DNA from: Enterobacteria phage KhF1
Sequence record: KT184313.1
Length of the DNA stretch: 64,000 bases
Strand: one strand, 5' to 3'
Shown here: in pieces, positions 1-64,000 of the stretch
How the letters are laid out: each line of letters opens with the position of its first letter
Numbering within the stretch: the first letter of the stretch is position 1
The notes under the pieces: generated by a model
Told to the model about the DNA's origin: nothing
Seen by the model: only the letters and a program-made list of their open reading frames with translations
Databases searched by the model: none
Program-made: the position numbers and the translations under genes

Positions 1-528
1 ATCTGGATGAATTACATCATAGTTCTTGTCATCTTCATGTTTATCAGATGCTTGAGCTTTGATTTTCTTCATCGGCTGTTTAACAGCTACACGTTTACCA
101 TTTACTTCTTCAATCAGCATTACAGGGAATGACTGTTTAGCTGTCCACACAGCACCATCTTTATAAGCTGCTGCACGACTTACTTTCAAGATGTAGTAAG
201 TGTCTGCTTCAAAAGGTGGTTTACAACCAAACTTCTCTTCGAAGTCGTCTGCATCAACTGCTTCAGTAGTAACTTTATCCCATCCTTCTGGATTTTTCTT
301 AGACTTAGTAAACTCTTTAAACAGTTTGTTACCGTCTTCTGCCAGAATTGATACGCTGTAGTTACAATCTTTTCCTGGGAATTTCTTATCAATAGACTTA
401 CCTTTTCCCGGACGTGGTGAAGTATTCAGGTAATAAAACCAGACATCTTTCAGCAGGTAACGCAGAGTTTGACGTTCAGTACCGTTGTACTTCTCTACCG
501 GAGCTTTCATTTTAACAACTTTAGACAT
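1..528 (-). CDS. hypothetical protein, truncated at window edge (N-terminus MSKVVKMKAPVEKYNG...)
   Basis: Open minus-strand frame from ATG at 526-528 to position 1 with no stop; absent from ORF track because it lacks a stop inside the window. Confidence 0.5.
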   Translation of the reverse strand, partial: MSKVVKMKAPVEKYNGTERQTLRYLLKDVWFYYLNTSPRPGKGKSIDKKFPGKDCNYSVSILAEDGNKLFKEFTKSKKNPEGWDKVTTEAVDADDFEEKFGCKPPFEADTYYILKVSRAAAYKDGAVWTAKQSFPVMLIEEVNGKRVAVKQPMKKIKAQASDKHEDDKNYDVIHPD

Positions 529-601
529 TATTTTAAACCTCTATCTCAATTTATGAAGAGTACCAATTCTAATTTGTTGATACTCTATTGTCAAACATTA
601 A

Positions 602-751
602 TTACTGGAAGTTGTGCTTATCTTTAGAAGCTGCTTTACGTGCAGTTTTTCCAGTTCTTACACGTTTTTCTTCATAGTATTTTGCTGGTTTTCCAACAGT
701 GGCTTTTAAAGAGTCCCCAAAAACTTTTTCAAATGCTTTAGAGTGTTTCAT
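602..751 (-). CDS. small basic protein, 49 aa (MKHSKAFEKVFGDSLKATVGKPAKYYEEKRVRTGKTARKAASKDKHNFQ)
   Basis: Hand-translated minus-strand ORF; ATG overlaps stop of upstream ORF (ATGA coupling); below ORF-track size cutoff. Confidence 0.4.
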   Translation of the reverse strand: MKHSKAFEKVFGDSLKATVGKPAKYYEEKRVRTGKTARKAASKDKHNFQ

Positions 752-1041
752 GATATTCTCCGATATACTTGATATTCAAACACATTTTCTTTCATTATAA
801 ACAGCCAACCAATATTATGTTCAGGTATAGTAATAGTGACTGTGATAATACTGTGATGGAACTTTTCTTCTACCTCAACACCCCCATCACATTTCATGTA
901 GAGCATTCTATAGAACCTATCAATCTTTGTCAAACACTCTTCCTGAAATTTATTTAAACTTTTTTCTTCAAAGAAGGGTGTGAACCCCTCTCTTTTATAA
1001 CTATCACTCAGTTTCAAACGGGCAGTCATCTGCATCCTCAC
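748..1041 (-). CDS. hypothetical protein (true start probably ATG near 1029-1035)
   Basis: ORF track; GAGGA Shine-Dalgarno ahead of internal ATG; overlaps end of primase-helicase gene. Confidence 0.45.
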   Translation of the reverse strand: MRMQMTARLKLSDSYKREGFTPFFEEKSLNKFQEECLTKIDRFYRMLYMKCDGGVEVEEKFHHSIITVTITIPEHNIGWLFIMKENVFEYQVYRRIS

Positions 1042-2989
1042 TTAATACAGGTGGAATCGTTGAGCTTTGACGTTGTTCTTCAGTATAGACTTCACCAGTC
1101 TCACGGTCAAACACTTCATCCTCATAATGAGGCAAAGAGTCATCATAATGGTCTTCAGCTTCACCAATACCAAACTGTTGACGAATATTTTCTGCTGCGC
1201 CATCAATGTCAACACCACATCCAGAAGCTTTAATAAGACGTCCTGTATCTGGATTATACCAAGTATGACCAGCAATACCTGTTGACTTACCATGACGACG
1301 ACACTTAGTTAACTTGATTTTTGTCAAGTTTTTCTTAACTGGGTCTGGGTCAACCTTGTTACGCATTAACAGAATGTTATTCATAGAAATCTGAAAATAC
1401 GCACCAGAACCTTTGATATCCTCTTCAGAGATATCTCCACCTTCAGAGTTAGCTTTCTGACCACCTGCACTCTTACGAACGTGACATACGTTTACCTGCG
1501 CATACTGGTAGCGTTTGCAACGACGCAATAGCTCAGACAAAACTTCTTCTTCATCCGTATCAGAACGTGACAGGGCTAACGTGATAGGGTCAAGAATGAT
1601 AATCTTACAGTCTAAACTGTTAACAAGATAGTCAACAAACTCTAGCAGGTTATCTTGGTCAATTGCCCCTTGATGGTCAACGATATGGATACGACGGCCT
1701 TTAGATAGTTCTGCGTGTGCTCCTTTTAATTCATCCCAATCCCGTTCATCATAAGGAATCTCAGAAATCTGCTTGCTCAGGTGGATTGCACAGAGCATCT
1801 CCATCAACTCTTCATAGGTATCTTCTACAGGAATTACACCGATATTATAATCAGTTTCTTTCCAAGCTGAGTAAATCATCTCACGAGTGTAAGCTGACTT
1901 ACCTACTGAAGATGGTGCTGCAATAGTTGTAATCTCACCTAAACCGTAACCACCATAAGTCAGCCTGTTCAAATCTCCGAAAGATTCTGGGAAAGGAATC
2001 AATGGAATCTGACCACGATTCTTCATTGCCTCAAAACCATCTGCGAAGTTCTTGATACCAGCAGGGCAGTAACGGGGTGCATTGTAGATACGCTGCTTAA
2101 ATCCTTCCAGAACTGTATCTTTTTCTTTATAGAACTTTGTCCACCATTCGTTAAGGTCTTTTACACCTTCTGGATACTGGAATAAACGAACCTTCTCAAT
2201 AGGTAGGATACCAGCAGCCTCTTTAGTGGCTTTAGCACCTGCTTCATCGTTATCAAAGCACAAGTAAATCTCATCAAATGATGTAATGTACTGATAGTTA
2301 TCCTTGATAGACTTGATGTTTGCACCTGATGGAACAGATACGTGACAGTAATTCTTACGACGAGATTTGTCCTTAATCGCAAGAGAAGTCATATAGATTG
2401 CTGTCGCACATTCCATCTCACCTTCCCAGATGAATAGACGGTTACCACCTTCTGGAGCAATCCATGAACCGAACATTGCCAGTTCACCTTTAATGTCTCC
2501 AACACCACCAGAAAAGTCTTTTAACTTACCTCGTAGGTGCTCTTTTGGATGGTCTTCTGGGTAACGGTGACGAACACGATATCCAACATGCTCTAGCTTG
2601 CCATCTTCATTGCGTTTGTAAGTTGGGTAGAAATGCGCGTCAATTTCACCATCACTGTCAATGTCAACCTTGATACCCAAACGCTCAAGAACTTTTGCAG
2701 GAATCTTCCTGTCTTTCAAGTCCATCGCTTCAAGGTTTTCTTTCACATCGTCTAAATCCATTCCACGGAAAGTACGGTTTTTATTGTCTGAACCAGTAGA
2801 ATAAGTGCTCACGATTTGTCCTTTATCAAAATCCCACTCTGGGAAACCTTTGTTACAACTAAAGCAAGTCATTGAATAAGAACCATCGTCATGATGATAG
2901 ATTGAACCAGCATCTGATGAACCACAACGTGGACATGCGCAATGACCAACAAACTGACCAGCCTCTTTCAATTTACGACCTTTAGACAT
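1004..2989 (-). CDS. DNA primase/helicase (T7 gp4-like: zinc-binding domain, Toprim, DnaB-like helicase)
   Basis: N-terminal CPRCGSS...CFSCNKGF zinc ribbon; Toprim motif FDNDEAG; Walker A APSSVGKSAY; start set to ATG at 2989 with GAGGTG SD. Confidence 0.85.
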   Translation of the reverse strand: MSKGRKLKEAGQFVGHCACPRCGSSDAGSIYHHDDGSYSMTCFSCNKGFPEWDFDKGQIVSTYSTGSDNKNRTFRGMDLDDVKENLEAMDLKDRKIPAKVLERLGIKVDIDSDGEIDAHFYPTYKRNEDGKLEHVGYRVRHRYPEDHPKEHLRGKLKDFSGGVGDIKGELAMFGSWIAPEGGNRLFIWEGEMECATAIYMTSLAIKDKSRRKNYCHVSVPSGANIKSIKDNYQYITSFDEIYLCFDNDEAGAKATKEAAGILPIEKVRLFQYPEGVKDLNEWWTKFYKEKDTVLEGFKQRIYNAPRYCPAGIKNFADGFEAMKNRGQIPLIPFPESFGDLNRLTYGGYGLGEITTIAAPSSVGKSAYTREMIYSAWKETDYNIGVIPVEDTYEELMEMLCAIHLSKQISEIPYDERDWDELKGAHAELSKGRRIHIVDHQGAIDQDNLLEFVDYLVNSLDCKIIILDPITLALSRSDTDEEEVLSELLRRCKRYQYAQVNVCHVRKSAGGQKANSEGGDISEEDIKGSGAYFQISMNNILLMRNKVDPDPVKKNLTKIKLTKCRRHGKSTGIAGHTWYNPDTGRLIKASGCGVDIDGAAENIRQQFGIGEAEDHYDDSLPHYEDEVFDRETGEVYTEEQRQSSTIPPVLSEDADDCPFETE

Positions 2990-3182
2990 TAGCACCTCTT
3001 CGTTGTAGTTCTTCCTTCAATCCATTTTCAATCTTGTCCAGTTCATGAATTTCATCTGCAATCTCTTTCCTTCGTGATTCAACTCTCTTAAGACGTTCAA
3101 TCATTACCTCATTGGAAAGAGATGAGAGTTCCACTAAACGGTGGTCAATAACTTTAAAATTGTCTTTTACTCTCATCTTCAT
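2982..3182 (-). CDS. hypothetical small coiled-coil protein
   Basis: ORF track; charged, helical-looking sequence; compact operon spacing. Confidence 0.4.
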   Translation of the reverse strand: MKMRVKDNFKVIDHRLVELSSLSNEVMIERLKRVESRRKEIADEIHELDKIENGLKEELQRRGANV

Positions 3183-3190
3183 TCTCTCTT

Positions 3191-3934
3191 TTAAACTTTA
3201 ATGATGGCTCTTAGCTTGTTCTCAAGGTCTGCAAGAGTACCATTATTATGAATAATGTCACGCTCATATTTTGTAGAAATCCCATTTTCTGAAACATGTG
3301 ATGAAACTTTGTCCACATTGTCTCTTTTTACTTCAATAGTTTGGTGTGCAAATCTACTCAGCCATTCAGCTTCAGAGTCAAATCTTAAATCACTGATTAA
3401 GACAAAACCATATTGGTTTCTAAGTGAGCACATTTCATGGAATCTAACCATTCTTTTTTCAAGGTCTTTAGACCAGAACTTGTCGCCCATTACTTTACGG
3501 ACAACTTCAGTACCCCAAACCTGTTGAATTTGTCTTGATGAGAATTTATACTTTTTACTAAACCCCAGACGTGTTAATAGGGTAGGTTTAGCAACCTTCT
3601 TAAGTTCCATGATTAAGCGTCCTGTCAATTCTGACATAAGTTTAAAGTCCATATGGTAACGTTCATCTCTGAAGGTGAACTCCATAGCTTCCGTAACTTT
3701 AAACATCAGTTCAGAGTATGATAAGTCAAAAACCTGTGGAGTCTCTTTAGTTTCACCGTACAGGTCATTCCAAGTCAAGTCAAATATCTTTGATGCAGAT
3801 AGTTTAAGGTTGTCTGCAAAGGCCATTACAGCAACATTGTAGCCATACTCATCCTCTAAGATGTTCTTCACAATAGAACATGAGGTGTCTTTTCCAGAAC
3901 GTGCCTTTCCAGTAAATGCGATAATATTACTCAT
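3191..3934 (-). CDS. P-loop kinase, putative deoxynucleoside monophosphate kinase
   Basis: N-terminal Walker A AFTGKARSGKDT; strong SD AAGGGAGA before ATG; location in nucleotide-metabolism context. Confidence 0.55.
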   Translation of the reverse strand: MSNIIAFTGKARSGKDTSCSIVKNILEDEYGYNVAVMAFADNLKLSASKIFDLTWNDLYGETKETPQVFDLSYSELMFKVTEAMEFTFRDERYHMDFKLMSELTGRLIMELKKVAKPTLLTRLGFSKKYKFSSRQIQQVWGTEVVRKVMGDKFWSKDLEKRMVRFHEMCSLRNQYGFVLISDLRFDSEAEWLSRFAHQTIEVKRDNVDKVSSHVSENGISTKYERDIIHNNGTLADLENKLRAIIKV

Positions 3935-3995
3935 TTTATCTCCCTTAATTACTAAAAAGCCCCCAACTAAGGAGGCTTGTAAGATTTATAAAGAC

Positions 3996-4796
3996 TTAGT
4001 GCAGTTGCTCAGCAGACTCTTTTTCAGCCATAGCTGAGATTTGCTTCACAAAATCATCACCGAAGTTAATGCGTAGTTTCTCTTCAATGATTGAAGCACC
4101 AATATTCACCAAAACATCATTGATTGCTTGCATACTAACGCCACCAGTCATTTCCTCAATGAACTCAATACTCACACCCATCATCTGTGACAGTTGGATT
4201 AGTGCAACGATATTCATCATCGTAGAGATAGCTGGAATCATCAGTGCAACTTTCACCTGAAGTGGTTCAATGTCAGCTACAGAGTCATTTTCAACAGCTT
4301 CTTCCAAAGACTCTTTAGTTTGCTGGATAATCTCTTTGATTCGTGGGTTTAATTCTTCTACGCCCCAATCAAGTTTTTCATATCGTGAAAGTTTCTCTTC
4401 CATACGCTTCTCAAGAACAGCCATAACAGCACTCGTTGATGAGATAAGCGTATCAATAATGAAATCAGTGTCCTTAGTCAGCAACAGTTCCTTATCTTCG
4501 TCTGACATCCTGATATAGTCATTCTTTTGCATTTCATAAAAAATGAACTCAGCAAGTGCATCAACACCAACCGCAATAGATGCCAGAGCAAGTGTAGTGT
4601 CTGTTAACATCATGTTGACCTGTTCTGCAAAAGCACCGTTATCAGACTTGTCTTCAGGCAAGTTATAGCTTGCAGGCATAAACTGTTCTGTGTAGTTGTT
4701 ACCACGAAGAATCATAGCCATGCTTTCTACGGCATTGATTAAAAATGCTTCGTCAATACCTTTTTCTTCAAGCATCTTTTCTACATCGGTATTCAT
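3996..4796 (-). CDS. hypothetical acidic protein
   Basis: ORF track, 266 aa, Asp/Glu-rich; rho-independent terminator downstream. Confidence 0.5.
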   Translation of the reverse strand: MNTDVEKMLEEKGIDEAFLINAVESMAMILRGNNYTEQFMPASYNLPEDKSDNGAFAEQVNMMLTDTTLALASIAVGVDALAEFIFYEMQKNDYIRMSDEDKELLLTKDTDFIIDTLISSTSAVMAVLEKRMEEKLSRYEKLDWGVEELNPRIKEIIQQTKESLEEAVENDSVADIEPLQVKVALMIPAISTMMNIVALIQLSQMMGVSIEFIEEMTGGVSMQAINDVLVNIGASIIEEKLRINFGDDFVKQISAMAEKESAEQLH

Positions 4797-4797
4797 A

Positions 4798-5220
4798 TTA
4801 TTTCTCTCTCAGTTGGTTAAGTTTCTTTCTAGAACATTTTAAGTTTTCGGATGAAGAAAAGTCAAGTGTCTTTTCAGAACGTGGATAATAGTGTCTATCC
4901 CAAGAAGTTTCAACATCGTTAATCAGTGACGCTAGATTACACAGGTCTGTACCACTTTGCAATCTCTTTTTAAGAGAATCTAGTAAAGCAACTGTGTCTT
5001 TAGCTTTACGTCTCGCTGTAGCAACATCTTTCATATGCTCAAATACAGAGCATTTTAAGTCATCTTCATAGTTTTCAGACAACTCTATTTCATGTTGTAT
5101 ATCAACCATTCTCCTGTGATGGTGAGCATATTCCCGTTGAGCAGCAATGTCAAGTTCTTCCAACTTCTGCAAAGCTCTAACAAAGTCAGCTATGTCTGGG
5201 TGAACAAACATTTTCTGCAT
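4798..5220 (-). CDS. hypothetical protein
   Basis: ORF track, 140 aa; first gene of minus-strand operon diverging from the polymerase gene. Confidence 0.5.
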   Translation of the reverse strand: MQKMFVHPDIADFVRALQKLEELDIAAQREYAHHHRRMVDIQHEIELSENYEDDLKCSVFEHMKDVATARRKAKDTVALLDSLKKRLQSGTDLCNLASLINDVETSWDRHYYPRSEKTLDFSSSENLKCSRKKLNQLREK

Positions 5221-5477
5221 GTAAGCCTCTTTTAAGTAACTATTAAGTTTTAATCTTTTATCTTAACGTATTCTATACGTTATACTTTAAAGCTTTTTAA
5301 AAGCTATTAAATAATCTTTTAAGAATTTTAAAGTATCTGTATAGTTAAACTGTTAAGTAACCTTTTAAGTAAAAACCCACTTCGCAAAGATTAACACCTT
5401 GTCAAGTGCATTGTCAACTTGCTTTTTATAATTTTTTGCAGTAATGTATGAGGTTAATGATTTTAGAGGGAGTAAAA

Positions 5478-8177
5478 ATGGAAAACGTAGATTTTAAAAA
5501 CTTACATTTAGTTGGTGATACAGAAACTGATGGTTTACTCCTTGAGTTCACTAAAGTGCACGTAATGGCCTTTGCAGACTATAAATCTGACGATGAAGAG
5601 CCACCTGTATGGGTCTTTACAGATGAACCTATTCTCGGTCACAAGTACACCAAGTACATCAAGGGTGGCTTACGTGAAGGTATTGAGTTTGCGTTAAAGG
5701 CAAAACGTCTTTGCATCCATAATGGTCTCGGTTATGACTGGTGGGTTTTCAATCACATTGCACCTGATTTATGGAACTTTGATAATCCAAAGTGTAAACC
5801 GTGGAGTAATTTCTTTCAGGATTCTCTTATCCAGTCTCGTGTTCAGTGGATGGATAGACCAACTCCAAAGGGTTATAAAGGTGCTCATGGTTTGGCTGCA
5901 TGGGGTGCTCGTGTTGGTGTTCGTAAACCAGAGATTGAACACTGGGGTGTGTGGAATGCAGAAATCTTCACTCGTGTTGTAGAAGATATCCGTATTAACG
6001 CCAAAACTAAACGGGCACTTGATAACGAGTATCTCAAGCTTAAGAAGTGTGGCATAGACACTTATGAAACTTACATGAGAGCTAAAGAGACATCTTTCTG
6101 GATGAGCCAACAAGCTATCAATGGTTGGAAAGCTGATAAAGAGCTTATGGAGTTTCATGTAAAGGAACTTGACAAGTTGACTAATGAGCTTGCTTCAGAG
6201 GTTGAACCACATCTACCTCCAACTATTAAGACCAAAGGTAAAGTCACTGGAGAAGAGTTTGCAAAAGCTTGGAATGAGTATGTTGAAGCATTTGGTCATG
6301 CAGATGGACTGAAAAGAATTACCAAGTACCCTAAGACGAAGTATCGTCAGCAGGTTCGTAATGGTGAGATGCAGACTTACGCTATCAAACCTTTTGGTAA
6401 ACCAACTACCAAGATTTTCAACATTGAGAAGCGGAACTGCTACACTCCAACTAACACAGTTACTGGAGAAGAGTACAAAGAAGGCTTTGTAGCAATGAAG
6501 GATGCTCGTGCAATTTGCAATGAGTTGAATGCAAAGATTGGTAAGAAATGCAAAGACTGGAAGCCAGTAAAAACAGTCAAAACTGTGAAGTACTATAACA
6601 GCCACGTTGTTAACCACTTTGAACTTGAGTCAAGTCGCTACACAGGATTGATTGATGCACCATATACACCAATTGAGTTTGAAGTTTCTCGTATGACTCA
6701 GGTAGCAGTTGTAAAAGACTACTTGAAATCAGTTGGTTGGATTCCAGATGACTGGAACTACAAGAAAGACTCAGACGGTCGCCCTGTCAAAGTTTGTCGT
6801 TTCAAAGACAATAAAAAGATGATTACAAAACATCCTAAGTGGCAGGAGATGGTAGAACGGTGTGGATTGAGTTATGTCGAGCATGAAGGCGTCCAGTACA
6901 TCGAGCATAACTGGTCTGTGAAGAAGTACACAGATTTGCTTGAACCTTGCTTAATCCGTACTTCACCAAAACTTACGGAATCATCTTATGATACGATTGA
7001 AGGTGAGCTTGGACAGAAGATTGCTAAGTACTATACTTTGATGCACAGACGCAGAACTATTGAGAACTCAAAGGATGATGAAAAAGGTTGGTTGAACCAG
7101 ATTCGTCCTGATGGTCGCCTTAGTGCTGGCGCAATGGTGTTTGGTACTTCAACTGGACGTATGACACAATATGGTATTGTAAACGTACCGTCTGGTGCTG
7201 CTGTCTATGGGGAACCAATGAGGGCAGTGTGGATTTGTGAGGAAGGTACTAACGTTGTCTCTGTAGATATGAACTCAGCCCAGCTAGTTCTTCTTTGTAA
7301 CTTTATGGGTGATAAAGAGTTCACCAAAGCGGTAACGCAAGGTAAAGAAGAGATTGAGTTTATTCGTCAAGAAGATGGACGCTATTACTGCAAACATTTT
7401 GATGAGTACCTCAACCCAGAGATTGATAAGTACCTTCGCTATGACTCTGAGAATGACCTGTACGTTGTCTATTCAGGGACTGATGCACATACACTGAACA
7501 GTATTTACTTTAGCTTGAATGATGAGCAGGACATCTTGACTTGTCGAGCTACTCAGGATGAGAATCTTCTTCATGAGATTAGTAAAGGTCGTAAGAAAGC
7601 TAAGAATGGTATCTATGCACTGCTGTTCGGTGCAGGGGATGAGAAGTTTGCTAAGACGATTAAAGCTGCAACTACTCAGGAAGGTGCACTGACTAAACAA
7701 ACTTACTTTATTCGTTTGCCTAAAATTAAGAAGCTACTAGATGACTTGGAAGCTGACTACAAAGCAACTAAAAAGGCACTTGAAGAGGTGTTTGGTAAGA
7801 CTGCTGCAATCTCTAAAGGGGGTTTTGTAAAGGTTGCTGGAGCTTGGTTGTGGTGTAAATCTCCACACAAACTGTTGAACTACCTTTTGATGGGTTCAGA
7901 GGCCCAGATTCAAAATGAGGCAATTAACCTTGCTTGTCGTCGCATGATTGACGAAGGGTTGATGAAGCTAAATGGGCGTAAACCAGCTATAGGTGCTCGC
8001 TTATTGTGCGCATATCACGATGAGACTAGCTGGGAATGTCCAGAGAGTATGACGGCAGAAGTAAAAGCAGTTACTGATTGGTATTACGGGCAAGCTTCTA
8101 AGAACTTAGGTCTTAAGAAAGAAACACTTGTAACTGGTACAGGTAAGGTTGGAAAGAGTTGGCTTGAGGTTCACTGA
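5478..8177 (+). CDS. DNA polymerase, family A, with 3'-5' exonuclease domain
   Basis: Exo motif VGDTETDGL; Pol A motif B RKKAKNGIYALLFGAG; motif C YHDE; start set to ATG at 5478 after GAGGGAG SD. Confidence 0.9.
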   Translation: MENVDFKNLHLVGDTETDGLLLEFTKVHVMAFADYKSDDEEPPVWVFTDEPILGHKYTKYIKGGLREGIEFALKAKRLCIHNGLGYDWWVFNHIAPDLWNFDNPKCKPWSNFFQDSLIQSRVQWMDRPTPKGYKGAHGLAAWGARVGVRKPEIEHWGVWNAEIFTRVVEDIRINAKTKRALDNEYLKLKKCGIDTYETYMRAKETSFWMSQQAINGWKADKELMEFHVKELDKLTNELASEVEPHLPPTIKTKGKVTGEEFAKAWNEYVEAFGHADGLKRITKYPKTKYRQQVRNGEMQTYAIKPFGKPTTKIFNIEKRNCYTPTNTVTGEEYKEGFVAMKDARAICNELNAKIGKKCKDWKPVKTVKTVKYYNSHVVNHFELESSRYTGLIDAPYTPIEFEVSRMTQVAVVKDYLKSVGWIPDDWNYKKDSDGRPVKVCRFKDNKKMITKHPKWQEMVERCGLSYVEHEGVQYIEHNWSVKKYTDLLEPCLIRTSPKLTESSYDTIEGELGQKIAKYYTLMHRRRTIENSKDDEKGWLNQIRPDGRLSAGAMVFGTSTGRMTQYGIVNVPSGAAVYGEPMRAVWICEEGTNVVSVDMNSAQLVLLCNFMGDKEFTKAVTQGKEEIEFIRQEDGRYYCKHFDEYLNPEIDKYLRYDSENDLYVVYSGTDAHTLNSIYFSLNDEQDILTCRATQDENLLHEISKGRKKAKNGIYALLFGAGDEKFAKTIKAATTQEGALTKQTYFIRLPKIKKLLDDLEADYKATKKALEEVFGKTAAISKGGFVKVAGAWLWCKSPHKLLNYLLMGSEAQIQNEAINLACRRMIDEGLMKLNGRKPAIGARLLCAYHDETSWECPESMTAEVKAVTDWYYGQASKNLGLKKETLVTGTGKVGKSWLEVH

Positions 8178-8238
8178 TTAGTATTGACAAGGTTCTCATG
8201 GAAGAGTACCTTATACTGTATCTTATATAGGAGGGCTT

Positions 8239-8448
8239 ATGAGCCACCGTGGAAGAACTCATGCAGCAATGATGAAAGGTGCTTCAAAGGAGACTATCAA
8301 GAATCGTAAGCAAAAGTTGTTTGAGAGAATGAACAGACTCATTGATAACACTCCCCTGTCTGGTGGTGAGAAAGTTTTCCTTAAAAGTAACCTTAAAAGC
8401 ATTGCACAAGAACTTATAGACATTGAATATTGGAGATATCAAAAATGA
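8239..8448 (+). CDS. hypothetical protein
   Basis: ORF track, 69 aa. Confidence 0.4.
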   Translation: MSHRGRTHAAMMKGASKETIKNRKQKLFERMNRLIDNTPLSGGEKVFLKSNLKSIAQELIDIEYWRYQK

Positions 8449-8663
8449 CACTTGCAGACGTTATTCAGCAACTTCATGATAACTGCTATACTCCAGAGCT
8501 GATTCAGGAGATGTGCATTGTAGTCATGCCTAGTAGGTTCGTAAAAACCTTTAACAGTGACACTTTAAGGTCTGCACACATTCTTATTGTTGAAGGTAAG
8601 ATTGCAAAAGACCGTACTGGAGTACTCAAAGGTGAACGTATTGATATTCTGGAGTTGCTATGA
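8445..8663 (+). CDS. hypothetical protein
   Basis: ORF track; start moved to ATG at 8445 overlapping previous stop. Confidence 0.4.
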   Translation: MTLADVIQQLHDNCYTPELIQEMCIVVMPSRFVKTFNSDTLRSAHILIVEGKIAKDRTGVLKGERIDILELL

Positions 8664-8795
8664 AGAAAATGTACAGTCTCTGGGGGAGGGTTGGTAAAGG
8701 TTTTGACTGGACACTTCTTCGTTCAAACGTTAAACGTAGTGAATTACCAGAACTCATCACTCACTATTTAAAAACATACAGAGAGGTAGATTATC

Positions 8796-9056
8796 GTGAA
8801 CAATAAGGTTAAGAGTTGTGTGAAAGCAATGGTTGCACTTGGAGTAATTTTTCTGGCTGGCTGTAACCCATCTTATGAAAACAAAGATGCCTCTTACAGC
8901 CTCCCTCCAGAGATGCAAGACTGCAAAATCTACAAACTCAATGGGGATGCTATAAGCAGGGATATTGTTGTTGTCAGATGCCCAAACTCTCAAACAACAA
9001 CATCTTATAGATATGGCAAAAATGGTCAATCACACACTACTGTTATTGATGGATGA
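8796..9056 (+). CDS. putative lipoprotein
   Basis: Signal peptide with lipobox-like LAGC (MVALGVIFLAGCNPS). Confidence 0.5.
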   Translation: MNNKVKSCVKAMVALGVIFLAGCNPSYENKDASYSLPPEMQDCKIYKLNGDAISRDIVVVRCPNSQTTTSYRYGKNGQSHTTVIDG

Positions 9057-9063
9057 GACTAAT

Positions 9064-9270
9064 ATGCAAGTTTTAGTACACTATATCTACTGCTACGATG
9101 TTGTTTATTCCACTGCAACCGTGGCCCAACGTAACCCAATCGTACCGCGAGAAGGTGAATTGGTTCGCATTGAGGGTTGGACTTACACTGTGGAAAACAT
9201 CATTCATAAGTTTGATGTTGCTGGTGATGTTCAAGTTATTGACGTAGAGATTGTTGGTAAGAGAAAATGA
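9064..9270 (+). CDS. hypothetical protein
   Basis: ORF track; start moved to first ATG after upstream stop. Confidence 0.4.
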   Translation: MQVLVHYIYCYDVVYSTATVAQRNPIVPREGELVRIEGWTYTVENIIHKFDVAGDVQVIDVEIVGKRK

Positions 9271-9458
9271 ACAAAGAAGATAAGCATAAAAATGCTGTAC
9301 GGACTCCTGATGGAAAGGTTCAATCCTTCATCCTGACAGTTGGTGGAAAGCCGTTTCGTTGCCACTGCGGAGCAAACTGTTTTCATAAACCAGATAAAAA
9401 TGACTTAGAGCTTTACGCATGTAATGCTTGCAATACTTGGTATCACTCAGAGGATTGA
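9267..9458 (+). CDS. small zinc-finger-like protein
   Basis: CHCGANCFHK...CNACNTWYH cysteine/histidine cluster. Confidence 0.4.
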   Translation: MNKEDKHKNAVRTPDGKVQSFILTVGGKPFRCHCGANCFHKPDKNDLELYACNACNTWYHSED

Positions 9459-9460
9459 TT

Positions 9461-9985
9461 ATGATTGACAATAGGCGCAGAAATATAATCATCAAAAACT
9501 TCCGCGAAGTGTCTCAAAATTTAAGGCTAGATGATGTCAGACTTAGGAAATCTTGGTATGACATGAAGGTATTAGAATATTCTAAAAATCAGCCAATTAA
9601 GTTATCTATCTTAGAACATTGGTATACAAACTTTGCAACACCTGAAAATCATAATAAATTATACAAAAACTATGTAGATGTTTGTAAAAAGCTTGGTGTA
9701 GCAATAGTCGACGACAGTATTGGATTGCTTTATGACCTGTACACAAGGTTCTCTGAATATGCTTTTAATGTTCAGTTCAAGAACTACTTAAAGTATGATG
9801 ATGGTTCATTAAAGTTGTACAACTATGGTTATGGAAAACTAGCCTGCAAACAAGATGATGGTTCTTTTATAGACTTCTACACAGGGGTTTTTGTGTACTT
9901 ACCTGAACAGTGTATGTCACTATCTGATTTAGCAGTCTCACAATTTGGTATCTTTATTCCAGTAAAATCACACATGCTAAGGTAA
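9461..9985 (+). CDS. hypothetical protein
   Basis: ORF track; start moved to ATG at 9461. Confidence 0.45.
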   Translation: MIDNRRRNIIIKNFREVSQNLRLDDVRLRKSWYDMKVLEYSKNQPIKLSILEHWYTNFATPENHNKLYKNYVDVCKKLGVAIVDDSIGLLYDLYTRFSEYAFNVQFKNYLKYDDGSLKLYNYGYGKLACKQDDGSFIDFYTGVFVYLPEQCMSLSDLAVSQFGIFIPVKSHMLR

Positions 9986-9990
9986 TTTGA

Positions 9991-11091
9991 ATGACAATTC
10001 TATACAAACAAAATAAAGATGGCTCTTTTAACGTCTGGTCATGTGTCGCTGTAGGTGACAAAGTTGTTACCACGTATGGCAAAGAAAATGGCAAGATGAT
10101 GTTTGAAGAGTATACAGCAGAACCTAAAAACATCGGTAAAAAGAATGAGCGTAACGCTGAACAGCAAGCTCTCTTTGAAGTTGCTGCTAAGTATAAAAAG
10201 CAGGTTGACCGCAAAGGCTATGCTTACACAAAAGAGTCTGCACAGAATACTGAGAAGGTAGGTGTGCAGCTTGCTCATGATGCTGCAAAGGTTAGTCATG
10301 CAAAGTATCTGAAGTTCCCTGCTGATGCTCAACCAAAACTTGATGGTGTCCGTTGTAGAATTTCAAGAGATGCTGATTCAGTCAGTTTCACAGCTTATTC
10401 TCGTGAGAATACTGTTTACAACGTTCCAATAGAACTAATCCCAGATTTGCTTTTGTTGCTTAAATTACATCCGCAAGTTGAAGACTTTGACGGAGAGATT
10501 TATGCTCATGGTTGGGACTTAGAAGATATTGTATCTATGATTAAGAATGCTGACAATCCAGACCGTCACCTTCTTAAATTCTACTGGTATGATATCTGTG
10601 ACAATTCAAAATCTTGGCCTGAGCGTCGTGAAGTTATTGATAACTCACCTATTGTTGAGCTTGGGGATACCTGTAGAGTTGTTCCTGTACAGACTATCCG
10701 TGTAAATTCTTGGGAAGAGTTTGATGAAGCTCATGATAAGTGGGTTGAAGCTAAGTTTGAAGGTGCAATGTACCGTTCAATCTCTGAAGAATCTTTCTAT
10801 GAGTGTGGTCACCGTTCATACTTCTTGATTAAGCACAAGAAGATGCACACTGAAGAGTTTAAAGTGACTGGTGTAAAGACTGATAAGCGTGGTCATGGTA
10901 AGTTCGTTGTAGAGACTCTTCCTAACGTCTTTGTAGATGTTTCATGGAAAACTACACACGAGAAGAAACAGTATCTTGCTGAACATCCTGAAGAGTTTAT
11001 CGGGAAACCTTTAACGGTTCAGTTCCAGAAGATGACTCGTAAGGGGTCTTTACAGTTCCCTGTTGGGCTAGTTATACGAGATTACGAATAA
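9991..11091 (+). CDS. ATP-dependent DNA ligase
   Basis: Motif I KLDGVRCR (KxDG adenylation lysine), DGEIY, EGAMYR; size about 366 aa like T7-type ligases. Confidence 0.8.
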   Translation: MTILYKQNKDGSFNVWSCVAVGDKVVTTYGKENGKMMFEEYTAEPKNIGKKNERNAEQQALFEVAAKYKKQVDRKGYAYTKESAQNTEKVGVQLAHDAAKVSHAKYLKFPADAQPKLDGVRCRISRDADSVSFTAYSRENTVYNVPIELIPDLLLLLKLHPQVEDFDGEIYAHGWDLEDIVSMIKNADNPDRHLLKFYWYDICDNSKSWPERREVIDNSPIVELGDTCRVVPVQTIRVNSWEEFDEAHDKWVEAKFEGAMYRSISEESFYECGHRSYFLIKHKKMHTEEFKVTGVKTDKRGHGKFVVETLPNVFVDVSWKTTHEKKQYLAEHPEEFIGKPLTVQFQKMTRKGSLQFPVGLVIRDYE

Positions 11092-11098
11092 AAAGTTG

Positions 11099-11126
11099 TT
11101 GACATAAAAAATTTGGTGAGTATACT
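11099..11126 (+). promoter_or_regulatory. sigma70-like promoter (TTGACA, 16 nt, TATACT)
   Basis: Near-consensus -35 and -10 hexamers seen directly. Confidence 0.55.
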
Positions 11127-11468
11127 GAGCAGCATAAACCAACGGGTACTCACCAGCATCACTTAAGAGTCTTTTAAAAGGGTTTTTAAGTGATGTTTGG
11201 TAAAGTATGGTTCTGTCCGGTAATGCGATGTATGCTATGGTTTGGTGTGGGTAGTTAGTCTCAGCTACATTAAAATGAGACTTACCTTTTTAAAAGGTCT
11301 TTAAACAGGGTCTTTTAATAAGGTCTGGTCGTGTCCGGTTCGGTAGTGTTGGGCTTGGCTTGGTCTGGTCTGGTAAGGGTGGATGGTAGTAGCCACGTTA
11401 AAAATCTACCAAGTTTCTAAAGAGTCTTCTGTTGAGGGTTCTTTACAAACAACTTAACAATCAACTAA

Positions 11469-12074
<606 letters not shown>

Positions 12075-12076
12075 TT

Positions 12077-12517
12077 ATGAATACGAAAGCATTAGCAGCA
12101 AAGTTTAGTTACGGTGACACTGTATCACATTCTGAGATGGACACCTTCTTAGGTATTGTGAAACCAACTTATCAAGGTGACATTGTTAAGTACGAAGATG
12201 AAATGAAGGCTTATGCGCTTACACGTCTAAACCGACTTGAGAAGTTTATTGAGAAGCTTCTTAAAGAAGAGAAGATTTATCTGGTTGCTTCAATGGGTGT
12301 TGGTTATCGTGTGGTTGAACCTAAGCATCAAGCAACTATTGCAAAACGTAAAATGTCTGGTAAGATTGGTCGTGCTTTAAAGCAAGCCACTCAAGCAATT
12401 GAGAATGTGAACACTATGGCACTTAGTCATCAAGAACGTTCACGGTTGATTGAACAGCAAAACCATTTAGCTGCTATGAAAGCTAACATTAACAAGCAAC
12501 GCAGAAAACCTTTCTAA
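12077..12517 (+). CDS. hypothetical protein
   Basis: ORF track, 146 aa, basic C-terminus. Confidence 0.5.
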   Translation: MNTKALAAKFSYGDTVSHSEMDTFLGIVKPTYQGDIVKYEDEMKAYALTRLNRLEKFIEKLLKEEKIYLVASMGVGYRVVEPKHQATIAKRKMSGKIGRALKQATQAIENVNTMALSHQERSRLIEQQNHLAAMKANINKQRRKPF

Positions 12518-12528
12518 GTTGACTAGGT

Positions 12529-12551
12529 AGCCTCTTCGGAGGCTCCTTTTT
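12529..12551 (+). terminator. rho-independent terminator
   Basis: AGCCTC-TTCG-GAGGCT hairpin followed by CCTTTTT. Confidence 0.7.
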
Positions 12552-12756
12552 AAAAGGTCTTTAAGAGGGTCTTTTAATGAGGTACGGCGCGGTTAGGTAA
12601 GGTCTGGTAGGGTAGGGTGAGGTTTGGTATGGAAGGATGGCAGTAGCCTTATAAAAAATCTGCCAAATAAGCTATAAAATCTGTTGACAAGTCAGGTGTT
12701 ATAGCTTATTTTTATACTCAATGTAATACAAAATTTAATATAACTTTGAGGTCATT

Positions 12757-13140
12757 ATGAAAAAGATTTTATTAGCTGCTGCAATGGTTATGGTAATGAA
12801 TTTACCAGTCAATGCAACAGAACTTCCAAATGTGGACTTATCAGGTGTTCCAGAAGACACTTGCCAGATTGTTAAAGGTGTTGCCCTATCTAAAGGTGAA
12901 CTACTTAAACCAATCTCTGAAGAGTCTTTAACAGAGATGACTGATAAGGTAACTGACTATCAGTATCGTGTTCTTGCAGAGTATTTCCTGCAATCTGCAA
13001 ATATTAAAGAGAAGCACCCTGATGATATTGATGTACAGGCTATGCTCAATCATCGTATCCAGTTTAAAGAAGATTTGATGCAAAAAGCTATGTATGGTGT
13101 TGAGTATTTCTTAGAAAACAGAAGCTGCACAGGTATTTGA
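12757..13140 (+). CDS. putative secreted protein
   Basis: N-terminal signal peptide MKKILLAAAMVMVMNLPVNA. Confidence 0.5.
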   Translation: MKKILLAAAMVMVMNLPVNATELPNVDLSGVPEDTCQIVKGVALSKGELLKPISEESLTEMTDKVTDYQYRVLAEYFLQSANIKEKHPDDIDVQAMLNHRIQFKEDLMQKAMYGVEYFLENRSCTGI

Positions 13141-13141
13141 T

Positions 13142-13354
13142 ATGGCTCTTAAAAAGTTACATCCCAGAAGCGGTTATGGTAAGATAATTGACGATACAGA
13201 CGGCTTTACAGTCTTTACAGTCATCTGTCAGGATGATTCACAGATTGAAAAGGCTCTTGACGATTATCTTAATGATGAACGTGAAAAGGTCAGAGCTACA
13301 AACATAGACTCATTAATTGATACTTCACGTAAACGGAAGAAGAAAGATGAATGA
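13142..13354 (+). CDS. hypothetical protein
   Basis: ORF track, 70 aa. Confidence 0.4.
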   Translation: MALKKLHPRSGYGKIIDDTDGFTVFTVICQDDSQIEKALDDYLNDEREKVRATNIDSLIDTSRKRKKKDE

Positions 13355-13646
13355 GGTTTTTGACCCTTATGCTCCACAAGATGATTGGGAGGCTGATAGA
13401 GAGGCTGAAATGGAGAGTTATATTTGTCCAATGGATGTAGACGAGATGAGGGATTTCGTTGCACATCGTTTTAAGAGAGAGATTAAATCCAGAGGTCTTT
13501 CTCAAGAGCAAGTTGCTAAAATTTGTGGTATCTCTCAAGCTCGTGTATCCAACATAATCCACCTCACTGGGAATGTCTCTCTTGAGTATATGTTGGGTGT
13601 CTGTGAAAAATTTGGTGTTAATTTTAATTTAAGGTTGGCAGATTAA
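13347..13646 (+). CDS. helix-turn-helix DNA-binding protein
   Basis: HTH-like segment SQEQVAKICGISQARVSNIIH; start moved to ATG at 13347 (ATGA overlap). Confidence 0.55.
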   Translation: MNEVFDPYAPQDDWEADREAEMESYICPMDVDEMRDFVAHRFKREIKSRGLSQEQVAKICGISQARVSNIIHLTGNVSLEYMLGVCEKFGVNFNLRLAD

Positions 13647-13647
13647 T

Positions 13648-14007
13648 ATGAAACGTGAAAACATTATCCACTCTGAAAACTTTGCATTAGGCTTTTATGG
13701 TGTACCTACTCACCTTGAAAAGTATTATGGTGTGAAGATTCTCTCCAATCTCATTATGGCTTACAAAGATGGTAAGATTAAGCATACTGAGAAGAAACGT
13801 GTCATGGGCTATATGGCTGTAGGTTCAGCAATCTCAAACATTAAGCTGGAAACAACTAGCAGCCAGATTGTAAAAGACCACTTCATCAAAGAGCTTTACC
13901 ACAACCTTGATGGTGTAGATGTTCAGGCTGTTTGGCTGGATGTTGATGGTCATAACTACACAAGTTTTGTTTTCAAAAATGATGACATTAAGTGCTTGTT
14001 CCCATAA
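13648..14007 (+). CDS. hypothetical protein
   Basis: ORF track. Confidence 0.45.
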   Translation: MKRENIIHSENFALGFYGVPTHLEKYYGVKILSNLIMAYKDGKIKHTEKKRVMGYMAVGSAISNIKLETTSSQIVKDHFIKELYHNLDGVDVQAVWLDVDGHNYTSFVFKNDDIKCLFP

Positions 14008-14020
14008 TAGGTGATTAACT

Positions 14021-14536
14021 ATGATTGATATCTACTTACAAGATGCTCATGCAGATTTCCTTAAAGAAATGCTTAAAAAGTTTATGGCTTCACAGTATGA
14101 GAATGAAGCATCTTTTAAAATAGTTACATGTGGCGACGAAGCTGGTTTTGTTGAGATTGAACATGAAGGTACTGGAAAGACTGTTTGTAAGCTACCTGAT
14201 AGCATGTTCTCTAAAACGTTCTTAACAAAGACTAGTATAAATGTTAAGCTTGTTCCTCAGATTGAAACATACTCTGGTACAGGTTACCCTAAAGGCTTCA
14301 AGTCACTGATGAAACACTTCTTAGATGACTTTGTGAGTAATCTTCTAAGTGAGGTAACAGAAAGCCGTACAATATTAACTGTAGAGAATATAGGGAACAC
14401 TATCAGGGTTACTTCTGACCGATATTCTATGAGCCTCTTCGACTTTGTACCTAAGAACTTTGATGGTATTCTGGATGAAGAAGATGTCTGTGTAGACTTT
14501 ATATTGGTTCTTGAACCAGTTTTTGAGGTTAAATAG
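14021..14536 (+). CDS. hypothetical protein
   Basis: ORF track. Confidence 0.45.
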   Translation: MIDIYLQDAHADFLKEMLKKFMASQYENEASFKIVTCGDEAGFVEIEHEGTGKTVCKLPDSMFSKTFLTKTSINVKLVPQIETYSGTGYPKGFKSLMKHFLDDFVSNLLSEVTESRTILTVENIGNTIRVTSDRYSMSLFDFVPKNFDGILDEEDVCVDFILVLEPVFEVK

Positions 14537-14797
14537 ATGAAAATTGAACACTGCTATGAGTCTGATGGGACACCTATCCGATGTCCACATTGTGGGTGTA
14601 CAGACTTACAAGGTGAAGTTCATGTGATTGTTAATGGTCATATAGCTGAAGAAAGTACTACATGTGTTGGTTGTGGTGAGCATCTATCATTCTGGGCTTA
14701 TGGTTCATACCAACCTACACCACACCTAATATACCATAGCAATAAAGCCGTGAAGAATGTTATCAACTGGTTCATTAAGAAAGGATTTACAAAATGA
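14537..14797 (+). CDS. zinc-ribbon protein
   Basis: CPHCGC...CVGCGEH paired cysteine motifs. Confidence 0.45.
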   Translation: MKIEHCYESDGTPIRCPHCGCTDLQGEVHVIVNGHIAEESTTCVGCGEHLSFWAYGSYQPTPHLIYHSNKAVKNVINWFIKKGFTK

Positions 14798-15339
14798 TTA
14801 AATTAATCTTTGCAAGTGGTGAAAATGGGGAGTTTGGTACTCCAACTGGTATGCCGTGGCCTCGACATAAACAGGACATGCAAGAGTTTAAGAGACTCAC
14901 TAAAAATAACTTAGTAGTCATGGGTAATGAGACTTTTAAGACTCTGGGTAGTAAACCTTTACCAGAACGTGCAAACCTCATCTTAACAAATTCTGTACCA
15001 TACTTAGGTATAGACTTTGGCAAAGATGATGTAATGTATGCTAAAGCCAGTAAAGAGTCATTTGGAGCATTTTTGAAGTATCTTGATAGCTCTATTGATG
15101 AAGATGTCTTTGTAATTGGTGGTGCAGGTGTCCTTGTCAATGCTTTACCGTATGCTGGTGTGGTGTTCCATACAGTCTTCCATAAAGTTACTGAAGAGGC
15201 CACTGTGCATTTACCTTTTGAAAACTTCTTTGAGAAGCTGTATGATAACCGTGTATTTACAAAGGTACAGTCAAAACCATCAGAGGATGGTAAAGCAACC
15301 TTTGAAATTTATGTTCCACAAGTAAAAGGACACTTTTGA
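14794..15339 (+). CDS. frd: dihydrofolate reductase
   Basis: DHFR signatures IFASGENGEFG..MPW and VVMGNETFKTLG; directly upstream of thymidylate synthase. Confidence 0.8.
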   Translation: MIKLIFASGENGEFGTPTGMPWPRHKQDMQEFKRLTKNNLVVMGNETFKTLGSKPLPERANLILTNSVPYLGIDFGKDDVMYAKASKESFGAFLKYLDSSIDEDVFVIGGAGVLVNALPYAGVVFHTVFHKVTEEATVHLPFENFFEKLYDNRVFTKVQSKPSEDGKATFEIYVPQVKGHF

Positions 15340-15340
15340 T

Positions 15341-16240
15341 ATGTCACAAGCAGATTCAAGTTATAAAAATATCCTGAACCATGTTTTATCAGTCGGTGAA
15401 CTGCGTACTACACGAACTGGAGATGTTATCTCTGCATTCGCTCCACCTCAGTTTCGTTTTGATATGAGGACTGGTTTTCCACTATTGACATCTAAACAGG
15501 TGTTTACACGGCAAGTTATTGGGGAAGCTTTATGGTTCCTGAACGGTGAGAATAAGCTTGGTGAACTCCGTTACCGTACTTGGGGTGAAAATGATGGAGA
15601 ACGCTGGACTATCTGGTCTGATGATTTTAAGCGCTGGTTAAGCTCTAATTATTCTTCTGAACAAGATTGGTTAGAAGATGCAGGTGGAAGAATCTATGGG
15701 GTTCAGTGGAGAAACTTTGAAGGTCATAATGGTTGTGTTGTAGACCAGTTAGAAACCCTAGTAACAAAGATGAAAGGTGATATCACAGACCGTTACATGC
15801 TTGTTAATGCTTGGAATGCAGCAGATATTGCAGCAAACTCAATGGCTTTAGCACCTTGTCATGTCCTGTTTCAGATTTATATTACTAATGAAGGTGAAGT
15901 AGATTTGCAATGGTATCAGCGTTCTGTAGACACCTTTTTAGGACTTCCGTTTAACATTGCGTCTTATGGTTTTATTCTGGAAGTTCTTTGCAAGATGACT
16001 GGATATACTCCACGATACTTGATAGGTGTCTTTGGAGATACCCAGATTTATCAGAATCATATGAAGCAGGTTTATGAACTGATGAACAATGAAGAGTTTC
16101 ATGCACCTACTTTTGAGATTGGTATACCACTTAATAATTTAAGTGACTTAAAACATCTTACTGCAAGCGACTTTATTGGTGGCATTAACAACTACCAACA
16201 TGCAGGGAAGATTGAAGCACCTCTGTCAGTAGGCAAGTAA
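15341..16240 (+). CDS. thyA: thymidylate synthase
   Basis: Active-site region LAPCHVLFQIY and overall ThyA-like length. Confidence 0.85.
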   Translation: MSQADSSYKNILNHVLSVGELRTTRTGDVISAFAPPQFRFDMRTGFPLLTSKQVFTRQVIGEALWFLNGENKLGELRYRTWGENDGERWTIWSDDFKRWLSSNYSSEQDWLEDAGGRIYGVQWRNFEGHNGCVVDQLETLVTKMKGDITDRYMLVNAWNAADIAANSMALAPCHVLFQIYITNEGEVDLQWYQRSVDTFLGLPFNIASYGFILEVLCKMTGYTPRYLIGVFGDTQIYQNHMKQVYELMNNEEFHAPTFEIGIPLNNLSDLKHLTASDFIGGINNYQHAGKIEAPLSVGK

Positions 16241-16242
16241 AA

Positions 16243-16278
16243 CAAAAAAGGCTCCCGTAAAAAGGAGCCTTAAATTTT
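16243..16278. terminator. bidirectional rho-independent terminator between convergent genes
   Basis: GGCTCC-cgtaaaaa-GGAGCC hairpin flanked by A-run and T-run. Confidence 0.7.
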
Positions 16279-16648
16279 ATCTTTCAGTATTCTTTGTGTT
16301 CTTTTCAGTAATAGCTTGGAGGGCTGATACTGATTGAGCCAGATTGTTCACACTGTCAGAGAATTTATCAAGAGTTTTGGTAAGTTTTGCGTTTTCACCC
16401 TTAACATTCTCTAACTGAACTTTCTGGTTCTCCATCCCTAGCTGAATCAGTCTCATGTCAGACTGTAAATCACGAATAGCTGAATAGTTACTTTTGGAAT
16501 AATTATCTAGCTGCTGTAACTTTGTTGTGACAGACACTTCTTGTTTACCACTTGAAACCTGCATCGTGGTATACATCCCAATAACACTAAAAATACCAAC
16601 TACAATTGCACCAATATTATTTTTAAAAGCTTCCTCTAGCCACTTCAT
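16277..16648 (-). CDS. membrane-anchored coiled-coil protein (possible i-spanin-like or tail-fibre accessory)
   Basis: N-terminal TM segment IGAIVVGIFSVIGMYTT then long coiled-coil-like region. Confidence 0.4.
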   Translation of the reverse strand: MKWLEEAFKNNIGAIVVGIFSVIGMYTTMQVSSGKQEVSVTTKLQQLDNYSKSNYSAIRDLQSDMRLIQLGMENQKVQLENVKGENAKLTKTLDKFSDSVNNLAQSVSALQAITEKNTKNTER

Positions 16649-16843
16649 TTATTTCTCCCCCTTAAAAGCTTTTTCTAAGTTATCTACGAACTCATCATCA
16701 ATAGGTGTGTCTGTTTTACTCGCAAGGTATCTTGCAAGCTTAAAGAACACTTTCTCAATCATGTATTCACTTAGAAGGGATAAAATGAGTTTCCAGAAGA
16801 AGCTACCTAGATTTTTTAGAAGAATTGCTAGGATTGTAGGCAT
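16649..16843 (-). CDS. small hydrophobic protein (possible holin-like)
   Basis: 64 aa with hydrophobic N-terminal half. Confidence 0.35.
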   Translation of the reverse strand: MPTILAILLKNLGSFFWKLILSLLSEYMIEKVFFKLARYLASKTDTPIDDEFVDNLEKAFKGEK

Positions 16844-16922
16844 TTAATCACCTCATCAGCCAAGATGGTGAGAATACCCATAAAAAATATTAACACCATC
16901 TCAACAATCAGTCAACAAGGGA

Positions 16923-19307
16923 TTAAGCAGTTCTTACCCAAGCCATTAACTTGTAGAACTGGTTAGTAACACTAAATGCTGAACCAGAACCTGTACCACC
17001 AGTGTTACCACTAACTGTATGAGTGTGAGCACCGATACCTACAGAGTGGGTGTGAGCACCAGTGTTACTTGTAGTACCAGACCATGTGTGTGTATGGTTA
17101 CCAGTCGTGTTAGTGTTAGGGAATTTGTTATCAGTTCTGTCAAGCCAGTCAAGAGTTCTTGTCTTATTGTTACCAATAGTGGTATATCCGTACTGAGCAT
17201 CACCACCATTAACCAATAGCAGACCTAAGTGGTGAGCGTGGTTACCAGCAGCACTTGTTGTACCACTTACAGAGTGAGTATGACCACCAGTGCTATTAGT
17301 GTTCTTCGTACCATAATCAAAAGAGGAAGTGGTAGCAGAGAAACTATGGGTGTGTGATGGTAAGTTACCAACAGCTAACGTCACAGAATCTGAACCACCT
17401 GTTGTAGCAACATCTGAACCGTTTGCTGCTGCAATTCTGATAGTTCTACCAACACCATTGTTCAGGTACGTCCAAGTTAGACCAGGAAGTGCTGTATTAG
17501 GGTTAACGTTGCTGTTAAACCACGTTACAATACCTACTGGATAGATTTTATTAAGGTCTGTAGAGTCACTAATTGCTTCTGCAATCTTCTGGTCAGTCTC
17601 TGCTTTAGTGTATGCACCGATATCTGAAGGGGTTGGTTTAAAATCAGTTGTGTAAAGCTGTGCCTCTCCGGCATAGTCACCATTTTTGTCATAGGCATAG
17701 GTAAATGTTGCCAGTCCATTTGAGCCATACACAAAAGAGATTCCTCTTGCATGTGCAGCAGTCTTATTAGAGTGAGCAACATGAATTGCCAATTCTCTCA
17801 GTCCACTAGCAACCTGATTGTTTCTGACAAAACCTGAATATCCAAGATTAAAACCTGAAGGGTTTTCAAGGTTATCTACAGAAACAGTCATTAAGGATTG
17901 GTTTAATAACTGAGTTTTAACAAAATATCTAGCATCTAAGTTAGACCAATCAGAAGGTTGAACTTGACCAGTAATGGTTAGGTTCTTATTAGCCTTAATC
18001 GCTGAAGGCATAAGAGTAATTTGAGTCCCAGAGTAGCTGTTGTTTAATGCCACATCAGTAGAATTTGTGCCACCCACACCTACCCACCACCTAGATACAT
18101 TCTGGGTATCAACACCACGGATATATTGTGGCTGCCCCTGTGTTAAGTTTCTTAATACTACGCCTTCATTATTTGATACAATAGTTTGCACATTCACAAA
18201 TGTGTTAGCAACATTAAGCTTAGGTAGGTTACTCAAAGTTGCTGCCGGAATATATCTAGAGTCAATATTAGTCCAATCCGAAGGTTGAACTTGACCAGTG
18301 ATTCTGAAGTTCTGGTTGACTGAGATATAGCCATTATCAAGTCTGATATTTGAACCGTGTACATAGTTGTGTAGCAGCACAGAGGCTGTGTTATCCCCGT
18401 TCCCTACATACCACCTGTTAGTGTTCTGAGAGTCAACACCCTGAATGAATAGTGAGCTAGTTGTTGCATTTTTCAACCTTAAAGCAGCACTGTCACTGAT
18501 AATAAGTAGGTTTCTGCTAAACGTGTTAGTGCCAGTGAAATTGTTATTCGCAGCTAACTGTGCAAATCTCTGATTAGCAACTGTCTGAGTAAAGTATCTA
18601 GCATCTAAGTTAGAGAAATCTGAAGGTTGAACTTGACCAGTGATTGCTAAAGACTTATTAACAGAGACATTACTTGCAACAGTCAAGGCTGAGTTGTATT
18701 TGTTATTGTACAGCTTTACTTCGTCAGAGCCATTACTACCAATACCAACCCACCATCTAGCCGAACCATCTAGGTTTACACCTTCGATATATTGTGCATT
18801 ATTTGCATTTTGGTTTCTAAGGCGAAGTAAGCTAGCATCACCTTGAATATTTTGAGTTCCAGAGAATGTGTTTGTGATAGCTAGTCTTGCATACCTTGCA
18901 TCATTCTCTTCATTAGTTCTCATCCCAAGTTCATTAGGGCTTGGCTTATTCAGAGTATGATAAACAGTTGCCGACCTTGAAGTGTCTGCAATAGTCAGTT
19001 TAAGGCCATTTGCGTTGATTTTAAAAGTCTTTAAAACATCCCCAATATTAATCTCAGAAGAGCCTGTTGGGTTAAATACTACCTTACCACCATAAAGTAA
19101 CTTAACAATCCCTAAGTCACCCGCCATAGTGCTGCCAGCAATCTGAACAAATCTTTCAAGTTTAAAAGATGCTAAGAAATCTTGATAGGTCATTCGACGG
19201 TCTTCATCGCCAAGCATTTCAGGTCTCTTTTTAACTCTGACATGAAGAAGGTCATCTGAACGGATTGTATCGATTGAGTTTAATTCACTCAACTTGTAAT
19301 CTGCCAT
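16923..19307 (-). CDS. tail fibre protein with internal repeats and C-terminal His-x-His repeats
   Basis: Four copies of ...ITGQVQPSDWSNLDARYF...; C-terminal HTHSVSG/NHTHTWSG/AHTHSVGIGAHTHTVSG repeats. Confidence 0.75.
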   Translation of the reverse strand: MADYKLSELNSIDTIRSDDLLHVRVKKRPEMLGDEDRRMTYQDFLASFKLERFVQIAGSTMAGDLGIVKLLYGGKVVFNPTGSSEINIGDVLKTFKINANGLKLTIADTSRSATVYHTLNKPSPNELGMRTNEENDARYARLAITNTFSGTQNIQGDASLLRLRNQNANNAQYIEGVNLDGSARWWVGIGSNGSDEVKLYNNKYNSALTVASNVSVNKSLAITGQVQPSDFSNLDARYFTQTVANQRFAQLAANNNFTGTNTFSRNLLIISDSAALRLKNATTSSLFIQGVDSQNTNRWYVGNGDNTASVLLHNYVHGSNIRLDNGYISVNQNFRITGQVQPSDWTNIDSRYIPAATLSNLPKLNVANTFVNVQTIVSNNEGVVLRNLTQGQPQYIRGVDTQNVSRWWVGVGGTNSTDVALNNSYSGTQITLMPSAIKANKNLTITGQVQPSDWSNLDARYFVKTQLLNQSLMTVSVDNLENPSGFNLGYSGFVRNNQVASGLRELAIHVAHSNKTAAHARGISFVYGSNGLATFTYAYDKNGDYAGEAQLYTTDFKPTPSDIGAYTKAETDQKIAEAISDSTDLNKIYPVGIVTWFNSNVNPNTALPGLTWTYLNNGVGRTIRIAAANGSDVATTGGSDSVTLAVGNLPSHTHSFSATTSSFDYGTKNTNSTGGHTHSVSGTTSAAGNHAHHLGLLLVNGGDAQYGYTTIGNNKTRTLDWLDRTDNKFPNTNTTGNHTHTWSGTTSNTGAHTHSVGIGAHTHTVSGNTGGTGSGSAFSVTNQFYKLMAWVRTA

Positions 19308-19321
19308 TATAAATTTTCCTC

Positions 19322-19345
19322 TTAAAAGGGGCTATCAAGCCCCTG
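19322..19345 (-). terminator. rho-independent terminator between the two fibre genes
   Basis: GGGGCT-tgat-AGCCCC hairpin followed by TTTT on minus strand. Confidence 0.55.
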
Positions 19346-19353
19346 TAAAGAAA

Positions 19354-20541
19354 TTAAGCTGTTCTCTGCCATACATACAGTACGAAGGATGGCTGCTCAA
19401 TGTTAAAAGCTTGTCCACCACCAACACTGTTAGTGTTCCCGCTATGCGTATGCTCAGAAGAAGAAACTGTTACAGTACCATTGTGTGTATGTGAACCAAT
19501 ACCAACCGTATGGCTGTGAGCACCAATACCAACCGTGTGGTTGTGGTTACCAGTCGTGTTAGTGGTCACACTGAAAGAGTGGGTGTGTGAACCAGCAACT
19601 TCACAGACAGCATCTGCTGAGTACCATGATTGGTCATTCCTTGAAGACCAAACCATTGCAGGTCTTTCCGATAGACCACCACCTGATTCATAGGTCAATC
19701 TGTGGTTATGAGCACCAGCAGAACTTGTTGACCCACTACCAACATGGTTATGGTTACCAGTCGTGTTAGTGGTCTTAGTTCCATAGTCAAAAGAGTTAGT
19801 AGTCTTAGTTCCATAATCAAAAGTTGAAATTGACACCGTTGCATTATGAGTATGACCACCACCACTAAGAGACACAGAGTGTGAGTGTTGTGGCATGTTA
19901 TTAACTGACAAAGTGACAGTTGAAGCACCAAATACAGAGCCTGCTGGTCTTGTATCAGAGTCATAACCAACCAATGCTCTACCTTTTGAAACTAACTCCC
20001 AAGTTCCTCCACAAATTAAATACGTAGAAGGGTTTGCAGAGTTCATGGAAAGATGGATAGTACCTACTGGATAAGAAGCCTGAACAGCCTTGTACAAGTT
20101 ATTTACTGCTCTTGCTGTAGCATACTTATCTGCATCTTCGTTATAAAGGTTAGATGTTGTCCAGTTCTGAACATTACTCAATCCTACCTGTGCCTTAGTT
20201 GTATTATGTGGGTTGCTCTTGTCCTGAATATGCTGTTGAACAAGATTATTAACCTCTTCTGAAGACATAATCTGTAGATTTGCTCTTGCCTGAGCTACAT
20301 TAACAATATCTGATAAGTTATTTGCAGCAACTAACTGAAGAGCATTAATAACGTTATCTAAACCAATTTGTGTTTTAGTCACACCATGAGGGTTATTTCT
20401 TAGGCTTGAGTGTGGAGCAAGTAATTGCTCAAGAGTACATCTCTTATCCTCAATACCCTGCTTAAGATGGAAGATATCACTAAGGTCAATTGGTAAGGCT
20501 GCTTGAGGCAAGGCACTAATTTGAATTTCACCTACCGCCAT
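19354..20541 (-). CDS. tail fibre protein (second, HxH-repeat type)
   Basis: HxH repeats (GSHTHSFS, GNHNHTVGIGAHSHTVGIGSHTHNG); C-terminus ...YVWQRTA resembles ...MAWVRTA of the 794-aa fibre. Confidence 0.7.
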   Translation of the reverse strand: MAVGEIQISALPQAALPIDLSDIFHLKQGIEDKRCTLEQLLAPHSSLRNNPHGVTKTQIGLDNVINALQLVAANNLSDIVNVAQARANLQIMSSEEVNNLVQQHIQDKSNPHNTTKAQVGLSNVQNWTTSNLYNEDADKYATARAVNNLYKAVQASYPVGTIHLSMNSANPSTYLICGGTWELVSKGRALVGYDSDTRPAGSVFGASTVTLSVNNMPQHSHSVSLSGGGHTHNATVSISTFDYGTKTTNSFDYGTKTTNTTGNHNHVGSGSTSSAGAHNHRLTYESGGGLSERPAMVWSSRNDQSWYSADAVCEVAGSHTHSFSVTTNTTGNHNHTVGIGAHSHTVGIGSHTHNGTVTVSSSEHTHSGNTNSVGGGQAFNIEQPSFVLYVWQRTA

Positions 20542-20543
20542 TA

Positions 20544-28565
<8,022 letters not shown>

Positions 28566-28566
<1 letters not shown>

Positions 28567-28805
28567 TACATTTTTCCTGCTCTTCTAAGTTCGTTGTAAG
28601 CAATTTCCTCTTTATACGACCTCTGAATCTCAAGAAATTGTCTCAATGATAATAAATCAGAGAATGTCATAGCAAAGAGTTGGTCAAGTGTTTCTTTACA
28701 CCCTTCCATACCATAAATAGCAAGCACAAATTTCATCTCGTCTGCTTCTTCATAGGTTGCCTCTACAGCAGCATCAGTTAGTGGTGTCTGTAGAGTGTTA
28801 CCCAT
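28566..28805 (-). CDS. tail assembly chaperone (downstream member)
   Basis: Small ORF between chaperone and tape measure. Confidence 0.4.
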
Positions 28806-28807
28806 GT

Positions 28808-29206
28808 TTACTGAGAAGTTAGGCTTTTGAAAATGCTTGCTTCGAAAAAACTTCCGAAGTTTGCCTCCAGCGCAAATGCTAAGTAATCAATAAACTCACC
28901 GTAGTTTGCTTGGAAGTACGTATCAATATTAAGTGGGAAGTCGTCAACAGTTGCCCCTTGAAATAATAAGGTAGCCATCTCTTCAAGGTTAATTTCTTCA
29001 ATTCTGTCAAAACAAGCTTCAACAAGCTCTTTAAATGGAACCATTGGAGCTTCCTTCTTACCCTTGTCAGTCAGACTTGATAGCATCTGTGCAAAGGTTG
29101 GAACAACAATTTTACCCAACTTCATAGACATCTTAATACCATCTCTTGCCCCAAGCAGAACGATATTTACTTTCTTACCATTAATTACTCTAGATTCTGT
29201 TTTCAT
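28808..29206 (-). CDS. tail assembly chaperone
   Basis: Position between tube and tape measure. Confidence 0.45.
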   Translation of the reverse strand: MKTESRVINGKKVNIVLLGARDGIKMSMKLGKIVVPTFAQMLSSLTDKGKKEAPMVPFKELVEACFDRIEEINLEEMATLLFQGATVDDFPLNIDTYFQANYGEFIDYLAFALEANFGSFFEASIFKSLTSQ

Positions 29207-29227
29207 TGTGATTCCTTAATACTTTTA

Positions 29228-29270
29228 AAAGAAACAAAAAAGGGGAAGACCTTTTAAAGTCTCCCCCTTA
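29228..29270 (-). terminator. rho-independent terminator after tail tube gene
   Basis: GGGGAGAC...GTCTTCCCC hairpin followed by TTTTTTGTTTCTTTT on minus strand. Confidence 0.55.
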
Positions 29271-29279
29271 TAGGATTTA

Positions 29280-29726
29280 TTAAACACTTGACGCTGGAAT
29301 TGTAGAAGTGTAGTCTAGCTTCTCACAACCAAAAATCCAAGTTTTAGAGTTCTGGTCACGACCAAGTTCAATCTGTGGTAATTCCTGCAACCAAGCATTA
29401 ATACCAGTTGCCAGAACAGAGCCTGATGGGTCGTAGATTACGAAGTTAGAAGAGATATCTTCTTCAAGTTCCATATTGTCTTGTTTAGCTTGAATTGCAG
29501 AAAGCATCTGGTTAGAGAGAGAAGTCTGCATTAACTCAATCTCAATAGTACCTGTCTTGTCTGCATTTCTTGTCAGAGCAACCTGACCACCTGCACCAAC
29601 AACTGGTGTCACAAGTGGTGATGTTCTCTGTAGACGCAAGAATGAGTCTGGGGCAAAGCCTTCAATGGCAATACCATTCCAGCTACATACAACGTCTTTA
29701 GGGGAATATTGCTGATACATAGCCAT
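29280..29726 (-). CDS. tail tube protein
   Basis: 148 aa directly downstream of sheath gene. Confidence 0.6.
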   Translation of the reverse strand: MAMYQQYSPKDVVCSWNGIAIEGFAPDSFLRLQRTSPLVTPVVGAGGQVALTRNADKTGTIEIELMQTSLSNQMLSAIQAKQDNMELEEDISSNFVIYDPSGSVLATGINAWLQELPQIELGRDQNSKTWIFGCEKLDYTSTIPASSV

Positions 29727-29741
29727 TCCAATTTACCTCTA

Positions 29742-31094
29742 TTATTCGTAAGCCACTGTACCTTTCAAGTCAACAGCCAAGATAGCCCCTGCTAAGATAC
29801 CTGCGAAGGTAACGTCTTTCAGGATACGTGCTTTCTTGTCTGCCAAAGCAACTTGAGAGGCTTTAGGAACATTAACTGTGTAAGATGACAGGAAGTTTCT
29901 GTTGACTGCTCTTTGCAGAGAGGTTTCAATGACTTGACGAATACGGGTAATACCAGTATCATCATAAGTAATCTTACCACCCTTCTGGTTAATTAGCAAG
30001 TCTCTCAGAGAAGTTTTCAGGTCTGATTCTAACCAGTCAACACCACGGACGATATCAATCCATTCCCCACCAGAAGTAATCCCTCTACGAACCACTGGAA
30101 CACCACCATCAAGGTCAATAAAGTTACAGTGACGTACATCTAAAGCAGACTTCTGAATACTTGTCAGAGGTCTCTGATTAGATGGTTGTAGAGAAGCTGC
30201 TACGCCAGTTAGCTGAGCATTACCCCAAGCAATTGAGCCTGCATCATATGGAGCACCATAAGCAATGTATGCCATCTCTGGATAATCTTCTGCTGCTGCG
30301 TGATGCCACAAGCAAACTGTACGAGTGTACATATTCTTAGCAAGCTGTGCTGGAACATCATTTGCACTGGCTAATTCTGTACCTTGTAGGGCTGTTACAT
30401 CGGAGTTAGCCGTAAAGAAGATTTTCTTACGAGCCTGAATCTCAGAAGCCATTGCTAAGACAAACTGTTGCGTTCTGTCTTCTGCTGCAATGAAATACCA
30501 GTCAGTAGAGTAAGCTTCGATAGCTGCCAGAGCAGTTGCTGCTGTATCGGCAGTTGTACTTGCAATATATACAGTCTGTGCTGTGGTTGTTACTTTCACA
30601 AAGTCATTATCACCAGCTTTGGTAATAATCATTGTGGCAGAGCCATTGCTACCAGTTACATTCACAGAAACCTTATCTTTGATTGTTGGGTCAGCTTCAA
30701 TCTGTGTTTTAAACTGTTGCAACACTACCTCAGCAGTGTCTGAATCTTGTGCTGTGTACTGGTATGGTTGAGAAATTCCACCGCCAGCAGCTACAGTAAT
30801 TGAGTAGTCTGTACTTTCGGTAACGGCATCAGGAATTGATACAGTGTACTGCATAGCACGTCTACCAATATAAAGCTGAGTTACTTTAGGAGTCTGACTC
30901 CAAAGTTGTTTAGCAGCCTTATATGCAGCAGAGTTTTCATCGAAATCTTCAGCAACTTCAGTTAAGGAAGTGTAACCACGTACTCTTTCTTCAAAATTAT
31001 CTGTTGAAGCTAAGAATAGTGGCAAACCAAAACCTTCTCTTGTAGTTCCTGCGGTGTTCAATGTAATATCTACATTAACAATTGGATTCCACAT
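29742..31094 (-). CDS. tail sheath protein
   Basis: 450 aa upstream of tube; implies contractile tail. Confidence 0.65.
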   Translation of the reverse strand: MWNPIVNVDITLNTAGTTREGFGLPLFLASTDNFEERVRGYTSLTEVAEDFDENSAAYKAAKQLWSQTPKVTQLYIGRRAMQYTVSIPDAVTESTDYSITVAAGGGISQPYQYTAQDSDTAEVVLQQFKTQIEADPTIKDKVSVNVTGSNGSATMIITKAGDNDFVKVTTTAQTVYIASTTADTAATALAAIEAYSTDWYFIAAEDRTQQFVLAMASEIQARKKIFFTANSDVTALQGTELASANDVPAQLAKNMYTRTVCLWHHAAAEDYPEMAYIAYGAPYDAGSIAWGNAQLTGVAASLQPSNQRPLTSIQKSALDVRHCNFIDLDGGVPVVRRGITSGGEWIDIVRGVDWLESDLKTSLRDLLINQKGGKITYDDTGITRIRQVIETSLQRAVNRNFLSSYTVNVPKASQVALADKKARILKDVTFAGILAGAILAVDLKGTVAYE

Positions 31095-31694
31095 TTATTT
31101 TACCCCTTTGGAGTCTACATCTAGATGGATAGTATATTCTGGTGGCTCTTGTCCTTCTTCATAAACCAACTCACCATCAACAATGACACGCTCAATAATA
31201 CTTCCACGTTCATCCTTCAGGACTGAGTTTTTTACAAGAGTTACAACAAGAGGTGCAGAATTTTCGAAATCTGTATTGAGATAAGTATAGTCATTCGGGA
31301 TAGCTCCAGTGTCCAGTACTGTAGCTCCTGTTTCTTCAAGGATTAAATCTCTGACTGAACTCATCTCTAGTCGTTGTTTAAGCTCAAGCATAATACTGTG
31401 AGCACCTTTACCATTCACCGTAATTAATACAGGAATCTGAAAAGCAATTCTGTAGCAAACTACATCATCCTCAACAAACTTATCAAGAACCCAACCATAA
31501 GGTGTTGCAGCATCTTGACAATATACGGTAATAAATGGCTGGTCAGGTTTTAAACCTTTGTCATTTGAGTTATCAGAAGGGTAAGCTCTAATTACATTTG
31601 GTCTATTATTCTTATCACGAGCTAGTCTGTGACCAATAACATCCACTAAGGTTCTAACTAGACCTTTTTCAAGTTCTGCTGTTTCTAACTGCAT
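31095..31694 (-). CDS. head-tail joining or tail completion protein
   Basis: Synteny between capsid and sheath. Confidence 0.35.
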   Translation of the reverse strand: MQLETAELEKGLVRTLVDVIGHRLARDKNNRPNVIRAYPSDNSNDKGLKPDQPFITVYCQDAATPYGWVLDKFVEDDVVCYRIAFQIPVLITVNGKGAHSIMLELKQRLEMSSVRDLILEETGATVLDTGAIPNDYTYLNTDFENSAPLVVTLVKNSVLKDERGSIIERVIVDGELVYEEGQEPPEYTIHLDVDSKGVK

Positions 31695-32070
31695 TCATTT
31701 TATCCCTTCTAATAATGATATATTCATAATGGGACGTATGGGCTAATTGCTGTGACCAATCCATAGTCATAAATACTTCATACTCATGACCATCAATCAT
31801 AACAATGTCAGACTCATTCCACTCTACATCATCTGAAGTTCTAAGTTTATATGTGGTATACAGGATTCTTGTATCGGTAAGCCTAATACCTTCCGGTAAA
31901 GCAATCTGTGTACCATTCTTTACAGAACCTTTGATATATGGCTGGATATTACCTTTACAGTTAACCTCTACAACATCTTGTGAAGCTACCCAATCACCAT
32001 CATCATTATAATAACCGTCTTCAGAGACTTTACGCTTTACTACAAAGCTGTGTCTGTTTAAGAGTCTCAT
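31669..32070 (-). CDS. head-tail joining protein
   Basis: Synteny. Confidence 0.35.
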   Translation of the reverse strand: MRLLNRHSFVVKRKVSEDGYYNDDGDWVASQDVVEVNCKGNIQPYIKGSVKNGTQIALPEGIRLTDTRILYTTYKLRTSDDVEWNESDIVMIDGHEYEVFMTMDWSQQLAHTSHYEYIIIRRDKMNAVRNSRT

Positions 32071-32549
32071 TTCTTAATACCCTTCTTAGTAGAAATTTTA
32101 TAAGCAAGGTTATCTCTTAAGTCACCTGTCTCAACAAGAGGTGCATTAAAGCCTTTTTTCTTGACTGTGGAAGGTGCGTTAGGAGGGAGGATAGCAGAAT
32201 TACCAAAACCCCTTTTAATTGCCTTTTGAGCATTCTTTGCAAATGCTTCTAAGGTATTTGAAGGGTCTGTGTTGAGACTGCTAAGTTGCTTATATAGATT
32301 CTTCTTAGTCTGCTCTAACAAGGTCTGTTTGTTTAGCATCATAGTGATTTCAAACAACCTACGATATACTTTACCAGAAGCTGAAGGAACCCCAATAACT
32401 TCTTGTAAATACATTAAAGCAGGATAAGAAAAACCAGAGCTATGTTGACCTTGTTCTTGAAAATACCCAACTTGAGCATTAGCCGTTTGCAAGTTCTTCA
32501 TAGCCCCGACTAATTTTGCTCTAGCGGGGTGAATAACCCTTTTAACCAT
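32067..32549 (-). CDS. head-tail joining protein
   Basis: Synteny. Confidence 0.35.
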   Translation of the reverse strand: MVKRVIHPARAKLVGAMKNLQTANAQVGYFQEQGQHSSGFSYPALMYLQEVIGVPSASGKVYRRLFEITMMLNKQTLLEQTKKNLYKQLSSLNTDPSNTLEAFAKNAQKAIKRGFGNSAILPPNAPSTVKKKGFNAPLVETGDLRDNLAYKISTKKGIKK

Positions 32550-32998
32550 TATTCATCTCGCTCGATAATAAATACGCCATTAACACGGTTGCAGTAATCT
32601 CTGCCTTCGTATCTGGCAGCATCACCATATTCTGTGTATTTCTTGACAGAGCAAGGATTATGACGACGCATGTCAATATCACACTGATTAATACCACCTG
32701 CATAGGGTAGTCCTGAAACAGAGCTTTTAACAAGGTCGTCATAAACAGCTTTCAGAGATTTGAATCTGGAAGAGTTACGTAAGTAAACACCACCAACTTT
32801 CTCATCTCCCATCTTGGCTACTTGAAAGAGTAAATATTTAAGAGCTTTGATGGCTGCTTTCTTTTCATCCTTTCCAGATTCTAGGTAGAACCACTCTAGC
32901 ACAGACTGTTCAATAAGAATTTCGTCATTATTGGTGTCTGTGCAGAGGATTCTTACTCTATCAAGAGGGTTATTGGCTGGGTCGCCTGTATAACACAT
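32549..32998 (-). CDS. head completion / connector protein
   Basis: Synteny. Confidence 0.35.
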   Translation of the reverse strand: MCYTGDPANNPLDRVRILCTDTNNDEILIEQSVLEWFYLESGKDEKKAAIKALKYLLFQVAKMGDEKVGGVYLRNSSRFKSLKAVYDDLVKSSVSGLPYAGGINQCDIDMRRHNPCSVKKYTEYGDAARYEGRDYCNRVNGVFIIERDE

Positions 32999-33019
32999 TC
33001 ATAACCCTCCTTAAGAATA

Positions 33020-34126
33020 TTATTCGCCTTTAGCGTCAGCACGAACATCTACCAGCAACTGAGGACGAGTACAGTATGGCAGCATGTAAGAGTGGGCTTC
33101 GAAGTCAATACCTTCGTCACGGTCTTTTTCGTATTCAAATACGTACAGTTCCTGACCAAGTGTATTTGCATAACCCATCTTAGGACATGGGCCATATGCC
33201 ACTTCGAAGATGTTGTTAGCTTCACCCAGCATAGATACGTTAGGGAAAGCATGACCAACACCAACGGTGTCTGCTACGCTGTCAATGCTCACCAGAGTGT
33301 GAACCTTACCACGCTTGTCTTTGAACTTGCCGTTGTACTGGACAAACTTCACACCACCGTAGTAGAAAGTGTTCATGTGAGCCTGAACTCCGTCAGTACC
33401 ACCAGTTCTCAGAGAACCAGTAATCTGTTGCCAAGCCAGTGGAGTCTGCTGTGCAAGATAAGCGTCACGAATCTTAGGATGCTTGGTCAGTTTGCTGAAG
33501 AATACACGGTCAACAACTACGTGAATTTCTTCACCGTTGATTACAGTGCCAGTCTTAGCTTCGTCTTCCATGTGCATACGCAGTTCTTCAATAGAAGCGT
33601 CAATGTCAGCATTAGGGTTGTCAAGGTCGAAGTAAACAGTCTTCTTCTCAACGTCGAACTGCTTGTACAGGTCAGCATACAGAGTACCACGAGCATCAAC
33701 AACTTTACCCTTCAGAGCTTGCATAAACAAGAACTCACGAGTAATATCGAACTTGGTACGAATCTTCATCAGCTTCTTAGCACGTACTACAGCTTCAGTA
33801 GTCAGTTCGTTTGCAGTGCCTGGCTGACGTACACCCTGAATCTCATCAGGAGTAATGCTTTCAACTTCTTTGAAGTACATCATTGGGAAGCTGATTTGAC
33901 GAACACGCTCAGGTGCGCTAGTCTCTGCTTTACGGCTATCACGGTCTACCGCATCAAGCAAGCTAACATCCCAATCAGTCAAGTCCATAAGGAAAGTAGT
34001 TTGGGTGATTGGTGCTGAACGGAACAGACCTAAGTTGGAAATATACCCATAAGTATTTGGGATAGACTGGACTTCACCAGTCAGGTCAGCAAGGAAAAAT
34101 CTGCTTTTTTCAGAATTAGTCAACAT
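33020..34126 (-). CDS. major capsid protein (lambda gpE-like size class)
   Basis: 368 aa, follows decoration and protease genes; strong SD. Confidence 0.75.
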   Translation of the reverse strand: MLTNSEKSRFFLADLTGEVQSIPNTYGYISNLGLFRSAPITQTTFLMDLTDWDVSLLDAVDRDSRKAETSAPERVRQISFPMMYFKEVESITPDEIQGVRQPGTANELTTEAVVRAKKLMKIRTKFDITREFLFMQALKGKVVDARGTLYADLYKQFDVEKKTVYFDLDNPNADIDASIEELRMHMEDEAKTGTVINGEEIHVVVDRVFFSKLTKHPKIRDAYLAQQTPLAWQQITGSLRTGGTDGVQAHMNTFYYGGVKFVQYNGKFKDKRGKVHTLVSIDSVADTVGVGHAFPNVSMLGEANNIFEVAYGPCPKMGYANTLGQELYVFEYEKDRDEGIDFEAHSYMLPYCTRPQLLVDVRADAKGE

Positions 34127-34159
34127 TGTAAAATTCTCCAGAATGTCTTATTATTGTTA

Positions 34160-34537
34160 TTACAGGCCAGTTGGTACGAAATCAATACCTTTAGCAGCCA
34201 GAGCTGTCTTGACTGCATCAGCATCAACACCTGATTCAAGAGTAAGCAGGTCTTTTAGTTCTGCGTCACGGGAAATACCAACCACTTTCAACTGACCGTG
34301 GTAAGACAGTTGCAGGTCTGCATAAAAGTTAACGATACATACAGAATCAGCCTGAGCTTCTTCTCCTGCTGCAACTTTAGTACCATCTGCTTTCAGAACT
34401 TCACCTACACGGTATTCTGTTGAAGCAACTGGGGTGTACTCTTTACGAGAGTGGCCTGTTGGGGTAACCTGTTCCCAAAGAATGATATCATTCAGAGGTT
34501 CTCTTTTACCTAACTTAGTAAAACCTTGATATGCCAT
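34160..34537 (-). CDS. head decoration protein (lambda gpD-like position)
   Basis: 125 aa between protease and capsid genes. Confidence 0.5.
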   Translation of the reverse strand: MAYQGFTKLGKREPLNDIILWEQVTPTGHSRKEYTPVASTEYRVGEVLKADGTKVAAGEEAQADSVCIVNFYADLQLSYHGQLKVVGISRDAELKDLLTLESGVDADAVKTALAAKGIDFVPTGL

Positions 34538-34548
34538 TATTGTGTTCC

Positions 34549-35895
34549 TTATTTGATAAGAGATTTTAGAGCATTCTGGAGAGCCAGTTTGCGTTGTTCA
34601 GCGGTGTCTTCGGAAGCATTCTTAGCTGGTTCTTTTTCTTCTTCAACCAAATCAGCTTCGCCGTCATTACCCATTTCTTCCATAGCATTAGAATGTTCAA
34701 GAACAGCACCAGCAGTTTCTTTCAGCTTGGTAATTTCTGATTCTTTTTCTTCCATTGCAGAAGCATGGGACGCGATAGTTTCATTAAGTTTCTGGTTAGC
34801 ACCTTCCATAGCATTCATAAACAGAACGCTCAGAGGGTTATCAAGACCAGCACCTAAAATAGTCGTTGCAGCTTCTTTTGCATCAAACCCAAAAGCTTCA
34901 GCAGAAGCAGAAATCTTATTAGTCAAATCTGACAAAGCAGCTTCCTGTTCTTTAGCTTTCATTTGAGCAACCTGAAGACGCAAAGCTTCTAGTTCTTGCT
35001 TTTCTTGTTCAGTCATTTCTTCACCTGAATTGTTAACGTTTAAACTTACAGGAGCCTCTTCAGAACCTTGTAAGTAATTTAAGAAATCATCTTGAGACAT
35101 GATTGAGTTAATTAAACCAAGTTCAAGAGCTTCCTGAGCAGAATAAACATTCGCCTCAGTATTCTTTACAGCTTCTTCAGAGAGATTACGAGATTCTGCT
35201 ACAAAACCTGTAAAGGTTGCGTAGGTATCATTAATTCTCTTTTGAAGTCTTTCTTTGCTTTCTTCTGAGAGTGCTTGGAATGGTGAACCCATCCCTTTAA
35301 ATTCACCAGCTTTAATGACGTTAATTGTTACGCCATTCTTTTCAAATGCCTTAGTTAATTCCTGATGAACCATAATTACACCAATAGAACCAACATCTGC
35401 ATCTGGTGATGCAATAATTTCTTCAGCAGAAGATGCAAGAGCGTATGCAGCGGAACAAGCGAACTCATCTACATAAGCAATAATTTTCTTTTGGCCTCTT
35501 GAAGCCATAATGTGACGTGCTAATTCAAAGCAACCTGAAGCTTCACCACCACCAGAATCGATGTGCAGAACAATAGTCTTGATTGACTCATCTGCTAAAG
35601 CTTCGTCAAAGCCTCTACGCAAACCTTCATAAGAGCTTAATCCACCTGTACACATTGCATCAATGAATGTCATACGATGGGTTAAACCACCCATAATAGG
35701 AATAATAGCAATGTCATCTTTTACTTTTAAAAGACTTCTTGCTTCACCTTTGGGTTTATCAAAGTTTACTGCTGCTTGGACATCACCCAGCAATCTGTTA
35801 TTCACATAAGTTGCTGCTGAGTGAGCTAATGATTCAGTGGCTAGTAAAGGTTGGTTGAATAATCTATCAGCAAGTCTGAAGATATTCGAACTCAT
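34549..35895 (-). CDS. prohead protease (S49/ClpP-like) fused to scaffold-like coiled-coil domain
   Basis: S49 peptidase-like N-terminal half (VLHIDSGGGEASG, DEFACSAAYALAS); acidic coiled-coil C-terminal half. Confidence 0.75.
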   Translation of the reverse strand: MSSNIFRLADRLFNQPLLATESLAHSAATYVNNRLLGDVQAAVNFDKPKGEARSLLKVKDDIAIIPIMGGLTHRMTFIDAMCTGGLSSYEGLRRGFDEALADESIKTIVLHIDSGGGEASGCFELARHIMASRGQKKIIAYVDEFACSAAYALASSAEEIIASPDADVGSIGVIMVHQELTKAFEKNGVTINVIKAGEFKGMGSPFQALSEESKERLQKRINDTYATFTGFVAESRNLSEEAVKNTEANVYSAQEALELGLINSIMSQDDFLNYLQGSEEAPVSLNVNNSGEEMTEQEKQELEALRLQVAQMKAKEQEAALSDLTNKISASAEAFGFDAKEAATTILGAGLDNPLSVLFMNAMEGANQKLNETIASHASAMEEKESEITKLKETAGAVLEHSNAMEEMGNDGEADLVEEEKEPAKNASEDTAEQRKLALQNALKSLIK

Positions 35896-35906
35896 TTTTA
35901 CTCACC

Positions 35907-36239
35907 CTATTTGTTTAAATCTACAGAGACTGAAGAGATAACATAGATACCTTCTTCAGCGAAGAATTGAGGTTTGCTAAGAGCACCAGTTGCCACGCAT
36001 TTATCGTTAGCATCCCACAAGCTATAGTGTGAGACCGTTGCAGAAGCTGGGACAGTAATATTAACTGTGTCTTCTGAGGCAATTAAGCCATTATCCGGTT
36101 CAGAAAAATAAATAGCCACTGGCTGAGTAACCTTATTTGCTGTAGGGTCTGCCGTTGGGTCTACATTGTGTAAAATAATAGTCGTTGGGGTTAGCGTGGC
36201 GAGGATTTTATTCTTACCATCAATAGTTAATGTTCCCAT
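35907..36239 (-). CDS. hypothetical protein
   Basis: ORF track, 110 aa. Confidence 0.4.
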   Translation of the reverse strand: MGTLTIDGKNKILATLTPTTIILHNVDPTADPTANKVTQPVAIYFSEPDNGLIASEDTVNITVPASATVSHYSLWDANDKCVATGALSKPQFFAEEGIYVISSVSVDLNK

Positions 36240-36739
36240 TAATTAAACCTTACTTTTTGTTTAAGGACTGTTGAATGGTTACCAGATTCATCTACCACAT
36301 TTACAATCATATCATATACTTTGCCTTTGACAAGTACTTTGTAATCATTTTGTGAAAAAATGTATTCAAGTCTGTTTGTTTCTTTATTAACTGTCATTGG
36401 AGATTGAAATGCAGTGTCGAGGGTAATGAAAGCGGCTTCAATGCTATTAACATTGATACGTTTATTCTCGCAGTTATATAACTTTACACCCAAAAGGCAT
36501 GAACTGTCAAATGGAATTTTAACAATTTCACTACAATTTCCTAAAATAAACGGTTTTCCACTCATTGGTGCATCAAGTAACCTGCAAATAGTGAAAACGT
36601 CAGAGGTTCCACCATCACTTACATAACCTGAAAGGCTGACCCTTGAGCCAGCCTCTACAGATAATTTGTCAGTGATAATAAGAACACCTCTATACGAATG
36701 CACTCGTGTAGCATTTGAAATAGAGATAACTTCAGCCAT
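36239..36739 (-). CDS. hypothetical protein
   Basis: ORF track, 166 aa. Confidence 0.4.
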   Translation of the reverse strand: MAEVISISNATRVHSYRGVLIITDKLSVEAGSRVSLSGYVSDGGTSDVFTICRLLDAPMSGKPFILGNCSEIVKIPFDSSCLLGVKLYNCENKRINVNSIEAAFITLDTAFQSPMTVNKETNRLEYIFSQNDYKVLVKGKVYDMIVNVVDESGNHSTVLKQKVRFN

Positions 36740-38214
36740 TATTTATTTGCCTTATTTGCTGTGCTTGGGTCTTTCGCTGAAGGTGTCTTTGCAGTGCCTT
36801 CCCCAGCGGTCTTATAACCATCTCCTGAACGGCTTTGGCTATTTGGAGAAAGCTTTTCAGATACTGGTTGAGACTCATCAGCAGGAGGAAGACCAATATG
36901 CTCTCTAAGCTTGTTAGATAGCTCTTTGTCAACTTCCAAAGCACCTACTGCAACAGTCTTCTGGATATAAGAACCAATTGCTTCAAGGTCTGGAGTTTCG
37001 ATATCATCATATGTGATTTGTACATGTTCTTCATCATCCCACATATTAAGAGCATAAGTCTGTGCAACTAAATCACGGTTAATTACGTTCTTAATTTGCT
37101 TCAGCAGAATATCTACTGACATTGCTAGTAAGCTTGTCTTAGAATCTGCAAGAGAGAATGAACCATATTTTGACTGACCCATAGCAAGAACATCTGACAT
37201 AAATGCCATCATAATCTGCTTGGAATATCTGTCAATAATAGAACCTGTATCGTATGCTTTAGCACCCTGTCTAGAAACTAATGAGAACTCGAAAATATCC
37301 TCTTTAGTATCTGGGTCGATATATCTAGGCCAGATTAAACCTGCTCTATCATTAGCAATCATATCGTTAACAACAGTTTTGCAGTATTGTACGAAAGCTT
37401 TCTTTTCAGGTTCTGCATTTTCATCCAGATAATCTGGTGGTAAACCAATCTTTGGCATACCTACCAAGTCTCTTGAAACACCAACAGCTTCGTACTCTTC
37501 AATCTGAACTTTATACTTCCACGGTACATAGGCATTAAGTAATGGTGAACGACCTTCTGGGTTTCCATATTCATCATCATACTTAAACAGCATGAATTTA
37601 GCTCGTGGAAGTTTTCTTGTTAGCGGTCTTTCTCCAAGATTAATTGCTCCAGCAATATGTGAAACATTTCTCAGATTCTGTCTGACACCAGTAACTTTTC
37701 TAAAGTCTTCGTCAAAATACCACTTATCAAGTGTTGATTGGTTTCTGATTGGTAATTTAGCCCATCCAATTAGACCATCATCAAATTTTGACTGGTACTT
37801 TCCTTTTTTACCCTGTCGCTTCTTATAAACTTTCTCGTTAACACAGAACCCATAAGTGCAGAATGACATTACAGAATTAATAAAATCTGCCCAATCATGC
37901 TCCATGTCATCCATTAAAGAATTAAAGAAGTCTGCTCTTTCAAGCATTTTAGGGTCTTGCTCTTTTCCCTTTGGAGGTACGAATCTCCAGTTGACTTTTC
38001 TGACAAACATCTTAATAATATTTACAGATGCTGCTACAGCAGGGTCACGCATCATTAATTGGAAAGTTTTAATACTTTCAGGGAACCTTAGTGCCTGACG
38101 AGGTTCTTCATAGATTCTTCCATTCTTAACCTTCAGACCCAAAGAACCTACTTCACCCATTCTAAATGGTGGTAAGCTTTCTTGTGTTTCTGTAATATCT
38201 GCCATTCTTCTCAC
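36739..38214 (-). CDS. portal protein
   Basis: 491 aa directly downstream of large terminase. Confidence 0.7.
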   Translation of the reverse strand: MRRMADITETQESLPPFRMGEVGSLGLKVKNGRIYEEPRQALRFPESIKTFQLMMRDPAVAASVNIIKMFVRKVNWRFVPPKGKEQDPKMLERADFFNSLMDDMEHDWADFINSVMSFCTYGFCVNEKVYKKRQGKKGKYQSKFDDGLIGWAKLPIRNQSTLDKWYFDEDFRKVTGVRQNLRNVSHIAGAINLGERPLTRKLPRAKFMLFKYDDEYGNPEGRSPLLNAYVPWKYKVQIEEYEAVGVSRDLVGMPKIGLPPDYLDENAEPEKKAFVQYCKTVVNDMIANDRAGLIWPRYIDPDTKEDIFEFSLVSRQGAKAYDTGSIIDRYSKQIMMAFMSDVLAMGQSKYGSFSLADSKTSLLAMSVDILLKQIKNVINRDLVAQTYALNMWDDEEHVQITYDDIETPDLEAIGSYIQKTVAVGALEVDKELSNKLREHIGLPPADESQPVSEKLSPNSQSRSGDGYKTAGEGTAKTPSAKDPSTANKANK

Positions 38215-38221
38215 CTAGCTA

Positions 38222-39838
38222 TCAACGTCTAAGCCCCTCATATGGGTTTCCTCTCACTAAGTCTGTGTGAGCACCCATTGATGGTGGCTTGAATAATTTA
38301 ACTTCGTTCAGACTGTTGAAAGCATCACTGGTAGCATCCACTTGGTCATCTTTAGTTTTGCCGTCACCACAAAAGCCTTCAAGTTCTTGAAAATAAGCTT
38401 CGTTCCAACTACCTCTCAAGACTTTTACAAGTCCAGCTTCAGAAGCAGCAGAAAATCCCGCAAAGCGGGTAACTTTATCTTTATTTGTTGGTTTGGCCCT
38501 TGCTCGATAACCTTTCTCGGCAAGTTTCCTGATGAGGGATGTTGCGTAGGATTTACCAGCAGCGCCTGGGTCTTGAGGGATAAAAATACCAGTTCGCTTA
38601 CCGTCACTTTCAGCAGTCAAATTAATTTGTGTTTCGACTCCAGAGGGTCTATCTCTAAATCTTACTACATCAATGATATAATAGCAACCGTCTTTTTTAG
38701 ATTTACCCATCTTAACACCTGCTGTCCAGTCTGGATTAGGGTTAACCTCAGATGGTAAAGTTGCTGCTAAGTCCCATGCTCTAACATCAAACACATCTTC
38801 TGGGAGTGAATCAACAATCTCACACCATTGTCTTTGCCAATAGTTTGAACCTTCTGCACGAGCCTTCCAGTTACCGAAACGAAGTCTTGCAACGTTTACA
38901 GGAGTGTTGTTTTCAAGCTTACCGCGATACTTTGGTTCTAAGAAGTCAAGAATTGGATTATCATCAATTGTACCAGAGATGAAGGTGTATGTTTGAGGAA
39001 TCTCAAGAGGGAACATTTCAAGAATCTTGTCTCTCTCCCAATCAGAAACCATCACACCATCATTCATTACATACCAACGAATACGACCACACTTTTCAGG
39101 GTCTGGGTAACCTTCTTCATCTAAGAATGGTTCTACCCAATCGTAAATAAAGTGGTCTCTATCTGGGTTCATGGAAATCTTCATGTATGAATCACCTTCA
39201 GCACCAGAACGTAGACGGGTTTGTAGGTATGAAATCTGTGAAGCAGAGAAGTGTGTACCTTCGTCAAAGTAAATAGCTGAGTATTCAATCCCCTGATGAC
39301 CTTCAGCGTGCTTTTCAAGTTCTAGGTAGGTAAACTTGATAGTTGCCCCAGAAGGGAATGTGATAGTCATTTTCTGCTCGTGAGGAATCCCACCAAACTT
39401 ACCAAATAGTTTCTTTGCAGCAGGCCATAAACCACCTTGTAACTGTGTTGTATTTCGACGGAAATATACAGCATTATAGTTAGGGTCTTCAATAAATCTT
39501 AAAGAGTCCATTAACAATGCAGCAGTTTTACCAGCACCAGCAGCACCACCATAAAGAACCAAGTCAGCATTAGTATTTAAAAAGACCTCTTGAGAACCCG
39601 GCTGAGGGGCTACATAGTTCTTATCAGTCATCAATTTGAAGATAAGTCTAACTTGGTCTGGTGTGTATCTTAATAAAGTCAGAATTTGAGTTGGAAGGAA
39701 TTTAGAGGGGTCTTTACCGAATGATTTGATAATTTCTTTTACTTCATCAGAAAGCCCCAACTCTCCAGCTAGGACTTTCCTAACATCTTCCACTCGCTTC
39801 TGCTTAACAGCATTTAAGTCCATTAAGCACCTCCGCAA
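38222..39838 (-). CDS. terminase large subunit
   Basis: Walker A VLYGGAAGAGKTAALL; ATPase then nuclease-like C-terminal half. Confidence 0.85.
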   Translation of the reverse strand: MRRCLMDLNAVKQKRVEDVRKVLAGELGLSDEVKEIIKSFGKDPSKFLPTQILTLLRYTPDQVRLIFKLMTDKNYVAPQPGSQEVFLNTNADLVLYGGAAGAGKTAALLMDSLRFIEDPNYNAVYFRRNTTQLQGGLWPAAKKLFGKFGGIPHEQKMTITFPSGATIKFTYLELEKHAEGHQGIEYSAIYFDEGTHFSASQISYLQTRLRSGAEGDSYMKISMNPDRDHFIYDWVEPFLDEEGYPDPEKCGRIRWYVMNDGVMVSDWERDKILEMFPLEIPQTYTFISGTIDDNPILDFLEPKYRGKLENNTPVNVARLRFGNWKARAEGSNYWQRQWCEIVDSLPEDVFDVRAWDLAATLPSEVNPNPDWTAGVKMGKSKKDGCYYIIDVVRFRDRPSGVETQINLTAESDGKRTGIFIPQDPGAAGKSYATSLIRKLAEKGYRARAKPTNKDKVTRFAGFSAASEAGLVKVLRGSWNEAYFQELEGFCGDGKTKDDQVDATSDAFNSLNEVKLFKPPSMGAHTDLVRGNPYEGLRR

Positions 39839-39844
39839 ATAGAA

Positions 39845-40045
39845 TTATTCAGAGTCTGTAGCAGTCTCTTCTTTCTTAACTTCGAACTTTGCATCAACAA
39901 CATCAAGAAGTGCATCCATAGATGCTTCTTTAATATCAATACCTGTTGCTACAGATAATCTGTCTGCAATTGCCATGATAGTGTTCTGCATAAATTCTAG
40001 CTTCTTATTAGCTTCATAAAGTTCTTTATAAACGGTCTCGCTCAT
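39845..40045 (-). CDS. hypothetical small protein upstream of terminase
   Basis: ORF track, 66 aa. Confidence 0.4.
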   Translation of the reverse strand: MSETVYKELYEANKKLEFMQNTIMAIADRLSVATGIDIKEASMDALLDVVDAKFEVKKEETATDSE

Positions 40046-40079
40046 TATGTTTTCTCCAAATAGTTAACCATGTTTCCCC

Positions 40080-40106
40080 TTAAAAAAGACGGTACAGAGA
40101 CCGTCA
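40080..40106 (-). terminator. rho-independent terminator downstream of tRNA cluster
   Basis: GACGGT-ctctgt-ACCGTC hairpin followed by TTTTTT on minus strand. Confidence 0.6.
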
Positions 40107-40267
40107 AGGAGAAACCACAATGTACGTCAGAGACATACTGTATAAGCCTTCTTATAAAGTATAACTCTGTAAAAAAGCCCTGTCTAAAAATACTCTTCGG
40201 TAGCGAAAGGAAGAATACTTATAGCAGGGCATTATTATTATTTTAATTGAGAGAGAGTAAAATAACT

Positions 40268-40343
40268 TGGAGAATCCGAAGGGACTCGAACCCTTATAAA
40301 CCTGTTTTGCAGACAGGCACATAGCCATTTCTGTCACGGATTC
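40268..40343 (-). tRNA. tRNA-Cys (anticodon GCA)
   Basis: Acceptor GAATCCG/CGGATTC, T-arm AAGGG-TTCGAGT-CCCTT, anticodon loop CTGCAAA, CCA encoded. Confidence 0.7.
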
Positions 40344-40347
40344 AAAT

Positions 40348-40440
40348 TGGAGGAAGATACCAGACTTGAACTGGTACACCGATTTCTCAGCTACTGGCAG
40401 TTTAGCAAACTGCTCCCTTACCTTTTAGGGTTAATCTTCC
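40348..40440 (-). tRNA. tRNA-Ser (anticodon GCT), long variable arm
   Basis: T-arm ACCAG-TTCAAGT-CTGGT, anticodon loop TTGCTAA, about 90 nt. Confidence 0.6.
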
Positions 40441-40441
40441 A

Positions 40442-41176
40442 TTATTTCTGTAATGCGTTCTTCATTTCTGGTGTTGCAATAGTGTCAATCACACCAGTTT
40501 TACAAGCATCATCAAACCAGTCTGGTAAGATACCTGCTAAGAACCCATTGATATTCGTTTTAAGGTACTCTGCAATAAGGGCAGCTTCTTCTTCAATCAT
40601 CTGCACAACTTCATCTGCATAAGCTGTAATCTTTGAGATACCTTCATTAATCTTACTGACAGCTTGGTTAGCTAAATCAGAAACAGTATCAAGACCCTTA
40701 TCAATAGCATCTTGTAAGTCACTTAACACACCATTAACACTATCTAGTGTACTGTTCATCATGTCAATAGCTTTTTGACCATACTCTGTAGCAACACCCA
40801 TAATACCACTGAATGGTGTACAACCAACTTGTTCTCCTGCTGCACCCATAACATTGGAGTATCCCTTTGCTACCTGCATACGTGATGAAAACTCATCAAT
40901 AGACTTTTGACCGTAGTCTGTTAGGGTCTTAGTAGTTGCTGTAGTGCTTGTAAGGCTTGTTGTAAAGCTGTTTAGAAGGACTGTTGTAAGTCCAGCAGCA
41001 ACAAGTTTCTCCTTCATTGTAGGGTCTGTTACAGAGCTAATAGAGCTTACAAGTGATGTAGAAGCAGCTACGGTTCCACCGAGAACTGCTGCACCAGTAA
41101 TAAGTGGGTTAGAGAACCCTTTACCGGTTTTTAAGAGATTAAAAATCTCCTTACCTTGTTCTGTCATCTCTTTCAT
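40442..41176 (-). CDS. hypothetical Ala/Thr/Ser-rich protein inside tRNA cluster
   Basis: ORF track; start moved to internal ATG at 41176 because the annotated start would overlap tRNA-Phe. Confidence 0.45.
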   Translation of the reverse strand: MKEMTEQGKEIFNLLKTGKGFSNPLITGAAVLGGTVAASTSLVSSISSVTDPTMKEKLVAAGLTTVLLNSFTTSLTSTTATTKTLTDYGQKSIDEFSSRMQVAKGYSNVMGAAGEQVGCTPFSGIMGVATEYGQKAIDMMNSTLDSVNGVLSDLQDAIDKGLDTVSDLANQAVSKINEGISKITAYADEVVQMIEEEAALIAEYLKTNINGFLAGILPDWFDDACKTGVIDTIATPEMKNALQK

Positions 41177-41192
41177 TAAGCACCTTTGAAAT

Positions 41193-41269
41193 TGGTAGTC
41201 CAGTGGGATTTGAACCCTCTTCTCATGTTTTTCAGACACGCGCTTTAACCATATAAGCTACTTGGACTA
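41193..41269 (-). tRNA. tRNA-Phe (anticodon GAA)
   Basis: Acceptor pairing, GGGTTCAAATCCC T-arm, anticodon loop CTGAAAA. Confidence 0.6.
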
Positions 41270-41274
41270 TAAAT

Positions 41275-41350
41275 TGGGGTGACCTACGGGATTTGAACCC
41301 GTATAGACCATGTTCACAGCATGGGTCATTACCATTTATGATAAGGCCAC
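41275..41350 (-). tRNA. tRNA-His (anticodon GTG)
   Basis: Acceptor GTGGCCT/AGGTCAC, anticodon stem CCATG/CATGG, loop CTGTGAA. Confidence 0.7.
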
Positions 41351-41381
41351 ATTTAAGGACTCTCGTAAGAATCCTTAGAAG

Positions 41382-41457
41382 TGGCAGCGGCATAAGGATT
41401 TGAACCTTAATAGGACAGCTTCAGAGACTGTTGCATTGCCAGTTATGCTATACCGCT
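41382..41457 (-). tRNA. tRNA-Gln (anticodon CTG)
   Basis: Acceptor AGCGGTA/TGCCGCT, T-loop TTCAAAT, anticodon loop CTCTGAA. Confidence 0.6.
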
Positions 41458-41462
41458 AAATT

Positions 41463-41534
41463 TGGTACTCCATATCGGATTCGAACCGATACATAACACA
41501 GATTTTAAGTCTGGCCTCTCTGCCAATTGGAGTA
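41463..41534 (-). tRNA. tRNA, short and atypical, isotype undetermined (anticodon possibly TAA)
   Basis: Acceptor ACTCCAA/TGGAGT, T-arm ATCGG-TTCGAAT-CCGAT; anticodon arm does not parse cleanly. Confidence 0.45.
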
Positions 41535-41543
41535 ATGGAGCAT

Positions 41544-41618
41544 TGGCGGGGGATGTTGGAATTGAACCAACTTCTTCGATTTCAAAGACCGAGGTTTTAA
41601 CCTTGTAAACTAATCCCC
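41544..41618 (-). tRNA. tRNA-Gln (anticodon TTG), tentative
   Basis: T-arm GTTGG-TTCAATT-CCAAC, anticodon loop CTTTGAA; acceptor pairing imperfect. Confidence 0.5.
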
Positions 41619-41627
41619 TTTAAATCT

Positions 41628-42185
41628 TTACTTTCTCAGTGGATGAATAAAGAATGCCAACATAACTCTTTCCCTTGAGAATGCTCTTTCTTCTGGGACA
41701 ACACTTTTTAGTTTCCATCCAATATAAATTCTCCAGTAAAACTGTTTACCAAAGACTTTAATTGATGGGATAAAGGCGAATAATCCCCAAGCATTACTGT
41801 TCCACATTAGGAGATAACCAGTCTGATTATCTTCAGGGTCAGAACTTACGTTGATATTACCTTTCCACTTAGTAACATCTTTTACATCTCTTCCTAATAC
41901 ATGGTAAGAGAAGTTATAAGCTTTGTTTCTCCAGAGCCATCCGACTCTTTGCATGTAGACGCCTAGTTTACCAATCCATCTAATATTAGCCCATCTTTTA
42001 ACGTGACCTTCATCACCATCAATTGGGTTGTCATATGTCTCCATCCATCTGAACCCGAAAGGTAAGTGTCCTTTCTTCTCACTGTAGAATGGAACTACAA
42101 AAGGTGCTAAGATAACTGCTAAGATTGCTGCAAATGGCTCTAACAAAGCTAAGAAAATCCATGAAACATATTTTAAGTATCTCAT
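41628..42185 (-). CDS. integral membrane protein
   Basis: N-terminal hydrophobic helices WIFLALLEPFAAILAVILAPFVVPF; Trp-rich. Confidence 0.5.
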   Translation of the reverse strand: MRYLKYVSWIFLALLEPFAAILAVILAPFVVPFYSEKKGHLPFGFRWMETYDNPIDGDEGHVKRWANIRWIGKLGVYMQRVGWLWRNKAYNFSYHVLGRDVKDVTKWKGNINVSSDPEDNQTGYLLMWNSNAWGLFAFIPSIKVFGKQFYWRIYIGWKLKSVVPEERAFSRERVMLAFFIHPLRK

Positions 42186-42424
42186 TGTCTAACCCTCGTA
42201 AGGAGGTAAGCATTATTATTTGTTTCTGAGCTTTCTGGTAACATTGTCTCAAAATTGACGCTTTTAAGTTGTCTTCCACCAAAGCAATGACCAATAAATC
42301 TTTCTACTTTTATTGGGTCGCATTCCCATCCGACTTTCAAGAAAATGTGGGTATCTATAGTGGGAACCCTTACAAACTCAATACTATTGGGATTTTCATG
42401 TTCAACGACGATTAATGTTTGCAT
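42182..42424 (-). CDS. hypothetical protein
   Basis: ORF track; ATGA overlap with downstream membrane-protein gene. Confidence 0.45.
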   Translation of the reverse strand: MQTLIVVEHENPNSIEFVRVPTIDTHIFLKVGWECDPIKVERFIGHCFGGRQLKSVNFETMLPESSETNNNAYLLTRVRQ

Positions 42425-42441
42425 AAATTCCTCTTGCTTAT

Positions 42442-42517
42442 CTGGCGCAGGATAAGGGATTCGAACCCCTATTAACAGCTTCGTAGACTGTTGCTCTATC
42501 CATTTGAACTAATCCTG
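42442..42517 (-). tRNA. tRNA-Arg (anticodon ACG)
   Basis: Acceptor GCAGGAT/ATCCTGC, T-arm GGGGTTCGAATCCC, anticodon loop CTACGAA. Confidence 0.7.
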
Positions 42518-42522
42518 CAAAA

Positions 42523-42600
42523 TTGGTGTTCCAAGACGGATTCGAACCGTCACTAGTACAAGGTTTGAGCTTGCATCCTCTGCCAATTGGGATACTGGAA
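42523..42600 (-). tRNA. tRNA with anticodon CAA (Leu-type anticodon on a short-variable-arm body)
   Basis: Acceptor GTTCCAG/TTGGAAC, T-arm GACGG-TTCGAAT-CCGTC, anticodon loop CTCAAAC. Confidence 0.5.
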
Positions 42601-42601
42601 C

Positions 42602-42677
42602 ATGGTACTCACTAAAGGACTTGAACCTTTTTCTTCATCTTGTAAGGGTGATGTTTTACCATATAAACTAAGCGAGT
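42602..42677 (-). tRNA. tRNA-Val (anticodon TAC)
   Basis: Acceptor TACTCGC/GTGAGTA, T-loop TTCAAGT, anticodon loop CTTACAA. Confidence 0.55.
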
Positions 42678-42681
42678 ATGA

Positions 42682-42768
42682 AAGAGGTCTGGAGTTGTGC
42701 CGCTAACTCAACTCCGTGGAATTTGTTACGGTCTTCAGTTGACTCAAAGCGGTCTTTCACTTGACCTC
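42682..42768 (-). ncRNA. tRNA-sized structured element, not a canonical tRNA
   Basis: 7-bp terminal pairing AGAGGTC/GACCTCT encloses a 7-bp hairpin GGAGTTG/CAACTCC; no TTCGA T-loop. Confidence 0.35.
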
Positions 42769-42772
42769 TGAA

Positions 42773-42848
42773 TTGGTGCTCCCACAAGGATTCGAACCCT
42801 GATAAGTTGCTTACAAGGCAACCGTAATAGCCAATTATACGATAGGAG
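42773..42848 (-). tRNA. tRNA-Thr (anticodon TGT)
   Basis: Acceptor GCTCCTA/TGGGAGC, anticodon stem GTTGC/GCAAC, loop CTTGTAA. Confidence 0.7.
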
Positions 42849-42855
42849 CATTAAT

Positions 42856-42931
42856 TTGGAGCATCCAGAGGGAATCGAACCCTCAACCTCAGTTTGGAAG
42901 ACTGTAATTTTCCCGTTTAAACTATGGATGC
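42856..42931 (-). tRNA. tRNA-Gly (anticodon TCC)
   Basis: Acceptor GCATCCA/TGGATGC, T-loop TTCGATT, anticodon loop CTTCCAA. Confidence 0.65.
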
Positions 42932-42936
42932 ACTAA

Positions 42937-43012
42937 TTGGTGGAGTCACTGAGAATTGAACTCAGTTCCCAAGTTTGCAAAACTCGAATTTTAACCATAT
43001 AAACTATGACCC
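42937..43012 (-). tRNA. tRNA-Ala (anticodon TGC)
   Basis: Acceptor GGGGTCA/TGACTCC (G3-T70 wobble), anticodon loop TTTGCAA. Confidence 0.65.
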
Positions 43013-43018
43013 CAATGT

Positions 43019-43095
43019 TTGGTACAGGTGGAGGGAATTGAACCCATCGTCTTACTGATTAAGAGTCAGCCGCATAACCATTTTGCTACACCTGC
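43019..43095 (-). tRNA. tRNA-Lys (anticodon CTT)
   Basis: Acceptor GCAGGTG/CACCTGT, anticodon stem GCTGA/TCAGT, loop CTCTTAA. Confidence 0.55.
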
Positions 43096-43101
43096 ATTAA
43101 T

Positions 43102-43180
43102 TTGGTGGGAGACAAGGGATTCGAACCCTCAAACACCAACTTCTAAGGATGGTAGGTTTACCAATTACCGTCAATCTCCC
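43102..43180 (-). tRNA. tRNA with anticodon TAG (Leu-type anticodon on a short-variable-arm body), tentative
   Basis: Acceptor GGGAGAT/GTCTCCC, T-arm GAGGG-TTCGAAT-CCCTT, anticodon loop CTTAGAA. Confidence 0.45.
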
Positions 43181-43438
43181 ATTAAATCTTTTTAGAGAAC
43201 TTCTAAGAACCTAAGCAACAAGGTTCCACAACAAGCTGTAATAACCTTAGAAGCCCTCTAAAAAGACCTAAAAAGGTCTTTGCATAGTCTTGTTTAATCC
43301 GGTGACTAGAACCTTTGGAGAGCTTGATATTATCTCTTCTCCGTGACACCTACTAGGTGCTTTACTGTGCGTGTACGACAATACACGAGGGATACCAAAG
43401 CAACATCCGAATGAAGCTTGGCTTTAAAATCTTATTAG

Positions 43439-43526
43439 GCGGTAAGTAAAGGAGTCGAACCCTCACCGTATCTCTACAGTGGCAACAGTTTTCAAGACTG
43501 TTTGGCTGCCATTAGCCGCTACCTAC
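43439..43526 (-). tRNA. tRNA-Ser (anticodon TGA), long variable arm
   Basis: Acceptor GGTAGGT/ACTTACC, anticodon stem ACAGT/ACTGT, loop CTTGAAA, about 88 nt. Confidence 0.6.
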
Positions 43527-43539
43527 CCCTAATAAGACT

Positions 43540-43622
43540 TTGGCATGGGACGGAGGAGTTGAACCCCTTTGAAACGGTTTTGGAGGCCGTTGCTCATGCC
43601 TTAGAGTCTTAACATCGTCCCA
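43540..43622 (-). tRNA. tRNA, atypical; possibly tRNA-Trp (anticodon CCA) with extended D region
   Basis: Acceptor GTGGGAC/GTCCCAT, T-loop TTCAACT, candidate anticodon loop CTCCAAA; about 8 extra nt in D region. Confidence 0.45.
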
Positions 43623-43774
43623 CACTATAATTCGAAGCTTACCCTATTATCTCAACACTGTAAAGCCCCTTCTCAGATTATTTACATGTTCTGGAAAACA
43701 TGAGATACAGACCACCTCCCTACAGGAAGACCCGCTTAGGTCGTATAAGTAATCTGCTAACTATTTGGCACACC

Positions 43775-43842
43775 CTACAGGATTCGAACCTGTAACTAAC
43801 GATTTAGAAGACCGTTGCTCTATCCAATTGAACTAAGGGTGC
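43775..43842 (-). tRNA. tRNA-Arg (anticodon TCT)
   Basis: Acceptor GCACCCT/AGGGTGT, T-arm ACAGG-TTCGAAT-CCTGT, anticodon loop CTTCTAA. Confidence 0.65.
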
Positions 43843-44088
43843 ATTAATCTTTAAAGACTCTCTTAGAAAGCCCTTAAAGATGCCCACCTTATTAATCATA
43901 CCGTGGGCGAGTACGCCAAATTCTTTGATGAGGGATTGGAAGACCTCACTGGTGTTTAGCCTATCAAGCTACTGCCAGAAAAACATTGTCGTTTGCATTT
44001 ATTTTAAATTTGCAAAATAGACGCTACGCAACGAAAACTAAGGTTACTATAAAGTGGTCACATCTCAATGTCAACAACTTTATTGAAA

Positions 44089-44164
44089 TTGGTACTGGTA
44101 GGTGGAATCGAACCACCGATGTTCCCTTATCAGGGGAGTGTTATAACCTTCTTAACTATACCAG
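44089..44164 (-). tRNA. tRNA-Ile (anticodon GAT)
   Basis: Acceptor GCTGGTA/TACCAGT, T-arm GGTGG-TTCGATT-CCACC, anticodon loop CTGATAA. Confidence 0.7.
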
Positions 44165-44165
44165 C

Positions 44166-44243
44166 TTGGAGGTTCAGATGGGAATCGAACCCACATTCAT
44201 AGGGCTTATGAGACCCTTGCATTACCTTATCTGCGACTGAACC
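44166..44243 (-). tRNA. tRNA-Met (anticodon CAT), copy 1
   Basis: Acceptor GGTTCAG/CTGAACC, anticodon stem AGGGT/GCCCT, loop CTCATAA. Confidence 0.65.
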
Positions 44244-44246
44244 ATT

Positions 44247-44322
44247 TTGGTAGAAGTGGAGGGATTCGAACCCATCGCCTGTCAGATTAAAAGTCTGCCG
44301 CATCACCATTCTGCTACACTTC
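44247..44322 (-). tRNA. tRNA-Lys (anticodon TTT)
   Basis: Acceptor GGAAGTG/CACTTCT, T-loop TTCGAAT, anticodon loop CTTTTAA. Confidence 0.6.
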
Positions 44323-44325
44323 CAT

Positions 44326-44469
44326 TAAATTATCTTTGTAGATAAGCTACCCAGACTTGCTTAAGGTCTGTAGCGATGTGCCTTGTTGGGTTTAAATCTA
44401 GAATTTACCCTTTCACCCTTTGTGGTCGCATACTCACAGGTAAGCTTAATAACTTATCTACAAAGATAA
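44326..44469. repeat. 19-bp perfect inverted repeat pair (AATTATCTTTGTAGATAAG) enclosing about 106 nt
   Basis: Arms at about 44326-44344 and 44451-44469 are exact reverse complements. Confidence 0.6.
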
Positions 44470-44470
44470 T

Positions 44471-44602
44471 TACCAGACCGTTGTTTATCATCTTAAGTGC
44501 TACCATTACACCAACTCGACATCTGCCGAGTGAAGGAATCGAACCTTCGCCTTTTCTTTACCGAGAAATAGATTGTTTAAGTTTTGCTGTAAACGGTCTT
44601 CT
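44471..44602 (-). ncRNA. tRNA-like domain in permuted (Y RNA-like / YrlA-like) arrangement inside a long closing stem
   Basis: On minus strand: T-arm GAAGG-TTCGATT-CCTTC, acceptor-like 7-bp helix ACTCGGC/GTCGAGT capped by a 4-nt loop, D-arm GTGT-AATGGTA-GCAC, CTTAA/TTAAG helix, outer stem AGACCGTT/AACGGTCT. Confidence 0.45.
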
Positions 44603-44615
44603 GTAAATTTGTTGA

Positions 44616-44691
44616 GCCAGACCAAGTTTTAAATTTTTCAAAATTAAATTGGCTTGAAATTTTCATACGTTCTTGCTGTATTTGGTCTTCT
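44616..44691 (-). repeat. spacer hairpin element, family member 2 (CCAGACCAA ... TTGGTCTTCTG)
   Basis: Same conserved arms and TTGCTGTA block as 44471..44602 but AT-rich interior. Confidence 0.5.
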
Positions 44692-44752
44692 GCTCCTTTA
44701 AAGGATACTCGTAAGAACCCTTTAAGGGAGGGGCTAAATAGCCCTCTCAAAA

Positions 44753-44829
44753 TTGGCGGCTACGATGAGACTTGAACTCACATCATCTCCCGTGACAGGG
44801 GAGTATTTTCTCCAGTTAAACTACATAGC
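44753..44829 (-). tRNA. tRNA-Asp (anticodon GTC)
   Basis: Acceptor GGCTATG/CGTAGCC, T-loop TTCAAGT, anticodon stem CTCCC/GGGAG, loop CTGTCAC. Confidence 0.7.
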
Positions 44830-44834
44830 CTTTA

Positions 44835-44922
44835 TTGGTGTGCCGTGTAGGAGTCGAACCTACCGAGTCTCAATGACAAGGGATTTACAGTCCCCACCGC
44901 TACCATCTACGGGATAACGACA
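44835..44922 (-). tRNA. tRNA-Tyr (anticodon GTA), long variable arm
   Basis: Acceptor GTGTCGT/ACGGCAC, T-arm GTAGG-TTCGACT-CCTAC, anticodon loop CTGTAAA. Confidence 0.65.
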
Positions 44923-44930
44923 CATTTAAT

Positions 44931-45007
44931 TTGGCGGTTAGTCAGGGATTCGAACCCTGTGCCATTCGCTTAACAGGCGACCGCACATACCTTATGTGCT
45001 TCCTAAC
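44931..45007 (-). tRNA. tRNA-Asn (anticodon GTT)
   Basis: T-arm CAGGG-TTCGAAT-CCCTG, anticodon loop CTGTTAA. Confidence 0.65.
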
Positions 45008-45020
45008 CATGTTTAGTATT

Positions 45021-45085
45021 ACCAGACCGTATATTTCAATTTTTTCCGCTAAAAATTTAATAAATATTGCTGTAAACGGTCTTCT
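45021..45085 (-). repeat. spacer hairpin element, family member 3 (CCAGACCGT ... AACGGTCTTCTG)
   Basis: Conserved arms and TTGCTGTAAACGGTCTTCTGTAAA block. Confidence 0.5.
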
Positions 45086-45091
45086 GTAAAT

Positions 45092-45167
45092 TTGGAGGCG
45101 GGTGCAGGAGTCGAACCTGCCGATACCATGCTAATGAGACATGTGAGACGCCCTTTCTCTATACCCG
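45092..45167 (-). tRNA. tRNA with anticodon CAT, copy 2 (initiator, elongator Met or Ile2 undetermined)
   Basis: T-arm GCAGG-TTCGACT-CCTGC, anticodon stem CATGT/GCATG, loop CTCATTA. Confidence 0.6.
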
Positions 45168-45179
45168 CAATTCTTAATG

Positions 45180-45251
45180 ACCAGACCAAATATCTTCTTT
45201 GTCCGATTAACTTTCAGATGAGTAGATTAAGTTTGCTGTAATTGGTCTTCT
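45180..45251 (-). repeat. spacer hairpin element, family member 4 (CCAGACCAA ... TTGGTCTTCTG)
   Basis: Conserved arms and TTGCTGTAATTGGTCTTCTG block. Confidence 0.5.
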
Positions 45252-45258
45252 GTCAAAA

Positions 45259-45336
45259 CTGGCGTTCCAGAAGGGATTTGAACCCTCAAATATCCACTTT
45301 GAAAGAGTGGTGACTTTACCATTTTGTCTACTGGAA
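45259..45336 (-). tRNA. tRNA-Glu (anticodon TTC)
   Basis: Acceptor GTTCCAG/CTGGAAC, anticodon stem CCACT/AGTGG, loop CTTTCAA. Confidence 0.7.
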
Positions 45337-45343
45337 CATTAAT

Positions 45344-45423
45344 TTGGTCTCCGTTGAAGGATTTGAACCCTCGACCCCTTGCTCCCAAAGCAAGTGCTGC
45401 TAAACCAAACTGAGCTAAACGGA
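45344..45423 (-). tRNA. tRNA-Pro (anticodon TGG)
   Basis: Acceptor CTCCGTT/AACGGAG, anticodon stem CTTGC/GCAAG, loop TTTGGGA. Confidence 0.7.
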
Positions 45424-45542
45424 GATAAACTTTTCAAACTCTATGTAACCACTTTAACATTATTTTTTAGTGATTGTCAAGAACTTTTTTAAAATATTTT
45501 TCAGTATCTTAGAAAAGCTCTCATTTCGTTTCTATGTAGAAC

Positions 45543-45571
45543 ATATTAAAGGGTATTAAACACATTGTCAA
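45543..45571 (-). promoter_or_regulatory. sigma70-like promoter reading into the tRNA cluster (TTGACA, 17 nt, TAATAT)
   Basis: Reverse complement reads GGTA-TTGACA-atgtgtttaataccctt-TAATAT; sits inside inverted repeat GGGTATT...AATACCC. Confidence 0.6.
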
Positions 45572-45589
45572 TACCCTTTTTAAAACTTT

Positions 45590-47005
45590 TTACCAGATAT
45601 AACGGTCAATCATTACTGCTTTGAGCATTACACTGATTGGGTCAAACTTCTCACCACCAAGCAGAGCTTTTAAAGTGGCTGGAGAGAACCCTGATACCAT
45701 TGCTACACCGTTATCCTTAACAGATACTTCGCAAGTACCATTACGGTTTGCTAAGTACCAGAATACCAGTTGTGGCATCTCATATCCAGCTTTTTTGTAC
45801 TTACTCTGAATTGCTTCAAAGTTTGTACGTCCGTTAGCTCCATCAACCTGATTGAACTCCATATCGGAGAAGATGATAAGCTTACTTGGCATATCTTTCT
45901 GAGTCAAGTTGTTTCTTTTACCTGTTTCAAGAATGCGGTCAAAAGCTGCTTGTAAGTTAGTTGAGCCATATTCAACGTGTCGCATCACCTGACGATGACG
46001 GTTTCGTAAATCACCACTCAATTCGATGAAATGAGGGTTTGTTGAATAAACCATTAACTCGTTCTTAAAGCAACCTGTATTGCGTTCTGCTACATACAAG
46101 GCAAGGGATACACCAATATCAAGGGCAGTGATTGAACCAAGATTCACCCAAGACATTGAGCTTGAAACATCAGTCATACACAGGATGTTTTCACCTTCTG
46201 CCATCCAGTTTGGTAGTGCTTTCCACTGCTCATTAGCAACATCTGCATTACCATACTTGATAGATTTAATCACATCGTATGGATAAACAGCACCAGCATT
46301 AATCTTAGTCTCGCCCTTTGATAAGGACTCAATGTAAGATTTGTAGCGTTCTCCATCTTTACGGTTAAAGAGTTTTTGGTAACGTGCAGCAGCAAGTGAA
46401 GGAATCTTACTGTAGTCGATATTACCAAACTCATTAGCAGAGATTTTTTGTTCAACTGTATCAGATAGTGCAGACAGCAGTGTGCGGTACTCTTTCTCAC
46501 TCAAGTTTGCAAACTTGCAGAAACGTTTTACAAACTGTTTGTGACGTGGTTTTACTCGTGGTAACCACTTAGCTGCTAAACCTGCTGTTGCAGGGTCTAG
46601 TAATGCTGCTTCTAAATGTTTGAAGGCATCTGTCTCGAAACGAGTACCTACAAAGATTTTGAAGTCATCAAAGCGACCAAGCTCTGCAATCTTATCCATA
46701 ATGCGAAGAACCTGCGTAGGTTCTAAAACTTTATCTTCAATCGCTTGAAGTAAAACAGTTCGGAAAGCTTTACGCTCACCCATACCTTCTCGTACATCTC
46801 GCATATGCAGTAAAATACGAACTGCAACATCAACATCCTCATGCAAAGCTTTGTATAACAAGTCTGGTAAGATTTCTACATTGCTACGGCTGGAACCAGC
46901 AGCTTTGTAAAAGTCCACAAGAGCAGACATTGATGAAGTATGGTTTACAGCACCATTTTCAGTTCGACCTGCATGAAGGTGCGCATGTTTAAATAATTCG
47001 CTCAT
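45590..47005 (-). CDS. von Willebrand factor A (MIDAS) domain protein with N-terminal helical domain
   Basis: MIDAS-like DVSSSM (DxSxS) at about residue 275 and downstream IIFSDMEF; N-terminal 270 aa unassigned. Confidence 0.65.
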   Translation of the reverse strand: MSELFKHAHLHAGRTENGAVNHTSSMSALVDFYKAAGSSRSNVEILPDLLYKALHEDVDVAVRILLHMRDVREGMGERKAFRTVLLQAIEDKVLEPTQVLRIMDKIAELGRFDDFKIFVGTRFETDAFKHLEAALLDPATAGLAAKWLPRVKPRHKQFVKRFCKFANLSEKEYRTLLSALSDTVEQKISANEFGNIDYSKIPSLAAARYQKLFNRKDGERYKSYIESLSKGETKINAGAVYPYDVIKSIKYGNADVANEQWKALPNWMAEGENILCMTDVSSSMSWVNLGSITALDIGVSLALYVAERNTGCFKNELMVYSTNPHFIELSGDLRNRHRQVMRHVEYGSTNLQAAFDRILETGKRNNLTQKDMPSKLIIFSDMEFNQVDGANGRTNFEAIQSKYKKAGYEMPQLVFWYLANRNGTCEVSVKDNGVAMVSGFSPATLKALLGGEKFDPISVMLKAVMIDRYIW

Positions 47006-47086
47006 ATTTTACTCTCTTCTCTCATTTGTTGTTTGATGTGACAGACTTTAGAGCAACCTTGTAGAGTCTGTCAACACCTTTTAAAA

Positions 47087-47458
47087 TTATTTTTTAAGAG
47101 TCGCTACAGCAGAGAACGTTGGTTTGTTATCTGTCTGAGGTTGACCACCGTTATCAGGGGTCTTCTTAGTGTCTGCTGCAATTGCTTTCATCTCACCTGC
47201 TGAGTGAGTCATGATAGTTTTACCAACTTCAATCATGCTCTTGATGGTTACGTCATCTGTGTTTAACCCGAACTCTGCAAGCTTAGCAGCATCCCTTGTA
47301 ACAATCGCTTCAAATAACTTTGCAGCAAACTCAGCAGAATTGTCAATGGTCAGTTGAGCTTTTACAAGTGAGCTTTTGTTGCGAGAGCCTTTTGGTCTTC
47401 CAGATGGGTTTCCAGATTGGCCTTTTTTAAACTGGCCTTTGTTTGTTCTGTTTTTCAT
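47087..47458 (-). CDS. small basic protein
   Basis: N-terminus GQFKKGQSGNPSGRPKGSRNKSS; first gene of minus operon that includes the vWA protein. Confidence 0.5.
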   Translation of the reverse strand: MKNRTNKGQFKKGQSGNPSGRPKGSRNKSSLVKAQLTIDNSAEFAAKLFEAIVTRDAAKLAEFGLNTDDVTIKSMIEVGKTIMTHSAGEMKAIAADTKKTPDNGGQPQTDNKPTFSAVATLKK

Positions 47459-48077
47459 TGGTATGCCTCTTATAAGACCTCTTAAAAGGCTTTTAAGATA
47501 AAAGATAGATATCCAGAAAGATATCTGTTTAAATAGCCTTTTTAGAGGAACCTTTTAAGTTATCTTCTAAGTATTTATAAGCCTACACCTTGTCAAGTAC
47601 TTTGTCAACAACTTTTTTAACTTGCAATAGTTCTTGACTTGTTGTATGGATTACTGTACCATCTTACTTAAAGCTGTAGGTCTGCCTTGTTCTACAAAGG
47701 AGACTTAATGAGAAAATCAAATAACCCGAAGAAAGGTAAAAATACCAATCACTGTAAGGAATCAAAAAGGGTAGAGTTACTCTACTATTCATCCTCTGAA
47801 ATTGGTCTGTACCTGTTCTTTCAAAATTACAGAAGACAAGAGGATTATCTATGTGTAGTTCCCAATTAGAAATCGCAGATATTATAGATTTATATAAAAC
47901 TGCAAAGAGTCATGGCTATATAACCTCAATTGGAAAGAATAGTCACTACGATGCTTTGACTGGAATGTATTTCAGGGCAATGGCTCAATCTAGTGAACAA
48001 CACTTAATGGTTTCTTCCAGTGAGTTTACTTCGTTTCTCTATTGCAGCAAAATCATAAATCGCAGGAGAACTGAAAA

Positions 48078-48668
48078 ATGTTAACAGTAAGTTTTAATTA
48101 CAATAGTGATGGCTCTGTATCAATTAATTCACCATATGCAAATGACCTGCTTAAAGAGCTAGTCAATCAGTGTGATAGAGGTCTTCACTATGTTCAAAAT
48201 TCTTTTAAACAGAAGACTATTGCTAATAACTTGATGCGTGTAACAGTGACGCCATCGAATCCAAATTATGACTTTGATAGTGAAAGTCCGTACTCATTAG
48301 TTGCGCTTGGAGAGAGCAGCCAATTCAAACTTGTTTGCCACGACTCAGAAACATTTCTTAAGGTATTTTCCAACCTTATCCATAATAATAAGTACAGCTA
48401 CGTTGATGGTAGTGTAAACTTCTATCCAGCAAACTATACATGTTTGTTGGTTGATAATATGAGAAAAAGTAAGCAAGAACCTACAGAAATTTCATTTGAT
48501 GTGAACTCTAGTCCAGACGCAGAAACAAGTAAGAACTTCGATATGAGTTACGCATTGTCACTCAGTAAGAAATCCGAGTTCATTGATTATGTCAATGGAT
48601 TTGGTTTTAAGTTTGATGAGAGTATGAATCTTAAAAAACTTAAGAACCTACTTAAGACCAAAGCTTAA
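48078..48668 (+). CDS. hypothetical protein
   Basis: ORF track, 196 aa; terminator-like hairpin downstream. Confidence 0.45.
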   Translation: MLTVSFNYNSDGSVSINSPYANDLLKELVNQCDRGLHYVQNSFKQKTIANNLMRVTVTPSNPNYDFDSESPYSLVALGESSQFKLVCHDSETFLKVFSNLIHNNKYSYVDGSVNFYPANYTCLLVDNMRKSKQEPTEISFDVNSSPDAETSKNFDMSYALSLSKKSEFIDYVNGFGFKFDESMNLKKLKNLLKTKA

Positions 48669-48677
48669 GTGTGAATA

Positions 48678-48700
48678 GGGGCTGATGCCCCTTTAACTAT
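48678..48700 (+). terminator. rho-independent terminator (weak)
   Basis: GGGGC-tgat-GCCCC hairpin then TTTAACTATTT. Confidence 0.45.
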
Positions 48701-48715
48701 TTATAAGGATATTTA

Positions 48716-49087
48716 ATGAAAGCTAAGAGTGCAAAAGACTTTTATTGCTTCCTACAATCCTATATCAATTCCGTGCAAAATGGTGAAAGGTACAACCTTA
48801 ATGATGTTATCCCGACACCTTTGACATGGAGACTAAGTAAATGGCCTGAAGAAGATATTACACCAACAATCGAACAACGCACCTACAAACCCGAAATCAA
48901 TATTCCAGACTCTGAGAATCTATTATATCCAATGTTCCATATTGTTGGTCTTGGAAGATTCCTTATGGATATTCAGTATGTAATTGGTAAAGGTTATAAG
49001 GTTAAAGGTATTGTTGTTGGTGATGTATCTCCGCATCACAAAGGTTATTTTAGACTAAACGCACATTTAGAGGCTAAAAAGAAATGA
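48716..49087 (+). CDS. hypothetical protein, paralogous to N-terminal domain of the next gene
   Basis: Shares conserved positions with 49084..49968 product (KAK..DF, RY, WPE.DI, YKP, LLY, FMDLQY.I..GK). Confidence 0.5.
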   Translation: MKAKSAKDFYCFLQSYINSVQNGERYNLNDVIPTPLTWRLSKWPEEDITPTIEQRTYKPEINIPDSENLLYPMFHIVGLGRFLMDIQYVIGKGYKVKGIVVGDVSPHHKGYFRLNAHLEAKKK

Positions 49088-49968
49088 TTAAAGCAAAGAC
49101 TTACCCAGACTTCAAAGAGTTTGTGAAGGGCTTCATTGCAAACGTAAAGGCTGGTAAGAGGTATGATTTTAGAACATATCAAGAGGCTATTTTACCACTT
49201 ACCTATAGCTCGTATTGGCCTGAAGCTGATATTGCAGAAGTTGAGAAGTTTGACTATAAACCAGACTATAAAGTTCCTTTTAGTGATGAACTCCTTTACA
49301 GTGTTGGTGCACAGATGAGAACTGCTGATTTCTTCATGGATTTGCAGTATGCAATCATCAATGGTAAAGATGTTGACACTATTTACTGTGAATGGTTGGC
49401 AAGAGTTAAGCCGTTCTCAATGTTGAATGCTAAGCTGAAGGATGCTATCAAGCCACCAGCAATTACTCAGCAACCAACAGGTCAAACAGTCAATGAGGGT
49501 GGCACACTTACCCTAAGCATTCTAGCAACTAACGCCACTGGATATCAGTGGAAGAAGGATGGTGAGGATATCCCTAGTGCCAATTCTGCAACTTACACAA
49601 AACAGTCAGTAGCACCTTCTGATGCTGGTTCATACACTTGTGTTGTATCTGGAGAGGGTGGAACAAGTGTTACCTCAGATGCAGCAACAGTGACTGTGAA
49701 TGCACTTCCAGTAATCACTCAACAGCCAACCAATCAAGAAATCACTGAAGGTGAAACCTTAACGCTGAATGTTGTGGCAACAGGTGCGACAGGTTACCAG
49801 TGGAAGAAAGGTGAGGAAGACATCCTCGATGCAACTACTGCAACTTACACCAAAGAAGGTGCAACCGCTGCTGATTCAGGAAGCTACACCTGTGTAGTGA
49901 CTGGTGCAGGTGGTTCTGTAACGTCTAATGCTGCAACAGTTACTGTTAACCCAGCAGGGGAGGCATAA
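49084..49968 (+). CDS. protein with N-terminal paralogous domain and two tandem Ig-like domains
   Basis: Two ~85-aa repeats each with GYQWKK...ATYT...GSYTCVV (Ig I-set-like strand pattern). Confidence 0.6.
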   Translation: MIKAKTYPDFKEFVKGFIANVKAGKRYDFRTYQEAILPLTYSSYWPEADIAEVEKFDYKPDYKVPFSDELLYSVGAQMRTADFFMDLQYAIINGKDVDTIYCEWLARVKPFSMLNAKLKDAIKPPAITQQPTGQTVNEGGTLTLSILATNATGYQWKKDGEDIPSANSATYTKQSVAPSDAGSYTCVVSGEGGTSVTSDAATVTVNALPVITQQPTNQEITEGETLTLNVVATGATGYQWKKGEEDILDATTATYTKEGATAADSGSYTCVVTGAGGSVTSNAATVTVNPAGEA

Positions 49969-50432
49969 TGCAACTCTCAAGAAAAGGTTTAGAAGCTATT
50001 AAGTTCTTCGAAGGTCTTGAGTTAGAGGCTTACGAAGACTCTGCCGGAATCCCAACAATCGGGTATGGTACAATTCGTATTGACGGAAAACCTGTTAAGA
50101 TGGGAATGAAAATCACCGCTGAACAAGCTGAACAGTATCTTCTCGCGGATGTTGAGAAGTTTGTTGCAGCAGTGAACAAAGCTATCAAGGTTCCAACTAC
50201 TCAGAATGAGTTCGATGCACTTGTAAGTGAAACATACAACATCGGTATCACAGCTATGCAGGATTCCACATTTATCAAGCGCCACAATGCTGGTAATAAG
50301 GTAGGTTGTGCAGAAGCTATGCAGTGGTGGAACAAGGTTACAGTCAAAGGTAAGAAGGTCACTTCAAACGGTCTTAAAAACAGACGTAGGATGGAAGCTG
50401 ACATTTATCTTGACAGTGTATACCCAAAGTAA
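49968..50432 (+). CDS. endolysin, T4 lysozyme family (GH24)
   Basis: N-terminal FEGLELEAYEDSAGIPTIGYGT catalytic Glu/Asp/Thr signature; about 154 aa. Confidence 0.8.
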   Translation: MQLSRKGLEAIKFFEGLELEAYEDSAGIPTIGYGTIRIDGKPVKMGMKITAEQAEQYLLADVEKFVAAVNKAIKVPTTQNEFDALVSETYNIGITAMQDSTFIKRHNAGNKVGCAEAMQWWNKVTVKGKKVTSNGLKNRRRMEADIYLDSVYPK

Positions 50433-50442
50433 TATCTTCATA

Positions 50443-50470
50443 GGCTCCTTCGGGAGCCTTTTTTATTTTC
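50443..50470 (+). terminator. rho-independent terminator after endolysin
   Basis: GGCTCC-TTCG-GGAGCC hairpin followed by TTTTTTATTTT. Confidence 0.75.
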
Positions 50471-50483
50471 TAAGGAGAAAACT

Positions 50484-50882
50484 ATGAAACTTTGGGCTAG
50501 TGACTTTGGAACTTTTAAGTACACTCGTAATGGCTCGCTTGTACGCATTGTAGGAAACAATGTGGTTTCAAGAGGCGACAAGGTATATACACGGTTTACT
50601 GTAGAACTTGTTGAATTGTCACCTATTGAGTCTGTGAACAATGGCCTGTTCAAGTTTGAGACTTACAATGTCAACGAACATGGACAATTCAACCCTCTTG
50701 GTGAAAGTGGACTTGATATTATTTCAGAGCACCCATTGACAAAAGAGCAACTCGCAAGTTATTATAAAACTGTTCTGGAAAGGCAGTTAGCAACACATGA
50801 ACAAGAAGCTAACTATCATTTACAACATTGCGAAGCTTTAAGAGCAAAAATAGAACAAGCAGAGAGAGGTTTTTATGAATAA
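50484..50882 (+). CDS. hypothetical protein
   Basis: ORF track; AGGAGA SD. Confidence 0.45.
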   Translation: MKLWASDFGTFKYTRNGSLVRIVGNNVVSRGDKVYTRFTVELVELSPIESVNNGLFKFETYNVNEHGQFNPLGESGLDIISEHPLTKEQLASYYKTVLERQLATHEQEANYHLQHCEALRAKIEQAERGFYE

Positions 50883-51264
50883 AGAGATTCAAGTAAAAGT
50901 TGACACCTTTGGCCATGATGGTCGAGAAGATGCTGGACTTGCTGACGCAGTGATTTTTGAGTGTAATGGAAATATTAGTCTTCGCTTTACAGGCTCAGGT
51001 AGCACCCTTCGCAGAATGCGAGATGATGCAGATGGTTGCCCTGTATTTGGTTGGTATGACATGGAGTTTCCTCTTTACGCCATCCATTATCCAGATGGTG
51101 GAGAAGACTGGACAACTCAATCAATCCGCGATGAGCTTAATGGCATTCCAGTTGAGCAAGAAGAGCAAGAGCCTGTTGAACTCACATTCACTTTTATCAA
51201 AGAAGAGAAAGTTGGTGATTTGTCTGTAACTGAAGCAATTCAAGTCTCACAGGTTATTCGTTAA
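50875..51264 (+). CDS. hypothetical protein
   Basis: ORF track; overlapping start. Confidence 0.45.
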   Translation: MNKEIQVKVDTFGHDGREDAGLADAVIFECNGNISLRFTGSGSTLRRMRDDADGCPVFGWYDMEFPLYAIHYPDGGEDWTTQSIRDELNGIPVEQEEQEPVELTFTFIKEEKVGDLSVTEAIQVSQVIR

Positions 51265-51557
51265 TGAGTAAAGTACAGGTTGTTTTCCCTATTTGTGACT
51301 TCTCACTAGAGCGTGAACTTGACCTGTACGAAGAAATTACTGACGAAATTATCTGGTCTGTTGTAGAAGAGGCTATCAAGAAGCTGTATGGTGGCCTCTT
51401 AAATCCATCAAGTAAGAAGTTAAGCACTAAGCAAGTAGCTGACCCATATGTTTCATACGATGCCTACAACAAGCCTTTTGAAAATACCTGCTTTGACCTT
51501 ATGGTAGGTAATAACAAAGTCAACTATTTCTTCGTCAGAGAGTTTAACGATGAGTAA
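51264..51557 (+). CDS. hypothetical protein
   Basis: ORF track. Confidence 0.45.
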   Translation: MSKVQVVFPICDFSLERELDLYEEITDEIIWSVVEEAIKKLYGGLLNPSSKKLSTKQVADPYVSYDAYNKPFENTCFDLMVGNNKVNYFFVREFNDE

Positions 51558-51894
51558 GCTCCATGTCACAGTTTACAAAAACTTCTCAGATATCAAAGAG
51601 TCTTTAACAAATAAGCTTGACTTACAACGTAAAAGACTCTTTTTAATGTATGACATAGACAACTACAACCATCCTAAAGAGTTTAACTACAAAGATGGTA
51701 CAAAGGTTGTTGAGTTTGAAGATTCTGTGACGGTGTATGTCAAGCATGACTTACCAGCAAAGTATATAGGGATGTTAGAGTACTACATATTCAAACACAC
51801 TGGTATGCGTGGTGAGTCTGTCAAGATATCTTCTATAGAAGTTTTTGAGAAACCTAACACACAACTTAAAAAGTATTTAATGAGGAAACTGTAA
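51550..51894 (+). CDS. hypothetical protein
   Basis: ORF track. Confidence 0.45.
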   Translation: MSKLHVTVYKNFSDIKESLTNKLDLQRKRLFLMYDIDNYNHPKEFNYKDGTKVVEFEDSVTVYVKHDLPAKYIGMLEYYIFKHTGMRGESVKISSIEVFEKPNTQLKKYLMRKL

Positions 51895-52484
51895 TGTCCG
51901 AAGAGCAACAGAATATTACCCCACAAGTAACACTAGTCCAACATTTTGGGAACATTGAAGGTTGTGTTGCACTTTTTCAACCAAATATCAATTCTCCTGC
52001 AAAAGTCTGTAAGTTGACTATGAATGTCAACAATATCAGTGTTTGCCTTGTTGACGAAGTACAATACTTCAAATTCAATGACAGAGAAGTTGATGCTGCA
52101 CTATTGAAGTATCGAGCAAGCCTCGAAAAAGATATTGACCACAAAGAACTTGTAACACTGTTTGGTGACCTTCACAAGCTTCTTGAAAAGGTTATTAAGC
52201 GTACATACTACATGAACAATGGTTCAATCATCACAACTTTGATTTCTCCATGTATCTCAGAGCCAATTCTGACTGATGAAGGTGGATACTACGTAGTGGC
52301 ATCAGCAGATTCTGATTGGTGGATGAAAAATACAGCACTTAAGACAGTTATTGAGGCTATTCGTGAGCATATCCCTTCATTCAGCCCGTGGAAAGGTAAA
52401 GGTGATGACTTTATCGCACTATTGAGTGAAGAAAGTAGCAAACGCAGTGCATTAATGCCTAAGAAGTACTCTTGCCGAGTATAA
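51894..52484 (+). CDS. hypothetical protein
   Basis: ORF track. Confidence 0.45.
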   Translation: MSEEQQNITPQVTLVQHFGNIEGCVALFQPNINSPAKVCKLTMNVNNISVCLVDEVQYFKFNDREVDAALLKYRASLEKDIDHKELVTLFGDLHKLLEKVIKRTYYMNNGSIITTLISPCISEPILTDEGGYYVVASADSDWWMKNTALKTVIEAIREHIPSFSPWKGKGDDFIALLSEESSKRSALMPKKYSCRV

Positions 52485-52556
52485 AATATTGACTATAATG
52501 GGAGCTATCGAGAGGTAGTTCCCTTTTTAGCTTCTTAAGAAGATGCGTGGTGAAAA

Positions 52557-52775
52557 ATGAAAAAACTAACTACAGTTGAAGATTACTACAAACTGTCCCT
52601 ATTAGAACAATATCGTAGGAGTCAGAATATCAGAAAATGCTATGGTAAACACGCTGAAGGTGACTTTTACCGTTGCTACGATGCAGATTTAAAAGGTGTA
52701 ACACCTAGAGGGAAAGTCCTGCAAAGACTTGTTGACCTTGAGTGGAATAAACGATTGAGAGGGATTGGAAAATGA
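52557..52775 (+). CDS. hypothetical protein
   Basis: ORF track. Confidence 0.4.
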   Translation: MKKLTTVEDYYKLSLLEQYRRSQNIRKCYGKHAEGDFYRCYDADLKGVTPRGKVLQRLVDLEWNKRLRGIGK

Positions 52776-53275
52776 TTTATGAAGAAAGATACAAAATAGA
52801 CTATCAAGATACTCGTCATCACACCTCTTTGAGAGTAACCAAACCAAATGGGGATACTGGTATCATAGCGCATTTTGGTGGTGATTATTGGTATGGTACA
52901 GGTTGCTTTGAAGGCTACACTCAAGAATACTTGAAAGCTTTCTACAGAGACTTTACAAATGACTACAACAGGGTTGTTGAAGAGAAGAATAAGTGCATTA
53001 AGCATGAATACCATGCCAGAGGTTGTCTGAATATTGCTATGATACTGGTTTTCTTCTTAGCAACATTACTAGCTGTATCAGCAATCAGCTACATAGCTCA
53101 AGACTTGACCATTACACAGATTACTGCAAAGTTGCATGATGTCTGGTACTTGTATGCTGTTCCTTTAGCTGGTATCATAATCTCACTACTAAGATTCAGA
53201 GTTCATAAGAAACGGCTTAAGGACTCTGAGGTTAAACTTGAAGAGGTAAGTAAAGAATGCAACCTACAATTATAG
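52772..53275 (+). CDS. membrane protein
   Basis: Two C-terminal hydrophobic helices (IAMILVFFLATLLAVSAI, YLYAVPLAGIIISLL). Confidence 0.45.
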   Translation: MIYEERYKIDYQDTRHHTSLRVTKPNGDTGIIAHFGGDYWYGTGCFEGYTQEYLKAFYRDFTNDYNRVVEEKNKCIKHEYHARGCLNIAMILVFFLATLLAVSAISYIAQDLTITQITAKLHDVWYLYAVPLAGIIISLLRFRVHKKRLKDSEVKLEEVSKECNLQL

Positions 53276-53351
53276 CTGTATGTGTTCGTTTTGCAATCGC
53301 TGAAATGATTAACAAGGCAATCTTAAAAGATGCCTATGGAGAGACTAAGTA

Positions 53352-53576
53352 ATGATTAAGACACCTGTACCAATTTTTGGATTTCCTTCTATAGAAGAGT
53401 TCAAAGTTTATCTTGACAAAAACTTCTACAACGAGCAGCCTGTTACTTTGCTGAAGAGTGACTTATCAGAGCTTCTTGATATGGTTATCAAGGCAACTTC
53501 TGAGAAGGAACCTGAGCAGAAAGCTGAGAAGAAGACTAGTAAGAAATCTGATAAGAAGACTGAAAAGTCTGAGTAG
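53352..53576 (+). CDS. hypothetical protein with lysine-rich C-terminus
   Basis: ORF track. Confidence 0.4.
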   Translation: MIKTPVPIFGFPSIEEFKVYLDKNFYNEQPVTLLKSDLSELLDMVIKATSEKEPEQKAEKKTSKKSDKKTEKSE

Positions 53577-53629
53577 TAACTTGAGGGGTTACTTGATAGC
53601 CCCTTTGTAGAAACTTAGAAGGTAGCGAA

Positions 53630-54052
53630 ATGAAAGAGCTTATTGGTAAAAGATTGACAGTTTACTGCTCTAAAACAAAGAAACCACTCACTTCTGTGAA
53701 GGTTTTTGATGTTGACACCACTGGTGTAGAGTACCCAATCCAATGCACAATAATTACTCCATTCAATGCAGATGATATGGATTTTAAAGAGTGTGAAGTG
53801 ATATCTTTTAATGCTGATGGGTATTGGAGAGGTAAGTTAAACAAGCAATCAAAAGATTTTGATATGCAAATCCTTATCAATGAAGGCTATATCTGTGTAA
53901 AAGATATCCTCGTAGAAGCCTATGAAGAAGGTATAATTGATATTGTGCATGATGTTGAAAAAGCTTTAAAGCTTGTTATGCCGCATTTAGAATCTGGAAA
54001 GCTGACTTTAGAGATGCTTAATAGGGTTATTCGGAGAGCTTATGAAAATTAA
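53630..54052 (+). CDS. hypothetical protein
   Basis: ORF track; GGTAGCGAA SD. Confidence 0.45.
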   Translation: MKELIGKRLTVYCSKTKKPLTSVKVFDVDTTGVEYPIQCTIITPFNADDMDFKECEVISFNADGYWRGKLNKQSKDFDMQILINEGYICVKDILVEAYEEGIIDIVHDVEKALKLVMPHLESGKLTLEMLNRVIRRAYEN

Positions 54053-54506
54053 AGAAGTAGTGCAAAGAGCAATGCTTGACAATTCTACTAAAGATGAGAT
54101 GTACACAGAAATTTGTGATAAGTTGAACTGCTCAAGACATGCTGCTAAGGTTCTTGTACATTGTTTTATTTGGGAATGCTCAGAAGCCTATATGAAACAC
54201 GTAGCTTTTGAGAGTTCTCATTTACTCGGTGATGCAAAAATAGGTGTAGCACTAAAAGAGCCTGAGATGAAAACAGTACCTAAAGTTGGTAATGTGTATA
54301 AACTAAAAAATTTTATTACAGGCGAGATTGTTGCAGAAGGTGAAGTGCAACAGGTTTATCATGATGGTAAATATCTGTTTAAGATATTCGAGTATGATAG
54401 TCGTTACAGACACTTATGTGGTATTACATTTTTAGTTTCAGAGGATGACCTCATCAAGAACAATAGTAATAAATTCGCAGTACCAGAATATCAAGTTTTA
54501 CGATAA
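54042..54506 (+). CDS. hypothetical protein
   Basis: ORF track. Confidence 0.45.
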   Translation: MKIKEVVQRAMLDNSTKDEMYTEICDKLNCSRHAAKVLVHCFIWECSEAYMKHVAFESSHLLGDAKIGVALKEPEMKTVPKVGNVYKLKNFITGEIVAEGEVQQVYHDGKYLFKIFEYDSRYRHLCGITFLVSEDDLIKNNSNKFAVPEYQVLR

Positions 54507-54519
54507 TGGTGTGATAGAT

Positions 54520-55068
54520 ATGGAAAAAGATAACTTAAAAGAAGTTGAAGGTAACTACTTAGTACTTGACTGGAAGGATGTTCGGGAAGCACTCTCCGAA
54601 GAAAATCTTGACTGGTTCGAACAAATTATCTTTGCAGTACGGCATAACAGAGAAGTTGAAAATGGTAAAGAGCCACTTGAAGGAATCTTTGTAGAAAGGT
54701 CTTATCCGTTCTATGAAGACACTTTGCAGAAAGTTAAGATGTACTTTAAACAGAAGAACCGTAAAGTGGTCACTATGGTATCTCTTGGTGGACAGAGTAT
54801 GTCTGTGATGGAAGATATCAACCCTAAGAGACCGAGTAAAGGTGTTTGTATAAAAATCACAGGTCATGAAGAGTACATCTCAGTGGATGATTTTAGTATG
54901 TTCTGTAATGGTTCTGCTGTCTTTAATGGGTTTCACTATGATATCCGAGTGTATCCAATCAAGGGAGATGCTGTTATGATGCAGATGTTCGATAACAATA
55001 ATGGATTTACTCATTTTTATCAGACAACCAAGTCATCATTAAAAACAGTTCTGGAAACACTGATTTAA
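54520..55068 (+). CDS. hypothetical protein
   Basis: ORF track; start moved to ATG at 54520 after upstream stop. Confidence 0.45.
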   Translation: MEKDNLKEVEGNYLVLDWKDVREALSEENLDWFEQIIFAVRHNREVENGKEPLEGIFVERSYPFYEDTLQKVKMYFKQKNRKVVTMVSLGGQSMSVMEDINPKRPSKGVCIKITGHEEYISVDDFSMFCNGSAVFNGFHYDIRVYPIKGDAVMMQMFDNNNGFTHFYQTTKSSLKTVLETLI

Positions 55069-55087
55069 AATATCTTAAGAGCCTCCT

Positions 55088-55116
55088 TAATTGGGGGCTT
55101 TTTATTGAGTAAAATT
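55088..55116 (+). terminator. rho-independent terminator closing the plus-strand operon
   Basis: GAGCCTCC...GGGGGCT hairpin followed by TTTTTATT. Confidence 0.6.
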
Positions 55117-55119
55117 TAC

Positions 55120-56600
55120 GAAATTTATATTTTTTATAAAATTTTATCGGTTGTCCCAACCCCTGGGTCACCATTATATGTGAACAAAATATCTACCCTT
55201 CTTAACAACCTTCTTAAGCTTACTCTCTATATATAGTTATATAGTACTATATAGTATCTTAGTATCTATCTAGTGGTCTTAATAGCCCTCTGTATAACCC
55301 TTCTAACTAGCCTTCTAACAAGCCTTCTTAACAACCTATACAATCACCTTAACCATCTCTCTATACGCTCTTAGAAGCCTCTATACACCTCTTAATCTCT
55401 AGGTAAGCTATGTGACTCTCTATAGGTGTTCACTAGGTATTACTAAGCCTCTATATAGACTGTTTTAACAAACTTAACAGGAATATCTTTACAGACCTTA
55501 TCTCACAAGGTCTAACACGGTACTAACAAGGTATCTTATAAGCCTGTTATTACCTGTATTTTTAAAAGGCTGTATAGGTAATTATTCAGAATCTTAAAAT
55601 TTTTATAAAATAGGACTATCAAGTCATTTTTTAGGGTCTTTGAAGGAACTGAAAAATATCTGTAGAAGATGTATATCTGCTTGGTAGCCCTTAACAACTC
55701 CCTTACAAGTACTTTGCAAAATTTTAAAATATCATTAACAATTCCTTAACAACTCTCTCAAGTTCTTAACATCTCTTCAGAGGTCTTAACAGATTCTTAA
55801 CAGAACTAACAAGGTTGTAACAAGTTCTTAACAGTTGATACATAGGCTTTACAGAATCTTAACAGATGACTAACAAGAGCTAACAAGTTAATTTTTAAGA
55901 GTTATTTTGTTAAGATAATTAACAAGTCTCTAATAAGTGTTTAATCTTTTTAACAAGCTATTAACATGGTCACTACTCTTTTCTTATCGTTCCCTTTCCT
56001 TTCTTAGTGATTCTTTAAACATACCTCTTAAAAGCTCTCTATAGCCCCTTGTAAGCTCTTTTAAGCCTCTTCCTAGTAATTACACCCCAACTGTACAGAT
56101 ACCTCTTTATAAGGCTTTACAGGGGCTTTAAAGGCTATGTCAAAGACTCTTACAAGGTTTTTACGTGGTCTTAACAGAGATTTAACAAGGGGCTAACAAG
56201 TTGCTAACAAGTGCCTTAAAAGCATAACTATGTAGGGATTGTTAAGAAATTGTTAAGAGAATGTTAAGGGGGCTAGCATTTACGTAACTTTTAAGCAACT
56301 TCAAAGTAACTTTATAGCCCCTATAACATACTTTTAAGACACTAACAAGCCCTTTTTAGATATTCACAAGAATACTAATGAGATGATAAAGCTTACACCC
56401 TTATAAGATTCTTTTAAGTCTCTGGGAAGCTTTATAAAGGGCTTTTAAGGGTGAGGTAATGCAATCCCTTAAGTTAGGTTGATAAGGCTGTTATAGAGCT
56501 TTATAGAGCGTTTAAATGGGCCATCCCCTTTCTGGGGTTATTGGCTTTTATTTAAGTTGATTTGATAAGAGGTTATAGAGTAGACTATAGAGTTATTGTT
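55120..56600. repeat. 1.5 kb non-coding tract dense in degenerate short repeats (CTTAACAA, CTAACAAG, TATAGAG and relatives)
   Basis: No ORF over 60 aa; dozens of TTAACA-containing 8-10-mers seen directly. Confidence 0.7.
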
Positions 56601-56727
56601 TTTAAGGTCTGATAAGATTCTGGAAAGGAAAGGAAAAGGATTGTATAGAGGCTATTACATAGACGTAAAAAGCCCCATTTTAAGGGGCTGTTCAGGTATC
56701 TGGGGCTATTTAGCCCCGTTGCGTCGA

Positions 56728-56976
56728 TTAGTTATAATCTTGTTTGTTGTAGTACAGGGAGACGATTTTTTCTCCCCAATAGTGATAAGTATAACCATCC
56801 TTGAGAACTTCTTGTTTTGTTTCCTCCCAGAACTCATCCGAAGGATTATAATCTTTGATGGTCTGACTGATAAGACATTTCACCATTTCAAAGGCGTTAT
56901 CAGTGCCTGCAATGTCAAATTTAACATCCAGAGAGGAAAAACCGAACTCGTTAACAGTAGCGCGGATAGTTGCCAT
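56728..56976 (-). CDS. small early-type hypothetical protein
   Basis: Preceded by conserved type A leader (hairpin + GGAG SD). Confidence 0.55.
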   Translation of the reverse strand: MATIRATVNEFGFSSLDVKFDIAGTDNAFEMVKCLISQTIKDYNPSDEFWEETKQEVLKDGYTYHYWGEKIVSLYYNKQDYN

Positions 56977-57042
56977 TTTTGAATCTCCTAGTTTAAGGGT
57001 TTTATTTAGTGGGGAGGTTATCGCCTCCCGTTGATTAGTAAT
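56977..57042 (-). promoter_or_regulatory. conserved intergenic leader, type A (GGGGAGG hairpin + SD)
   Basis: catttttgaatctcctagtttaagg...tttagtggggaggttatcgcctcccgttgat; contains stop of upstream gene. Confidence 0.6.
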
Positions 57043-57306
57043 TTACTGCATATTGGCGTATGTTGCAAGCCTTTTTTCGTTGTATTTTGTAAGAATCTCA
57101 CAAGATACAACATCATACTTTGTAACAGCGTTGCCTTTATCGAGGTCAAAAAAGCCAAACGCTTTACCATCTTTGAATCCGACAACTTCGTAAGATTCTT
57201 TGATGATTTCACCATTGAACAAATCACTTTCGATACGGTGAAATAATGCTACATCTTCTTTGTCGGTTGCAATTTGTAAAAGTGTGGTTAATTCTACGTT
57301 TTCCAT
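57043..57306 (-). CDS. small early-type hypothetical protein
   Basis: Preceded by type A leader. Confidence 0.55.
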   Translation of the reverse strand: MENVELTTLLQIATDKEDVALFHRIESDLFNGEIIKESYEVVGFKDGKAFGFFDLDKGNAVTKYDVVSCEILTKYNEKRLATYANMQ

Positions 57307-57372
57307 CTTGATAACTCCAGTTTAGGATTTTATTTAGTGGGAAAGGTCATTCCCTCCCCGTTGATTGACAAT
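57307..57372 (-). promoter_or_regulatory. conserved intergenic leader, type A
   Basis: ccagtttaggattttatttagtgggaaaggtcattccctccccgttgattgacaatttacag. Confidence 0.6.
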
Positions 57373-57903
57373 TTACAGACTTTTGATTGTCTCGTCAATA
57401 TCTTTTTCAATATCTTTTAAAGTTTTTTCTAAGTTCTTGATATTGAACGTTAAACCTTCACCAAGAGTCTTAGAGTAACCACTAGGACGTAAATTATACA
57501 GTTTAATTTCTTCCACTTTAAAGAGGCTAGCTAACTCACCGTTTACATCATAAGCCATTGAAACAGTATTTGCAGGTGCATTGTAAAACTTGTTTAGTGA
57601 CTTGATAGAACGTTCATAAGCCATTTTATAACCGTTTAAAAGGCTTTTAACGTGGTTGTGAACGTTTTTACACTCATCTAGATAAATCTCTAAGAATAAC
57701 GGTAATAATTCCGCTACAGCTTGCATAAAGTGAGAGACTACAACGGTTGAGACATTACGACGATGAACGTAATAAGCCCCGTTTTCTGATTTGGTGATTG
57801 TTGCGAAATGTACCCCATTACAACGAAATTCGTATGTATCTTTTACAGGCTTAGACATTACAGCATTTGAACGAATGAAGTTGATAGCTTGAAATTTGTT
57901 CAT
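57373..57903 (-). CDS. small early-type hypothetical protein
   Basis: Preceded by type A leader. Confidence 0.55.
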   Translation of the reverse strand: MNKFQAINFIRSNAVMSKPVKDTYEFRCNGVHFATITKSENGAYYVHRRNVSTVVVSHFMQAVAELLPLFLEIYLDECKNVHNHVKSLLNGYKMAYERSIKSLNKFYNAPANTVSMAYDVNGELASLFKVEEIKLYNLRPSGYSKTLGEGLTFNIKNLEKTLKDIEKDIDETIKSL

Positions 57904-57975
57904 TTTAGAATCTCCAGTTTAGGACTTTATTTAGTGGGGAGGTCATCCCTCCCGTTGATTAGTAATTTACTTGTT
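57904..57975 (-). promoter_or_regulatory. conserved intergenic leader, type A
   Basis: ccagtttaggactttatttagtggggaggtcatccctcccgttgattagtaatttac; tandem TTGACA -35-like boxes further upstream at about 58060-58095. Confidence 0.55.
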
Positions 57976-58121
57976 TTGATAGCTGATTGCAAGCAATTTT
58001 TTAAGCTTATCTATAAAGAATCTTTTAAGTTAATCCCTTTTAGATAAACCCCCTCGAACAAAGTTACCAATGTCAAGGGGTATTGTCAACACTTTTTTAA
58101 AAGTTTTTTGTAAGTCATTGA

Positions 58122-58463
58122 TTAACTGATGAATATTTTTTCAGGTTTTACATAGCTGATACGCTGACTTTTTAGCAGGTCATCCCAGATTAACGCGGCG
58201 ATATGGGCATAACCGGATTCACGTAAAAGCTTCATTGTTTTACTTCTCGTTTCAAAACGGCTTGCGTAGTACTCACTATTTAAAACCGTTTTATTCCCTT
58301 CGTTATCTGTATGGATGATTTGCATCACTTGAAAGGGGCTGACATCCTCGCCTTTGTTCCACTGCTCAAAGTATTTTAGGCACTGCATAGGTGACATCTT
58401 ATCACTTACTTGAGTTGACCAAGATGAATCTTCTTTATCGGTAATTACAGTTACATAAGCCAT
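58122..58463 (-). CDS. small early-type hypothetical protein
   Basis: Preceded by type A leader. Confidence 0.55.
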   Translation of the reverse strand: MAYVTVITDKEDSSWSTQVSDKMSPMQCLKYFEQWNKGEDVSPFQVMQIIHTDNEGNKTVLNSEYYASRFETRSKTMKLLRESGYAHIAALIWDDLLKSQRISYVKPEKIFIS

Positions 58464-58554
58464 TTTAGAATCTCCTAGTTTAAGGACTTTATTTAGTGGG
58501 GAAGGTCATTCCCTCCCCGTTGATTGACAATTTACAGACTTTTATCAGGCTTGT
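58464..58554 (-). promoter_or_regulatory. conserved intergenic leader, type A
   Basis: cctagtttaaggactttatttagtggggaaggtcattccctccccgttgattgacaatttacagac. Confidence 0.6.
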
Positions 58555-58788
58555 CTAGTCTTTTTCAATGATAATTTCATATTGACCATCGACACTGTCA
58601 AAATAGACGCCGTCTTCATCTTCTGTCTTAAAGTAGCATTGAATATCATCACTGGCGGGATAGTCTTGTCTTGCTATCTGGCAAACTTGAATAGCATTTT
58701 CTTTACTCCCTGTAAACTCCTCAAGCCCTTTAAAATCACATGAATGACCATTACAAATAGAAAGGATAAGATAAACGGTTGTAAGCAT
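58555..58788 (-). CDS. small protein with N-terminal signal-peptide-like segment
   Basis: MLTTVYLILSICNG hydrophobic N-terminus; preceded by variant hairpin AGCCCCT-gtga-GGGGCT. Confidence 0.5.
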   Translation of the reverse strand: MLTTVYLILSICNGHSCDFKGLEEFTGSKENAIQVCQIARQDYPASDDIQCYFKTEDEDGVYFDSVDGQYEIIIEKD

Positions 58789-58854
58789 GATTTAAGCCTC
58801 CTAAAAGCCCCTGTGAGGGGCTAATCAGTGTTTATAAGGTGATTGCATAGGTTT

Positions 58855-59397
58855 TTAGAAAAAACCCTTTAAATCCTCTTCTGCGATGTTTTCTGTCAGT
58901 GTATCCATGATGTCACAAAAAACCTGAATACTGTCCGATTGTTGAACACTTTTAGCAAGTAGTTCTAATGTCTCATCAAGATAGTTCATATTTGGGTTAT
59001 CCAGTGAAGGAAGACAAAAAGGCGAATACATAGCGTTAAACTCTGTTGTATAGACCTTTTTAATCCAATTTATATCAAAATACTCTGTAAAACTTGCTAC
59101 ACTCGACATATTATCACAAGAATAATCGTCGTTTAGTTCAGCCTCTGGAATATCAAGTTCTAGGATAACAATATTTTGTGTCTTCATCTGGAAAGCTGCG
59201 GTGATAGTGGCATTGCCTAAAGCTTGCTGGATACCTTCAGAGATTATTTCTTCCTCATCGTCGCCATAGATTTTATTTTCTGGATACACGTAAAAATTGC
59301 CGTCCATATCCGAACAATTCCATGCGCCTGATGGTTTATCACCGTTATTAATCAGGTTGAGGAAATTTTCTTGAGTAGTTCCGTGATAGCATTTCAT
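58855..59397 (-). CDS. early-type hypothetical acidic protein
   Basis: Preceded by type B leader. Confidence 0.55.
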   Translation of the reverse strand: MKCYHGTTQENFLNLINNGDKPSGAWNCSDMDGNFYVYPENKIYGDDEEEIISEGIQQALGNATITAAFQMKTQNIVILELDIPEAELNDDYSCDNMSSVASFTEYFDINWIKKVYTTEFNAMYSPFCLPSLDNPNMNYLDETLELLAKSVQQSDSIQVFCDIMDTLTENIAEEDLKGFF

Positions 59398-59484
59398 TTT
59401 TGAATCTCCTAGTTTAAGGATTTAGTGGTAAAGCTCTTTATCTGGGGCTTACTTTATCGAACTATAAGCCCCTTGTAAAGTACT
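59398..59484 (-). promoter_or_regulatory. conserved intergenic leader, type B (GGGGCTTA...TAAGCCCC hairpin, TAAAGTACTTTA palindrome, SD)
   Basis: tttagtggtaaagctctttatctggggcttactttatcgaactataagccccttgtaaagtactttattt. Confidence 0.6.
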
Positions 59485-59733
59485 TTATTTAACTTTCTTT
59501 GAGAAAATTAGTTTAACTGCAACCGTAGGAACCTCGTCAGCGATTGTAACCAGCATCACTTTTTGAGTGACCAACTTATAACCGTTCTTTGCAGCGTATG
59601 CGGTAAAACGGTTGACATTGTAACTATAAGTTTTTGGTGTGTTATCTGGCATGTGGTAAATGAAAGGTTTACCCAAATTTTCTTCTTGTGTCAATAATCT
59701 ACAGGTATCGGGAATGTTAAAGTAGTTCATCAT
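59485..59733 (-). CDS. small early-type hypothetical protein
   Basis: Preceded by type B leader. Confidence 0.55.
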   Translation of the reverse strand: MMNYFNIPDTCRLLTQEENLGKPFIYHMPDNTPKTYSYNVNRFTAYAAKNGYKLVTQKVMLVTIADEVPTVAVKLIFSKKVK

Positions 59734-59819
59734 TTTTAGAATCTCCAGTTTAGGATTTAGTGGTAAAGCTCTTTATCTGAGGCTTAAGTTATCAACTTTT
59801 AAGCCCCTTGTAAAGTACT
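59734..59819 (-). promoter_or_regulatory. conserved intergenic leader, type B
   Basis: tttaggatttagtggtaaagctctttatctgaggcttaagttatcaacttttaagccccttgtaaagtactttatttg. Confidence 0.6.
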
Positions 59820-60023
59820 TTATTTGTTATTTTTGACAACTTTTAAAACTGCAAGATAGCCTAAGCAATAAGAATCACCGAAGAGAGTCCTACCCATGAA
59901 AGAATCCTCTTTGATATCCTTTGCAGTGACAGTTTTTTCTACGCCGTGGGAAAGGACTATATCACCAACTTTGATATCTTTGATGTGTGTAGTTTCAATG
60001 GTTAAACCATTAATAATAGCCAT
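59820..60023 (-). CDS. small early-type hypothetical protein
   Basis: Preceded by type A leader. Confidence 0.5.
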   Translation of the reverse strand: MAIINGLTIETTHIKDIKVGDIVLSHGVEKTVTAKDIKEDSFMGRTLFGDSYCLGYLAVLKVVKNNK

Positions 60024-60124
60024 TTTGGAATCTCCAGTTTAGGACTTTATTTAGTGGGGAAGGTCATTCCCTCCCCGTTGATGTGTAATTTAATCTATCT
60101 AAAAACCAGTGTCAACAAAATTTT
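60024..60124 (-). promoter_or_regulatory. conserved intergenic leader, type A, with full promoter (TTGACA, 17 nt, TAAATT)
   Basis: Reverse complement reads TGTTGACA-ctggtttttagatagat-TAAATT-acacatcaacGGGGAGGGAATGACCTTCCCC...GGAGATTCCAAAATG. Confidence 0.65.
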
Positions 60125-60529
60125 TTAGAGTTCTGCATAAATTGCATCACAGATATCGCGGAAGTCATGATTAGTCAAATTACGCTGCAACCAAGTGGCG
60201 AAAAAGTCAGCGATTGCAAAGTTAGCATCATACTCGACAGATAGCCACACTTTAACAGCAAATCGGAACATTTTCAAATCTAACTCTTTATTCATTACCT
60301 TAGATTTGCCTAACATGTCGGACATTTCATATTGCGCACCGTCTAGTGTGATACCTGCTGCAACGTCAGCCAATGAATTTTTTACGTTTCCAACGTCTAA
60401 AATAACGCTTTGAATCTTTCCGATAATGTTGTGCAATGTCTCATCAGGCGCTGATGATGTCATAATGTTGATTCGATTAACGGTCAAACGTGCTTTTAAG
60501 GTTGATAATTCACGGTTATTAATAGCCAT
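60125..60529 (-). CDS. early-type hypothetical protein
   Basis: Start set to ATG at 60529 (MAINNRE...); track start is a non-ATG codon inside the leader. Confidence 0.5.
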   Translation of the reverse strand: MAINNRELSTLKARLTVNRINIMTSSAPDETLHNIIGKIQSVILDVGNVKNSLADVAAGITLDGAQYEMSDMLGKSKVMNKELDLKMFRFAVKVWLSVEYDANFAIADFFATWLQRNLTNHDFRDICDAIYAEL

Positions 60530-60615
60530 TTTTAAGTTCTCCAATTTAGGATTGAGTGGTAAAGCTCTTTATCTGGGGCTTAAGATATCAACTCCCAAGC
60601 CCCATGTAAAGTACT
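60530..60615 (-). promoter_or_regulatory. conserved intergenic leader, type B
   Basis: ttaggattgagtggtaaagctctttatctggggcttaagatatcaactcccaagccccatgtaaagtactttaca. Confidence 0.6.
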
Positions 60616-60888
60616 TTACATTAAATGCAGTTTTTTGCCTTTTACTATAATGTAACTCGATGCGCTATTGCTTTGCACATCCTGATAAATTCTGCGCAAA
60701 CGTCCTTCGTAGTGTACTTTCCAACTGGTTGGAATCTTTTTACCGTATCCCGTAGCAGTTTTTTGGAGTCCTGCTACTTGCCAATCTAAGATATGAGTTT
60801 CAGCCTGTAAATCCTCAAAGTGCATGACACCATCTACATAGTGACGTAGTGTGACATTTAAAGTACGACCGTTGTTAGTAGTATACAT
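60616..60888 (-). CDS. small early-type hypothetical protein
   Basis: Preceded by type A leader. Confidence 0.55.
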   Translation of the reverse strand: MYTTNNGRTLNVTLRHYVDGVMHFEDLQAETHILDWQVAGLQKTATGYGKKIPTSWKVHYEGRLRRIYQDVQSNSASSYIIVKGKKLHLM

Positions 60889-60977
60889 TTTGGAATCTCC
60901 AGTTTAGGACTTTATTTAGTGGGGAAGGTCATTCCCCCCCCCGTTGATGTGTAATTTAATCTATCTAAAAACCAGTG
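60889..60977 (-). promoter_or_regulatory. conserved intergenic leader, type A, with TTGACA/TAAATT promoter
   Basis: Near-identical to element at 60024..60124 (hairpin arm has an extra C run). Confidence 0.65.
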
Positions 60978-61310
60978 TCAACAGTTTTGTTTTCGTTTGC
61001 TCAATTCTTGAACAATTACAGCGTAGTAGTCTTTTAAGTCACTGACATTTAAAGCATTTATCAGAGAATTATAATCATCAACTAACTGAAAATCATCTTT
61101 GAAGATGTCACTTATCTGATAGGTTTTCGCTTTGTATCTGAAGCTCATCTCTAGCCGCTTTATTTGCTCATCACTGAGACGCCCTAGAAAGCTCTCTACA
61201 AGGTTATTGCTGACCTGCTGTGTGATTGCCTTATTTGCTAGATTATAGGCTTTATATGCCTTATATAGCGCGAAAATGGCAATGATTGCAGTGATACCAG
61301 TCATTAACAT
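60978..61310 (-). CDS. small membrane protein
   Basis: N-terminal TM helix MLMTGITAIIAIFALY. Confidence 0.5.
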   Translation of the reverse strand: MLMTGITAIIAIFALYKAYKAYNLANKAITQQVSNNLVESFLGRLSDEQIKRLEMSFRYKAKTYQISDIFKDDFQLVDDYNSLINALNVSDLKDYYAVIVQELSKRKQNC

Positions 61311-61600
61311 GGTGTTTCCTCTTTACGTGATACTTTGCCATTTACAGTTATCTCATAGGATTCTAATAAATCGCTTTTAGACTTTACAGGACTTTTAAAA
61401 GTATCATCATAAATATTAACTTGCAATACAGGTTTTTTATATTCCCTGCAACTATTCCATAAGCAAATCACTACACGACGGCCTTTTATTTTGCCGTGTA
61501 ACCATTCCATAACATCATGACTATTTCTTGATGTCTCGATAAAATCAATTTTGTTGAGTAACTTGCTTAGATTTTCACGAACTTTATTCGATAATTTCAT
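61304..61600 (-). CDS. small early-type hypothetical protein
   Basis: Preceded by type B leader; overlaps downstream gene start. Confidence 0.5.
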   Translation of the reverse strand: MKLSNKVRENLSKLLNKIDFIETSRNSHDVMEWLHGKIKGRRVVICLWNSCREYKKPVLQVNIYDDTFKSPVKSKSDLLESYEITVNGKVSRKEETPC

Positions 61601-61690
61601 TTTAGAATCTCCAGTTTAGGGGTTAATTTGATAAAGCTCTTTATCTGGGGCTATCATATCAGCTTGTTAGCCCCGTGTAAAGAGGTCTAT
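61601..61690 (-). promoter_or_regulatory. conserved intergenic leader, type B variant
   Basis: tttaggggttaatttgataaagctctttatctggggctatcatatcagcttgttagccccgtgtaaag. Confidence 0.55.
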
Positions 61691-62203
61691 TTAGTTCTTA
61701 AAGATATTCATCACTGAGTCTTTTAATGATTCCAAACGTTCTAATACTTCAGATTCTGCGTCTGAGTTGTTCACTTCTTCTTTCAGTCTGTCATCTAAAT
61801 CATCGCCGTCACTATAGCACCAATCGAAAGCGTAACCAATATAAAAACTGTCTAAAATTGTTTGACCATTTGCATCGACAACTTTCGCGGCAAGGTTGTA
61901 TTCTGAAGCCTCTAAATCTCTTTCTAATTCTTTCTGTAAGCTTGTGTAAGCCTCTTTTGATGGATTTTCCCGGCCTTGTTTTGCATAGTCACTTGAAAGC
62001 TGTTTAAGGCTGTAATGTAAAGGGATTGCATATTTAAATTCATTACGCTGACAGTTAGGATTTTTAACAGTCACGCCGCCTTGATGGTCATCTGTAAACT
62101 TCCAATTATCAAGATTATGGCTTGCTTCGTAGCAATTAACAGCTTCGTAAATGATGGAAAATTTTTCTTTTACAACTTCAAAGGTAGCGTCTACAGTTTT
62201 CAT
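61691..62203 (-). CDS. early-type hypothetical acidic protein
   Basis: Preceded by type B leader. Confidence 0.55.
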   Translation of the reverse strand: MKTVDATFEVVKEKFSIIYEAVNCYEASHNLDNWKFTDDHQGGVTVKNPNCQRNEFKYAIPLHYSLKQLSSDYAKQGRENPSKEAYTSLQKELERDLEASEYNLAAKVVDANGQTILDSFYIGYAFDWCYSDGDDLDDRLKEEVNNSDAESEVLERLESLKDSVMNIFKN

Positions 62204-62290
62204 TTTTGAATCTCCTAGTTTAAGGATTTAGTGGTAAAGCTCTTTATCTGGGGCTTACTTTATCGAACTATAAGCCCCTTGTAAAGTACT
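62204..62290 (-). promoter_or_regulatory. conserved intergenic leader, type B
   Basis: Same sequence family as 59398..59484. Confidence 0.6.
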
Positions 62291-62584
62291 TTATTTGTTA
62301 ATTTTCAGCTTTGCATAACTTCTCATTGTACGAATGGGGGATGTTAATGCTACGCGTCTAATGTATGCCTTTTTCGTGTATACAGTTGTCTTCCCGATAG
62401 TGTTTACACATGTAAAAAGGTTTATCGGTGAATTTTTTAACTTCAACTGTTTATCAACCTTCACGCCCCACCTTACAGCAGATTGTTTTCCGTTGTCAAC
62501 CACTTTCCCGCATAACTTTTTAGCCATGATACGAGCGTCATCACGAGTCTTTGCGGTAATTACAACGTTTTTGATAATAGCCAT
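62291..62584 (-). CDS. small early-type hypothetical basic protein
   Basis: Start set to ATG at 62584 (MAIIKNV...). Confidence 0.5.
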   Translation of the reverse strand: MAIIKNVVITAKTRDDARIMAKKLCGKVVDNGKQSAVRWGVKVDKQLKLKNSPINLFTCVNTIGKTTVYTKKAYIRRVALTSPIRTMRSYAKLKINK

Positions 62585-62670
62585 TTTTAAGTTCTCCAAT
62601 TTAGGATTTAGTGGTAAAGCTCTTTATCTGGGGCTTACTTTATCGAACTATAAGCCCCTTGTAAAGTACT
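62585..62670 (-). promoter_or_regulatory. conserved intergenic leader, type B
   Basis: Near-identical to 62204..62290. Confidence 0.6.
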
Positions 62671-63054
62671 TTATTTGTTAATTTTGAAGATAGTTACATA
62701 ACCATCGCTGCCGATTATTTGAGATACTCCAGCTTTTTCCACTGAATAGCCCATATTTTCAAGATGATAAACAGCATCATCATAACCATATGCGCCACCC
62801 TGATAACGTCTCTTATCGCATCTTATCAGGTTTTTACCACGTCCTGCAAGTGCATTCAGTACAGCTTTTTCACTTGATAGTGTACCATCTAACATGGTTG
62901 CCGTGTAATGGTTGATTTTATTCCCGTTAATATCATACTTAAAATTGAATGCGTGAACAACAATCAATTTGCCGTTAAATTTTTCATCAAGTGACTTCTC
63001 CAGTGCGTTGCGGAAGTTGTCTTTGTTGATGAATTTCGGTGCACGATAAGCCAT
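62671..63054 (-). CDS. early-type hypothetical protein
   Basis: Preceded by type B leader. Confidence 0.55.
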   Translation of the reverse strand: MAYRAPKFINKDNFRNALEKSLDEKFNGKLIVVHAFNFKYDINGNKINHYTATMLDGTLSSEKAVLNALAGRGKNLIRCDKRRYQGGAYGYDDAVYHLENMGYSVEKAGVSQIIGSDGYVTIFKINK

Positions 63055-63142
63055 TTTTAAATCTCCTAGTTTAAGGGTTAATTTAGTAAAGCTCTTTATC
63101 TGGGGCTTAAGATATCAGCTTTTAAGCCCCCTGTAAAGTACT
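63055..63142 (-). promoter_or_regulatory. conserved intergenic leader, type B
   Basis: tttaagggttaatttagtaaagctctttatctggggcttaagatatcagcttttaagccccctgtaaagtactttatttg. Confidence 0.6.
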
Positions 63143-63364
63143 TTATTTGTCGTAGTAGTAAATCGCTGTCTGCCTTGTAAATTTCTTAGTGTTTCTTGTA
63201 AGGTAGCAATTAGAATTAATAGCCGTTTCTACATAGTTGCAATAGTCGGCTTCTGATATTCTGGACCATACGCCACAAATTTGCATGTAAAAACGTTTTA
63301 CCTTTGTGTTAACGTTAGTTGTAACCATCAATTCACGACTGTAAAGCATTATTTCGCGCTCCAT
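63143..63364 (-). CDS. small early-type hypothetical protein
   Basis: ORF track; overlaps upstream gene end. Confidence 0.45.
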   Translation of the reverse strand: MEREIMLYSRELMVTTNVNTKVKRFYMQICGVWSRISEADYCNYVETAINSNCYLTRNTKKFTRQTAIYYYDK

Positions 63365-63537
63365 TTCTCAAAGAGTTCAGCAGGGAAACGTTCGCTATAC
63401 CCTTTTAAGGAAAAAGTATTATCTTTGTGGATAGCTTCCACCTGATAAACCTTATAAGAGCGTATAGTTAGCATTTTGTAAGAGTATTCGTGCTTAATGT
63501 TAACCTCATCGCCAACTTTAATTTTTCTTGATGCCAT
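63349..63537 (-). CDS. small early-type hypothetical protein
   Basis: Preceded by type A leader. Confidence 0.5.
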   Translation of the reverse strand: MASRKIKVGDEVNIKHEYSYKMLTIRSYKVYQVEAIHKDNTFSLKGYSERFPAELFEKWSAK

Positions 63538-63605
63538 TTTTGAATCTCCAGTTTAGGATTTTATTTAGTGGGGAAGGTCATTCCCTCCCCGTTGATGTAA
63601 ATATT
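63538..63605 (-). promoter_or_regulatory. conserved intergenic leader, type A (first of the array)
   Basis: ccagtttaggattttatttagtggggaaggtcattccctccccgttgatgtaaatattag. Confidence 0.6.
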
Positions 63606-63750
63606 AGATAACCACGTTCAAAGAGTCAATAAAAATTTTAAAAATATTTTTGGCAAAACTGTAATGAAACGGATGCGCACGACTACCACAAAACAGAACG
63701 CAAATCAAGAATTATTTTTCAATCCGCTACAAATTTTTCTATTGACTTTT

Positions 63751-63786
63751 GGGGAGAGGGGGAGTAAGAGGGGGAGAGGGGTTGGG
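63751..63786. repeat. G-rich tract GGGGAGAGGGGGAGTAAGAGGGGGAGAGGGGTTGGG
   Basis: Four G-runs of at least 4 within 36 nt on plus strand. Confidence 0.6.
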
Positions 63787-63805
63787 CTGGCTGTCTATAA
63801 AAACC

Positions 63806-63983
63806 TACCTGCACAATTCTAAAATGATTTTTCTTGCCCGACCTGAGCGGGGTCTGCACGTTTTGAAAATGAAAAAGCTCTTTGGAGATTACCTGCACAG
63901 TTTGAAAATGAATTTTCTCTTTGGAGTTCAAAATTCTCTCTACAGATTTCTCTACAGAGATATACCTGCACAATTCTGAAATG
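63806..63983. repeat. three copies of 21-bp iteron ACCTGCACA(A/G)TT(C/T)T(A/G)AAATGA plus a degenerate fourth
   Basis: Copies at 63806-63826, 63891-63911, 63963-63983; degenerate copy at about 63853-63873. Confidence 0.65.
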
Positions 63984-64000
63984 AAAAAGCCCTCCTTACC

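What the first reader, a model, noticed from the sequence alone, without database searches (positions are those of the whole stretch)
55120..56600. 1.5 kb gene-free tract packed with short degenerate repeats
About 1.5 kb has no credible ORF and is dominated by recurring motifs (CTTAACAA, CTAACAAG, TTAACAG, TATAGAG, CTCTATA), dozens of copies in both orientations. It lies where the plus-strand operon (ending 55068) and the minus-strand small-gene array (ending about 56728) converge. Iteron density like this suggests a replication origin, a packaging or terminal region, or a binding array for a DNA-binding protein.
Basis: seen in the sequence. Interest (0 to 1): 0.65.

Follow-up and report, generated by a model that had tools for sequence, protein, structure and literature searches.

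The report
Terminal-repeat region of Felix O1-like phage
This 1.6-kb gene-free stretch is where the linear chromosome of a Felix O1-type phage starts and ends (a roughly 590-bp direct terminal repeat), and it is filled with about 60 copies of a short TTAACA-type motif spaced one DNA turn apart that most likely guide the cutting and packaging of the DNA; the ends are already known for relatives, the motif arrays have not been studied.

Summary
Window 55105-56700 has no credible ORF and is packed with a degenerate 8-9-bp motif (CTTAACAAG / CTAACAAG / CTTAAAAG, plus CTCTATA), far above dinucleotide-shuffle expectation and with a strong 11-bp period.

The window comes from a Felixounavirus (Felix O1-like myophage), and the tract is conserved in about 255 phage records of three genera.

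Its core, 55683-56273, aligns base for base with the direct terminal repeats at both ends of related GenBank records (581 and 651 nt). Published read-based (PhageTerm) analyses of Felix O1-like phages report T7-like short repeats of 581-613 bp.

So the tract is the concatemer junction: one terminal repeat, two flanking motif arrays and two convergent terminators. Both repeat boundaries are invariant in 15 aligned genomes and form an inverted repeat, TAGCCC(CC)TTAACA. Motif cores are better conserved than spacers, and indels come in multiples of 11 bp.

T7's junction, checked directly, has the same layout. The most likely function, which is inferred, is a helically phased protein-binding platform for generating termini and starting packaging.

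A replication origin is not excluded, but there are no DnaA or IHF sites and no initiator was recognised. No small terminase subunit was identifiable.

Novelty: new member of a known kind. Interest is moderate.

The parts
54445..55068 (+). Last gene of the + strand operon (207 aa, unknown function)
   Evidence: ORF list. Matches PHROG phrog_4330, unknown function. No Pfam hit.
55083..55107 (+). Intrinsic terminator closing the + operon
   Evidence: Terminator scan. Annotated as a rho-independent terminator at the homologous place in AYO145A and Moogle.
55105..55189 (.). AT-rich (28% GC) block predicted to be curved, ending in the conserved block CCCCTGGGTCACCATTATATG
   Evidence: Composition. 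Predicted curvature is 36 degrees per 31 bp against a window mean of 18.6. Conservation profile.
55190..55550 (+). Left-flank repeat array, outside the terminal repeat. CTTCTTAACAA / CTAACAAG and CTCTATA motifs are almost all on the + strand, and the + strand is C-rich (GC skew -0.38).
   Evidence: Loose motif +8/-1 and CTCTATA +5/-0. 12-nt and 11-nt tandem arrays. 95% identity to nine Felixounavirus genomes and 76% to five Mooglevirus/Suspvirus genomes.
55551..55682 (.). Conserved AT-rich (27% GC) block just outside the left repeat boundary, ending in the invariant GATGTATATCTGCTT
   Evidence: Predicted curvature 26 degrees per 31 bp.
55683..56273 (.). Predicted direct terminal repeat (DTR, 591 bp), present once in this assembly and at both ends of virion DNA
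   Evidence: The first and last 581 nt of PP886228 (phage D4) and the first and last 651 nt of MN994499 (NBEco005) are 100% identical, and their limits align to window 55683 and 56273. Position 613 of MH571750 (Ro111lw), whose published DTR is 613 bp, also maps to 55683. At least 12 further records start or end at or within about 15 nt of these two points.
55683..55696 (+). Left boundary element GGTAGCCCTTAACA, predicted to be the 5' end of the + strand of mature DNA
   Evidence: Nearly invariant: identical in 13 of 15 aligned genomes from three genera, with one substitution each in Andreotti and SUSP1. Forms an inverted repeat with the right boundary.
55712..55755 (.). Most deeply conserved block, TTTGCAAAATTTTAAAATATC...TTAACAA, 30-70 nt inside the left boundary
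   Evidence: It is the only stretch still detected by blastn in Pectobacterium phage Arno18, a distant member of the Ounavirinae.
55688..55960 (+). Array B inside the DTR: TTAACA-type motifs on the + strand, many at 11-nt spacing
   Evidence: Over the whole DTR body (55683-56222), TTAACA counts are +13/-1.
55961..56024 (+). Pyrimidine-rich spacer inside the DTR without motif copies
   Evidence: Sequence and motif map.
56025..56222 (+). Array C inside the DTR: CTTAAAAG / CTTACAAG / CTAACAAG motifs, mostly on the + strand
56223..56273 (-). Right tip of the DTR. It consists of the conserved unique block GCATAACTATGTAGGG, then three motif copies on the - strand at 11-nt spacing (ATTGTTAAG AAATTGTTAAG AGAATGTTAAG), then GGGGGC. 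The motif orientation flips here.
   Evidence: Best conserved sub-region: 0.89 identity to the far genera and 0.97 to the near ones. The last 14 nt, AATGTTAAGGGGGC, are identical in 12 of 15 genomes; Sf17, SUSP1 and Sf13 have one substitution. The 11-nt array is shown.
56274..56660 (-). Right-flank repeat array, outside the terminal repeat. Motifs are on the - strand, read on + as CTTTTAAG, TTATAGAG, CTATAGAG and GATAAG. This is the most variable part and carries the large indels.
   Evidence: Loose motif +3/-11 and CTCTATA 0/-5. Indels of 11, 23, 132, 143 and 154 nt.
56661..56689 (-). Intrinsic terminator closing the - strand small-gene array
   Evidence: Terminator scan. Annotated as a terminator in AYO145A and Moogle.
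56728..56976 (-). Last gene of the - strand small-gene array (82 aa, unknown function)
   Evidence: ORF list. Matches phrog_4559, unknown function. No Pfam hit.

Best explanation
The tract is the concatemer junction, that is, the joined chromosome ends, of a Felix O1-like phage that packages DNA with short, exact, non-permuted direct terminal repeats, as T7 does.

Layout. In replicating concatemers one copy of the roughly 591-bp repeat (55683-56273) sits between two convergent, terminated transcription units. In the virion it is present at both ends.

Proposed role of the motifs (inferred). The roughly 60 copies of the TTAACA-type motif lie about 11 bp apart, one helical turn, inside the repeat and in the 500-bp left and 400-bp right flanks. 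They are proposed to be a cis-acting, helically phased binding platform for the packaging machinery: terminase or a still unidentified small subunit or accessory protein. That platform would position the enzyme at the two invariant boundary elements.

Proposed cutting mechanism (inferred). The boundaries form an inverted repeat, 5'-GGTAGCCCTTAACA on the + strand and 5'-GCCCCCTTAACA on the - strand. One sequence-specific nickase could therefore cut the + strand at the left boundary and the - strand at the right boundary. This would leave 5' overhangs of the repeat that a polymerase fills in, duplicating the repeat so that both daughter chromosomes get a copy. This is the classical staggered-nick model for T7-type ends.

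Shown versus inferred. Shown: the repeats, their phasing, their conservation, and the mapping of relatives' chromosome ends. Inferred: protein binding, nicking at the inverted boundary elements, and the role in packaging.
For: 1. Identity. The tract is 97.5% identical to phage KhF2 and is present in about 255 Felixounavirus, Mooglevirus and Suspvirus records.

2. Physical ends. D4 and NBEco005 carry identical 581-nt and 651-nt sequences at both record ends, and these align exactly to 55683 and 56273. Ro111lw's 613-bp DTR ends at the same left point. Many independent records open at these points, and 25-37 of about 255 records carry the segment twice.

3. Read-based literature. PhageTerm gives T7-like short DTRs of 613 bp (PMC6454146) and 581 bp (PMC8303462), and DTR with linear genomes for D4, E9 and H12 (PMC11737134). 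Whichard et al. inferred short terminal repeats for Felix O1.

4. Constraint.
- The tract keeps its 1.6-1.8 kb length, low GC, motif counts and lag-11 signal in 15 genomes of three genera.
- Its identity to the far genera is about 77%, equal to or above the flanking genes at 70-81%.
- Motif cores are more conserved than spacers: 0.816 vs 0.712, circular-shift p about 0.0015.
- Both boundaries are nearly invariant: the left 14-nt element is identical in 13 of 15 genomes and the last 14 nt at the right in 12 of 15, each exception being a single substitution.
- Indels cluster at 11, 22-24, 132, 143 and 154 nt, so helical phase is preserved.

5. Specificity. CTCTATA/TATAGAG and CTAACAAG are almost absent from the other 62 kb.

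6. Precedent checked directly. The T7 junction has 21 CCTAAAG-type repeats on one strand at 12-14-bp spacing across the right flank, the 160-bp repeat and the left flank.

7. A large terminase subunit is encoded at 38222-39838(-).
Against: - No sequencing reads or virion DNA of this particular phage were available, so its ends are assigned by homology.
- No protein that binds the motif is known. No small terminase subunit is recognisable in the window or annotated in about 255 related records. The 66-aa ORF upstream of terL is only a helical hairpin with no fold match.
- The cut positions relative to the shared TAGCCC..TTAACA element differ by 4 nt between the two boundaries, so the 'same nickase' idea is not exact, and PhageTerm ends can be off by a few bases.
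- A few records open elsewhere in the tract, for example at about 56058.
- The arrays extend much further (1.6 kb) than any characterised terminase recognition site.
- The function of the analogous T7 repeats is, to my knowledge, itself not established.
- Other functions, such as an origin or transcriptional insulation, could share the tract.
Confidence: 0.6

Rival explanations
1. The tract is an iteron-type replication origin. The phased direct repeats would bind a phage or host initiator, and one of the adjacent AT-rich blocks would melt. This could coexist with the terminal repeat, as T7's secondary origins lie near its ends.
For: Many helically phased direct repeats. Two conserved AT-rich blocks of 27-28% GC, one of which is predicted to be curved. 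T7's terminal regions carry the phiOL and phiOR promoters, which from my own knowledge act as secondary origins.
Against: No DnaA-box or IHF consensus site in the tract. No initiator, helicase loader or any annotated function in the flanking ORFs. The units have an 8-9-bp core rather than the 17-22 bp typical of iterons. There are about 60 copies over 1.6 kb in two opposed blocks. GC skew in the window follows gene orientation and shows no separate origin signal.
Confidence: 0.15
2. The arrays act after DNA entry or exit rather than in packaging. They might bind a protein that protects or tethers the chromosome ends, for example against RecBCD, or that controls stepwise DNA injection, like the non-coding repeat-rich zone in the T5 terminal repeat.
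For: In both unique flanks the motif reads 5' to 3' toward the nearest chromosome end. That polarity would matter to an enzyme entering from an end. The arrays lie within 1 kb of both ends.
Against: No Chi-like sequence is present. No evidence for two-step injection in Felix O1-like phages was found in the papers searched. No binding protein is known.
Confidence: 0.1
3. The tract is a transcriptional buffer between the two convergent units. C-rich, G-poor read-through RNA with repeated YC-containing units would load Rho, or the many -35-like TTAACA hexamers would act as RNA polymerase decoys, preventing collisions and antisense RNA.
For: Downstream of each terminator the sense strand is C-rich: skew -0.38 in the left flank, -0.20 in the DTR body and +0.20 on the + strand in the right flank. 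TTAACA differs from the -35 consensus TTGACA by one base.
Against: Both units already end in good intrinsic terminators. Full promoter-like sites are not enriched: 10 vs 6.5 +/- 2.7. Exact motif conservation, 11-bp DNA phasing, phase-preserving indels and the mapping of DNA ends are not explained by this model.
Confidence: 0.07
4. The tract is functionless repeat DNA produced by replication slippage in a gene-free gap, or it encodes a structured non-coding RNA.
For: Unit-wise indels show that slippage does occur. The RNA fold z-score is about -2.
Against: Conservation across three genera equals or exceeds that of the flanking genes, and the boundaries are nearly invariant. There is no Rfam match. 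The fold signal is equal on both strands and comes from the inverted repeat at the two repeat ends, which points to a DNA-level symmetry.
Confidence: 0.05

Closest known systems
Concatemer junction of phage T7 and T3: a 160-bp terminal repeat flanked by arrays of short repeats (called SRL and SRR by Dunn and Studier 1983; those names are from my own knowledge)
   Same: Exact, non-permuted short direct terminal repeat inside a non-coding junction. A 7-9-bp motif with a similar flavour (T7 CCTAAAG; here CTTAAAAG / CTAACAAG) is repeated about 20-60 times at roughly one-turn spacing, in both flanks and inside the repeat, with a strong strand bias. Verified on the T7 sequence. PhageTerm classes Felix O1-like phages with T7.
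   Different: The repeat is 591 bp rather than 160 bp, and the junction 1.6 kb rather than about 0.65 kb. The period is 11 rather than 12-14 bp. Motif orientation flips near the right boundary, whereas T7's is unidirectional. The boundaries form an inverted repeat, which T7's do not. The host is a myovirus with no phage RNA polymerase promoters, and the junction lies between convergent rather than co-directional genes. The small terminase subunit is unidentified.
Terminase recognition sites made of repeated elements: lambda cosB (R sites plus an IHF site) and SPP1 pacL/pacR
   Same: Repeated short binding elements flank the cleavage site and are thought to wrap around an oligomeric small terminase subunit.
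   Different: Those systems give cohesive ends or headful, permuted ends, not duplicated exact repeats. They use a handful of sites over 100-300 bp. No IHF site is present here. This comparison rests on my own knowledge and was not tested here.
Iteron-type origins (lambda ori, P1 oriR, plasmid oriV)
   Same: Helically phased direct repeats next to AT-rich DNA.
   Different: No adjacent initiator was recognised and there are no DnaA boxes. The core is much shorter and there are far more copies. Chromosome ends map here.
Non-coding, repeat-rich zones in long terminal repeats of T5-like phages, and the short inverted 'bracket' sequences reported at the limits of the long terminal repeats of Twort-like staphylococcal phages
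   Same: Repeat-rich non-coding DNA associated with terminal repeats. Inverted elements mark the two repeat limits.
   Different: Those repeats are 8-10 kb and contain genes. Both points are recalled from memory, and my literature search did not retrieve the sources, so they are leads only.

Membership tests
Short direct terminal repeat (T7-type) chromosome ends | The same sequence is present at both ends of the linear virion DNA | tested here: met
   Shown for close relatives and assigned to this phage by homology. D4 has 581 nt and NBEco005 651 nt that are 100% identical at both record ends, aligning to window 55683-56273. Between 25 and 37 of about 255 records carry the segment twice.
Short direct terminal repeat (T7-type) chromosome ends | Fixed, non-permuted termini seen in sequencing reads or restriction mapping of virion DNA | not testable with these tools
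   No reads are available for this phage. Published PhageTerm results exist for the relatives Ro111lw (613 bp), Pr103Blw (581 bp) and D4/E9/H12.
Short direct terminal repeat (T7-type) chromosome ends | Conserved sequence at the cleavage points | tested here: met
   Both boundaries are nearly invariant across three genera. The left 14-nt element is identical in 13 of 15 genomes and the last 14 nt at the right in 12 of 15; each exception is a single substitution.
T7-like junction architecture | A non-coding junction with arrays of a short motif in both flanks of the repeat | tested here: met
   Here. T7 itself.
Terminase-dependent packaging signal | Large and small terminase subunits are encoded, and the small subunit binds the repeats | tested here: inconclusive
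   TerL was found (phrog_979, E = 1e-233). No TerS was found by PHROGs or Pfam, in the annotation of about 255 records, or by fold search of the 66-aa upstream ORF. Binding cannot be tested here.
Iteron-type replication origin | DnaA boxes and/or IHF sites | tested here: not met
   TTWTNCACA and WATCAANNNNTTR have no match between 55105 and 56700, and their numbers across the window are at chance level.
Iteron-type replication origin | An initiator gene next to the repeats | tested here: inconclusive
   All flanking ORFs fall in PHROG families of unknown function and have no Pfam domain.
Iteron-type replication origin | An AT-rich unwinding element beside the direct repeats | tested here: met
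   Blocks 55105-55189 (28% GC) and 55551-55682 (27% GC). This is necessary but not specific.
Headful (pac) packaging site | One fixed initiation cut with variable, permuted downstream ends | tested here: not met
   Both limits of the repeat are fixed to the base in independent records.
cos site | Short single-stranded cohesive ends with no duplicated duplex segment | tested here: not met
   Relatives carry 581-651-bp duplex repeats at both ends.
Known non-coding RNA families (Rfam 15) | A match to a covariance model | tested here: not met
   The only hit is a sub-threshold chance match over the 55083 terminator: Phe_leader, 24 bits against a gathering score of 55.

The most novel reading that the evidence does not exclude
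The TTAACA arrays and the invariant inverted boundary elements GCCC(CC)TTAACA may form a complete, symmetric cis-acting system. An unidentified Ounavirinae factor would use it to make staggered, strand-specific nicks 591 bp apart and so duplicate the terminal repeat; no recognisable small terminase subunit exists in the group. That would give a tractable model for how short terminal repeats are generated, a step still unresolved even for T7. The similar motif flavour in T7 (CCTAAAG) and here (CTTAAAAG / CTAACAAG) might point to a shared host factor or a shared DNA-structural requirement.
Probability: 0.25. Interest if true: 0.6.

Novelty: new member of a known kind. Interest (0 to 1): 0.4.

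Why it matters
Felix O1-like phages are widely used for Salmonella and E. coli typing, biocontrol and therapy, and are now being engineered (for example Bas63 knockout libraries). Most of the roughly 255 deposited genomes are opened arbitrarily, at rIIA or at assembly breaks, leave this tract unannotated, and often collapse the terminal repeat.

Knowing that 55683-56273 is the terminal repeat, and that its near-invariant boundaries can be recognised from sequence alone, has three practical uses. Genomes can be oriented correctly. Synthetic genomes can be rebooted with proper ends. Packaging signals can be designed for transducing particles.

Biologically, the tract is a second, independent and much larger example of the T7-style arrangement of a terminal repeat embedded in phased short repeats. 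It also has natural variation in 11-bp units. That could help to work out what such arrays do.

Tried and rejected
- Intrinsic DNA curvature (Bolshoy-Trifonov wedge model): the arrays are not more curved than the rest of the window (19.5 vs 18.6 degrees per 31 bp; 77 of 312 windows score higher). Only the two AT-rich blocks are curved. Static bending therefore does not explain the phasing.
- Rfam at a permissive E-value: nothing relevant.
- RNA folding of the repeat: z is about -2 on both strands, caused by pairing of the two inverted repeat tips, which points to DNA symmetry rather than an RNA.
- Sigma-70 promoter scan: 10 sites vs 6.5 +/- 2.7 expected, not enriched. CTCTATA/TATAGAG is nearly confined to the tract, so it is not a general phage promoter element.
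- DnaA and IHF consensus searches: none in the tract.
- Search for the binding protein:
  - PHROGs and Pfam on 20 ORFs around the tract and around terL gave only 'unknown function'.
  - TerL has no sequence relative in the PDB.
  - The 66-aa ORF upstream of terL folds as a helical hairpin (pLDDT 83) with no meaningful PDB match.
  - No record annotates a small terminase subunit.
- IMG/VR scan for the 14-nt left boundary: mostly chance hits in unrelated contigs, and no information on contig ends.
- Boundary-element pattern GCCCNNTTAACA elsewhere in the window: only the right boundary matches exactly; 7 hits with up to 1 mismatch vs 3.4 expected.
- Literature searches returned nothing usable for the T7 short-repeat arrays, for bracket repeats of Twort-like phages, or for Felixounavirus transcriptomes. 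The Felix O1 and wV8 genome papers do not discuss the tract.
- Small ORFs annotated inside the tract by some pipelines (UAB_Phi87, ESh22, LMP phages) are short, differ between records and are not kept by careful annotations. They were rejected as genes.
Full report
**Source and setting**

The window is from a Felix O1-like myophage (genus Felixounavirus). The tract 55100-56720 is 97.5% identical to phage KhF2 and is found in about 255 phage records from Escherichia, Salmonella, Shigella and Citrobacter hosts.

The tract lies between two convergent units. On one side is a + strand operon whose last gene ends at 55068. On the other is a - strand array of small genes whose last gene ends at 56728. 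Each unit is closed by an intrinsic terminator. In the usual Felix O1 numbering the tract sits at about 13-16 kb.

Depositors annotate it as nothing, as a few 'repeat_region' features, as terminators only, or with short pipeline ORFs that differ from record to record. The Felix O1 and wV8 genome papers do not discuss it.

Yes. They are also enriched against dinucleotide-preserving shuffles of the tract itself:

| Measure | Observed | Shuffles |
|---|---|---|
| TAACAAG copies | 12 | 0.26 +/- 0.5 |
| 8-mers present at least three times | 32 | 2.4 +/- 1.9 |
| Loose motif YTWA[ACT][AC]AR, both strands | 62 | 12.9 +/- 3.9 |

Local base composition therefore does not explain the repeats.

Two further properties emerged.

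- The repeats are periodic. Self-identity at a lag of 11 nt is 0.401 vs 0.277 +/- 0.011, with harmonics at 21-22 and 31-33 nt. Tandem Repeats Finder and the repeat finder list about ten separate 11-nt arrays.
- The two orientations are segregated. The TTAACA-type motif and CTCTATA are on the + strand in the left flank and in most of the centre. They are on the - strand from 56238 rightwards.

**What the tract is**

Several related records begin or end inside the tract, and always at the same places. I fetched both ends of two records from different laboratories.

- The first and last 581 nt of PP886228 (phage D4) are 100% identical.
- The first and last 651 nt of MN994499 (NBEco005) are 100% identical.
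- In both, the limits of the repeat align to window 55683 (GGTAGCCCTTAACA...) and 56273 (...TGTTAAGGGGGC).
- Position 613 of MH571750 (Ro111lw) also maps to 55683.

Published read-based analyses agree. PhageTerm gave a 613-bp 'T7-like short direct terminal repeat' for Ro111lw (PMC6454146). It gave two 581-bp terminal repeats for Pr103Blw (PMC8303462). It gave direct terminal repeats with linear genomes for D4, E9 and H12 (PMC11737134). Whichard et al. had already inferred short terminal repeats for Felix O1 from the gel size.

The core of the tract, 55683-56273 (591 bp), is therefore the direct terminal repeat, collapsed to one copy in this assembly. The whole gene-free tract is the junction between successive genomes in a concatemer. 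For this particular phage the assignment is by homology, since no reads were available.

**Evidence for function beyond 'the ends are here'**

I aligned the tract from 15 genomes of three genera: Felixounavirus, Mooglevirus and Suspvirus.

- All keep a tract of 1.6-1.8 kb with 34-35% GC, 40-66 motif hits and the lag-11 signal.
- Identity to the distant genera is about 77%, as high as or higher than that of the flanking genes (70-81% over the parts that align).
- Motif cores are better conserved than the spacers between them: 0.816 vs 0.712, with p about 0.0015 by circular shifts.
- The two repeat boundaries, GATGTATATCTGCTT|GGTAGCCCTTAACA and AATGTTAAGGGGGC|TAGC, are nearly invariant. The left 14-nt element is identical in 13 of 15 genomes and the last 14 nt at the right in 12 of 15, each exception being a single substitution. 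The 51-nt right tip is the best conserved sub-region.
- Indels between genomes cluster at 11, 22-24, 132, 143 and 154 nt. Whole 11-bp units are gained and lost and helical phase is kept.
- A distant Pectobacterium member of the subfamily, Arno18, has a syntenic 1.46-kb convergent gap. It carries TTAACA/TGTTAA motifs and recognisable counterparts of both boundary blocks.

**Symmetry**

The two boundaries are an inverted repeat. Read inward from each 5' end, the mature DNA would start 5'-GGTAGCCCTTAACA (+ strand, left) and 5'-GCCCCCTTAACA (- strand, right). Further motif copies follow at 11-12-nt spacing. This also explains why the single-stranded repeat is predicted to pair its two tips on either strand.

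In both unique flanks the motif reads 5' to 3' toward the repeat. The orientation switch lies at a conserved unique block at 56223-56238, about 40 nt inside the right boundary.

**Most likely mechanism (inferred)**

The arrays are probably a helically phased binding platform for the packaging machinery. The near-invariant inverted boundary elements are probably the sites of strand-specific cuts. A cut in the + strand at the left boundary and one in the - strand at the right boundary would leave 5' overhangs of the repeat. A polymerase could fill these in, giving each daughter chromosome a full repeat. This is the classical staggered-nick model for T7-type ends.

None of these steps is shown here. 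The cut positions differ by 4 nt relative to the shared element. No binding protein could be named.

- TerL is encoded at 38222-39838(-).
- No small terminase subunit is recognisable by PHROGs or Pfam or in the annotation of about 255 records.
- The 66-aa ORF upstream of terL is only a helical hairpin without a fold match.

**Comparison with the known**

The closest system is the T7 junction, which I checked on the T7 sequence itself. Its 160-bp repeat is identical at both ends. There are 21 CCTAAAG-type motifs on one strand at 12-14-nt spacing, running through the right flank, the repeat and the left flank.

The Felix O1-type junction has the same plan but differs in several ways:

- It is larger: a 591-bp repeat in a 1.6-kb tract.
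- It has an 11-nt period.
- It switches motif orientation near the right boundary.
- It has inverted boundary elements.
- It lies between convergent genes in a myovirus that has no phage RNA polymerase.

**Rivals**

- Replication origin. There are phased repeats and AT-rich blocks, but no DnaA or IHF sites, no initiator was recognised, the units are unlike iterons, and GC skew gives no independent signal. It may coexist with the terminal function and needs replication mapping.
- End protection or injection control. This fits the end-directed polarity of the flank arrays but has no other support.
- Transcriptional buffering. The sense strands are C-rich and TTAACA resembles a -35 hexamer. However, both units have good terminators, full promoters are not enriched, and this model does not explain DNA phasing or the ends.
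- Functionless slippage DNA or a non-coding RNA. This is contradicted by the conservation pattern, by the absence of an Rfam match and by the strand-symmetric fold signal.
- Static DNA curvature. It is not elevated in the arrays.

**Verdict**

The identity of the tract as the terminal-repeat region is already implicit in genome announcements for relatives. To the extent I could search, the following have not been described:

- the conserved, phased and orientation-switching motif arrays;
- their 11-bp-unit evolution;
- the near-invariant inverted boundary elements.

I rate the tract as a new member of a known kind (T7-type terminal-repeat junction with short-repeat arrays), of moderate interest.

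Noticed in passing
window 56972-63640: The - strand array of small genes carries 5-6 copies each of 44-99-nt intergenic cassettes. Each cassette has a terminator hairpin, CTTTACA-type motifs, a ribosome-binding site and a start codon. They correspond to the 57-bp and 39-bp direct repeats mentioned for Felix O1, and they share the CTTTACA/CTTAAAAG flavour of the terminal arrays.
   Followed up: partly
window 40268-45424 (- strand): A cluster of 26 tRNA genes.
   Followed up: no
window 45590-47005 (- strand): A 471-aa protein of PHROG family phrog_850 ('RNA-binding protein') lies directly upstream of the tRNA cluster. A preprint on the related phage Bas63 describes its gp130 as Ro60-like and suggests that some of the 'tRNAs' may be Y-RNA-like partners.
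   Followed up: no
L015 (phage SUSP1) 446-2139; also L019: The tract has about 35% GC in the Suspvirus SUSP1. A preprint gives 47.2% GC for the genome of another Suspvirus, mistaenkt. If SUSP1 is similar, the tract resists the compositional drift of the rest of the genome. The genome GC of SUSP1 was not checked.
   Followed up: partly
L008 (Moogle) and L011 (SP116), just left of the position homologous to window 55668: A 24-nt insertion, TTGATTCGGTAGAATCTACCTCAT, is present 15 nt outside the left repeat boundary in two genomes of different genera. It contains a GGTAG copy and a small hairpin.
   Followed up: no
window 39845-40045 (- strand): A conserved 66-aa ORF lies immediately upstream of terL, where a small terminase gene would be expected. 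It is predicted to be a two-helix hairpin (pLDDT 83) with an acidic tail, has no family or fold match, and is annotated as hypothetical in all records.
   Followed up: yes
window about 56056-56062: Two records (BPS17L1 and Z31) are opened inside the terminal repeat at this point rather than at a boundary. This is probably an assembly break, but it was not examined.
   Followed up: no
window 56305-56310 and 56619-56651: These are the two hot spots of large length variation in the right flank. Indels there measure 132-154 nt and 69-119 nt among the 15 genomes. A GGAAA x3 micro-repeat lies at 56622-56636.
   Followed up: partly
window 56596-56982 (+ strand): A 128-aa TTG-initiated ORF runs antisense over the terminator and the last - strand gene. 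It is very likely spurious.
   Followed up: no

What the first reader, a model, noticed from the sequence alone, without database searches (positions are those of the whole stretch)
56600..63605. Array of at least 17 small genes, each with its own conserved leader cassette in two hairpin types
Almost every gene in this minus-strand block is preceded by a conserved leader of about 70 nt containing the stop codon of the upstream gene, in some copies a near-consensus promoter (TTGACA, 17 nt, TAAATT), a strong hairpin and a GGAG Shine-Dalgarno. Two families exist: type A with hairpin GGGGAGG-GAAUGAC-CUUCCCC (seven or more copies) and type B with hairpin GGGGCUUA...UAAGCCCC plus the perfect palindrome TAAAGTACTTTA (seven copies). 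The hairpins are not followed by U-runs, so they look like 5'-leader structures or operators rather than terminators. Such uniform per-gene control suggests a co-regulated host-takeover or anti-defence gene set.
Basis: partly seen in the sequence, partly recalled or inferred. Interest (0 to 1): 0.7.

Follow-up and report, generated by a model that had tools for sequence, protein, structure and literature searches.

The report
Portable promoter-hairpin cassettes between phage genes
In a Felix O1-like phage, 14 of 17 small early genes each carry a near-identical promoter, RNA hairpin and ribosome-binding leader, and related phages have gained, lost and swapped genes at these units; T4-type phages have the same kind of element.

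Summary
The window is Enterobacteria phage KhF2 (Felixounavirus). On the minus strand between 56.7 and 63.6 kb lie 17 small ORFs of unknown function, and 14 carry a conserved cassette: 7 type A and 7 type B.

All 14 cassettes, not just some, hold a sigma-70-type promoter (-35, 17 nt, -10).
- **Type A:** the G-rich hairpin starts exactly 10 nt after the -10, so it would sit about 3 nt from the 5' end of the new transcript.
- **Type B:** the hairpin is wrapped around the promoter. It is also the top of a three-helix interrupted stem of about 20 bp. The "perfect palindrome" belongs to this stem and to the -35, and is not an operator.

Covariation and G.U wobbles across four Ounavirinae genera show selection on a sense-strand RNA structure.

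Genes are present or absent, and leaders are swapped or chimeric, exactly at cassette boundaries. The block is far more variable than a structural-gene control region.

This matches the PeSL (promoter-early stem-loop) cassettes of T4-type phages. I found no description of them in Felix O1-like phages, where they are recorded only as direct repeats or as "terminators".

Promoter activity, RNA ends and the hairpins' exact roles are inferred, not shown. Interest is moderate: a new member of a known kind.

The parts
56666..63629 (-). Whole block: about 7 kb with 17 small ORFs, 14 promoter-hairpin-leader cassettes and a terminal intrinsic terminator
63535..63629 (-). Type A cassette, gene K1: -35 TTGACT 63629-63624, -10 TAATAT 63606-63601, hairpin 63590-63570, SD 63549, ATG 63537
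60886..60981 (-). Type A cassette, K8: -35 TTGACA 60981-60976, -10 TAAATT 60958-60953, hairpin 60942-60921, ATG 60888
60021..60115 (-). Type A cassette, K10: -35 TTGACA 60115-60110, -10 TAAATT 60092-60087, hairpin 60076-60056, ATG 60023
58461..58557 (-). Type A cassette, K14: -35 TAGACA 58557-58552, -10 TAAATT 58534-58529, hairpin 58518-58498, ATG 58463
57901..57992 (-). Type A cassette, K15: -35 TTGCAA 57992-57987, -10 TAAATT 57969-57964, hairpin 57953-57936 (6-bp variant), ATG 57903
57304..57398 (-). Type A cassette, K16: -35 TTGACG 57398-57393 (inside the end of K15), -10 TAAATT 57375-57370, hairpin 57359-57339, ATG 57306
56974..57068 (-). Type A cassette, K17: -35 TTGCAA 57068-57063, -10 TAAATT 57045-57040, hairpin 57029-57011, ATG 56976
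63052..63145 (-). Type B cassette, K3: three-helix stem from 63145, -35 TTTACA 63137-63132, upper hairpin 63130-63102 with -10 TATCTT 63114-63109 inside it, ATG 63054
62582..62673 (-). Type B cassette, K4: -35 TTTACA 62665-62660, upper hairpin 62658-62630, -10 TAAAGT 62642-62637, ATG 62584
62201..62293 (-). Type B cassette, K5: -35 62285-62280, upper hairpin 62278-62250, -10 TAAAGT 62262-62257, ATG 62203
61598..61689 (-). Type B cassette, K6 (subtype without the exact palindrome): -35 61681-61676, upper hairpin 61674-61647, -10 TATGAT 61658-61653, ATG 61600
60527..60618 (-). Type B cassette, K9: -35 60610-60605, upper hairpin 60603-60575, -10 TATCTT 60587-60582, ATG 60529
59731..59822 (-). Type B cassette, K11: -35 59814-59809, upper hairpin 59807-59779 (G.U in stem), -10 TAACTT 59791-59786, ATG 59733
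59395..59487 (-). Type B cassette, K12: -35 59479-59474, upper hairpin 59472-59444, -10 TAAAGT 59456-59451, ATG 59397
58803..58822 (-). Short hairpin AGCCCCUCACAGGGGCU followed by UUUU, directly before the SD of K13. It is terminator- or attenuator-like and has no promoter.
   Evidence: wV8 annotates the equivalent site as a terminator
56702..56717 (-). Solo hairpin GGGGCUAAAUAGCCCC after the last gene, flanked by CAAC and AGAUA, with no promoter or leader: a cassette remnant at the 3' end of the last message
56666..56689 (-). Intrinsic terminator that closes the block (AGCCCCUUAAAAUGGGGCU plus a U-run)
63349..63537 (-). ORF K1, 62 aa, PHROG 15633, unknown function
63143..63364 (-). ORF K2, 73 aa, overlaps the end of K1, no cassette
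62671..63054 (-). ORF K3, 127 aa, unknown function
62291..62584 (-). ORF K4, 97 aa from the ATG at 62584, unknown function
61691..62203 (-). ORF K5, 170 aa, acidic C-terminus, unknown function
61304..61600 (-). ORF K6, 98 aa, unknown function
60978..61310 (-). ORF K7, 110 aa, overlaps the end of K6, no cassette
60616..60888 (-). ORF K8, 90 aa, unknown function
60125..60529 (-). ORF K9, 134 aa from the ATG at 60529, unknown function
59820..60023 (-). ORF K10, 67 aa, unknown function
59485..59733 (-). ORF K11, 82 aa, unknown function
58855..59397 (-). ORF K12, 180 aa; the predicted fold resembles ADP-ribosyltransferases, with an invariant N-terminal H-G-T
58555..58788 (-). ORF K13, 77 aa, unknown function
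58122..58463 (-). ORF K14, 113 aa, unknown function
57373..57903 (-). ORF K15, 176 aa, unknown function
57043..57306 (-). ORF K16, 87 aa, unknown function
56728..56976 (-). ORF K17, 82 aa, unknown function

Best explanation
The leaders are composite, portable regulatory cassettes of the PeSL (promoter-early stem-loop) kind. Each holds the stop codon of the gene before it, a host sigma-70 promoter, a G-run/C-run stem-loop that acts in the sense RNA, and a shared ribosome-binding leader (ACUAAAU..CCUAAACUGGAG, 8-9 nt, AUG).

**Shown from sequence and comparison**
- The parts and their fixed geometry.
- Selection for base pairing on the sense strand.
- Confinement to one hypervariable 7-kb block of ORFs with no known function.
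- Gene gain, loss and leader swapping at the cassettes.

**Inferred**
1. Each gene is transcribed early from its own promoter by host RNA polymerase.
2. In type A the transcript starts about 7-8 nt after the -10. The hairpin then lies about 3 nt from the 5' end and protects the message from 5'-end-dependent decay.
3. In type B the 5' arm lies in the promoter spacer, the -10 in the loop and the 3' arm over the start site. The complete three-helix stem of about 20 bp therefore exists only in RNA arriving from upstream. It marks, protects or processes the 3' end of that upstream message, as a brake on polymerase, a block to 3' exonucleases or an RNase III-type target. The embedded promoter then restarts transcription for the next gene.
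4. The 60-100 bp of near-identical sequence at every gene boundary is the substrate for homologous recombination that shuffles single genes, each already equipped with its own expression signals.
For: **Promoter geometry**
- All 14 copies have -35/17 nt/-10. The hairpin offset is +10 from the -10 in 7 of 7 type A copies and +2 from the -35 in 7 of 7 type B copies.
- The same type A geometry (-35, 17 nt, -10, 10 nt, hairpin) holds in Mooglevirus and Suspvirus.
- In type B, the T, A and T of the -10 are invariant in 58 of 58 distinct copies from four genera, while the rest of the loop varies.

**RNA structure, type B**
- The three-helix fold is the minimum-energy structure in 69 of 70 distinct copies. 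Energies are -21.6 to -25.1 kcal/mol with z-scores of -4 to -6.
- 92.9% of cells are paired, against 32-61% when the partners are slid. The covariation score is 0.145 against 0.078 in shuffles (0 of 500 shuffles reach it).
- G:C changes to U:A at pair 18:45 in all 8 Kolesnikvirus copies and at 5:58 in 7 copies. U:A changes to A:U at 1:62 in 3 copies. A U.G wobble occupies 20:42 in 26 of 58 copies; it pairs only in the sense strand.

**RNA structure, type A**
- 32 distinct hairpins occur in 71 copies. They include A:U to C:G swaps, one G:C to U:A swap, GNRA tetraloops and sense-only G.U pairs. The commonest form folds at -13.7 kcal/mol in sense against -10.3 in antisense.

**Distribution**
- The promoter + hairpin + SD architecture occurs only between 56.9 and 63.6 kb of the 88-kb genome.
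- Only 8 of 256 related phage records cover at least 80% of the block. A same-size structural-gene control is covered that well in 249 of 300 records.

**Shuffling**
- Felix O1 has about 10 genes in this block where KhF2 has 17.
- Single genes come and go at cassette boundaries. K3, K11 and K14 carry type A in some phages and type B in others.
- Hairpin alleles and SD alleles reassort for the same gene, and chimeric leaders sit at deletion junctions.

**Literature**
- The PeSL description matches point for point (PMC2839356; PMC4122927).
- RT-PCR in Felix O1 puts ORFs 16, 20, 21 and 22 of this block at 5 min after infection (PMC3185647).
Against: - No transcript ends have been mapped for any Felixounavirus in the library searched. 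Promoter activity, start sites and the fate of read-through RNA are all inferred.
- Much of the covariation comes from a few lineage-level events. For example, all 8 U:A pairs at 18:45 are in one genus, so the number of independent events is small.
- One copy (BPS17W1) has a non-compensating T.T at 20:42.
- Felix O1 RT-PCR places ORFs 17, 19 and 23 of the block at 25 min rather than 5 min, so expression is not uniformly early.
- PeSL stem-loops were reported to terminate transcription in a reporter assay. These hairpins have no U-tract, so the same role cannot be assumed.
- The Felix O1 paper's promoter search (neural-network prediction, intergenic sites only) did not list these sites.
Confidence: 0.7

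Rival explanations
1. The block is one polycistronic message started upstream, and the elements are purely intercistronic RNA processing or stability signals. Type B would be an RNase III site like those between T7 early genes; type A would be a barrier hairpin. The promoter-like hexamers would be incidental to an AT-rich sequence.
For: - The type B stem is an interrupted helix of about 20-22 bp with a 3x3 internal loop, set between genes. That is the general shape of RNase III substrates.
- Pairing is selected on the sense strand.
- The CUUUA of the -35 is itself part of a helix, which could explain its conservation.
Against: - The T, A and T of the -10 are invariant in an otherwise variable, unpaired loop, at 17-18 nt from TTTACA, in four genera. 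An RNA-only role does not explain this.
- Type A keeps the series -35, 17 nt, -10, 10 nt, hairpin even though the spacer and the -35 sequence differ between copies and genera.
- The -35 of K16 is kept inside the coding end of K15.
Confidence: 0.12
2. The hairpins are rho-independent terminators or attenuators that isolate each gene, as several GenBank records annotate them.
For: - ASO1A, KhF2 and wV8 annotate some of them as terminators.
- One PeSL stem-loop cut lacZ expression about as strongly as rrnB T1 in a reporter.
Against: - None of the 14 hairpins is followed by a U-run, and the scan finds only the terminal terminator on this strand.
- A type A hairpin acting as an efficient terminator 10 nt after its own -10 would abort every transcript of the gene it precedes.
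- KhF2 places the type A 'terminators' on the opposite strand, where the G.U pairs become A.C mismatches.
Confidence: 0.08
3. The dyad sequences (TAAAGTACTTTA, TAAAGAGCTTTA, GGGGCTTA..TAAGCCCC) are DNA operators for a dimeric phage or host regulator that switches the whole gene set on or off together.
For: - The two TAAAG-N2-CTTTA dyads flank the type B promoter, one overlapping the -35 and one just after the predicted start. That is a classic repressor layout.
- The 3' sequence CCCCAGATAAAGAGCTTTA is nearly invariant.
Against: - The local-dyad model shows no compensating change and 12-13 broken cells at each varying position.
- The same changes are compensated in the long-range partner.
- The U.G at 20:42 in 26 of 58 copies breaks DNA symmetry but keeps RNA pairing.
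- Type A cassettes lack these dyads although they drive the same kind of genes.
Confidence: 0.06
4. The repeats are selfish or neutral repeated DNA (REP- or MITE-like) that spread through intergenic gaps and have no role in expression.
For: There are many near-identical copies, and their distribution between related phages is patchy.
Against: - Every copy has one orientation and one register relative to the downstream start codon, and it supplies that gene's SD.
- The geometry is conserved across genera whose proteins are only 40-80% identical.
- Pairing is maintained by compensating changes.
- No copy lies outside gene starts.
Confidence: 0.04

Closest known systems
PeSL (promoter-early stem-loop) cassettes of T4-type phages RB49/phi1, T4/PST and KVP40/nt-1 (Arbiol et al. 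2010, PMC2839356; Comeau et al. 2014, PMC4122927)
   Same: [quoted passage not shown]
- A sigma-70-like early promoter. The T4/PST consensus TTTACW-N17-TAYWAT is close to type B here.
- A G-run/C-run stem-loop with G-T pairs, placed between -35 and -10, over the -10, or just after the -10.
- Clustering in hyperplastic regions next to ORFans.
- Indels and replacements between close relatives bounded by the elements.
   Different: - The host phage belongs to Ounavirinae, not the T4 group, and blastn finds the cassettes only in Ounavirinae.
- There are only two rigid layouts.
- The type B stem extends into a three-helix structure of about 20 bp that covaries across four genera.
- All cassettes share one translation-initiation module.
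- All copies lie in a single 7-kb block.
- Promoter or terminator activity and mini-circles have not been tested here.
RNase III processing sites between the early genes of phage T7 (from my own knowledge of T7 biology; not tested here)
   Same: An intercistronic interrupted hairpin of about two helical turns with an internal loop, in a block of early genes. Cleavage would leave a protective hairpin at the 3' end of the upstream message.
   Different: - No Rfam family matched at E-value up to 1, and cleavage is untested.
- T7 sites do not contain promoters.
- The type A hairpin (6-8 bp) is too short to be such a site.
5'-terminal stabilising stem-loops such as the ompA 5' UTR hairpin (from my own knowledge)
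   Same: A stable hairpin within a few nucleotides of the predicted 5' end of the transcript. Type A has 10 nt between the -10 and the stem, so about 3 unpaired nt.
   Different: The start site is only predicted. Here the element is repeated at seven genes and is part of a recombining cassette.
Direct repeats already recorded in Felix O1 (57-bp and 39-bp repeats, PMC3185647) and wV8 (GenBank DR_1 to DR_9)
   Same: These are the same sequences: CTTTACATGGGGCTTAAAAGTCTGTAAAGTAAGCCCCAGATAAAGAGCTTTACCACT and TTGACACTGGTTTTTAGATAGATTAAATTACACATCAAC.
   Different: They were recorded only as repeats. No promoter, RNA structure or role in gene shuffling was proposed, and the Felix O1 paper states that how transcription is organised is not known.

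Membership tests
PeSL cassettes (T4-type phages) | Sigma-70-like early promoter (-35, about 17 nt, -10) in each element | tested here: met
   All 14 copies meet this at sequence level. The -10 TA...T is invariant in 58 of 58 diverged type B copies. Promoter activity itself was not testable.
PeSL cassettes (T4-type phages) | Stable stem-loop, typically G-run/C-run with G-T pairs, placed within or just after the promoter | tested here: met
   Type B stem: 5' arm in the spacer, -10 in the loop. Type A stem: 10 nt after the -10. Folding and covariation.
PeSL cassettes (T4-type phages) | [quoted passage not shown] | tested here: met
   each cassette contains or abuts the stop codon and ends in GGAG, 8-9 nt, ATG.
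PeSL cassettes (T4-type phages) | Concentrated in hyperplastic regions next to ORFans | tested here: met
   The architecture is found only between 56.9 and 63.6 kb. Only 8 of 256 records cover at least 80% of the block, against 249 of 300 for the control. None of the 17 proteins has a Pfam hit above threshold or an assigned function.
PeSL cassettes (T4-type phages) | Indels and replacements between close relatives are bounded by the elements; chimeric elements sit at junctions | tested here: met
   K11 is deleted with a K11/K12 chimeric leader in Seyj1-1 and MBP469. The K1 leader is fused to K3 in ULIM3, EcoM2 and wV8. Leader type switches for K3, K11 and K14.
PeSL cassettes (T4-type phages) | Stem-loop acts as a transcription terminator or attenuator | not testable with these tools
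   At sequence level the hairpins lack a U-tract, so function cannot be judged here.
PeSL cassettes (T4-type phages) | Recombination between elements yields encapsidated mini-circles | not testable with these tools
   Needs inverse PCR on infected cells.
PeSL cassettes (T4-type phages) | Occurs in a T4-type myovirus (the circumscription in both papers) | tested here: not met
   The window is a Felixounavirus in Ounavirinae, and blastn finds the cassettes only in Ounavirinae. This is a taxonomic limit of the original description, not a functional criterion.
Intrinsic (rho-independent) terminator | GC-rich hairpin immediately followed by a U-tract | tested here: not met
   None of the 14 cassette hairpins passes the scan. 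Only 56689-56671 does.
RNase III processing site (T7 early type) | Helix of about 20 bp or more, often with an internal loop, between cistrons | tested here: inconclusive
   Type B is predicted to form 19-22 bp in three helices. Type A is too short. No sequence rule was tested, and Rfam gave 0 hits.
RNase III processing site (T7 early type) | Cleavage by host RNase III | not testable with these tools
   Needs an rnc mutant or an in vitro cleavage assay.
Operator for a dimeric DNA-binding regulator | Dyad symmetry maintained in both half-sites across homologous copies | tested here: not met
   The local-dyad model shows 0 compensating changes and 12-13 broken cells at each varying pair. The U.G at 20:42 breaks DNA symmetry in 26 of 58 copies.

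The most novel reading that the evidence does not exclude
The type B element is a dual-coded sequence. On DNA it is a promoter. On read-through RNA the same 60 nt fold into a conserved three-helix stem. Ending or processing the upstream message would then be physically coupled to re-initiation for the next gene, with the hairpin recognised by a dedicated phage or host factor (RNase III or a phage protein). In this reading the cassettes also work as an integron-like platform for acquiring genes across Ounavirinae.
Probability: 0.15. Interest if true: 0.7.

Novelty: new member of a known kind. Interest (0 to 1): 0.45.

Why it matters
- **Open question.** Felix O1-like phages are widely used for Salmonella and E. 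coli typing, biocontrol and therapy. The Felix O1 genome paper states that how their transcription is organised is unknown. Reading these repeats as 14 self-contained promoter, hairpin and leader units gives a concrete, testable map of early transcription.
- **Variability.** It explains why this 7-kb block is the most variable part of otherwise near-identical genomes.
- **Generality.** It extends the "mobile regulatory cassette" mode of phage gene shuffling beyond T4-type phages.
- **Annotation.** Hairpins placed 10 nt after a promoter and lacking a U-tract are currently labelled as terminators in GenBank records.
- **Practical use.** The cassettes are compact, naturally insulated expression parts, and they mark safe insertion points for engineering these phages.

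Tried and rejected
- **Operator reading of the palindrome:** rejected. It shows no local compensation, whereas the long-range pairing is compensated.
- **Intrinsic terminators:** rejected as canonical terminators, because no hairpin has a U-tract.
- **T4 MotA-type middle promoter** (GCTTTA, 11 nt, TAAACT inside the type B leader): considered from the sequence and dropped. A start there would remove the SD from the message.
- **HK022 put-like antitermination RNA for type A:** considered and dropped. There is a single hairpin of 6-8 bp, with no resemblance to the two-stem put sites. This rests on my own knowledge and was not tested.
- **Rfam scan of 55,000-64,000** at E-value up to 1: no match.
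- **Protein searches on the block's ORFs:** Pfam and PHROGs on all 17, PADLOC on 10 of them, and sequence searches of K5, K12 and K15 against solved structures. No functional assignment resulted.
- **Literature searches for a Felixounavirus transcriptome or mapped promoters:** nothing found. The first search was too loose and gave nothing useful.
- **wV8 genome paper:** it does not mention repeats, promoters or terminators in its text.
- **Formal column-wise covariation for type A:** not attempted with the pair-counting tool, because stem length varies. A per-variant fold table was used instead.

Full report
**Identity and context**

The region is 100% identical to Enterobacteria phage KhF2 (KT184314.1), a Felixounavirus of 88.3 kb. 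About 250 related records match it.

The block lies on the minus strand. It begins after a noncoding stretch of about 370 nt that follows the intrinsic terminator of the upstream phosphatase gene. It ends at an intrinsic terminator at 56689-56666. Beyond that lies 1.6 kb without credible ORFs, which separates the block from a convergent transcription unit.

**Check of the observation**

Seventeen ORFs of 62-180 aa lie between 56,728 and 63,537. Printing the 115 nt upstream of each start shows 7 type A leaders, 7 type B leaders and 3 genes without one. Two of those three overlap the preceding gene. The third has its own short hairpin followed by UUUU.

- The exact palindrome is in 6 of 7 type B copies.
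- The type A stem is 8 bp with a 5-nt loop in its commonest form (3 exact copies and 2 one-base variants) and shorter in two copies.
- Every cassette, not just some, contains a promoter-like site.

**Anatomy**

A script located the elements in all 14 copies.

*Type A* reads: -35 (TTGACA, TTGCAA, TAGACA, TTGACG or TTGACT), 17 nt, -10 (TAAATT, once TAATAT), 10 nt ending in CAAC, hairpin, ACUAAAUAAAGUCCUAAACUGGAG, 8-9 nt, AUG. The distance from the -10 to the stem is exactly 10 nt in 7 of 7 copies.

*Type B* reads: stop codon within UAAAG, UA, CUUUACA (containing the -35 TTTACA), 2 nt, hairpin GGGGCUUA..UAAGCCCC, AGAUAAAGAGCUUUAC, then the same leader. The -10 (TAnnnT) sits 17 nt from the -35, inside the loop and 3' arm.

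The independent consensus scan flags 6 of 7 type A and 6 of 7 type B sites.

By the usual spacing of start sites (established knowledge; an inference here), type A transcripts would begin about 3 nt before the stem. Type B transcripts would begin at the 3' foot of the stem, so they would not contain it.

Folding shows three coaxial helices separated by a 1-2-nt interruption and a 3x3 internal loop:
- outer: UAAAG(U) with (G)CUUUA;
- middle: CUUUA with UAAAG;
- upper: 8-13 bp.

Energies are -21.6 to -25.1 kcal/mol, with z-scores of -4 to -6 against shuffles. In some relatives the lower part is a continuous 13-bp helix.

**Comparative test**

I collected the block from 9 more Felixounaviruses, one Mooglevirus, one Suspvirus and two Kolesnikviruses.

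- The three-helix fold is the minimum-energy structure in 69 of 70 distinct type B copies.
- On an alignment of 58 distinct copies, 92.9% of cells pair, against 32-61% when partners are slid. The covariation score is 0.145 against 0.078 for shuffles, and 0 of 500 shuffles reach it.
- Compensating changes: G:C to U:A at 18:45 (8 copies, none unpaired), G:C to U:A at 5:58 (7 copies), U:A to A:U at 1:62 (3 copies).
- A U.G wobble occupies 20:42 in 26 copies. That wobble, and the G.U pairs in type A, pair only in the sense strand. They break DNA dyad symmetry, which points to an RNA structure.
- These counts include inherited changes, so the number of independent events is small.
- The T, A and T of the -10 are invariant in all 58 copies while the surrounding loop varies. 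An RNA-only role does not explain this.

For type A, 32 distinct hairpins occur in 71 copies. All still form a stem, though three are weak (-0.4 to -6 kcal/mol). They show A:U to C:G swaps (GGGA/UCCC against GGGC/GCCC), one G:C to U:A swap, and GAAA or GAGA tetraloops in Mooglevirus and Suspvirus. The series -35, 17 nt, -10, 10 nt, stem is kept in those genera although the spacer sequences differ.

**The palindrome**

A model in which TAAAGUACUUUA and UAAAGAGCUUUA are local dyads shows no compensating change, and 12-13 broken cells at each varying pair. The same substitutions are compensated in the long-range model. The palindrome is therefore a by-product. Its right half is the -35 and part of the middle helix. 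Its left half is the stop codon and part of the outer helix.

**Shuffling**

A gene-by-phage table shows about 10 genes in Felix O1 against 17 in KhF2, with single genes present or absent at cassette boundaries.
- K3 carries a type B leader in KhF2 and a type A leader in ULIM3, EcoM2 and wV8.
- K11 and K14 also switch leader type between phages.
- For one gene (K5) there are five hairpin alleles and three SD alleles in different combinations.
- Where K11 is missing, the K12 leader is a chimera. Its 5' part resembles the KhF2 K11 leader and its 3' part resembles the KhF2 K12 leader, with different crossover points in finno and in Seyj1-1/MBP469.
- In ULIM3 the K1 leader is joined directly to K3.

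**Distribution**

- A genome-wide scan for strong hairpins with promoter geometry, no T-run and an SD-ATG downstream returns only the 14 cassettes.
- A hairpin inside a promoter spacer also occurs between rIIA and rIIB, outside the window.
- Only 8 of 256 related records cover at least 80% of the block. A same-size capsid and tail region is covered that well in 249 of 300 records.
- blastn finds the cassettes only in Ounavirinae. Type B also reaches the Erwinia-infecting Kolesnikviruses.

**Literature**

- The Felix O1 genome paper lists two of these sequences as 57-bp and 39-bp direct repeats, does not count them among its promoters, and says the organisation of transcription is unknown.
- Its RT-PCR places ORFs 16, 20, 21 and 22 of this block at 5 min and ORFs 17, 19 and 23 at 25 min.
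- The wV8 GenBank record marks them DR_1 to DR_9. ASO1A marks type A as a promoter followed within 10 nt by a "terminator". KhF2 marks "terminators" on the opposite strand.
- The PeSL papers on T4-type phages describe intergenic units of about 100 bp with an upstream stop codon, an AT-rich region, a sigma-70 promoter, a GGGG..CCCC stem-loop with G-T pairs in five positions relative to the promoter, and the SD and start codon. These units cluster beside ORFans in hyperplastic regions and mediate indels.
- I found no paper applying this to Felix O1-like phages, and no transcriptome of one.

**Proteins**

None of the 17 has a Pfam hit above threshold. All fall in PHROGs of unknown function, and the 10 scanned against PADLOC gave nothing significant.

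**Mechanism**

Shown: the parts, the geometry, sense-strand pairing under selection, confinement to a hypervariable block, and recombination at the cassettes.

Inferred:
- each gene has its own early host-polymerase promoter;
- the type A stem is a 5'-terminal protective hairpin;
- the type B stem belongs to the 3' end of the upstream message, as attenuator, exonuclease block or RNase III target, while the embedded promoter restarts transcription;
- the repeated cassettes are the homology on which single genes are exchanged.

I put 0.7 on the composite-cassette explanation as a whole and about 0.4 on the specific RNA roles. The rivals are processing-only (0.12), terminators (0.08), operators (0.06) and selfish repeats (0.04).

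**Verdict**

This is a real, well-defined feature. It is a new member of a known kind, namely PeSL-type cassettes outside the T4 group, with a tidier two-layout design and a conserved extended RNA stem. Interest is 0.45.

Noticed in passing
window 55,100-56,700: A 1.6-kb stretch with no credible ORF lies between two convergent transcription units. It is packed with short motifs (CTTAACAAG, CTAACAAG, CTTATAAG, CTTTTAAG, CTCTATAG), often 11 nt apart and in both orientations: 25 direct-repeat families and 47 inverted pairs. The same gap exists in Felix O1 at 12.3-13.9 kb, and finno annotates repeat regions there. It looks iteron-like and could be an origin, a packaging site or a protein-array site.
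   Followed up: partly
window 63,790-64,000: Four to five copies of a repeat of about 22-34 nt (minus strand TCATTTTCAnAAnTGTGCAGGTA), spaced 39-84 nt apart, lie between the terminator of the upstream phosphatase gene and the first type A promoter. Their function is unknown.
   Followed up: partly
[not shown]
   Followed up: partly
L003 about 5,860-5,900 (KhF2 rIIA-rIIB intergenic region, outside the window): TTGACA, then AGGGGCTTCAAAGCCCCT, then TAAAAT: a GGGGC..GCCCC hairpin lies entirely inside a promoter spacer. This is a third promoter-plus-hairpin layout, outside the block.
   Followed up: no
window 57,990-58,120: The 220-nt gap between K14 and K15 holds two overlapping TTGACA hexamers inside a CCCCT..AGGGG inverted repeat. 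It also holds motifs (CTTAAAAG, CTTTATAG, ATAAG) like those of the 1.6-kb noncoding region. ASO1A annotates a promoter and a terminator here.
   Followed up: no
whole window compared with record KT184314.1: The window runs across the ends of the linear GenBank record. It closes into a circle of 87,961 bp, 348 bp shorter than the 88,309-bp record. This may reflect a terminal repeat in the record.
   Followed up: no
L011 about 9,000-9,108 (Erwinia phage Rouille): A true terminator, GGGGGCTTTACAGCCCC followed by a T-run, carries TTTACA in its loop. This suggests that terminators and promoter-hairpin cassettes in these phages may convert into one another.
   Followed up: no
phage-collection hits: One 'Staphylococcus' and one 'Campylobacter' phage record carry these Ounavirinae cassettes. 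They are probably mislabelled or chimeric records rather than real host jumps.
   Followed up: no

Follow-up and report, generated by a model that had tools for sequence, protein, structure and literature searches.

A conserved array of four oriented direct repeats in a non-coding gap of Felix O1-like phages: a possible protein-binding regulatory or insulator element

Clustered direct repeats that serve as protein-binding sites are a familiar kind of DNA element. The iterons of theta-type origins (lambda ori, P1 oriR, F, R6K, pPS10) are direct repeats of 19-22 bp in one orientation, each an asymmetric bipartite site of the form expected for a monomer that reads two successive major grooves. 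The Tus-Ter sites and the TTF-I "Sal box" terminators of rDNA are arrays of protein-bound polar barriers, T4-type phages carry promoter-early stem-loop cassettes, and promoter-proximal G-quadruplex or H-DNA tracts exist as well, the mitochondrial CSBII being one example. In PAK_P1-like phages, 41-nt promoter repeats have been described (PMC4309531). The iss region of T5 spans 1.2-1.7 kb and contains eight paired DnaA boxes as well as numerous inverted repeats and palindromes; most of it lies in the 10-kb terminal repeat (Davison, bioRxiv 10.1101/866236). The array described here belongs to the same familiar kind, but its architecture misses the defining features of iteron origins, the T5 iss and promoter cassettes alike.

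The window analyzed, a 64-kb stretch of Enterobacteria phage KhF1 (KT184313.1), comes from a Felix O1-like myophage (Felixounavirus). Over its final 2 kb, identity is 99.6% with Salmonella phage SeKF_63 and 83-98% with most other Felixounavirus records, and positions in the SeKF_63 locus (L001) were converted to window positions by adding 55999. Phages of this group have a classic role in diagnostics and biocontrol, and one of them, Bas63, is now a genetic model. In the literature on this group, we found nothing on iterons, on an origin or on the repeats considered here; the Felix O1 genome paper reports only direct repeats of 24 bp or more, at other places, and the PhageMaP study of Bas63 holds no data on the gap. 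The repeats, together with a G-rich tract, lie within a 520-bp non-coding gap that separates two minus-strand transcription units, with the macro-domain "phosphatase" gene (261 aa) upstream and an array of small genes, the first ATG of which is at 63537, downstream. Read along the minus strand, the order is terminator, R4, R3, R2, R1, C-rich tract, A/T-rich block, promoter P1, leader and ATG:

63987..64000, minus strand: descending arm and T-tract of the terminator at the end of the macro-domain operon; the hairpin runs to about 64028
63964..63984, minus strand: repeat R4 (plus ACCTGCACAATTCTGAAATGA, minus TCATTTCAGAATTGTGCAGGT), its position kept in all relatives examined
63917-63926: conserved element before R3 on the minus strand (minus ACTCCAAAGAG, plus CTCTTTGGAG)
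63891..63911, minus strand: repeat R3 (plus ACCTGCACAGTTTGAAAATGA, minus TCATTTTCAAACTGTGCAGGT)
63878-63887 (plus-strand positions): CTCCAAAGAG, which precedes R2
63852..63872, minus strand: repeat R2, the "degenerate" copy (plus GTCTGCACGTTTTGAAAATGA, minus TCATTTTCAAAACGTGCAGAC)
63807..63827, minus strand: repeat R1 (plus ACCTGCACAATTCTAAAATGA, minus TCATTTTAGAATTGTGCAGGT)
63751..63790, plus strand: G-rich tract, "allele A" of a dimorphic segment, C-rich on the transcribed strand
63686..63747, no strand: A/T-rich block, highly conserved in an alignment of 12 loci, with inverted -35-like hexamers at its flanks
63630-63658: A/T-rich upstream element of P1
63601..63629, minus strand: strong sigma-70-type promoter P1 of the small-gene array, TTGACT-17-TAATAT (7630-7602 in the SeKF_63 locus)
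63538..63600, minus strand: 5' leader of the first array gene, with hairpin GGGGAGGGAATGACCTTCCCC and a Shine-Dalgarno sequence

The terminator, identified by a terminator scan of the SeKF_63 locus (8029-7988, window 64028-63987), is rho-independent, with a 17-pair stem, and the records of KhF2 and wV8 also carry a terminator annotation at the same place; its T-tract, GGGCTTTTTCATTTC, passes directly into R4. Beyond the window end, as read in SeKF_63, come the rest of the hairpin and then the stop codon of the macro-domain gene. The gap is located at the end of a long early/middle operon and at the start of a terminal, highly variable block of small early genes that fills 56.3-63.5 kb, with no open reading frame of more than 180 aa in the part examined; eight proteins of this block show no significant Pfam match and belong to PHROG families of unknown function.

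The earlier note on this DNA, made from the letters alone, had recognized three near-identical 21-bp repeats, spaced about 72-85 bp, and one degenerate copy. The placement holds, the good copies being 84 and 73 bp apart, but the fourth copy does not deserve to be treated as debris: all four look functional, with start-to-start spacing from R1 through R2 and R3 to R4 of 45, 39 and 73 bp, and R2 has the lowest diversity of the four (pi 0.006). The degenerate 19-mer TCATTTY-N6-GTGCAG occurs at 4 sites, all in one orientation, against 0.22 expected, and none of 100 shuffles reaches 4. The bipartite core TCATTTY-N6-GTGCA has no further copy, whether in the window or elsewhere in the closest full genome (about 90 kb; 0.045 expected), and, judging from SeKF_63, the repeats stop at the window edge; repeats that neither continue nor recur were among the outcomes that the earlier note had named as counting against its reading. 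Each core is embedded in a unit of about 40 bp. A motif logo derived from 84 unique instances shows no variation in TCATTT or GTGCA and partial conservation of the intervening 6 nt, with information over about 36 bp; in the flank, a tract of 4-5 nt consists entirely of A in some copies and entirely of T in others, a flip that fits recognition of DNA shape rather than of an RNA sequence. The steps from R4 to R3 and from R3 to R1, of 73 and 84 bp, correspond to 7 and 8 helical turns, with R2 about 0.3 turn off the helical phase of the other three.

For comparison, 29 loci were retrieved via the macro-domain gene and 31 via a two-repeat pattern in 2.9 million viral contigs. The pattern scan yielded matches only in contigs of 84-94 kb, all of which, where examined, were Felix O1-like phages or their relatives, and therefore, the motif appears to be lineage-specific. 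The repeats are found downstream of the macro-domain gene, in constant orientation, in four Ounavirinae genera and in one distant uncultured relative. There are four copies, spaced 73, 39 and 45 bp (43 in wV8), in Felixounavirus and Suspvirus, four spaced 73-77, 39-41 and 45 bp in the Mooglevirus group, and four spaced 37, 37 and 39 bp in Erwinia phage phiEa21-4 (Kolesnikvirus); the uncultured relative (L069; 29-44% protein identity) has five, in two groups, with spacing of 36 bp in the first and 38 and 38 bp in the second.

The array is under purifying selection. Across 17 Felixounavirus sequences, the nucleotide diversity of the repeat cores is 0.006-0.063, with 0.006 for GTGCA and 0.020 for TCATTTY, and that of the A/T-rich block (63686..63747) is 0.038, compared to 0.139 at third codon positions of the adjacent gene and 0.029 and 0.018 at first and second positions; the diversity of the repeats is thus about 8-fold below that of the neighboring third codon positions, a level of constraint similar to that of codon positions 1 and 2. 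Between genera, the gap retains 72-82% identity, against 72-75% for the flanking gene, and the downstream genes are unalignable. The low diversity combined with the identity between genera identifies the array as a selected cis-element. Few non-coding segments of the subfamily are as well conserved as this gap, which is unannotated in the Felix O1 reference record, where RefSeq places no gene or feature in the corresponding region, 7916-8422.

Several identities can be set aside. The repeats are not coding sequence: reading frames are not preserved, the unit spacing (39/45, 41/45 or 37/37/39) shifts by non-multiples of three between genera, and a 2-nt indel is present in wV8, so that no frame is kept. 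Small CDSs are annotated over the repeats in the records of SeKF_63, wV8, UAB_Phi87 and EcoM2. Nor are the repeats promoters: a -35/-10 pair does not recur consistently from copy to copy or from genus to genus, and the invariant GTGCA would occupy the spacer. Only R4 reaches a promoter score of 9/12 on the minus strand; on the plus strand, two of the four units reach it in phiEa21-4 and, by direct reading, at most one of the four here. A host-derived sequence was rejected, with zero matches in 5,426 E. coli genomes, and the sites of CRP, IHF, Fis, marbox, sigma-54, LexA and the XerC/dif arm and the oriC 13-mers, compared by eye through their consensus sequences, include none that fits all four copies.

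A genome terminus or packaging site was suggested by contigs and records that end in or near the G-rich tract, but the terminal repeat maps elsewhere. The two ends of the SeKF_63 record share an identical sequence of at least 604 bp that maps to window positions 55660-56273, approximately. For UAB_Phi87, an experimentally determined terminal repeat of 608 bp and SpeI end fragments of 4322 and 2819 bp have been reported (PMC4837284); the SpeI sites at 13014 and 19582 of this phage bracket the same place, with 6568 bp observed against 6533 bp expected. For another member of the group, a terminal repeat of 613 bp has been reported (PMC6454146). The array described here lies about 7.5 kb away from the 613-bp terminal repeat. 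The breaks at the tract are technical, as indicated by Nextera adapter sequence: one contig ends in a Nextera adapter at the tract, and in VpaE1_ev035, a mosaic-end remnant with a target duplication lies inside the tract. In public assemblies, transposase adapter remnants, contig ends and mis-joins fall at this dimorphic tract, which is prone to form quadruplex or triplex structures; genome assembly and annotation can therefore easily go astray here.

What, then, might the array do? The explanation that we tentatively favor, with a degree of belief somewhat short of even, is that it is a protein-binding array with a regulatory or insulator role. The four repeats would be sites for a single sequence-specific DNA-binding protein, encoded by the phage or by the host, with each site combining two half-sites, TCATTT and GTGCA, set about one helical turn from each other, with an adjacent A/T-tract, a layout that would suit a monomer with two DNA-reading elements. 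R4, R3 and R1 share one face of the helix, so that proteins bound there could cooperate. The resulting nucleoprotein complex might act as an insulator between the two transcription units, as a backup to the terminator or by blocking divergent plus-strand transcription, and alternatively or additionally, it could set the activity or timing of the early promoters. This interpretation draws on the half-site layout, the fixed orientation, the phasing over 7 and 8 turns and the place of the array between a terminator and a promoter region. By analogy, it recalls the Tus-Ter and TTF-I barriers, with which the array shares asymmetric sites, a single orientation and a location directly downstream of a transcription unit, but no sequence similarity. 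The likeness to the promoter cassettes of PAK_P1-like and T4-type phages extends to a unit of about 40 bp, a location in the early or variable region of a myophage group and a lineage-specific sequence; in those cassettes, however, every repeat has its consensus sigma-70 promoter, and the repeats are dispersed among small genes, whereas the KhF1 repeats are clustered in one gap and have no consistent promoter on either strand.

Several observations count against a protein-binding array. A simple repressor or activator would be expected to bind closer to the promoters than the 100-370 bp at which the repeats lie, and the promoters vary between genera whereas the repeats do not. Furthermore, one Felixounavirus variant (VpaE1_ev035, EcoM2) has three direct copies and a partial inverted one, and in the uncultured relative, a TTAACA-rich cluster of about 250 bp intervenes between the repeats and the next promoter. 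The earlier note had offered iterons of a replication origin or cooperative regulator sites as alternatives and had called for a search for an adjacent initiator or regulator gene; Pfam and PHROG searches recovered no recognizable gene of either kind among the ten neighboring proteins, and of the two alternatives, the regulatory one is upheld in part, by the conserved, bipartite, oriented core, and the origin gains no positive support. Identification of the protein that would bind the array could provide the first handle on transcription timing, replication start or DNA entry in Felix O1-like phages.

The G-rich tract next to the array reads GGGGAGAGGGGGAG-TAA-GAGGGGGAGAGGGG at 63751-63781, followed by TTGGGCTGG to 63790. 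The first part is a perfect homopurine mirror repeat, with 14-nt arms and a TAA spacer, and thus conforms to the H-DNA motif; its G-runs, G4-AGA-G5-AGTAAGA-G5-AGA-G4, also make it a canonical G4 motif, the only one in the 64-kb window (0.05 expected), with the top G4Hunter score of 2.36. When G-quadruplex energies are included, a four-layer quadruplex is predicted for the single strand at -23 to -27 kcal/mol, without competition from a hairpin; when they are not, the best structure of the tract reaches 0 to -8.7 kcal/mol. The capacity for quadruplex formation that the earlier note had ascribed to the tract is therefore borne out by prediction. Among 28 distinct variants of the segment, however, the tract is present in 16, being disrupted in two of these, and is replaced by an unrelated sequence of about 50 nt in the other 12. 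With the tract swapped out in about 40% of the variants, it is dispensable and cannot be an essential part of the element. The pattern of G-runs is retained, with altered loops, in Suspvirus and Mooglevirus, and a shorter version with three runs is found in phiEa21-4. From this distribution, the tract is old but dispensable, and it is best regarded as an optional, structure-prone spacer, for which quadruplex formation is predicted, rather than as a required part of the element. Its likeness to CSBII-like G4 and H-DNA tracts consists in four G-runs of 4-5 nt on one strand near promoter-like hexamers; the difference is that the KhF1 tract is naturally dispensable, its structure being a predicted one.

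The hexamers in question, TTGACT on the plus strand (63742-63747) and TTGATT on the minus strand (63708-63703), are inverted relative to each other and, as read from the sequence, form a candidate back-to-back promoter pair. The candidate plus-strand -10, TAAGAG at 63765-63770, lies inside the G-rich tract and is weak, without the critical last T; in allele B of the segment, the plus-strand site reads better (TGG-TAGCCT), and the equivalent promoter of phiEa21-4, TTGACG-18-TATACT, is strong, at 10/12. On the minus strand, the candidate -10 of a second promoter, "P2", is TAGTCG at 63685-63680. Promoters equivalent to P1 are present in the relatives, and the A/T-rich stretches 63630-63658 and 63709-63741 double as promoter upstream elements.

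These sites also enter into the possibility, which we consider unlikely, that the gap is a replication origin. In such a scheme, modeled on the origins of T7 and T4 or on the G-rich CSBII of the mitochondrial heavy-strand origin, the repeats would be iterons for a phage initiator, and the promoters, together with structure-prone and A/T-rich DNA, would provide activation or an R-loop primer. Four direct repeats of 19-21 bp, in one orientation and under selection, adjoined by tandem and divergent promoter-like sites and A/T-rich DNA, are what one might expect of an origin of this type, and the non-template strand is G-rich just downstream of the plus-strand -35/-10, which would favor an R-loop. 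T7-like replisomes use transcription-dependent origins, and the replisome of these phages is T7-like, with a primase-helicase resembling T7 gp4 (Toprim and DnaB_C). That primase-helicase, however, is without a recognized origin-binding domain, and no initiator-type gene was found among the neighbors searched with Pfam and PHROG. Compared to the theta-origin iterons, the array shares the asymmetric bipartite site, with A/T-rich DNA and promoters close by, and it has the at least three direct repeats of 17-22 bp in the same orientation that characterize iteron origins; it departs from them in that its units are spaced by 37-75 bp, against about 22 bp in those origins and a typical iteron periodicity of 22-24 bp, and in that there is no recognizable adjacent Rep gene and the repeats of KhF1 contain nothing within one mismatch of a DnaA box. 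The absence of the G-rich tract from about 40% of the variants, where the plus-strand transcript would be C-rich, and the -10 TAAGAG that lacks its last T further detract from the origin reading.

The same plus-strand promoter-like site could instead drive a non-coding RNA of about 250-330 nt spanning the G-rich tract and the repeats, whose motifs would then function in the RNA, for instance by sponging up a protein; we hold this to be improbable. The site is conserved (TTGACT-17-TAAGAG here, TGG-TAGCCT in allele B, 10/12 in phiEa21-4), and GGGCTGGCT comes after it in all genera. Still, in KhF1 the -10 is weak, and the terminator scan shows no terminator in the plus-strand direction. Rfam 15 returned only two chance-level matches (E 0.68 and 0.82), both outside the repeats, and neither strand shows covariation or a conserved structure (covariation terms +0.51 and +0.19, consensus energies -18.6 and -6.3 kcal/mol), so that both a known RNA and a structured RNA were rejected. 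The A5/T5 tract that flips strand between copies, moreover, is incompatible with a single RNA motif.

There is an equally slim chance that the GTGCA half-sites are degenerate DnaA boxes that would recruit or titrate the host DnaA, for an origin or for membrane tethering. Each of the phiEa21-4 repeats holds CTATGCACA or TTATGCACG, one mismatch from TTWTNCACA, and the copies in the uncultured relative are CTATGCACA, CTATCCACG and CTATGCACG; conserved DnaA boxes are also a feature of the T5 iss region (bioRxiv 10.1101/866236). DNA-membrane tethering has been proposed for T5. In KhF1 and all Felixounavirus, Suspvirus and Mooglevirus loci, however, the corresponding sequence is ACCTGCACA, with three mismatches, and none comes within one; the four copies are non-independent observations, and the invariant TCATTT half-site is left unexplained.

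More doubtful still is a role in genome entry, in which the array would bound the first-entering segment, as a T5-like injection stop, or would work together with the terminal repeat. To our knowledge, pausing at an injection stop signal is so far limited to T5-like siphoviruses, and we know of no two-step DNA entry in the Felix O1-like group. If the analogy held, which strikes us as a decidedly long shot, the terminal 8-9% of the DNA of Felix O1-like phages, comprising the terminal repeat and the small-gene array with its promoters, would be delivered first, and entry would then pause at the protein-bound repeats as it does in T5. The array lies 7.8-8.3 kb (8.6-9.2% of the genome) from a physical end; the first-step segment of T5 accounts for 7.9% of the genome (bioRxiv 10.1101/866236). 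A comparable distance, 6-7.5 kb, is kept in four genera. Small genes of early type occupy the stretch from the array to the end, and, by the same argument that was made for the T5 iss, conservation of the non-coding region exceeds that of the genes in this block. In the uncultured relative, the repeats abut the TTAACA-rich cluster, which resembles one that fills the terminal repeat; yet, if that cluster is the terminus of the relative's genome, no genes are left in the "first step" segment. Homologs of T5 A1, A2 or dmp were not found in the Pfam and PHROG searches of eight proteins of the small-gene array, and the array proteins examined do not exceed 180 aa. The likeness to the T5 iss, then, is that of conserved, repeat-rich non-coding DNA at the inner edge of a terminal early-gene block, 8-9% from the end and better conserved than the neighboring genes; the differences are that the KhF1 array comprises only 180 bp, with four direct repeats located 7.5 kb outside the 613-bp terminal repeat, and that, instead of paired consensus DnaA boxes in inverted repeats, it has direct repeats with no box within one mismatch.

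Scarcely credible, finally, is the notion that the repeats are a functionless remnant of tandem duplications of the distal arm and T-tract of the terminator, with which the units share AAAGAGC/GGAGGGC + T5 + CATTT, or part of a small coding gene, such as the CDSs annotated across them in the four records mentioned above: the conservation data largely refute this notion, with purifying selection at about 8 times the strength seen for third codon positions and retention of the repeats at 29-44% protein identity, in addition to the unpreserved frames and the Felix O1 RefSeq record without a gene at this place.

The window contains another repeat family, at 62220-63157, that resembles early-promoter cassettes.

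The gene order of the locus, running from a pseT-like gene to the macro-domain gene and the direct repeats, is retained in an uncultured 88-kb relative (IMG/VR contig 3300045988_063805, bases 1-6366), for which a search of 50,697 isolated phage records found no close match. In this contig, a DNA adenine methylase-like gene lies immediately upstream of the macro-domain gene. At four loci (L041, L042, L055 and L065), the region downstream of the macro-domain gene takes a variant form, with a different end of that gene and a different terminator; here, the direct repeats number only three, and a partial inverted copy (GTCTGCACAGATA) substitutes for repeat R3 and its flank.

In several GenBank records, small hypothetical CDSs are annotated, on either strand, across the repeats and the adjoining G-rich tract:

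L001 (the SeKF_63 locus), 7605-7972
L003, 1767-1931
L040, 22010-22325
L042, 1230-1484

Because the frames differ between genera, we judge these CDSs almost certainly spurious.

At the end of a metagenome contig locus (L011), transposase (Nextera) adapter sequence is joined straight to the tract, and the GenBank genome VpaE1_ev035 (LR699048.1; L041) contains a CTGTCTCT-AGAGACAG remnant inside the C/G tract, bordered by a duplicated 14-nt stretch. Apparently the tract is a hot spot for tagmentation, and assemblies are corrupted by it. In a chimeric 89-kb contig (L019), unrelated GC-rich sequence begins right after R2 (from 3783+230 onwards), and the Andreotti record (MN850610.1) begins within the repeat region, its bases 1-23, annotated as a repeat_region, repeating in inverted orientation the small hairpin that adjoins R2. 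Both the switch and the record start look like assembly artefacts at the repeat locus. The 147-kb record GU169904.1, labelled "Staphylococcus phage SA1", includes this Felix O1-like region at 128744-130726 (90.8% identity) and probably represents a chimeric or mixed assembly.

A different repeat family, of about 86 bp, is sited between the small genes of the window, with more copies leftwards of those listed:

62220-62305, copy of the ~86-bp repeat
62600-62685, copy of the ~86-bp repeat
63072-63157, copy of the ~86-bp repeat

Each unit combines a GC-stem hairpin (GGGGCTTA...TAAGCCCC), a promoter-like pair, TTTACA-17-TAAAGT, and a Shine-Dalgarno sequence, and resembles the promoter/stem-loop cassettes of T4-type and PAK_P1-like phages, which are believed to shuffle small genes. 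The units are also similar to the 57-bp repeats tabulated in the Felix O1 paper.

The direct terminal repeat of SeKF_63 (613 bp) has its homologue at window positions ~55660-56273, and the window therefore spans the concatemer junction. Short repeats of the TTAACA/TGTTAA type crowd this segment (11 per 300 bp vs an average of 0.5); comparable clusters occur where the record of Erwinia phage MM7 ends, and also in Moogle and SUSP2, in the latter two 6-7 kb away from the repeat array. The TTAACA/TGTTAA-rich segment is probably the terminase recognition region. Within and immediately beside the terminal-repeat segment are the two longest pyrimidine and purine runs in the window:

55990-56005, run TTCCCTTTCCTTTCTT
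56622-56640, run GGAAAGGAAAGGAAAAGGA

Elsewhere in the window, at 8681-8706, G4Hunter gives a second peak (at least 1.5), weaker than that of the G-rich tract.
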